A DNA stretch of 32,000 bases from Xylanibacter ruminicola 23 (GTDB taxonomy: Bacteria > Bacteroidota > Bacteroidia > Bacteroidales > Bacteroidaceae): the NCBI RefSeq assembly GCF_000025925.1, contig NC_014033.1, forward strand, positions 600,001 through 632,000, written 5' to 3'. Below, in pieces: positions 1-32,000 of the stretch. Position 1 is the stretch's first letter. The number at the start of each line of letters is the position of its first letter. The position numbers and the translations under genes are program-made. Under the pieces are notes generated by a model. That model was not told the origin of the DNA. It searched no databases and saw only the letters and a program-made list of their open reading frames with translations.

Positions 1-2
1 GC

Positions 3-86
3 ATCCAGTACAAGGCCAATGCCTTCACTGAGGCTGACAGCCCTATGACCGACGGTGTAATTCTGCAGGAAGAACTGAAATGGTAA
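3..86 (+). CDS. 3' end of a CDS entering from the left edge (product unknown)
   Basis: The frame is open from position 3 to TAA 84-86 (...IQYKANAFTEADSPMTDGVILQEELKW*). Its stop overlaps the ATG of the next gene (ATGGTAA), an operon-type junction. It is too short to assign. Confidence 0.25.
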   Translation: MQYKANAFTEADSPMTDGVILQEELKW

Positions 87-559
87 GCGAGATGTTCGAC
101 AAAGCAATTCAGTTTCTGAAAGACCACAAAGAGATTGCCTTCGCTACCAGCGAGGGCAATTTGCCTAAGTTGCGCATCTTCCAGATTATGAAGCAGGAAG
201 GGCATGTGCTCTACTTCGCCACTTCTGCTAAGAAGGCTGTCTATCGGGAGTTACGCCAGAATCCCAATGTTGAGATACTGGCCTACGCAGATAATATTTC
301 CGTTAGATGTTCTGGTATGGTGAACTTCAACGTGGAAGACGATGTGAAGCGATGGATTTATGACCATAATCCCGTGCTGTCCCGCCTCTATACGAGCTAT
401 GACCAGATGGAATACTTCTGCCTGCCAATAGCAGAGATGGACTATTTCGACCTGTCTCCAACACCGCCGGTATTCCAACATTTCGATCTCATTTCAGGCG
501 AAATAGGCAACGGTTTCGTTGGTGAGAGATACAAGAAATTGCGATGCTCGCAGAAGTAG
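80..559 (+). CDS. Pyridoxamine 5'-phosphate oxidase-like (FMN-binding split-barrel) family protein
   Basis: 159-aa ATG ORF. The N-terminal pattern (AIQFLKDHKEIAFATSEGNLPKLRIFQIM...VLYFATSAKKAVYRELRQNPNVEI) is typical of general-stress/PNPOx-like split-barrel proteins. Confidence 0.65.
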   Translation: MVSEMFDKAIQFLKDHKEIAFATSEGNLPKLRIFQIMKQEGHVLYFATSAKKAVYRELRQNPNVEILAYADNISVRCSGMVNFNVEDDVKRWIYDHNPVLSRLYTSYDQMEYFCLPIAEMDYFDLSPTPPVFQHFDLISGEIGNGFVGERYKKLRCSQK

Positions 560-799
560 ATACCCTGCCATGTGCCGAGATTCAACTTTTGTTAAAACTG
601 ATGGCAAAGATAGCGATTTTACGCTGATTATTGGTAATTTTGCAACAAAAGTTCTTTTTTTTATGAAAAGCGAACAAGTTCGAGCGGCGAAAATGGGCTG
701 CATCTCAGCAAAAAGCAAGCTTTCTGCATTCGATTTGCACCATCTTTGCCACCATATTTAAATGAATTTAGGGCAAAAGAGTATTATAAAACAAATAAT

Positions 800-940
800 A
801 TGAAGAGTTTTAAGTCAACAGCGTGGCTACTGCCACAACCAGTGCTGATTATCGGCACTTACGATAAAGAAGGAAAGCTCAAGCATAAATGCTGCAAGGA
901 CTGTGGCCGTAGAGATTATTGTTCAGACCCGATAAAATAA
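800..940 (+). pseudogene. Truncated flavin reductase-like (flavoredoxin-type) N-terminal fragment
   Basis: MKSFKSTAWLLPQPVLIIGTYDKEGK matches the usual N-terminus of flavin reductase-like FMN-binding proteins. The sequence then becomes non-homologous and stops after 46 codons. A neighbouring frame still reads ..INAA.., as expected for the family. Confidence 0.35.
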
Positions 941-946
941 ACGAAT

Positions 947-1462
947 ATGAGGAAATCAAGCAGAGAAATGGATGCCACCTTCGCTTTTGAGGTGCTGGAT
1001 AAGGCTCCGTATGTCACCGTCAGTTTTACACGACTAGATGGTAGCCCTTATGGTGTACCCTTGTCATTGGTACGTACAGACGATAAGACTTTCTACTTCC
1101 ATTGTGCTATGGAAGGAGAAAAACTGGACTGTATAACAGCTAACCCGATTGTTGCATTGTCGGCAGTCACCAGATGCACTCCTACCGTTGGCCCAAAGGA
1201 CGGAAGTTTTTCACTCCAATATAAATCAGCGATGGCAGTTGGAAAAGCAGAAATCGTATCAGATAGAGAAGAGAAGATAGAGGCTCTGAGGGCAATATGT
1301 CTGCGTTTTCTCCCCAAACATATGGATGCCTTTGATGATGCAATCCAGCGTAGTTTAGAAAGAACGGCAGTAGTTAAGATAACTCTTACAGCACCTCCTA
1401 CTGGTAAGCGTAAACAGTATGACAAGCAGGGGGAAGAAATGAAATGGGGACGAATGGAATGA
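947..1462 (+). CDS. PNPOx-superfamily protein, Nim (5-nitroimidazole reductase)-like
   Basis: 171 aa. REMDATFAFEVLDKAPYVTVSF..DGSPYGVPLSLV..DKTFYFHCAMEGEKLDCITANP parallels the Nim/Pyridox_ox_2 pattern (R.M.R....E......L......G.L....DG.PY.VPLSY....IYFHSA..G.K...I..NP). Confidence 0.6.
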   Translation: MRKSSREMDATFAFEVLDKAPYVTVSFTRLDGSPYGVPLSLVRTDDKTFYFHCAMEGEKLDCITANPIVALSAVTRCTPTVGPKDGSFSLQYKSAMAVGKAEIVSDREEKIEALRAICLRFLPKHMDAFDDAIQRSLERTAVVKITLTAPPTGKRKQYDKQGEEMKWGRME

Positions 1463-1505
1463 ACAAAGTACGAATCACAGCCATACGTCAGACTGTCTAT
1501 CATGA

Positions 1506-1910
1506 TCAATCGATTTTTATCTCTCTTATGACATCAAGTGGGACTTTCTTCCCGTTTGTAAACTCGATGCACTTTTCGTATTCATCGATGCGTTTCACAT
1601 TACCGGTATAAGACTGATAGGAACCTCCTGCCTTATGCTCGTCTGGCACGAAATACTCGATGGTCACAGAAGGATGCTCTGGCAATATGGAAACAATCAA
1701 TTCCATTTTTCGATTCATTTCCTCATTGCCTGATTCACTCAAACCTAACCAGTCGTCCGTCAAACGGCCTGACTCCTGAATGGCTGCGTCGTAGCCAGTC
1801 AATGCGGCGAAGGGTGCAAACTGGGCTGCACGGTTCCACATCGACATCCTTGGATGATGCTTGGGCTCGTAGTGTGGCTGATTGATGATGTCGTCGTAAT
1901 CGTTGGTCAT
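1506..1910 (-). CDS. YolD-like protein (accessory partner of a Y-family polymerase)
   Basis: 134 aa. It is translationally coupled (4-nt ATGA overlap) to the upstream polymerase gene. The pattern R.S.W...AQFAPFAALTGYD...(acidic linker)...VTIEYF....GG.Y...TG.VKRID......IEF.NG..VPLD.I..I fits YolD-like proteins. Confidence 0.65.
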   Translation of the reverse strand: MTNDYDDIINQPHYEPKHHPRMSMWNRAAQFAPFAALTGYDAAIQESGRLTDDWLGLSESGNEEMNRKMELIVSILPEHPSVTIEYFVPDEHKAGGSYQSYTGNVKRIDEYEKCIEFTNGKKVPLDVIREIKID

Positions 1911-3418
1911 GCCTTGTGTCCTCCTATTTGTTCGTTACGTTCCTTGGCAGTGGCTCCCTCCTCGAAATTCAGGCCTCTGAGGATGGCGTTCTTGCCGAAA
2001 CGCTGTTTGATTTTCAACTGTGCTTCCTGCATTCGGCGTTCTTTGTCCAGCTTTGCTTGCTCCTCCTGACGCTGTTTCTCTAATGCTTCGTAATCAGTGA
2101 AGAGATCAAGCTGCTGGGGAGCATTGGCCTGTGCAAATACCGATGCCTCCGATACCACATGGTTCGTTGTCAGGTTCAGCCTGCGAATCAGCAAATCTGG
2201 ATTCACATGGCTGTCAAACAACTCTGAAGCACCTTCCATGATAAGGCGCGAGGATGATGTGGGTTTCTCGAAATTGAACGTGCCGTGAGCATGTTTTGGC
2301 ACATTCTTCCCGTAATAATTAGCAGTAATCTCACCGTGATATTTCTCACGAATTTCTGGTCGTGTCAGACATTCTGCATCATAACCTACGGTCAGCACCA
2401 GCTGGTCAGTCATCAGACGCTTCGATACGAGATCGAGTGCCATTCCTTCTGCCATTTCCTGTATCACCACACGGGCTTTCTTGAATGTGTAAGGCTCCTG
2501 CAGCACCTGTCCGCTACTGAAGGAGTTGGTCTCAGGACGATATGCCTTTACAGACTCCATCGTACACGGCTCCCATCCCCAAGCATGGTCTATCAGCAGT
2601 TCGGCATTCACGCCAAAGAGCCGGTAAAGCAATCCTTCGTTCTGTACAGACATCCTGGCCAACTTACCCATCGTGTCAATACCATAGACAGCCAGTTTCT
2701 CAGCGATTCCACGTCCTACACGCCAGAACTTCGTGATAGGCTGGTAGTCCCACAACTCACGTCGATACGACATTTCATCTAGTTCTGCGATACGCACTCC
2801 GTCTTTGTCGGCAGGTGCTTTCTTGGCTACAATGTCCATTGCCACCTTTGCCAGATACATGTTTGTGCCGATGCCAGCCGTAGCTGTGATGCCCGTAGTG
2901 GCCAGCACGTCGCGGATCATCTTCATGGCTAGTTCATGCGCCGACAACTTATAGGTTCTCAGATAGGCTGTCACATCCATAAACACCTCGTCGATGCTAT
3001 AGACATGAATATCCTCTGGAGCAATGTATTTCAAGTAGGTCTCATAGACCTTGGTGCTCACCTCCATGTAGTGAGCCATACGTGGCGGTGCAGCGATATA
3101 GTCGAGTTCGAGACTTGGATTGGCTTTCAGTTCCGGGCCATTGTAGAATTTGCCTGTCATCCTCCACCCGGCAGATCTCTTGCGCTCGTTGTTCACCTCG
3201 CGCACTCTCTGAACCACCTCGAACAGTCGCGCACGTCCTCCGATGCCATAAGCTTTGAGCGAAGGAGAAACAGCCAGACAAATGGTTTTCTCCGTCCGGC
3301 TTACATCTGCTACCACGAGATTGGTGGTCAGCGGGTCAAACCCTCTGTCCACACACTCCACTGAAGCGTAAAACGACTTCAGATCGATGGCAATATATGT
3401 CCGCTGCTGCTCCGACAT
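1907..3418 (-). CDS. Y-family (DinB/UmuC/UvrX-like) translesion DNA polymerase
   Basis: 503 aa. The N-terminus YIAIDLKSFYASVECVDRGFDP..TNLVVAD, then SIDEVFMDVT and ...TATAGIGTNMYLAKVAMD, are hallmark Y-family palm and finger motifs. Confidence 0.9.
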   Translation of the reverse strand: MSEQQRTYIAIDLKSFYASVECVDRGFDPLTTNLVVADVSRTEKTICLAVSPSLKAYGIGGRARLFEVVQRVREVNNERKRSAGWRMTGKFYNGPELKANPSLELDYIAAPPRMAHYMEVSTKVYETYLKYIAPEDIHVYSIDEVFMDVTAYLRTYKLSAHELAMKMIRDVLATTGITATAGIGTNMYLAKVAMDIVAKKAPADKDGVRIAELDEMSYRRELWDYQPITKFWRVGRGIAEKLAVYGIDTMGKLARMSVQNEGLLYRLFGVNAELLIDHAWGWEPCTMESVKAYRPETNSFSSGQVLQEPYTFKKARVVIQEMAEGMALDLVSKRLMTDQLVLTVGYDAECLTRPEIREKYHGEITANYYGKNVPKHAHGTFNFEKPTSSSRLIMEGASELFDSHVNPDLLIRRLNLTTNHVVSEASVFAQANAPQQLDLFTDYEALEKQRQEEQAKLDKERRMQEAQLKIKQRFGKNAILRGLNFEEGATAKERNEQIGGHKA

Positions 3419-3484
3419 ACCTTAATTATTCTCAAAAACAGCCACAAAATTACTCATAAAACCTCAGAATTTATCAGAAATGAC

Positions 3485-3492
3485 TAATTTTG
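3485..3492 (+). promoter_or_regulatory. Bacteroidota -7 promoter box TAATTTTG upstream of the acetyltransferase gene
   Basis: Exact match to the TAnnTTTG consensus, 43 nt upstream of ATG 3535. The longer ORF start at 3490 lies inside this box and is therefore unlikely. Confidence 0.45.
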
Positions 3493-3534
3493 CAACAAAG
3501 TTTAATAATACAGGCAGATAAATCGGAATTTACA

Positions 3535-4194
3535 ATGATGAAGACAAACTATAAGGTAATTGACAGAGATAAATACTATAGGAAAGGTGTATTCCGTCAC
3601 TTTTCAGAAGATTGTAAATGCTCTACTTCCATAACAGCGAGGATAGACGTAACAGAACTTGTTGGATATTCCAAGAAAACAGGGACAAAGTTTTATATCA
3701 ACTTCCTGTATGTCCTCTCCAAGGTGATGAATTCCCGTGAAGACTACAGAATGGGGTATCTTTGGCAGACGGATGAACTCATCTGCTACGACGTGATAAA
3801 TCCAACACAGTATGTTTTTCATGAAGATACGGAAACATGCACACCTGTCTATACAGAATACTTTGAGAACTACGAAAAGTTCTATGCTTCTGCTTTGCGG
3901 GATGTTGAAGAGGCAAAGAAAACAAGGGAATACGGACTGGATATGGCGAACCACCCGAACTGGTTTGATGCATCGTTCATATCATGGCTCTCATACGATT
4001 CGCTGAACATAGAACTGCCCGATGGGCATCTGTATTTTGCGCCTATCGTCAACTGGGGGAAATACAGGGAAGAAAACGGCAGGCTTGTCATGCCAGTGAC
4101 TGTTCGCCTGAATCATGCGATTGCTGATGGCTATCTGGTTGCAAATGTATTCCGCCTCTTGAAGCAAGAAATCAAGGCGTTTGTAGAGAGATAA
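3535..4194 (+). CDS. cat: Type-A chloramphenicol O-acetyltransferase (CatA-like) family protein
   Basis: Collinear with classical CAT. Shared stretches include YFAPIVNWGKY..ENGRLVMPVTVRLNHAIADGY (CAT: YFAPVFTMAKF...LLPVSVQVHHAVCDGFH) and VFHEDTETC (CAT: VFHQETETF). The catalytic His is retained. The start was moved to MMKTNYK. Confidence 0.85.
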   Translation: MMKTNYKVIDRDKYYRKGVFRHFSEDCKCSTSITARIDVTELVGYSKKTGTKFYINFLYVLSKVMNSREDYRMGYLWQTDELICYDVINPTQYVFHEDTETCTPVYTEYFENYEKFYASALRDVEEAKKTREYGLDMANHPNWFDASFISWLSYDSLNIELPDGHLYFAPIVNWGKYREENGRLVMPVTVRLNHAIADGYLVANVFRLLKQEIKAFVER

Positions 4195-4246
4195 TGGTTA
4201 AATTCCAATTTAGCTGATAGCAGATCATCAATTTCAATATCACATC

Positions 4247-4450
4247 ATGAAACTGAAGAAACGAAAAATCAAGTATTCGGCAATATTCCTTCTCTGCTGG
4301 TTTGCCTTTCTGGTCTTTCTGGTGGATGGAGTTCTGAAATTCCAGACATTGGTTGACTATTTCGGCTCGTATGCTTTGGTAGAGGTTGTGTTGCTGCTAT
4401 TGGTCATTCTACCCACATCGACTGTTTACAGACTTACAAAAGAAACATGA
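4247..4450 (+). CDS. Small predicted membrane protein (two hydrophobic helices)
   Basis: 67 aa, with a basic N-terminus MKLKKRKIK followed by two hydrophobic stretches. A 4-nt ATGA overlap with the next gene suggests coupling. Confidence 0.4.
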   Translation: MKLKKRKIKYSAIFLLCWFAFLVFLVDGVLKFQTLVDYFGSYALVEVVLLLLVILPTSTVYRLTKET

Positions 4451-5271
4451 CGCTGACCTACATCTTCCATAGCGGCTTTGTGCTTGAAACGGAGCAGTCC
4501 ATCCTAGTATTCGACTACTGGATGGATCCCAGTGGTGTGATGGATGGTGTGCTAAGGAGCGAGAAGCCCATGTATGTCTTCTCCAGCCACTTCCACGAAG
4601 ACCACTTTACGAAGGATATCTTTGAGTGGAAGAAGCTGCGTGAAGGTATCACCTACATTCTCTCCAAGGACATCTACAAACATCGGAGAGCCAGCAAGGA
4701 GGATGCTGACGTATGGTTGGCAAAAGGTGGTATATGGTCTGACGATACCATATCCGTATGGGCGTTAGGCAGCACAGACAGCGGCGTATCGTGGATTGTT
4801 GAGACTGAGGACAAGGCTGCGAATAAGCGAGAGCAGAGCCAAACTTGCTTGGAGTCTGCCGAGCGTAAGCAGGCTCGACCAAAGGTCAAACGTATCTTTC
4901 ATGCGGGTGACCTGAACAACTGGTATGCCAAGTTCCTGTCAGACGACAATCCTGATCAGCAGCGATACAGCTTTGAGATGGAGGAGGTGTTTAACCCGAT
5001 AGCTCACGAGAAGCAATTCCTTGGCGAGCTGAAGGACATCCGCAAGGTTGCCGACAGTTTCGATGTGGTGATGTTTCCCATAGATGGACGTGTCGGCAAC
5101 GGCTATACCCTTGGTGGCCGGCAATTCATCGAGCGGTTCAAGGTCGGACTGTTCGTTCCTATGCACTTCACTACAGGCTTCGAATCTTCATGGCGCATGA
5201 AGGAATTTACTGACGAAAAGGACATCACTTTCTGGGAAATCAACAGGGAAGGAGAAACTATTGAAATCTGA
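4447..5271 (+). CDS. MBL-fold metallo-hydrolase
   Basis: 274 aa. It has the HFHEDH metal-binding motif (HxHxDH) and a later HAGD. The N-terminus TYIFHSGFVLE...LVFDYW is typical of UlaG-like MBL proteins. It also carries a charged low-complexity insert. Confidence 0.75.
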   Translation: MTLTYIFHSGFVLETEQSILVFDYWMDPSGVMDGVLRSEKPMYVFSSHFHEDHFTKDIFEWKKLREGITYILSKDIYKHRRASKEDADVWLAKGGIWSDDTISVWALGSTDSGVSWIVETEDKAANKREQSQTCLESAERKQARPKVKRIFHAGDLNNWYAKFLSDDNPDQQRYSFEMEEVFNPIAHEKQFLGELKDIRKVADSFDVVMFPIDGRVGNGYTLGGRQFIERFKVGLFVPMHFTTGFESSWRMKEFTDEKDITFWEINREGETIEI

Positions 5272-5424
5272 GTGCCGCTCGGCTTTGCCGCTTGCCTAAG
5301 CAAGAACTTTTTCCTATCAATATACGTCTTACAGATAGAAAAAGAATATATCTTTTAAATTGCATTTTATAAATCATCTGTGCCAACTGCTATATTATTG
5401 CCTAACTTTTATATAAACTTGTTT

Positions 5425-7926
5425 TTATAACTCTATCACACGGAAAGTGTAAGGGGGTAGCGTGAGGGCGTTGGGGCCTGCTACTCCTTGCTTCATCTCA
5501 AGCGTCTGGTCGGTGGGCTGACCGCTGAATTCCTCGGTCTTGCTGTCGGCTGGGATAGTGAGGCCGTTGGCTTTGATGGTGAGCTCTACGGGCAGGGCGT
5601 TTACCAACTTGAGATAGCGACGGCCGGTGGCACTGTGGCGAACCAGACTGACGCCTACGCGATGTTTAAGTTCGGGGGCAATCTGGATGTCGGTGCTCAC
5701 GTACTTGTCGCCACCATATACCGAGAACATGCGCTGAACATGGTAGGCAGGGGTGGGGCGGACTTCGGTGTTAGAGAAGTAGATCATGTCGGGATCCCAG
5801 TTGTGGTGCTTATCCTTGGCCAGCATCGGGGCGTAGCTGGTCATCTCTACCACGTCGCCATTGCGCTCAACATCGGTGAGATAGAGGGCTTCGGCCAGTG
5901 CGGTCTCGATATTGGGACGCTTGACATTGGTTGAGGCTGCATATTCGCCAAGATAAACCTTAGGCATGGTGCGATCGTAACCGTCGTAATAGTTGCGATG
6001 GTGCATGAACCAACCGGTTGACTCGTAGTAGTGCTCATCAACCATATACTGCAGCTCGGGATGGCGCTTGGTGAAGTCCCATCCTTCGACGTAATCGGCA
6101 CTTGGGGCGTGGAAAGGTCCTACGGTGCCACAAATCTTAATCTCGGGATATTTCTGACGGATGGCCTTGCAGATCATCTCGTAGCGCTCTTCGAACACGG
6201 TGCCGATGATGTCCTCGTTGCCTATACCTATATATTTAAGGTTGAATGGGGCGGGGTGACCGGCATCAGCGCGAAGCTTGGCCCACTTGGAGGTGGCGGG
6301 ATCGCCATTGGCCCACTCAATCAGGTCGAGCAGCTCCTGGATGTAAGCTGGCATCTGATCCATAGGGATGCCGCACTGCTGACCGCCTATACCCTGGGCG
6401 TTGGCGGCTGAGTTCTGGCATGGAACGCCTGCTGCAAGCACTGGGAGTGGCTCGGCACCGATGTCTTCGCAGAACTGGAAATACTCGAAGAATCCCAGTC
6501 CGCGTGTCTGATGATAGCCCCAGATATTGAAGTCGGGTTTGCGGTCCTGAAGTGGACCTACGGTGTGGTTCCAATGGTAGATATTGTCGAGGCCCTGACC
6601 ATGGCTCATGCAACCGCCTGGGAAACGGACGAACTTGGGCTTTAGGTCGGCGATGACCTGAGCTAAGTCGCGACGCAGACCGTTAGGACGGTTCATAAAT
6701 GTTTCTTGTGGAAAGAGCGAAATCATATCGAGTCCCACACGGACGGACTTCTGCGGAATGATGGCCAGATGGGCCTTGGTGCAGCTCTTCTTGGTGCTGA
6801 GCACGCAGGTGTACTGTTGCCAATCGGTGCCCTGGGTTTTGAGTTTGCTGCTGGCAAGTATGGTGCCATCGGTGCCTATTAGCTGAATCGTGAAGTTCTG
6901 CTTCTGACCGTCGGCCAGAACATACATCGAGAAGTTGTACTTATGGCCGGCCTCTACGGCGATGCCATCCCAACCCTCGTTCCACAGTGTGTCGGCAGCA
7001 ATCACTGCATAGTGGGGATTGTTGCTGCTGAGTGGGTGCTGGGTGGAAATATCGATAGGACTGGCTGAGTGCCAGGCGGTGGTGGCGTTCCACTCGCGAC
7101 GATCTTTTGCGTTGTATTCGAAGTCGCGGTTCTGAATCAGTTCGGCATACAGACCGCCATCGGCAGCATAGCTGATGTCTTCGAAGAAGATACCTATCAG
7201 TTTGTCGCTGATGGTCTTCTCGCTGTTGCTCACGTGAAGTGTGGCTGTCACAGGCTGATGGGGCTGCAGGGAATTCTTGGCATCGTCGTGCATGCGCTCA
7301 CTGCTGAGACGTGCGTCGGCCTGCAACTGTTGGAAGTGACTAGTGATGGTGCTGAGCTCCTGCGCTGTGATGTCGAAGGTGTTGCCCTCGTGCAACTTGC
7401 CTGCTATGGTGGCGGTGTCGCGCGTCCAGGCAGCCTGATCGATCAGGCTCTTCTGGTCTTTGCTGAATTGACGGAAGTTGCCTGATGCAGATACCCAGCG
7501 CTTGTCGCCGGTTTTCGTCTGATAATAGATGTCGAAGGTGCCATTGTCATTGGCAAAGACTACCGGCTTGAGGCACTGTGGCGTTGACATCACAGGATAG
7601 TCTTGTGGGCGCCAGGTTACCAAGTTGCGGCTATAGGCTGCGGCAAAGAGTGGTGAACTGTCGTTGACCTGAAACACCAGGCGCCAGGTGCCATCGGCAG
7701 CGCGGGCCACTGAGGGGTGGTACATACGCTTCTCGGCTCCCCATGTGCCATAGTCGGACGAGCACAGCTGACCCAGCTCCTGCCAACCGTTGTGGGTGAA
7801 TTGTGCTACATGCAAGCCGGCGTGCTCACCTGGGCTATAGACAAACACGCGCTTGGTGGTCTGAGCGCAAACGCTGATAGACGCTGTGGCGAAAATGCCT
7901 AAGAGGTAAAATCTTGATTTCTTCAT
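5425..7926 (-). CDS. GH51 alpha-L-arabinofuranosidase, copy 1, secreted, with an extra N-terminal domain of about 230 aa
   Basis: ADGGLYAELIQNRDFE, the acid/base motif IGIGNED and the nucleophile motif YLGEYA are GH51 signatures. The start is set at MKKSRFYLLGIFATASISVCAQ (signal peptide), not the upstream in-frame ATG at 7959. Confidence 0.9.
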   Translation of the reverse strand: MKKSRFYLLGIFATASISVCAQTTKRVFVYSPGEHAGLHVAQFTHNGWQELGQLCSSDYGTWGAEKRMYHPSVARAADGTWRLVFQVNDSSPLFAAAYSRNLVTWRPQDYPVMSTPQCLKPVVFANDNGTFDIYYQTKTGDKRWVSASGNFRQFSKDQKSLIDQAAWTRDTATIAGKLHEGNTFDITAQELSTITSHFQQLQADARLSSERMHDDAKNSLQPHQPVTATLHVSNSEKTISDKLIGIFFEDISYAADGGLYAELIQNRDFEYNAKDRREWNATTAWHSASPIDISTQHPLSSNNPHYAVIAADTLWNEGWDGIAVEAGHKYNFSMYVLADGQKQNFTIQLIGTDGTILASSKLKTQGTDWQQYTCVLSTKKSCTKAHLAIIPQKSVRVGLDMISLFPQETFMNRPNGLRRDLAQVIADLKPKFVRFPGGCMSHGQGLDNIYHWNHTVGPLQDRKPDFNIWGYHQTRGLGFFEYFQFCEDIGAEPLPVLAAGVPCQNSAANAQGIGGQQCGIPMDQMPAYIQELLDLIEWANGDPATSKWAKLRADAGHPAPFNLKYIGIGNEDIIGTVFEERYEMICKAIRQKYPEIKICGTVGPFHAPSADYVEGWDFTKRHPELQYMVDEHYYESTGWFMHHRNYYDGYDRTMPKVYLGEYAASTNVKRPNIETALAEALYLTDVERNGDVVEMTSYAPMLAKDKHHNWDPDMIYFSNTEVRPTPAYHVQRMFSVYGGDKYVSTDIQIAPELKHRVGVSLVRHSATGRRYLKLVNALPVELTIKANGLTIPADSKTEEFSGQPTDQTLEMKQGVAGPNALTLPPYTFRVIEL

Positions 7927-7956
7927 TATTATTGTGTCATTAATTCTTTGAGGATG

Positions 7957-7964
7957 CAAAGGTA
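7957..7964 (-). promoter_or_regulatory. -7 box TACCTTTG (minus strand) for GH51 copy 1
   Basis: The reverse complement of caaaggta matches TAnnTTTG, about 30 nt upstream of ATG 7926. Confidence 0.45.
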
Positions 7965-8039
7965 ATGAATTATAGCGTAAAAATGCAAGTGAAATTCAGA
8001 AAAATTTGCTTGGGAAGGAAATATCTTCAAAAACTTTTG

Positions 8040-8047
8040 TATATTTG
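8040..8047 (+). promoter_or_regulatory. -7 box TATATTTG, a copy of the promoter that drives the second GH51 gene at 22084-22091, here pointing into the 11.3-kb segment
   Basis: Matches TAnnTTTG and lies inside the duplicated block. The block ends 9 nt before the position where the start codon sits in copy 2. Confidence 0.4.
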
Positions 8048-8091
8048 CACCAGATATGATTATTACTATCTTTTTAAAACGTTACTATTTT

Positions 8092-8147
8092 GGGACATTT
8101 TTTGTTGCAAAACGTTTTTTCTTGCATAGTTCTTCTTTATTTCCGAT
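8092..8147 (+). repeat. Short intergenic repeat, copy a (GGGACaTTTTTTGTTGCAAAACGTTTTTTCTTGCATAGTTCTTCTTTATTTCCGAT)
   Basis: About 56 nt, similar to 8744-8799; its first 39 nt or so resemble 19372-19410. It starts exactly at the right end of the 2.7-kb repeat. Confidence 0.7.
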
Positions 8148-8154
8148 TTTTTTG

Positions 8155-8162
8155 TATCTTTG
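8155..8162 (+). promoter_or_regulatory. -7 box TATCTTTG upstream of the 8173 gene
   Basis: Matches TAnnTTTG, 11 nt before ATG 8173. Confidence 0.4.
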
Positions 8163-8172
8163 CACCTTGGAT

Positions 8173-8622
8173 ATGAAACAGAATAATAACCATAGGACCG
8201 AGGAGGATTATTATATAGAGAGTAAAAGGCTTAGGGCTGAAGTGATGCAGATAGCAGATACTTTGAAGAATTGCCCTATGCGTTTTACTGTTACTAATGG
8301 CATTAGAATGGATGTTGAGGTCACAAAGTCTGATTTAAAAACCATCGCTAGTAAGAATACCCAAGATAACCGATTCAATGCTTTTAAGAATAAACTCGCA
8401 CAGGATATCAAAGGTTTTATTGAAAAGGCAAAATATGAGGGATGGCGTGAGGTTATACCTGGCAAGCATCCAGAAACAGCTTTTTTTGCATATTTTAGTC
8501 GTGAACTTGGCGAAAAGGCCTATCTATGTATCCGTAAAATTAGTAATACGGGGTTGTTTAAACCATACGCAATAATAGACCAAAAAACTTTTGATGCCGA
8601 AATACAAAACCTTAGAAAATAA
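8173..8622 (+). CDS. Hypothetical protein (149 aa), no confident family assignment
   Basis: ATG ORF beginning MKQNNNHRTEED. The upstream part of the 188-aa track ORF runs through promoter and repeat sequence and is rejected. It faintly resembles small nuclease-like modules found on Bacteroidales mobile elements, but this is unverified. Confidence 0.5.
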   Translation: MKQNNNHRTEEDYYIESKRLRAEVMQIADTLKNCPMRFTVTNGIRMDVEVTKSDLKTIASKNTQDNRFNAFKNKLAQDIKGFIEKAKYEGWREVIPGKHPETAFFAYFSRELGEKAYLCIRKISNTGLFKPYAIIDQKTFDAEIQNLRK

Positions 8623-8679
8623 AAAACCGCTGAACTGATTTGCTAACCCGATTACGGTGCTACTCTTTCATTTCAGCGG
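8616..8679 (-). terminator. Hairpin CCGCTGAA/TTCAGCGG followed, on the minus strand, by TTTTTTATTTT
   Basis: An 8-bp stem (8627-8634 and 8672-8679) with a 37-nt loop. The A-run 8616-8626 reads as a T-run on the minus strand. It could also help terminate the plus-strand gene ending at 8622. Confidence 0.35.
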
Positions 8680-8743
8680 GAGGAAATCGTTTCCTTTCAT
8701 GGTGCAAAGATACGAAGTAATCCTGAAACTTCCAAATATTTGG

Positions 8744-16127: not shown

Positions 16128-17036
16128 ATGAAAAAGAACTTTATGTGGATGCACGCCGCCATCCGACCACCGGTACTCGCCATGGTCATCTGCGGCCTCA
16201 CAGTGACCACCATGACCTCGTGCTCTAACGACGACAGCCCCGTCGCACCCGTACTAACCACGCCTGAGACGCTCCTTGGCGAATGGTGTACCAGTGTGAA
16301 CCAAGGAGACATCGACGAGGATGCCCACGAGAATGATGTCACCGACATGCTGATCTCCTTCAACGAGAACGGCGTTATCATACAACGCGTCTATGCCGGT
16401 AACAAGACCGAGTCTGTCAGTCAATGGGAGCGTTTTCGCCGCCACGGCATCTATTCCGTCGACAATGCGACCCATACCATCAGCATGAAAAACATCTCCC
16501 TCACCCCCGCCAAAGCGGTATACAGCTTTGACGGTGACAAGCTCGTACTGACATTTGACGACGAGGAGAACCCCGGGGAGAAGCTGTCGATGACACTTCA
16601 CCGCCCCTCGAAGACTGAAAAGAAACTCTATGCCATTTACGACAGATCCATAGAGGCCGACGACTATATTGGCAAGTGGTTCGGCGTCAACGAGTTCAAC
16701 GGCCTCTACACCTACGTGATGAACGAGTTCACCGGAAACAGCAAGCTGAAGACCATCCGTTACTCGGTCTATGAGAATAAGTGTACCCGCACCGAAACGA
16801 CCTGGGATTTCAGACAAATCAAAGTGGCCGAAGGAGAGTACGACGAGCCGACAATAGAGCTCTACAGCCCTGACGACGACTCGAAGTCGACACTCTACTG
16901 GTGGAGGATAGAAGACGACAACCTCGTGTTGGGCATGTGGGAATACGAGAATATGTTCTCGGCATTCCACCCCATTACACAGGCTGACATCGACCTGATG
17001 GCCGAGTTAGACAGGATGAGTGAAAGCAACGACTAA
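16128..17036 (+). CDS. Lipoprotein with two lipocalin-like repeats and a signal peptide related to the four paralogs
   Basis: MKKNFMWMHAAI..ICGLTVTTMTSC followed by SNDD. The mature part has two halves with the pattern G.W......F...G.......Y....D.L.L, common in Bacteroidota lipocalin-like lipoproteins. The track ORF start at 15918 overlaps the pseudogene in another frame and is rejected. Confidence 0.6.
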   Translation: MKKNFMWMHAAIRPPVLAMVICGLTVTTMTSCSNDDSPVAPVLTTPETLLGEWCTSVNQGDIDEDAHENDVTDMLISFNENGVIIQRVYAGNKTESVSQWERFRRHGIYSVDNATHTISMKNISLTPAKAVYSFDGDKLVLTFDDEENPGEKLSMTLHRPSKTEKKLYAIYDRSIEADDYIGKWFGVNEFNGLYTYVMNEFTGNSKLKTIRYSVYENKCTRTETTWDFRQIKVAEGEYDEPTIELYSPDDDSKSTLYWWRIEDDNLVLGMWEYENMFSAFHPITQADIDLMAELDRMSESND

Positions 17037-17252
17037 AAACGAGTAATAATATGCAGAAAATGAGATTCATAATCGCCCTCTGGCTGACGATAGCCGCCAT
17101 CGGGGAGTGCACAGGGAAACGCCACCGTGGGTGCCGAGCGTATGCCCGACCAAGTGCTGATGAGCGACGGCAGTACGCAGGGCACTGGCATATCGCACGA
17201 CGGTGCCACCGAGGACAACCGATAAAGTAATCATAATGTAAAAAATAAAAGA

Positions 17253-17294
17253 AATACCCTCAGGCTCGCTTGCCCGAGGGTATTCCTTTTTTTT
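17253..17294 (+). terminator. Rho-independent terminator
   Basis: A 9-bp stem AATACCCTC/GAGGGTATT (17253-17261 and 17276-17284) followed by CCTTTTTTTT. Confidence 0.7.
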
Positions 17295-17417
17295 ACAGGG
17301 TGCAAAGGTAATACATTAGAAAGGCGGTTGCAAGCTTTTTGGCGTTTTTTATGCAACAAAATATCTAAAAGATATTAAATTCTAGGGGGTGCATCGAGTT
17401 TTGATGCACACTTGTGT

Positions 17418-17425
17418 TATCTTTG
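17418..17425 (+). promoter_or_regulatory. -7 box TATCTTTG upstream of hipB
   Basis: Matches TAnnTTTG and is followed by GCACC. A second box, TAACTTTG at 17542-17549, lies only 4 nt before the ATG. Confidence 0.35.
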
Positions 17426-17553
17426 CACCAGTATTAGCATCAAGAGTGCTTAAGTGCACACCAACCGGCCTGTAAATGTATAAATAAGGTTAATTATAAT
17501 ATATTTTATTTTCAAAATTTGGCTTTTAAGTATATTATTATTAACTTTGCAAT

Positions 17554-17871
17554 ATGTTTAAAGATGATATATACGCACAATCAAATTCATCAATTATCGC
17601 TGGACTTGGAAAAAGAGTGCGTGAATACAGAATGAAGGCGCAGTTGACTCAGGAAGAGTTAGCTGCAAAGGCTGGTATATCGGTGTTGACACTAAAGAAG
17701 TTTGAGAATGCTAAGACTGCAAATATAAACATGCAGTCCTTCCTTGCTATTCTGAGGGCTTTACAGCAGTTGGAGTGTGTCGGGAATATCCTTCCGGAGC
17801 TTCCTGTTCCTCCATCGGTACTAAGACAATATCAAGAGAAAACTCCAAAGAGGATAAGGCATGGAAAATAA
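17554..17871 (+). CDS. hipB: XRE-family HTH protein, HipB-like antitoxin
   Basis: LGKRVREYRMKAQLTQEELAAKAGISVLTLKKFENAK is a canonical Cro/C1 HTH. An 11-nt overlap couples it to the downstream hipA. Confidence 0.8.
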   Translation: MFKDDIYAQSNSSIIAGLGKRVREYRMKAQLTQEELAAKAGISVLTLKKFENAKTANINMQSFLAILRALQQLECVGNILPELPVPPSVLRQYQEKTPKRIRHGK

Positions 17872-19348
17872 TATTGTAAAGGTTAGTCTTTGGGGGCAGA
17901 CCATAGGCGAGATATATTGGGATGAAAAGAGGAAACAGTCATGTTTTTCCTTTTCGAGTGATTTTGTTGCAAAGGGCCTTGACATAGCACCTTTGACGGC
18001 ATCCATTCATAATCCGCTATTAGCTCAGGGTGAAGTGTATCTCGGAAACAAGAAAGACTTGTACAAAGGACTGCCAGAGTTTCTCGCAGACTCTCTGCCG
18101 GATAATTGGGGCGAGAGGGTGATGAAACATTGGGCAGACCACTATGGGGGAAAGGTACGCCTTACTCCAGTTGATGCTCTGTCGCTTATGGGAAAACGTT
18201 CTATGGGAGCCTTGGAGTTTGAACCGTATATGGAAAAGTGGGAGAAAACCACGGATATCCTGCTGCCTGAACTATATAAGTTGGCCAGTATAATAATGGA
18301 GGAAAGTAAGTTCCCTGAAGGGGAAGATCCGCTGATACACCTCCAGAACCTTTTTAGTGTGGGAACCTCTGCGGGTGGCAAACGTCCGAAAGCAATCATT
18401 GCAATCAATCAGAAAACAGGTGAAATTAAGTCTGGACAGGGGCTTCTTTCCGATGAATACAAATACTATATTCTGAAGTTTAATGAGCGCAAGCAGTTCC
18501 CTACCACGCTGCTTGAGAAGACTTATTATGACATGGCTGTTGCGGCTGGCATCCCTATGATGCCATCGTCGCTCATGGATATTAATGGAATTCCTAATTT
18601 CTTGACAGAGCGTTTCGATAGGGTGGATGGAACTAAAGTCTATACTCAGACATTGGCAGCATTGGCGCCGGAAGCTGATTCTTATGAAGATCTTTTCAGC
18701 GTGGCAAGGAAATTAGCAGTACCTTATGACGAACTTGTAAAGCTGTACCGACAGACAGTGTTCAACTTCCTTGGTGATAACCTTGACGACCATAATAAGA
18801 ACTTCTCGTTTGTTATGAAAAAGAATGGAGATTGGCATATATCCCCAGCATACGACTTATGCTTTACATACGATCTGACAGGTATGGGCTTTGCCAACCG
18901 CCATGAATTATCTGTGTGTGGTAAGGACAAAGATATTACGAAAGATGATCTCCTGAATTTCGGAAAGGCAAACGACATACGGGCTGCCGAATCCGTCATC
19001 AGGGAAATATCTGACGTCTTGATGAGATTTAAGGAGTTTGCCCTGAAAAACGGAGTGAGCGAGGTCTATGCAGAGGTTATCCAGAAGAAACTCTGTCAGA
19101 ACTTAGATGTCAAGTCTGAGAAAGATGGGGAGCAGAGGGTTGACGATGATTCAGAACAGTCTGGCATTTTCGACAGTGTTGTAATTCGGAAGAACAAGGA
19201 GAAATATACTATACACGCCAGCAAAAACGGAGTCAGACTTCGTGAGAAGAGACTTTCGCAAGAGGAGTATATGGCATATTCTTTTGGACTTGTATCAAAG
19301 GAAAAACTTGCACTAAAGTATTTCCGCGATGAAATAAATAATACATAA
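17861..19348 (+). CDS. hipA: HipA-family serine/threonine kinase toxin with a C-terminal extension of about 90 aa
   Basis: A HipA N-terminal coupling domain (VSLWGQTIGEIYWD...LPEFLADSLPDNWG), then SAGGKRPKA, ERFDR, the catalytic DDHNKNFSF and SPAYDL. Confidence 0.9.
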   Translation: MENNIVKVSLWGQTIGEIYWDEKRKQSCFSFSSDFVAKGLDIAPLTASIHNPLLAQGEVYLGNKKDLYKGLPEFLADSLPDNWGERVMKHWADHYGGKVRLTPVDALSLMGKRSMGALEFEPYMEKWEKTTDILLPELYKLASIIMEESKFPEGEDPLIHLQNLFSVGTSAGGKRPKAIIAINQKTGEIKSGQGLLSDEYKYYILKFNERKQFPTTLLEKTYYDMAVAAGIPMMPSSLMDINGIPNFLTERFDRVDGTKVYTQTLAALAPEADSYEDLFSVARKLAVPYDELVKLYRQTVFNFLGDNLDDHNKNFSFVMKKNGDWHISPAYDLCFTYDLTGMGFANRHELSVCGKDKDITKDDLLNFGKANDIRAAESVIREISDVLMRFKEFALKNGVSEVYAEVIQKKLCQNLDVKSEKDGEQRVDDDSEQSGIFDSVVIRKNKEKYTIHASKNGVRLREKRLSQEEYMAYSFGLVSKEKLALKYFRDEINNT

Positions 19349-19359
19349 TGTAGTCTAGA

Positions 19360-19382
19360 AAGTCCCAATTTGGGACTTTTTT
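19360..19382 (+). terminator. Rho-independent terminator of hipA
   Basis: An 8-bp stem AAGTCCCA/TGGGACTT with a 3-nt loop, followed by a T-run. Confidence 0.75.
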
Positions 19383-19410
19383 GTTGCAAGACGATTTTTC
19401 TTGCAAAGTT
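19372..19410 (+). repeat. Short intergenic repeat, copy c (includes a perfect inverted repeat TTGCAAGA-N7-TCTTGCAA at 19384-19406)
   Basis: GGGACTTTTTTGTTGCAAGACGATTTTTCTTGCAAAGTT matches the first 39 nt or so of copies a and b. It ends 27 nt before the second 2.7-kb repeat. Confidence 0.7.
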
Positions 19411-19468
19411 GAGAAGAGCCATGAGCCTCTTGACTGAATTATTGCCTAACTTTTATATAAACTTGTTT

Positions 19469-21970
19469 TTATAACTCTATCACACGGAAAGTGTAAGGGG
19501 GTAGCGTGAGGACGTTGGGGCCTGCTACTCCTTGCTTCATCTCAAGCGTCTGGTCGGTGGGCTGACCGCTGAACTCCTCGGTCTTGCTGTCGGCTGGGAT
19601 AGTGAGGCCGTTGGCTTTGATGGTGAGCTCTACGGGCAGGGCGTTTACCAACTTGAGATAGCGACGGCCGGTGGCACTGTGGCGAACCAGACTGACGCCT
19701 ACGCGATGTTTAAGTTCGGGGGCAATCTGGATGTCGGTGCTCACGTACTTGTCGCCACCATATACCGAGAACATGCGCTGAACATGGTAGGCATGGGTGG
19801 GGCGGACTTCGGTGTTAGAGAAGTAGATCATGTCGGGATCCCAGTTGTGGTGCTTATCCTTGGCCAGCATCGGGGCGTAGCTGGTCATCTCTACCACGTC
19901 GCCATTGCGCTCAACATCGGTGAGATAGAGGGCTTCGGCCAGTGCGGTCTCGATATTGGGACGCTTGACATTGGTTGAGGCTGCATATTCGCCAAGATAA
20001 ACCTTAGGCATGGTGCGATCGTAACCGTCGTAATAGTTGCGATGGTGCATGAACCAACCGGTTGACTCGTAGTAGTGCTCATCAACCATATACTGCAGCT
20101 CGGGATGGCGCTTGGTGAAGTCCCATCCTTCGACGTAATCGGCACTTGGGGCGTGGAAAGGTCCTACGGTGCCACAAATCTTAATCTCGGGATATTTCTG
20201 ACGGATGGCCTTGCAGATCATCTCGTAGCGCTCTTCGAACACGGTGCCGATGATGTCCTCGTTGCCTATACCTATATATTTAAGGTTGAATGGGGCGGGG
20301 TGACCGGCATCAGCGCGAAGCTTGGCCCACTTGGAGGTGGCGGGATCGCCATTGGCCCACTCAATCAGGTCGAGCAGCTCCTGGATGTAAGCTGGCATCT
20401 GATCCATAGGGATGCCGCACTGCTGACCGCCTATACCCTGGGCGTTGGCGGCTGAGTTCTGGCATGGAACGCCTGCTGCAAGCACTGGGAGTGGCTCGGC
20501 ACCGATGTCCTCGCAGAACTGGAAATACTCGAAGAATCCCAGTCCGCGTGTCTGATGATAGCCCCAGATATTGAAGTCGGGTTTGCGGTCCTGAAGTGGA
20601 CCTACGGTGTGGTTCCAATGGTAGATATTGTCGAGGCCCTGACCATGGCTCATGCAACCGCCTGGGAAACGGACGAACTTGGGCTTTAGGTCGGCGATGA
20701 CCTGAGCTAAGTCGCGACGCAGACCGTTAGGACGGTTCATAAATGTTTCTTGTGGAAAGAGCGAAATCATATCGAGTCCCACACGGACGGACTTCTGCGG
20801 AATGATGGCCAGACGGGCCTTGGTGCAGCTCTTCTTGGTGCTGAGCACGCAGGTGTACTGTTGCCAATCGGTGCCCTGGGTTTTGAGTTTGCTGCTGGCA
20901 AGTATGGTGCCATCGGTGCCTATTAGCTGAATCGTGAAGTTCTGCTTCTGACCGTCGGCCAGAACATACATCGAGAAGTTGTACTTATGGCCGGCCTCTA
21001 CGGCGATGCCATCCCAACCCTCGTTCCACAGTGTGTCGGCAACAATCACAGCATAGTGGGGATTGTTGCTGCTGAGTGGGTGCTGGGTGGAAATATCGAT
21101 AGGACTGGCTGAGTGCCAGGCGGTGGTGGCGTTCCACTCGCGACGATCTTTTGCGTTGTATTCGAAGTCGCGGTTCTGAATCAGTTCGGCATACAGACCG
21201 CCATCGGCAGCATAGCTGATGTCTTCGAAGAAGATACCTATCAGTTTGTCGCTGATGGTCTTCTCGCTGTTGCTCACGTGAAGTGTGGCTGTCACAGGCT
21301 GATGGGGCAGCAGGGGATTCTTGGTATCGTCGTGCATGCGCTCACTGCTGAGACGTGCGTCGGTCTGCAACTGTTGGAAGTGACTAGTGATGGTGCTGAG
21401 CTCCTGCGCTGTGATGTCGAAGGTGTTGCCCTCGTGCAACTTGCCTGCTATGGTGGCGGTGTCGCGCGTCCAGGCAGCCTGATCGATCAGGCTCTTCTGG
21501 TCTTTGCTGAATTGACGGAAGTTGCCCGATGCAGATACCCAGCGCTTGTCACCGGTCTTCGTCTGATAATAGATGTCGAAGGTGCCATTGTCATTGGCAA
21601 AGACTACCGGCTTGAGGCACTGTTGCGTTGACATCACAGGATAGTCTTGTGGGCGCCAGGTTACCAAGTTGCGGCTATAGGCTGCGGCAAAGAGTGGTGA
21701 ACTGTCGTTGACCTGAAACACCAGGCGCCAGGTGCCATCGGCAGCGCGGGCCACTGAGGGGTGGTACATGCGCTTCTCGGCTCCCCATGTGCCATAGTCG
21801 GACGAGCATAGCTGACCCATCTCCTGCCAACCGTTGGGGGTGAATTGTGCTACATGCAAGCCGGCGTGCTCACCTGGGCTATAGACAAACACGCGCTTGG
21901 TGGTCTGAGCGCAAACGCTGATAGACGCTGTGGCGAAAATGCCTAAGAGGTAAAATCTTGATTTCTTCAT
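19469..21970 (-). CDS. GH51 alpha-L-arabinofuranosidase, copy 2
   Basis: It has the same motifs as copy 1 and differs from it at 11 residues. The start is at MKKSRFY. Confidence 0.9.
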   Translation of the reverse strand: MKKSRFYLLGIFATASISVCAQTTKRVFVYSPGEHAGLHVAQFTPNGWQEMGQLCSSDYGTWGAEKRMYHPSVARAADGTWRLVFQVNDSSPLFAAAYSRNLVTWRPQDYPVMSTQQCLKPVVFANDNGTFDIYYQTKTGDKRWVSASGNFRQFSKDQKSLIDQAAWTRDTATIAGKLHEGNTFDITAQELSTITSHFQQLQTDARLSSERMHDDTKNPLLPHQPVTATLHVSNSEKTISDKLIGIFFEDISYAADGGLYAELIQNRDFEYNAKDRREWNATTAWHSASPIDISTQHPLSSNNPHYAVIVADTLWNEGWDGIAVEAGHKYNFSMYVLADGQKQNFTIQLIGTDGTILASSKLKTQGTDWQQYTCVLSTKKSCTKARLAIIPQKSVRVGLDMISLFPQETFMNRPNGLRRDLAQVIADLKPKFVRFPGGCMSHGQGLDNIYHWNHTVGPLQDRKPDFNIWGYHQTRGLGFFEYFQFCEDIGAEPLPVLAAGVPCQNSAANAQGIGGQQCGIPMDQMPAYIQELLDLIEWANGDPATSKWAKLRADAGHPAPFNLKYIGIGNEDIIGTVFEERYEMICKAIRQKYPEIKICGTVGPFHAPSADYVEGWDFTKRHPELQYMVDEHYYESTGWFMHHRNYYDGYDRTMPKVYLGEYAASTNVKRPNIETALAEALYLTDVERNGDVVEMTSYAPMLAKDKHHNWDPDMIYFSNTEVRPTHAYHVQRMFSVYGGDKYVSTDIQIAPELKHRVGVSLVRHSATGRRYLKLVNALPVELTIKANGLTIPADSKTEEFSGQPTDQTLEMKQGVAGPNVLTLPPYTFRVIEL

Positions 21971-22000
21971 TATTATTGTGTCATTAATTCTTTGAGGATG

Positions 22001-22008
22001 CAAAGGTA
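22001..22008 (-). promoter_or_regulatory. -7 box TACCTTTG (minus strand) for GH51 copy 2
   Basis: Identical to 7957-7964. Confidence 0.45.
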
Positions 22009-22083
22009 ATGAATTATAGCGTAAAAATGCAAGTGAAATTCAGAAAAAGTTGCTTGGGAAGGAAATATCTTCAAAAACTTTTG

Positions 22084-22091
22084 TATATTTG
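22084..22091 (+). promoter_or_regulatory. -7 box TATATTTG for the second GH51 gene
   Basis: Matches TAnnTTTG, 54 nt upstream of ATG 22145. Confidence 0.45.
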
Positions 22092-22144
22092 CACCCGATA
22101 TGATTATTACTATCTTTTTAAAACGTTACTATTTTGAAACTATT

Positions 22145-24706
22145 ATGAACTGTAAAAAATCGCTCTTTATGGGCTGCTGGGCTGCTATGGCTGCCACTGC
22201 ACAGGCTCAGATAACCATTGATATCGATGCACAGCAGCGAGGCCCTAAGGTGAGCCCCATGCTTTATGGCATCTTTTATGAGGATATCAACCATGCCGCT
22301 GATGGAGGCATCTATGCCGAACTGATCAGAAACCGCTCGTTTGAGGATGGACCGCGCTTTGGTGCTCCTGCCGACATGCAGGGGTGGGCTACCGTGGCTG
22401 CAGAGCCTTCTGTGTTGGCCGCCCGTCTCATTCAAGACTCGAAGAAAACGCCTCTGCTCAATAGTGCCCAGCACCATGCCCTGCAGTTGGATGTCAAGGC
22501 ATCACCAGCTGCGCCTGTAAGTCTGATTAACGAGGGCTACTGGGGGATTAACGCCGTGCAGGGACGCACCTATCGCCTGTCGTTCTGGGCCAAGGCGCCA
22601 GCCTATAGGGGCACCGTGAAGGCAGAACTGCGCTCGGCCGACGGAAAACAGGTGTACGCTCAGCAGCAGGTGGCTGTATTCGCCGCTGCTAAAAAGCGGG
22701 GGTGGACAAAATACGAGGCCACGCTGACCGCTCTTGACAATGATGCCCAGGCGCAGTTCGCGCTTGTGTTCGATGGTGTAGGACAGGTGCAGCTGGATAT
22801 GGTGAGCCTCTTCCCACCCACATTCCGCAATCGTGAGAACGGTATGCGTCCTGATTTGGCCAACATGCTGTGGCAGTTGCATCCTAAGTTTATGCGATTC
22901 CCTGGTGGTTGTTTCGTGGAGGGGCAGGAGAGTCCCGACAATGCCTTCCGCTGGCAGCGCACCATCGGTCCTGTCGAAGAGCGTGAAGGCCACTGGAATG
23001 TGAACTGGGGCTACCGTACCACCGATGGACTGGGGTATCATGAGTATCTGCAGTTGGCTGAGGATCTGGTGGCCAAACCGCTCTACGTGGTGAACGTGGG
23101 GATATGGCACGGCGGACAAACACCTTACGATAGTATCCAACCATGGATAGACGAGTGCTTGAATGCGCTGGAGTATGCCAACGGTCCCGTCAGTTCCAAG
23201 TATGGAGCCATGCGTGCCAAAAACGGTCATCCAGAACCCTTCGGAATAGAATATCTTGAGGTGGGTAATGAGAACAACCAGCCCGATCCGCGGCAGCAGA
23301 GCGATCACTATTACGAGCGTTACGAACAGTTTTACAATGCCATCAAGGCCAAATATCCCGATATGAAAATCATAGGCAATGTGGTGGCTTGGGGCGATGA
23401 TAATCCGAAATGGGGCAGCAGTCTGCCCGTGGATTTGTTGGACGAGCATTATTACCGCTCGCCCGACTGGTTTGCTGATGCTTTCCACAAATACGACAGC
23501 TACGACCGCCAAGGACCTAAGGTGTATGTGGGTGAATATGCCGTGACCAATGGCTACGGCACGCTGGGCAATATGAATGCTGCACTGGGCGAGGCCATCT
23601 ATATGATGGGTATGGAGAACAATGCCGACGTGGTGGAACTGGCATCTTATGCCCCTATCTTCGTCAACGAGAATGATGCCCGTTGGCGCCCGGATATGAT
23701 ACGCTTCAGCAGCAGTCGTGCGATGGGCACTCCGAGCTACTACGTGCAACAGCTCATGCCACAGCATCTGGGCACGCAGGTGCTGAAAGTGCAGCTAACT
23801 AATCCTTATAAAGATAAGGTGGTGAAACAGATTACGCCAAAGCAGAGTAGAGTGGGGTATGGTACATGGAACACACGCGCCACTTTCCAATGTGATAAAG
23901 AGGTGGACTGCATGTATGGCGACTGGCAGATAGAGGGTGGCATGCTGCACCAGACTGGACATAAGGATGCCACGCGCTGCATTCAGAAGGATGTCATAGA
24001 CGGCGATCACTATACCTGTAAGTTCCGCTGTCGCAAAGACGAAGGGGCCGAGGGCTTTATCGTCATCTTTAACTATGTGGATGACAAGAACTACTGTTGG
24101 GTGAACCTTGGCGGATGGACCAACTCGCAGCATGCCATCGAGCAGATTAGCAATGGCGGCAAACTGCTGACCGACAGTAAGCGTGGGCGCATTGAGGCAG
24201 GACGCTGGTATGATGTTACCCTGCAGGTGGCAGGCGACAGTGTGAAGGTATGGCTCGACAATGAGCAGCTGTTTGATACTGTGCTCAAGCGCGACCACAC
24301 CAAGGGTATCTACTCATCGGCCACCATCAACGACGCCACTGGCGAGATTATTGTAAAAGTGGTGAACAACGATGATGCTGCCACCACAGCTCGTATTAGT
24401 CTGAAGAACTTTGCGCCAAGCGAAGCCCGAGTAGTGAGGTTGGCTGCCAACGACGGTATGGAGGAGAATACGCTCCAGCAGCCCACAACCATTCATCCCG
24501 TAGAGCAACAACTCTCGACAGCTGATGACCACGTGATGCTAACCGTGCCCCCATATTCGCTGAACATCGTCACAATAAAAACAGATGACTATCTGTTCTC
24601 TAAGGGCATTTCAACTGCCAACAACGAAACTGCCAGCACCTTAATTTCAGGAAAAGGGCCGCTATATCGTCGGAAAATAGTGGGACAGGAAGCCACGACA
24701 TTTTGA
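22145..24706 (+). CDS. GH51 alpha-L-arabinofuranosidase (distinct paralog) with an inserted lectin/LamG-like module and an atypical C-terminal tail
   Basis: Signal peptide MNCKKSLFMGCWAAMAATAQAQ. GH51 motifs are ADGGIYAELIRNRSFE, LEVGNENN and YVGEYA. After PPYSLNIVTIK, where copy-1-type enzymes end, a further 40 aa or so follow that do not look native. Confidence 0.85.
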   Translation: MNCKKSLFMGCWAAMAATAQAQITIDIDAQQRGPKVSPMLYGIFYEDINHAADGGIYAELIRNRSFEDGPRFGAPADMQGWATVAAEPSVLAARLIQDSKKTPLLNSAQHHALQLDVKASPAAPVSLINEGYWGINAVQGRTYRLSFWAKAPAYRGTVKAELRSADGKQVYAQQQVAVFAAAKKRGWTKYEATLTALDNDAQAQFALVFDGVGQVQLDMVSLFPPTFRNRENGMRPDLANMLWQLHPKFMRFPGGCFVEGQESPDNAFRWQRTIGPVEEREGHWNVNWGYRTTDGLGYHEYLQLAEDLVAKPLYVVNVGIWHGGQTPYDSIQPWIDECLNALEYANGPVSSKYGAMRAKNGHPEPFGIEYLEVGNENNQPDPRQQSDHYYERYEQFYNAIKAKYPDMKIIGNVVAWGDDNPKWGSSLPVDLLDEHYYRSPDWFADAFHKYDSYDRQGPKVYVGEYAVTNGYGTLGNMNAALGEAIYMMGMENNADVVELASYAPIFVNENDARWRPDMIRFSSSRAMGTPSYYVQQLMPQHLGTQVLKVQLTNPYKDKVVKQITPKQSRVGYGTWNTRATFQCDKEVDCMYGDWQIEGGMLHQTGHKDATRCIQKDVIDGDHYTCKFRCRKDEGAEGFIVIFNYVDDKNYCWVNLGGWTNSQHAIEQISNGGKLLTDSKRGRIEAGRWYDVTLQVAGDSVKVWLDNEQLFDTVLKRDHTKGIYSSATINDATGEIIVKVVNNDDAATTARISLKNFAPSEARVVRLAANDGMEENTLQQPTTIHPVEQQLSTADDHVMLTVPPYSLNIVTIKTDDYLFSKGISTANNETASTLISGKGPLYRRKIVGQEATTF

Positions 24707-25013
24707 AACATCCTCTTCGCTTGAGAATGCGCGAGTCATCGGGCAAGGCATTATAGCTCAATGCCAGCTCAATGGTCTCAACCCTGAAAGTGAGGCTGAC
24801 CATAAGACTGCCTCCAAGGGCATTGTAGAGATGGCTGAGGAAACAGTTGGTTCTATCTCTCAATATATGTGGGACATTGCAGTACTTCGTATTGGTCAAC
24901 AGGCTTCAGAGTTGAACGTCTCGATGGGCGGTCAGTCGGTTGGTGGCAGTAACGGTAATGCTGATGAGTTGACCAACTGGGACGGAACTAAAAAGAAAGG
25001 ACTTGGGAGGTGA
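24681..25013 (+). pseudogene. Orphan C-terminal gene fragment, possibly from a mobilisation (relaxase-type) protein
   Basis: The frame is open from 24681 with no credible start. It ends ..NVSMGGQSVGGSNGNADELTNWDGTKKKGLGR*. I associate a Gly/Ser-rich stretch followed by a basic KKKG..R end with Bacteroidales Mob proteins, from memory and unverified. Confidence 0.3.
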
Positions 25014-25034
25014 ATTGATTATGCCATTGTTTGA

Positions 25035-25063
25035 AAGATGCGGTGTTAAGCCGCATCTTTTGC
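25035..25063 (+). terminator. Rho-independent terminator
   Basis: A 9-bp stem AAGATGCGG/CCGCATCTT with a 7-nt loop, followed by TTTG. Confidence 0.6.
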
Positions 25064-25124
25064 TTTACTGCCTTAATAAACTCTAAAAAATAAGCAAATA
25101 TGATTCTGATTGAAGATTTTTCAC

Positions 25125-25132
25125 TAACTTTA
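25125..25132 (+). promoter_or_regulatory. Near-consensus -7 box TAACTTTA at the head of the AT-rich operon
   Basis: A 7/8 match to TAnnTTTG, followed by CACC as at the other promoters. It lies 26 nt upstream of ATG 25158. Confidence 0.3.
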
Positions 25133-25157
25133 CACCCAAACTAAAAATTTGAAATGT

Positions 25158-25376
25158 ATGCAAGACGTAAATCGCCTGAAATTAGTGTTAGTGGAACAGA
25201 AGAAAACCAGTAAATGGCTTTCTGAGGAACTTGGAGTGAGTCCATCTACTGTTTCCAAGTGGTGTACCAATTCTTCCCAACCTGATATTGAAACCCTTGC
25301 AAGAATTTCAAGGCTTTTGGGTGTTGGTATAGAAGAATTGTTCAATAAGAAGTTTATTGAATCTGTTTCATTTTAA
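25158..25376 (+). CDS. XRE/Cro-C1-type HTH transcriptional regulator
   Basis: NRLKLVLVEQKKTSKWLSEELGVSPSTVSKWCTNSSQPDIETLARISRLLGVGIEELF is a canonical HTH_XRE. The track start at 25149 is TTG; the first ATG is at 25158. Confidence 0.8.
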   Translation: MQDVNRLKLVLVEQKKTSKWLSEELGVSPSTVSKWCTNSSQPDIETLARISRLLGVGIEELFNKKFIESVSF

Positions 25377-25390
25377 AAGATTGATATAAG

Positions 25391-25810
25391 ATGATAGATT
25401 TTAAGAATTCCAACTGGAAAAATATATTGCGAGATATTTATTCTCCAGAAATCGGTTCAATTTGGGTCGCTCCAAATGGGATTTGGAACAATTCTTTTGC
25501 CCATAACAAAGATAAGGATGACATTCATCCGTCAGTTATTGGGCGAGTTTATGATGAGAATAGAAAATGCTGGTTAATCCCAGGTACTTCAAAAGATTAT
25601 AATAAAGGTACCAGTGTATACAGGGTTAAATTAGACCCAAGCGACCCCGAATGTCCATATTCTCATTTTCTTATAAAATTGAGGATGACGTATAATTCTA
25701 AAGACCTAAACAATCTTCAAAGAGGTTGGAATGGTATAGAAACTCTTAGTGGCGAGCAAATAGAGGATTTAAAATTGCAAATCAAATTTAGTTTAGGAAT
25801 CAATGTTTAA
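25391..25810 (+). CDS. MazF/PemK-like toxin-fold protein (tentative)
   Basis: 139 aa, collinear by eye with E. coli MazF. IGSIWVAP pairs with GDLIWVDF, DIHPSVIG with GHRPAVVL, WLIPGTSK with LCVPCTTQ, and the C-terminal LSGEQIEDLKLQIKFSLGI with VAPEELQLIKAKINVLIG. Confidence 0.45.
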   Translation: MIDFKNSNWKNILRDIYSPEIGSIWVAPNGIWNNSFAHNKDKDDIHPSVIGRVYDENRKCWLIPGTSKDYNKGTSVYRVKLDPSDPECPYSHFLIKLRMTYNSKDLNNLQRGWNGIETLSGEQIEDLKLQIKFSLGINV

Positions 25811-26738
25811 GGAAGAATATATATTAGAATTGCTTTCCGGGCATTTGACGATGCAAGGCTATAATAGCATTATCAGCACCATCGGTAGCATGGCCAGACA
25901 TTTTAATTGGCCAAAAAACATTATCGTTTCCTCATCGTCAGATATGAATTGGAACAGCGACGATATTAAAGAGTTGGCACACCAGTTCTTCGAGTGGATT
26001 ATAGCGAAAAACAAATTAGCATATGTTGAAAAAATACCTTACGAATATCTTTCATTCTATTTTACTCAGATGCTAGTTTCATTTGTGTCTAATAGAATTA
26101 AAGAAGAACAGCAAAAAATAGGAATAAGCTTCCAGAAATGTCAGGAGCTTGTTTTTGAAATATGTTCAGAAGATTATACCATAGCGGAAGTGTCTGGGCA
26201 AAAATATGTAATAGTTAATCAAGAATCTATGGGAATTCAAATATCCGATTTATCGAATGCTGTAAAATATCTTCCAGCTTATGTTATAAAACCGACAACA
26301 AAACATTACAAGCCAATAATAAGGATGGCTGTACATGATGTTTTGTCAGATATTAATGGGATGGTTTCTGCTGTTTTACTTGTAAAAACCATATATGGGT
26401 TGTTGGATCAAAGTTCTTTGATAAAAGAACAAATTACGGCAACAGAGGATTTTGATGATATAGACAATGAAGACAAATACATTCCTTATGTATCATCGAT
26501 TCTAACAAATGTCTCCAAGATTGAGGCAAAGATGTATTTGGAATACATTTTTGAGGATGGTGGTAAAAAATCATTGGCCGAGATATCTTCTAAATACGGA
26601 TTACCCAAAAGTACCGCACATAAAAAAATAGAAGAATTTAAGCATAGAATTTTTTCTACTTATATGCCAGAGAATGAGTCCGATGGAGAAATGTTTTTAA
26701 AAAAACTTGCTCTCTCCTTGGACGAAATTGCAAATTAG
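25803..26738 (+). CDS. Divergent sigma-70/ECF-like protein (region 2-like N-terminus, region 4-like HTH C-terminus, long linker), tentative
   Basis: IKELAHQFFEWIIAKNKLAYVEKIPYEYLSFYFTQMLVSFVSNRIKEE resembles region 2 (..DLVQE.F..........F....F..WLY.IA.N...D..R). EAKMYLEYIFEDGGKKSLAEISSKYGLPKSTAHKKIEEFKHRI resembles region 4. An 8-nt overlap joins it to the upstream gene. Confidence 0.4.
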   Translation: MFKEEYILELLSGHLTMQGYNSIISTIGSMARHFNWPKNIIVSSSSDMNWNSDDIKELAHQFFEWIIAKNKLAYVEKIPYEYLSFYFTQMLVSFVSNRIKEEQQKIGISFQKCQELVFEICSEDYTIAEVSGQKYVIVNQESMGIQISDLSNAVKYLPAYVIKPTTKHYKPIIRMAVHDVLSDINGMVSAVLLVKTIYGLLDQSSLIKEQITATEDFDDIDNEDKYIPYVSSILTNVSKIEAKMYLEYIFEDGGKKSLAEISSKYGLPKSTAHKKIEEFKHRIFSTYMPENESDGEMFLKKLALSLDEIAN

Positions 26739-26770
26739 TGGTATTATATCAATGTAGCAGATTAGAAAAT

Positions 26771-27727
26771 ATGAATATTATAAACCAATTCTTAGAAGAC
26801 CCATTCTTGCAAGACAACGAGAATGAAGCATTCACAAACGATAGTCACAGATTGGCTGAAATTAATGAATCCTTTTCTCAGCATCCTTACAATAAGCCTA
26901 CTTTGCATTTATTACCATCGGTAAAGCAGAATCAAATATGGTCGATAAAAAAAGAATATCTTGATTATGAAGGAACCCTTCAAATTAATCAAGTACCGAT
27001 GTTGGTACTATCAACTACTGACCCAGAATATTTAGATGACGACAATGGGTTTATTAGAGTGTGCCCTATTACACCTTTTGTCGAAATGGCTGCAGATTCC
27101 GACCAAGTTTGCGATGATCTATCTATTTTAGGATTCCCATTTATGATAGAAACCTGGAACGAACAGCCAATATTGTTGGATTTGTTGGACAAATTTTGTG
27201 GTCATTATTATGCAGATATGACCGAGCAAAACGACTCATTAAATATTGATCAACGAAAATTCCGTGAATTAGAGATTTCAAGGGCTAGATTTTTAAATCA
27301 CTCAATTATTGCATATACAAATGAGTCAGACAGAGCGAAAGCATTTTCTTTCACGGTTGATTTGTGTTATTCTAATGCGGTCAAAACAAAACATATGCCT
27401 CGGGTAAACAATATGACTCCCGTGTTTATAAATCTTCGTGACAATGAAGAATATGCAACAGCAGCAAAACATGGTAGAGTATTATCTGAAAATGACTGTA
27501 TAGATTTCGAGAGCGAAGAAATGCCAATCAGAATAGAGGTTAGAAAAAAATCTCAAAAATTTGTATTAACAATAATACCAAAAGTGGAAATACAACTAAT
27601 CTCTTCTGACAAGAAAACAATAAATGGCACGTCAAATGATGAAAGAATAGTCTTTGATGGTCTTAAATCCGGACTATATAAAATTATATTATCCGATAAT
27701 AAAACAATCTCAATAAGAATTAGATAG
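26771..27727 (+). CDS. Hypothetical protein with an N-terminal MazF/PemK-like barrel motif (tentative)
   Basis: NQIWSIKKEY...VPMLVLSTTD...NGFIRVCPITPFVE follows the G.IW...RP.VVLS...V.V.PIT pattern. The C-terminal 180 aa or so are unassigned. The track start at 26738 is GTG; the first ATG is at 26771. Confidence 0.5.
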   Translation: MNIINQFLEDPFLQDNENEAFTNDSHRLAEINESFSQHPYNKPTLHLLPSVKQNQIWSIKKEYLDYEGTLQINQVPMLVLSTTDPEYLDDDNGFIRVCPITPFVEMAADSDQVCDDLSILGFPFMIETWNEQPILLDLLDKFCGHYYADMTEQNDSLNIDQRKFRELEISRARFLNHSIIAYTNESDRAKAFSFTVDLCYSNAVKTKHMPRVNNMTPVFINLRDNEEYATAAKHGRVLSENDCIDFESEEMPIRIEVRKKSQKFVLTIIPKVEIQLISSDKKTINGTSNDERIVFDGLKSGLYKIILSDNKTISIRIR

Positions 27728-27729
27728 CA

Positions 27730-30687
27730 ATGGCAGAAACTTATATTTCACAAATAAAGTCGACCGAATGGGTTGATTTAAGTAACGAGCACAAGAGAAT
27801 CAGAACCTCTCTTGAGCATGTTATTGAAAACACATGTTGTAGCAATGGATATAGTCAACCCATTATGTTACAAGGTGCTTTTGGTATAGGGAAAACAGCA
27901 ACATTAAATTACTTGTTCCATTATGCATGGGAAGTATTAAAAGTCCCGACTTTTCACTTGTTACTTTCTGATTTGGTGGATATAATAAAGGAAGTAGCGA
28001 AGCAACAAGGTGTTGACCAAATACAGAATGAAGATTTGGGACTGATAATCAAGAATACAATTGATAATCAAATCCAAAAACTTAAAAATGAAGATTGGTC
28101 TAATTTGACCAATGTGATGTTTCCTGAATTCACATCTATGGATATAGAGCATCCCTTAGTACTTGAGACTTACTTAAAAGATTTTGAAGCAGTCCAAATT
28201 GATGCAGATATAGATGAGAAGACTAAAGATTTGTTATCCAAAGGATTCACAAAAGAAGTGATAGAGGAGGCTTTAAACTCAAAGAATGTTCCTCTTTTGC
28301 TAATTGATGAGTTTGAATCCAAGTTTACTGATTTAAAAAAAATTGTCACTTCTTCAGGAGGTGGCATTCTTAGGGCATTATTCGACCAAGTTGTTTCAAA
28401 TAAGCCATTTTATCTTATTATTGGCAATGGACCAGGGTCTGCATATGAAATATCTAAAGAGCAAGGTACTGAAGAAAGTACAGATAATGAGGCTGCTGGT
28501 AATCGAAGACTTAAGCCAATGCAAATTCCATTCCCAACAGTACAGTTGTTACAACAGAAGTTCATGCATGGGGAATGCAAAGGATATGTGAATTTTATAT
28601 GGTGGGTATCTCGATGCAGGCCAGGCCAAATAAAACGTCTTCACGATACTATAGATTATAAGATCTATTCGAATTTGGATTTCTCAGTTTTTATTACTCA
28701 GTCAATTTTCTCAGAACCGATTGATGGTACCGGAAACGATGCGGTTAAATATCTTAAAACAGAATATTTTAATAGCATTGATAGTAATCTTTGGGCATCA
28801 ATGGGAACATGGCTATTGAATTTTGAACCTTGTAAAATAAATGTCACGAGAGATGTACGAGATGCATTGATGCGTTGTGCGGACGCATTCTTTGTGTCAG
28901 AAGAAACTGTAAAGTCTGAAAAAATTGCAGTTGGCTTACAGAAAGATTTAAGTAAGTATTTAAAGATTAAACAAGATGAGGGACTTTATCCTCGTGTTGA
29001 TTATCTCAAAAATCTTCACAAATATTTTAGCTATGTATTAAATGCCTGTTCTAATGCAGATGGCGAAATAGCATTTAAGACAGCAAGTAGAAGATACGAA
29101 GAGTCTTTTACCAAGGCTTTCGCAATACCTATGTTGGAAATCGTATATGATTTTATCAGCCAATATGAGGATGATAATGATGTTAGCTTTAAACAAACAA
29201 AAGATTTTATTCTTGACTGTATAAAATGGACTGAAAATGCAGTTGAGGAACGGGATCTTAATCTTAAATATGATGAAACGTATCGCTTGTTTGATTATAG
29301 CCGTTGCGATTTAAGGCCAAACGACGAGGTTATGATTCAATACTCTTTTGACTCTATTCGGCAAATGATCGAACAGCCCATTGGAGACCCACGGCTAAAA
29401 TATAAAGATGCTTCTTTGGATGTGTTGCTATCAAGTGTTTCTATGAATAATGCTGCAATTGCTTTTGCGGAGAAAAGCGATTGTAAGATATTGTTTATAC
29501 CCCAGTTGGAAGACAACGCAATTAAGGAATATCTAAAAAGGGTAAAATCATTCGTATCTGCCAGCATGTCTCATATGCTTCATCGTGGCGTTGAAACCAT
29601 GAGGATCGTTTTTCTTGGTAACCAAGATTATATAGGCGAATTTAAGGATGAGGTCTTGAAAACAGCAAATGGTGAGTTAACTCCTGCCGCCAAAATGTCA
29701 AAAATAGGTATAGATTCCTATGATGAATTCAATTTCAAATTTGGAGGTAAAACTTGCGACTTTATAGATTCTGTAGTAAAAATTATTATTATTGGTTCTT
29801 CAAAAGGAACATTATCCGATTCTCATCCGGATAATTGTTATGACATCGTCAAGGTAATGGAAACGATTAGCTTAAGTAGCTGGTCACCTAGAAAAGAAGA
29901 TCGAAGAACTATAGAGCATTATTCTAAGCTCGTAACAGAAGGAGAAAATAGTACAATAGATACTATATCAAGAAAAGCAATAGAACTTTATCATAATGCG
30001 TTAGGTAATTTACTGTGTCCCCTTGAAAGATATGACAGTAATCTTGACTATGAGCTTTCGACACTTTTCGACGAGAACACAATTACGTACGAGCCGCTTT
30101 CTCGCTTTGTATGTATGATGTATATCATAGAACATGCTGGTAAATGCCAAGCTGTGAGCCAGAATTTACTAGAATTGTTAAAGATGGTGGGAGTACGTTC
30201 AAATCCTCTATACTTTGAACCTAAGGTAGAAGAATCTTCAGTTCACGAATCTTATCATTTGGACCAGATTCACAATATTCTTAAGAATAGTGATAAAGTT
30301 AATTATTTATTAAAGCACATTGACACATCTACCGACTTATACGTGGCAATTAATAATTTTACATCGATGTTGGTTGATGAAAAAATCGCAGGCAATCTAA
30401 CACATCAATTTATTAAATTCTTACGAAATGACATTTCCAACCATTGGATTGGGGAATACAATTCTGTGATGTCGAAGTATTCTTCTTATGAAGGGGACAT
30501 GCTAGTACGTCTATCATATGCTATGTCAGTTTCTAAAATGGTGAGCTATGACAAGTTGCGGCAAGAAACCGTAAACAGAGTTGATACATCGATAAATCAC
30601 ATTCAGGAAAAACGTAGTGAAATTGTTGATACTATTGAAGGATTTCAAGACAGATTTATACCCTATTGGATCACGACATTTTGGTGA
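27730..30687 (+). CDS. Large P-loop NTPase (985 aa), STAND/ORC-like or BrxC/KAP-like, with a long helical C-terminal region
   Basis: Walker A GAFGIGKT (27874-27897) and Walker B PLLLIDEFE (28294-28311). The start codon is 2 nt after the upstream stop. There is an R-x5-H motif (LRNDISNH, 30424-30444) near the C-terminus. Confidence 0.75.
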   Translation: MAETYISQIKSTEWVDLSNEHKRIRTSLEHVIENTCCSNGYSQPIMLQGAFGIGKTATLNYLFHYAWEVLKVPTFHLLLSDLVDIIKEVAKQQGVDQIQNEDLGLIIKNTIDNQIQKLKNEDWSNLTNVMFPEFTSMDIEHPLVLETYLKDFEAVQIDADIDEKTKDLLSKGFTKEVIEEALNSKNVPLLLIDEFESKFTDLKKIVTSSGGGILRALFDQVVSNKPFYLIIGNGPGSAYEISKEQGTEESTDNEAAGNRRLKPMQIPFPTVQLLQQKFMHGECKGYVNFIWWVSRCRPGQIKRLHDTIDYKIYSNLDFSVFITQSIFSEPIDGTGNDAVKYLKTEYFNSIDSNLWASMGTWLLNFEPCKINVTRDVRDALMRCADAFFVSEETVKSEKIAVGLQKDLSKYLKIKQDEGLYPRVDYLKNLHKYFSYVLNACSNADGEIAFKTASRRYEESFTKAFAIPMLEIVYDFISQYEDDNDVSFKQTKDFILDCIKWTENAVEERDLNLKYDETYRLFDYSRCDLRPNDEVMIQYSFDSIRQMIEQPIGDPRLKYKDASLDVLLSSVSMNNAAIAFAEKSDCKILFIPQLEDNAIKEYLKRVKSFVSASMSHMLHRGVETMRIVFLGNQDYIGEFKDEVLKTANGELTPAAKMSKIGIDSYDEFNFKFGGKTCDFIDSVVKIIIIGSSKGTLSDSHPDNCYDIVKVMETISLSSWSPRKEDRRTIEHYSKLVTEGENSTIDTISRKAIELYHNALGNLLCPLERYDSNLDYELSTLFDENTITYEPLSRFVCMMYIIEHAGKCQAVSQNLLELLKMVGVRSNPLYFEPKVEESSVHESYHLDQIHNILKNSDKVNYLLKHIDTSTDLYVAINNFTSMLVDEKIAGNLTHQFIKFLRNDISNHWIGEYNSVMSKYSSYEGDMLVRLSYAMSVSKMVSYDKLRQETVNRVDTSINHIQEKRSEIVDTIEGFQDRFIPYWITTFW

Positions 30688-30730
30688 ACCATTAGCTGGT
30701 TATATTCAATTATTACAAAGAATAATATCA

Positions 30731-31300
30731 ATGTGTAAATTGATCAAGCAGGAATTGGAAGATGATTCAGCAAGCCTATCTACATATTTGATTTTGGAAA
30801 CTCTCTCATGGAGAGTTGAAAACATGAAAACCTCTATTAATACATTGTGTGGACAATTAAAGGATATTGCTGAACGCATCTCGCGTAAAAGAACTGAAAT
30901 TCGGACAAAATATCAAGTACCAATTGATGCGCTTCTCGAAAACCAATGGGTGTCTTTGTTGATAAATGACTGTGCCCCGATAGGTACTATTAAACCACCG
31001 TTTGATAACGATATTCTATGGAAAAAATATGCATGGAAGATTGGATCCTCAGACAAAATGAAATATATCATGTTTGAAATGAATCCCTCTCCCAAAGACA
31101 AGGAAGCATACTTTAAGTTTGAAGATATAGAATCCATTCGTAAAACAATAGAGTCTGTTTATACAGATTTGTGTAACTCGGCATATGTTCCAATACATAA
31201 TTTGTGCAAAGAGTCACTTAGTCGCGTACAGAATTACACAACTTTGCAAACCTATATAGAGAATCTCATAAATAATAAACAAGATGATACAGATAGATAA
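30731..31300 (+). CDS. Hypothetical protein (189 aa from the first ATG; 227 aa if GTG 30617 is used), or the frameshifted C-terminus of the NTPase
   Basis: The frame is open from 30596 and overlaps the end of the NTPase ORF by up to 71 nt. The first ATG is at 30731. No motif recognised. Confidence 0.5.
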   Translation: MCKLIKQELEDDSASLSTYLILETLSWRVENMKTSINTLCGQLKDIAERISRKRTEIRTKYQVPIDALLENQWVSLLINDCAPIGTIKPPFDNDILWKKYAWKIGSSDKMKYIMFEMNPSPKDKEAYFKFEDIESIRKTIESVYTDLCNSAYVPIHNLCKESLSRVQNYTTLQTYIENLINNKQDDTDR

Positions 31301-32000
31301 ATACTCAAAAAAATACAAGATTGCTTTAGAACGACGGAAAAGTCCTCAGTTCGTCTCAATGCTTGACTCCGAGCTAAAAAGTTCGGAATGGGTAGCACAG
31401 CTGGCAGCTTGCCAATTGTCATTAGACAACATTACTAAGGCTGCGGATTTTGAGACAAAAGAAAATGCGATCAAAAGCTTGTTCAATCAGTTGTATGAGA
31501 AGATTACTGCTCCTGGTTTGGATGCATTTATTGGATGGATTGGTAGTTTGACCACATCAAAAAACGGAGAAAACATAAAAGCATTTAAGAAATTCTTAAA
31601 GGACAACTATGACAGCTATGCTGATGATATAGAAAAAATATTATCTGCGAAGGAAGTAGTATCCAAGATTGACGAAAAAAGCATCTTCGGTAAACTAATT
31701 TCTAATTTTGGAAACAAAATCAAGAAAATAGTTACTGAATTCATTGATAACAACACGTTTGAAAATGAAATAGATGGATTGCTAAAACAATTGAAGAATG
31801 AATATGAGGGTGTCTCGAGTATATCTGAACTTAACTATACTTCAGTAAAGGACCTGTATACTGCCGAACAAAAACAAGATAACACCATTGACTTTTATAG
31901 TGACATATTTGAACAGGCAAGAAAGAAGTTTCAATCTATGGATGTTCAAAAAGGTGAAGACAAAAACACCAATTATTTCACTATAATACGCAATCGTGTT
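31284..32000 (+). CDS. Hypothetical protein, 5' partial (at least 239 codons, continues beyond the window)
   Basis: ATG 31284 overlaps the upstream gene by 17 nt, and the frame stays open to the last base of the window (MIQIDKYSKKYKIALERRKSPQF...). It is absent from the ORF track because it has no stop. Confidence 0.65.
   Translation, partial: MIQIDKYSKKYKIALERRKSPQFVSMLDSELKSSEWVAQLAACQLSLDNITKAADFETKENAIKSLFNQLYEKITAPGLDAFIGWIGSLTTSKNGENIKAFKKFLKDNYDSYADDIEKILSAKEVVSKIDEKSIFGKLISNFGNKIKKIVTEFIDNNTFENEIDGLLKQLKNEYEGVSSISELNYTSVKDLYTAEQKQDNTIDFYSDIFEQARKKFQSMDVQKGEDKNTNYFTIIRNRV

Follow-up and report, generated by a model that had tools for sequence, protein, structure and literature searches.

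What is the AT-rich block that closes a 32,000-nucleotide stretch of the Xylanibacter ruminicola 23 chromosome (NC_014033.1, positions 600,001 to 632,000; hereafter the window)? The proteins of its operon are all annotated "hypothetical protein" at present, and an earlier note, made from the letters of the DNA, had proposed a seven-gene operon that might be a new defence system. The compositional break that it described, with flanks of about half GC, is confirmed by the composition profile. GC is 0.51-0.55 at 22-25 kb and 0.32-0.35 at 25-32 kb, and the step, from about 0.52 to 0.34, was placed at about 25.07 kb, with the AT-rich island running from 25066 to the window end at 32000. The island extends past this end: in L026, a sister assembly from which the downstream GC was taken (L026 coordinate + 16770 = window coordinate) and whose intact locus spans 8388-19623, it takes in at least the whole of gene H, which ends at about 36393 in window coordinates. 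Homology with the Prevotella sp. locus L013 begins at 25108. Slightly 5' of this point, at 25038-25062 on the plus strand, a G+C-rich hairpin with a run of T after it, AAAGATGCGG-TGTTAA-GCCGCATCTTTTGCTTT, was read by eye; it comes from inspection only and is not one of the sites that the scan listed. It resembles a terminator closing the chromosomal unit upstream, and it marks the island's left boundary. A HipBA toxin-antitoxin pair is found nearby within the window.

The full unit has eight genes on the same strand, an XRE-HTH gene (A) followed by genes for proteins of 139 (B), 311 (C), 318 (D), 1189 (E), 514 (F), 578 (G) and 611 aa (H). The window covers the 5' two-thirds of this operon, that is the six genes A to F, with E frameshifted and F partial. 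In the ORF list the operon ORFs are all on the plus strand with small gaps or overlaps, and the one-strand, tightly packed layout of the earlier note stands. Its gene count does not: the window holds six genes, not seven, because the ORFs of 985 and 227 aa are one gene of 1189 aa. The system is indeed incomplete here, as had been said, since F runs off the end and G and H lie beyond it, where both are present in L026.

How could one gene appear as two? Gene E (27730-31300, plus strand) encodes a P-loop NTPase of 1189 aa; its homologues have 1164-1190 aa, and one protein of the same length, P0001, is 99% identical to it. In the window a +1 frameshift breaks it up into ORFs of 985 aa (27730-30687) and 227 aa (30617-31300). 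The cause is a single-base insertion on the plus strand at 30638-30639, where the window has AA and four other assemblies have A: the window reads TTGAAGGATT (also given as GTTGATACTATTGAAGGATTTC) across the site, while L001, L026, L027 and L028 read TTGAGGATT (also given as GTTGATACTATTGAGGATTTC). The separate protein of 189-227 aa that had been listed after the NTPase is thus the 3' piece of E. A programmed frameshift was rejected, since the four assemblies are simply without the extra base; the extra A either arose very recently by mutation or is an error of sequencing. As E is frameshifted, the locus may be inactive in this assembly. Is it then dead in this strain, a pseudogenised remnant in which a real frameshift truncates E at 985 aa? 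We consider this rather unlikely. Besides E being intact in the four other assemblies, L026 has no mismatch to the window elsewhere over 15,230 nt (15,229 other aligned positions), all other genes are intact, and a sequencing error would likewise leave a lone indel with no further decay.

The motifs of E fared better in the earlier note than its length. Walker A (GAFGIGKT, residues 49-56) and Walker B (LLLIDEFE, 189-194) are conserved across homologues, and the GK[T/S] of the former and the DE of the latter are invariant even in the wider superfamily; the codon given for the Walker A lysine, 27892-27894, is correct. The large C-terminal half is helical and fast-evolving. In Pfam, E itself matches only AAA_22 (E = 0.025), and the NTPase domains of its distant relatives match ATPase_2 (1e-10), AAA_22, AAA_16, nSTAND_NTPase5 and NACHT. 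By sequence it may be regarded as a STAND-like NTPase of the STAND/ORC-like AAA+ assemblage. A search of 1.84 billion representatives turned up just 162 relatives. None of its homologues was found in phages, and the only plasmid matches, to the NTPase domain and 24-25% identical, are on haloarchaeal plasmids, in uninformative context; a prophage or plasmid origin was rejected on these grounds. Gene F, whose first 239 of 514 codons lie at 31284-32000 on the plus strand, was located by tblastn to the F protein of L001 (98.7% identity). It is the open frame of at least 239 aa that had been seen to leave the window, and its full length is 514 aa in both L001 and L026. F overlaps E by 17 nt, is alpha-helical and coiled-coil-like, and is the fastest-evolving protein of the set; no PDB or Pfam family was found for it. 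The two genes are fused into one of 1701 aa in L018, and fusions also occur in P0254, P0256 and P0257, which speaks for E and F working as a single unit.

At the other end of the operon, gene A (25158-25376, plus strand) encodes an XRE-family HTH regulator of 72 aa, as the note had it, with Pfam matches to HTH_3 (E = 2e-12) and HTH_26 (E = 2e-9); a TTG at 25149 would give 75 aa in place of the 72 aa from the ATG. It lies directly 5' of B in the window and in L010, L012, L013, L014-16 and L026-28. L002-L005 have a GmrSD_N gene at this place instead. Gene A is a frequent, not an obligatory, first gene of the operon. Gene C (25803-26738, plus strand; 311 aa) overlaps B by 8 nt; its N-terminal part is helical and conserved, and its C-terminal part holds an HTH at about 245-285. 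It had been called sigma-70-like, and this reading is not supported, for only the C-terminal HTH is detectable. HTH_IclR matches the window protein (E = 0.003) and 8 of 10 family members, Sigma70_r4 matches one of the 10 (E = 0.003), and Sigma70_r2 matches none of them at E <= 1, so the region-2 signal is not found. When C was compared by hhalign with three ECF sigma factors, RpoE, SigW and FecI, residues 253-276 aligned with sigma region 4.2 (P = 3e-4, probability 38%) and nothing in the N-terminal half aligned. A PDB profile search gave weak wHTH matches and no sigma factor. The HTH of C appears from its sequence to be a generic one, and a regulator, an antitoxin or a protease substrate are candidates for the role of the protein.

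Are there toxins in the operon? Gene B (25391-25810, plus strand; 139 aa) had been called MazF/PemK-like. Its fold supports this and its sequence profile does not. The AlphaFold2 model from an alignment of 26 sequences has pLDDT 89.5 and pTM 0.84, and in a Foldseek search of the PDB the top 44 matches are toxins of the MazF family (MazF, YdcE, MoxT and relatives), followed at rank 45 by CptN, with a best match of E = 6.5e-5 and TM of 0.54-0.70. In Pfam, PemK_toxin matches neither the window protein nor any of 26 family members at E <= 1, and hhalign comparisons of B with three MazF sequences and with D were not significant. The model indicates that B adopts the MazF/PemK SH3-like barrel fold. 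No protein of the operon is as conserved as B, whose family forms just 61 clusters at 90% identity, and H46-P47 and P64-G65-T66 are invariant in the family alignment. The catalytic Arg and Thr of MazF are R25 and T48 in B. subtilis and R29 and T52 in E. coli. In a motif alignment by eye, the invariant H46-P47 of B replaces the R-P of MazF and the invariant T66 replaces the catalytic Thr. Judged by its modelled fold, B is a candidate endoribonuclease effector.

Gene D (26771-27727, plus strand; 318 aa from the ATG) also carries the second MazF-like N-terminal part that had been noticed, at lower confidence than in B. Its AlphaFold2 model has a MazF/CcdB-like N-terminal domain at about 50-140, a helical hairpin at 159-192, a disordered linker at 211-238 and a C-terminal beta-sandwich at 243-317. 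Overall pLDDT is 70 and pTM 0.50, while the domains reach about 80-90 and the N-terminal one about 80. The first 13 Foldseek matches in the PDB are MazF (E = 2.8e-3 to 9e-2; TM on target 0.55-0.65), and CcdB comes next; the beta-sandwich has weak DUF7494 and NOMO1-like matches. The PemK/MazF profile of Pfam does not recognise D, and hhalign with the three MazF sequences was not significant. We assign the N-terminal domain to a MazF/CcdB-like fold from the model, with moderate confidence and less firmly than for B. RNase activity of B and D is uncertain, because by motif alignment the catalytic Arg of MazF is His in B and is unconserved, variable, in the family alignments of D.

The two genes outside the window are present in L026, which is a locus of the same strain. 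G (578 aa) matches AAA_5 (E = 1e-11) and AAA_lid_2 in Pfam, its sole PDB sequence match is MoxR 2r44 (E = 2.6e-10), both its Walker motifs are intact, and it has a C-terminal extension of about 230 aa; on these matches we take it for a MoxR-type AAA+ ATPase. H (611 aa) matches VWA_2 (E = 6e-8). It is built of an N-terminal HExxH region, a Q/S-rich linker and a vWA domain at the C-terminus, with nothing after it. The MIDAS motifs DTSGS...GGT...TDG and the HEIEH (HExxH) are invariant, divergent lineages included. H has a weak DUF2201 match (E = 0.008); the DUF2201_N peptidase profile does not match it, and no other peptidase profile or PDB peptidase was found to match. By its HExxH motif, the N-terminal region is a putative zinc peptidase. 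Both H and G have weak chelatase-type matches in NCBIfam.

Does the operon belong to any system already described? The window proteins and the downstream genes of relatives were scanned against Pfam, PADLOC-DB v2.0.0 (2023), NCBIfam and PHROGs. For A to H these profile scans gave nothing beyond HTH, AAA_5 and VWA save weak matches, and no PADLOC, Pfam, NCBIfam or PHROG model places B to F in a known system or phage module, in agreement with the earlier remark that no partner from a named system was evident by motif. In PADLOC-DB v2.0.0, B, D, E, F, G and H have no match; the generic HTH of A does, and the HTH region of C matches weakly (a CARF-HTH model, E = 9e-5). PDB sequence-profile searches of B to H were informative only for MoxR (G) and vWA (H), and literature searches found no description of the gene set. 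Several known systems were considered and rejected. BREX was dismissed as A to H have no DUF499, BrxC-PglY_N, PglX or PglZ matches in Pfam and PADLOC. It is not type IV restriction of the McrBC/CoCoNuT kind, for G matches MoxR alone in the PDB and its partner H is a vWA protein, not McrC. A type III toxin-antitoxin system was discarded, there being no tandem repeats or Rfam matches in the island.

Two of the ways in which the earlier idea could have failed, profile matches to a known system or phage module and a gene order that varies, were checked by computation, and both results favour it. The order B-C-D-E-F-G-H is the same in all loci examined, in Bacteroides, in Prevotella/Xylanibacter and in a MAG labelled Pseudobutyrivibrio, and the genes overlap or abut, so the set is conserved as a unit. 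Mean pairwise identity is 0.77 for B, 0.60 for H, 0.59 for G, 0.55 for C, 0.51 for D, 0.49 for E and 0.44 for F, and it is 0.37 for the last 400 aa of E. Such a gradient from B to F is, as far as sequences can tell, like that between effector and sensor. The distribution is patchy: a pattern-limited scan of 185,579 species genomes gave 8 loci. In metagenomes the locus is common, and clusters reach 2,512 member sequences at most. The different contexts in which the operon adjoins known defence genes or rides mobile elements number at least six, so that it also sits in defence islands in other genomes. In one of these contexts MADS lies upstream (PF26611 MAD7), in another an MmeI-like R-M system and GmrSD accompany the operon on a Mob_Pre mobilisable element, and in a third a BrxC/DUF6079-type gene and an N6_N4 methyltransferase follow downstream. 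Other flanks hold AbiLi, AbiEi/Eii, DndF/DndG, PDC-S05, integrases and transposases. The MADS genes are neighbours and not components, and the same applies to the BrxC-like genes; MADS membership was rejected accordingly. In GCA_016648615.1 a second HTH + 140-aa pair, considered as a possible B homologue, is found 5' of the BrxC-like gene. P0138 proved to be a B gene of the normal kind, in the customary B-C-D setting.

Being conserved, set in defence contexts and without a match in the catalogues, the operon is a good candidate for a new defence system. It is not wholly without precedent, because its MoxR/vWA pair ties it to the MoxR-vWA-centric conflict systems (PMC7159879). The suggestion of a new system is thus supported in part, by synteny, context and lack of a catalogue match; the anatomy had been misread, and the MoxR/vWA pair lies in the 3' part beyond the window. 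The ternary systems of this kind, including an iSTAND subtype, were predicted by Kaur, Burroughs, Iyer & Aravind (2020, eLife, PMC7159879), who reported the iSTAND class in Bacteroidetes. In the published systems the vWA protein bears effector domains, often peptidases (PMC7159879; PMC12839542), and the third component is VMAP, an inactive STAND, FtsH or a beta-propeller (PMC7159879). As in these, genes for a MoxR AAA+ ATPase and a vWA protein with MIDAS accompany one for a STAND-like NTPase, the vWA protein bears a fused domain of putative peptidase type, and the sensor-like component evolves fast. Unlike the iSTAND class, E keeps Walker A and B and for this reason is not an 'inactive' STAND. 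There are further differences: the vWA of H is C-terminal and its HExxH N-terminal, whereas the published variable effectors are C-terminal to the vWA; G has the C-terminal extension; four conserved genes are added (B, C, D and F), two of them MazF-fold; and the hosts are unicellular gut and rumen Bacteroidales, not multicellular bacteria. From the sequence comparisons, the operon may be described as an uncatalogued candidate defence system of gut/rumen Bacteroidales, a variation on the MoxR-vWA conflict-system theme.

Its other parts resemble other systems in the same partial way. With MazF/PemK (Kid) and ToxN/CptN, B and the N-terminal domain of D share an SH3-like barrel with a C-terminal helix, and B has, by the motif alignment, a Pro-x-Thr loop where the catalytic Thr of MazF sits. 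Unlike MazF/PemK, they have no profile membership and appear to differ at the Arg position, and they are embedded in a seven-gene ATPase/protease operon, not in a two-gene pair. No MazE/PemI-type antitoxin gene lies immediately 5' of B, where an XRE HTH or GmrSD is found, depending on the locus; and unlike ToxN/CptN the operon is without antitoxin RNA repeats. E is similar to BrxC/PglY, AVAST and bacterial NLR-like ATPases in its size of about 1200 aa, its N-terminal ORC/STAND-like P-loop and its long helical C-terminus, and it is likewise a gene of defence islands, where in one case a BrxC/DUF6079 gene is its immediate neighbour. It differs from them in that BrxC-PglY_N, DUF499 and DUF6079 do not match it, that the unit has no PglX, PglZ or BrxL, and that no effector domain is fused to it. 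H shares with COG3864/DUF2201-type proteins an N-terminal HExxH and a C-terminal vWA beside a MoxR ATPase.

How might such an operon work? We give an even chance to the reading that the window operon is part of a horizontally mobile eight-gene immune operon, directed against phages or other mobile elements, that works as follows. Starting from the strict synteny, the folds of B and D, the motifs of E, G and H, the conservation gradient and the defence context, we infer each functional step. E and F would form the sensor, a STAND/ORC-like NTPase with intact Walker motifs and its helical partner, and G and H an ATP-driven remodelling/protease module. Through its MIDAS site H would dock either on a partner or on E-F once this complex is activated. 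It would then cleave, or G would unfold, an inhibitory partner, for which C or the linker of D are candidates. Loss of the inhibitor would free the MazF-fold proteins: B is likely the catalytic one and, once released, would cut RNA and abort infection, and D probably serves as a MazF-like partner that is not catalytic and is tethered to a beta-sandwich. A, the XRE HTH protein, would set transcription. That this amounts to an unrecognised immune class, in which an E-F sensor acts through a MoxR/vWA-tethered zinc peptidase to release a MazF-fold RNase, that is abortive infection gated by a protease and chaperone and widespread among mobile islands of Bacteroidales from gut and rumen, we propose tentatively, as a real possibility that falls short of being probable.

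The same observations allow other readings. One is that the proteolytic module is itself the effector, so that H, driven by G, degrades a phage or host protein once E and F have sensed the invader, while B and D serve as adaptors or decoys and do no catalysis. The His of B and the unconserved residue of D at the catalytic Arg position would fit, as would the invariant HExxH and MIDAS of H and the effectors, often peptidases, borne by published vWA proteins (PMC7159879; PMC12839542). But no peptidase family recognises H, and B is the most conserved protein, with invariant His and Thr at the MazF active-site positions, as would suit an enzyme whose cellular target is conserved; we find this reading unlikely. 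Quite unlikely, in our judgement, is an addiction or stabilisation module of mobile elements, an elaborate toxin-antitoxin system with MazF-like toxins, C as the HTH antitoxin and control by chaperone and protease, which would retain islands and mobilisable elements in the genome and have no role in phage defence. It could explain the carriage on Mob_Pre mobilisable elements and beside integrases and transposases, the MazF-fold proteins with overlapping HTH genes, and the HipBA pair nearby in the window. Yet a core of about 11 kb and seven genes with two ATPases and fast-evolving E and F goes far beyond the needs of addiction, in six contexts it is defence systems in particular that lie next to it, and the island of X. 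ruminicola is chromosomal, beside glycoside-hydrolase genes, and the surrounding sequence that was examined has neither integrase nor transposase.

MoxR-vWA pairs also have housekeeping roles in maturation: those of NorQ/NorD, CbbQ/CbbO, RavA/ViaA and COG3864/DUF2201 are involved in enzyme maturation or are uncharacterised. Could G and H, which resemble pairs of MoxR and a C-terminal-vWA adaptor and have the weak chelatase-type matches, likewise assemble or activate a cellular complex of B to F that has nothing to do with conflict? The patchy occurrence in the pattern-limited scan, the deviant composition and mobility of the locus, the MazF-fold proteins and the defence neighbours leave this highly improbable, and we know of no NorQ/NorD-, CbbQ/CbbO-, RavA/ViaA- or DUF2201-type pair linked to MazF-fold or STAND-like partners.

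Why would an immune operon of this kind matter? Among the phage hosts of gut and rumen, Bacteroidales are dominant and still little explored. If validated, it would add a large, mechanistically unusual system to their defence repertoire, and it would be the first experimentally tractable way into the MoxR-vWA conflict systems, which are so far predictions in the literature consulted. If the proposed mechanism is true, a MazF-fold toxin would be controlled by an ATPase/protease machine, not by a labile antitoxin. What is more, a distant pair of E-like and F-like genes, with a methyltransferase and a UvrD-PDDEXK gene next to it, has a small third gene of another kind. From its sequence context, the small gene is consistent with a swappable effector, and the E-F module could be a reusable sensor platform.

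How is the operon set off from the chromosome around it? The composition profile gives a GC of 0.51-0.55 at 22-25 kb of the window, a fall to 0.41 over 24.5-25.5 kb, and values of 0.32-0.35 from there to the end, so the AT-rich shift seen by eye in the earlier note is real. A hairpin rich in G+C and followed by a T tail, found by direct inspection at 25038-25062, is terminator-like and closes the upstream chromosomal unit, which carries GH51 arabinofuranosidase genes; the match to island copies of other genomes starts at 25108. A G+C-rich ORF of 60 aa (24831-25013) separates the GH51 gene from the island and immediately precedes the hairpin; three other assemblies of X. ruminicola have it as an annotated gene, with no match to any family on record. 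The ORFs of the island are all on the + strand and tightly packed: A (25158-25376), B (25391-25810), C (25803-26738), D (26771-27727), E in two ORFs (27730-30687 and 30617-31300) and F, an open frame from 31284 to the window end. By exact-sequence look-up, the database entries for X. ruminicola B, C and D read "hypothetical protein".

The two ORFs of E had been counted as separate genes 5 and 6, the former a 985-aa NTPase. Homologues of this NTPase are 1164-1190 aa long, the related protein P0001 (1189 aa, 99% identical) consists of the 985-aa and 227-aa ORFs joined in frame, and at the frameshift site the window has TTGAAGGATT while the related contigs L001, L026, L027 and L028 have TTGAGGATT, without the extra base. 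Thus both ORFs belong to one gene, E, into which one base has been inserted at 30638/30639. Apart from this base, L026, a 3.58-Mb X. ruminicola contig, matches the window exactly over 15,230 nt. The extra base is either an artefact of sequencing or a mutation that arose very recently.

As the earlier note had stated, the window edge cuts the operon. F, G and H are complete in L026, L027 and L028, where the unit at the same chromosomal site is A72-B139-C311-D318-E1189-F514-G578-H611, and in L026 the AT-richness persists through H. Next after H in all three contigs come an ORF of 107 aa, lipoprotein-like at its N-terminus, and a Schlafen/AlbA_2-type gene; in L026 the two lie at 19627-20957, and the second encodes a 530-aa SLFN_AlbA_2/HATPase_c_4 protein. 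This domain pair is frequent in defence islands, so the X. ruminicola island may hold more than one system.

Is the gene set conserved as a unit? The order B-C-D-E-F-G-H is identical at every locus with enough contig, in a sample of X. ruminicola loci, eight species-representative Bacteroides/Prevotella genomes, several metagenome contigs, a lineage with fused E and F, and one MAG labelled Pseudobutyrivibrio. Gene A commonly stands first, though not in every locus. The genes next to the operon change from one lineage to another, and the great majority are genes of defence or mobility: a MADS system in one context, and in others an MmeI-like R-M system together with GmrSD, carried by a Mob_Pre mobilisable element, or a methyltransferase gene beside one of BrxC/DUF6079 type; further flanks have AbiL, AbiE, DndF/DndG, PDC-S05, integrases and transposases. 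Both the conserved unit and the defence-island setting, raised earlier as points to check, are thus borne out. In the assembly GCA_016648615.1 (11651-16501), a second HTH (80 aa) and a 140-aa gene lie directly 3' of the operon, and after them stand the genes of a 1222-aa BrxC-PglY_N/DUF6079 protein and, next, of an N6_N4 methyltransferase. If the 140-aa protein is a B paralogue, an HTH with a MazF-fold protein would be a portable leader module.

A (72 aa) is an XRE HTH protein (HTH_3, E = 2e-12). B (139 aa) and D (318 aa) had been called MazF-like from motifs alone, a call that holds for the fold and finds no support in sequence profiles. For B, no profile match was obtained in Pfam, PADLOC, NCBIfam, PHROGs or a PDB profile search, while its AlphaFold2 model on 26 homologues (pLDDT 89.5, pTM 0.84) has MazF-family toxins (MazF, YdcE, MoxT and relatives) as PDB matches 1-44, with CptN at rank 45 and a best E of 6.5e-5. 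Aligned by eye on motifs only, its invariant H46-P47 and P64-G65-T66 stand at the places of the MazF catalytic Arg-Pro and Thr. The AlphaFold2 model of D is of moderate quality (pLDDT 70); the first 13 PDB structure matches of its N-terminal domain are MazF, with CcdB next; beyond that domain come a helical hairpin, a linker that is disordered and a beta-sandwich at the C-terminus, the last modelled with confidence. In the alignment of D, the residue at the MazF catalytic Arg position varies. The "sigma-70-like" label of C (311 aa) could not be established: its sole detectable domain is a C-terminal HTH, to which the alignment with ECF sigma factors is limited (probability 38%), and profile searches gave no sigma region-2 signal in ten family members.

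The Walker A and B motifs noted earlier are present and invariant in E, for which an exhaustive search by HMM found only 162 relatives among 1.84 billion representative proteins. The NTPase domains of distant relatives match ATPase_2, AAA_16, AAA_22, nSTAND_NTPase5 and NACHT, which by profile similarity places E in a STAND/ORC-like AAA+ assemblage. For F (514 aa, helical), profile and PDB searches detected no relative of known function. In a divergent lineage E and F form a single 1701-aa protein; fusions of about 1700 aa occur in contig L018 (3096-8201) and as proteins P0254, P0256 and P0257, with residues 14-788 matching E and 1231-1382 matching F, and the genes ahead of the L018 operon encode a HEAT-like protein of 162 aa and another protein of 56 aa in place of the XRE HTH. 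In contig L021 (492-5643), a remote pair of E-like and F-like genes has a different third gene, of 140 aa, and stands next to a UvrD-PDDEXK gene and a methyltransferase of N6_N4 type, a hint that E-F is a module able to move and to exchange its partners. The E relative there is 1067 aa long and 24% identical over about 750 aa, the second protein is helical (505 aa), and the third has a PD-(D/E)xK-like D...ExE...K pattern by eye and no Pfam match. The set may be a smaller sister system.

G (578 aa) is a MoxR-class AAA+ ATPase (AAA_5, E = 1e-11; PDB 2r44, E = 2.6e-10). In H (585-611 aa) a low-complexity Q/S-rich linker joins an N-terminal region, in which the motif HEIEH (HExxH) is invariant, to a C-terminal vWA domain whose MIDAS site is intact; both motifs are kept even in the most divergent copies. 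The linker is a long, near-perfect (QQSG)n/(QQNG)n repeat in X. ruminicola (L026 17788-19623), which could change length by slippage, and a different Q/S/G-rich stretch of variable length in other lineages. Mean pairwise identity is 0.77 for B, 0.60 for H, 0.59 for G, 0.55 for C, 0.51 for D, 0.49 for E (0.37 over its last 400 residues) and 0.44 for F, a gradient that fits the expectation for an effector/sensor split.

Is it a new system? PADLOC models (2023 release) place B-H in no system, the HTH region of C weakly matching a CARF-HTH model, and full-text literature searches found no paper describing the gene set. BREX, McrBC/CoCoNuT and MADS were considered and rejected. Like the predicted MoxR-vWA ternary conflict systems (PMC7159879), the operon has a MoxR-class ATPase next to a vWA protein that bears a MIDAS site, and its third partner, E, is STAND-like, but here the NTPase E is apparently active, H is of inverted architecture, G is extended, and there are four extra conserved genes, two of them for MazF-fold proteins. 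The suggestion of a new system stands in that none of the systems compared here fits, while the likeness to the MoxR-vWA theme makes it not wholly unprecedented. We regard the operon as a real, conserved, uncatalogued candidate defence system, a variation on that theme.

How might it work? An invader would be sensed by E-F. G, as the MoxR motor, would then act with H, the vWA/HExxH protein, to remodel or cleave an inhibitory component, C or the linker of D, and the MazF-fold protein B, perhaps in a pair with the MazF-like domain of D, would thereby be released to cleave RNA and halt the infected cell. That the operon serves in conflict or defence seems likely to us; this wiring is tentative and rather doubtful. 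A rival wiring makes H the effector instead of B, and invariant motifs are found in both. A second rival takes the operon for an addiction module of mobile elements, in line with the integrases, transposases and Mob_Pre element among the neighbours, though defence genes are there as well. A third is a housekeeping role in MoxR-vWA maturation, which would concern G and H; here these two are found with the MazF-fold proteins. Finally, the copy in this window might be dead, E being frameshifted; the frameshift in this assembly is probably an artefact.

Some other features of the window were also observed. Two direct copies of a 2,699-bp sequence, 99.2% identical and 14,044 bp apart, lie at 5394-8092 and 19438-22136, and in each is a GH51 alpha-L-arabinofuranosidase gene of 844 aa. 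They may have arisen by segmental duplication or may be the two ends of a composite insertion; the 11.3-kb segment between them has patches both poorer and richer in AT and includes a Peptidase_C13 gene as well as HipBA. HipBA (17554-19348) lies 6 kb upstream of the island, in DNA that is locally richer in AT (GC about 0.42). Its HipB-like HTH gene (105 aa) overlaps a gene of 495 aa for a HipA kinase toxin (HipA_C E = 1e-36), and by these domains the two form a type II toxin-antitoxin pair. At 12966-15655 there are four paralogous genes in tandem, of about 206-225 aa each, with internal DNA repeats of 94-98% identity (13652-14191 vs 14325-14864; 12966-13525 vs 14964-15532).
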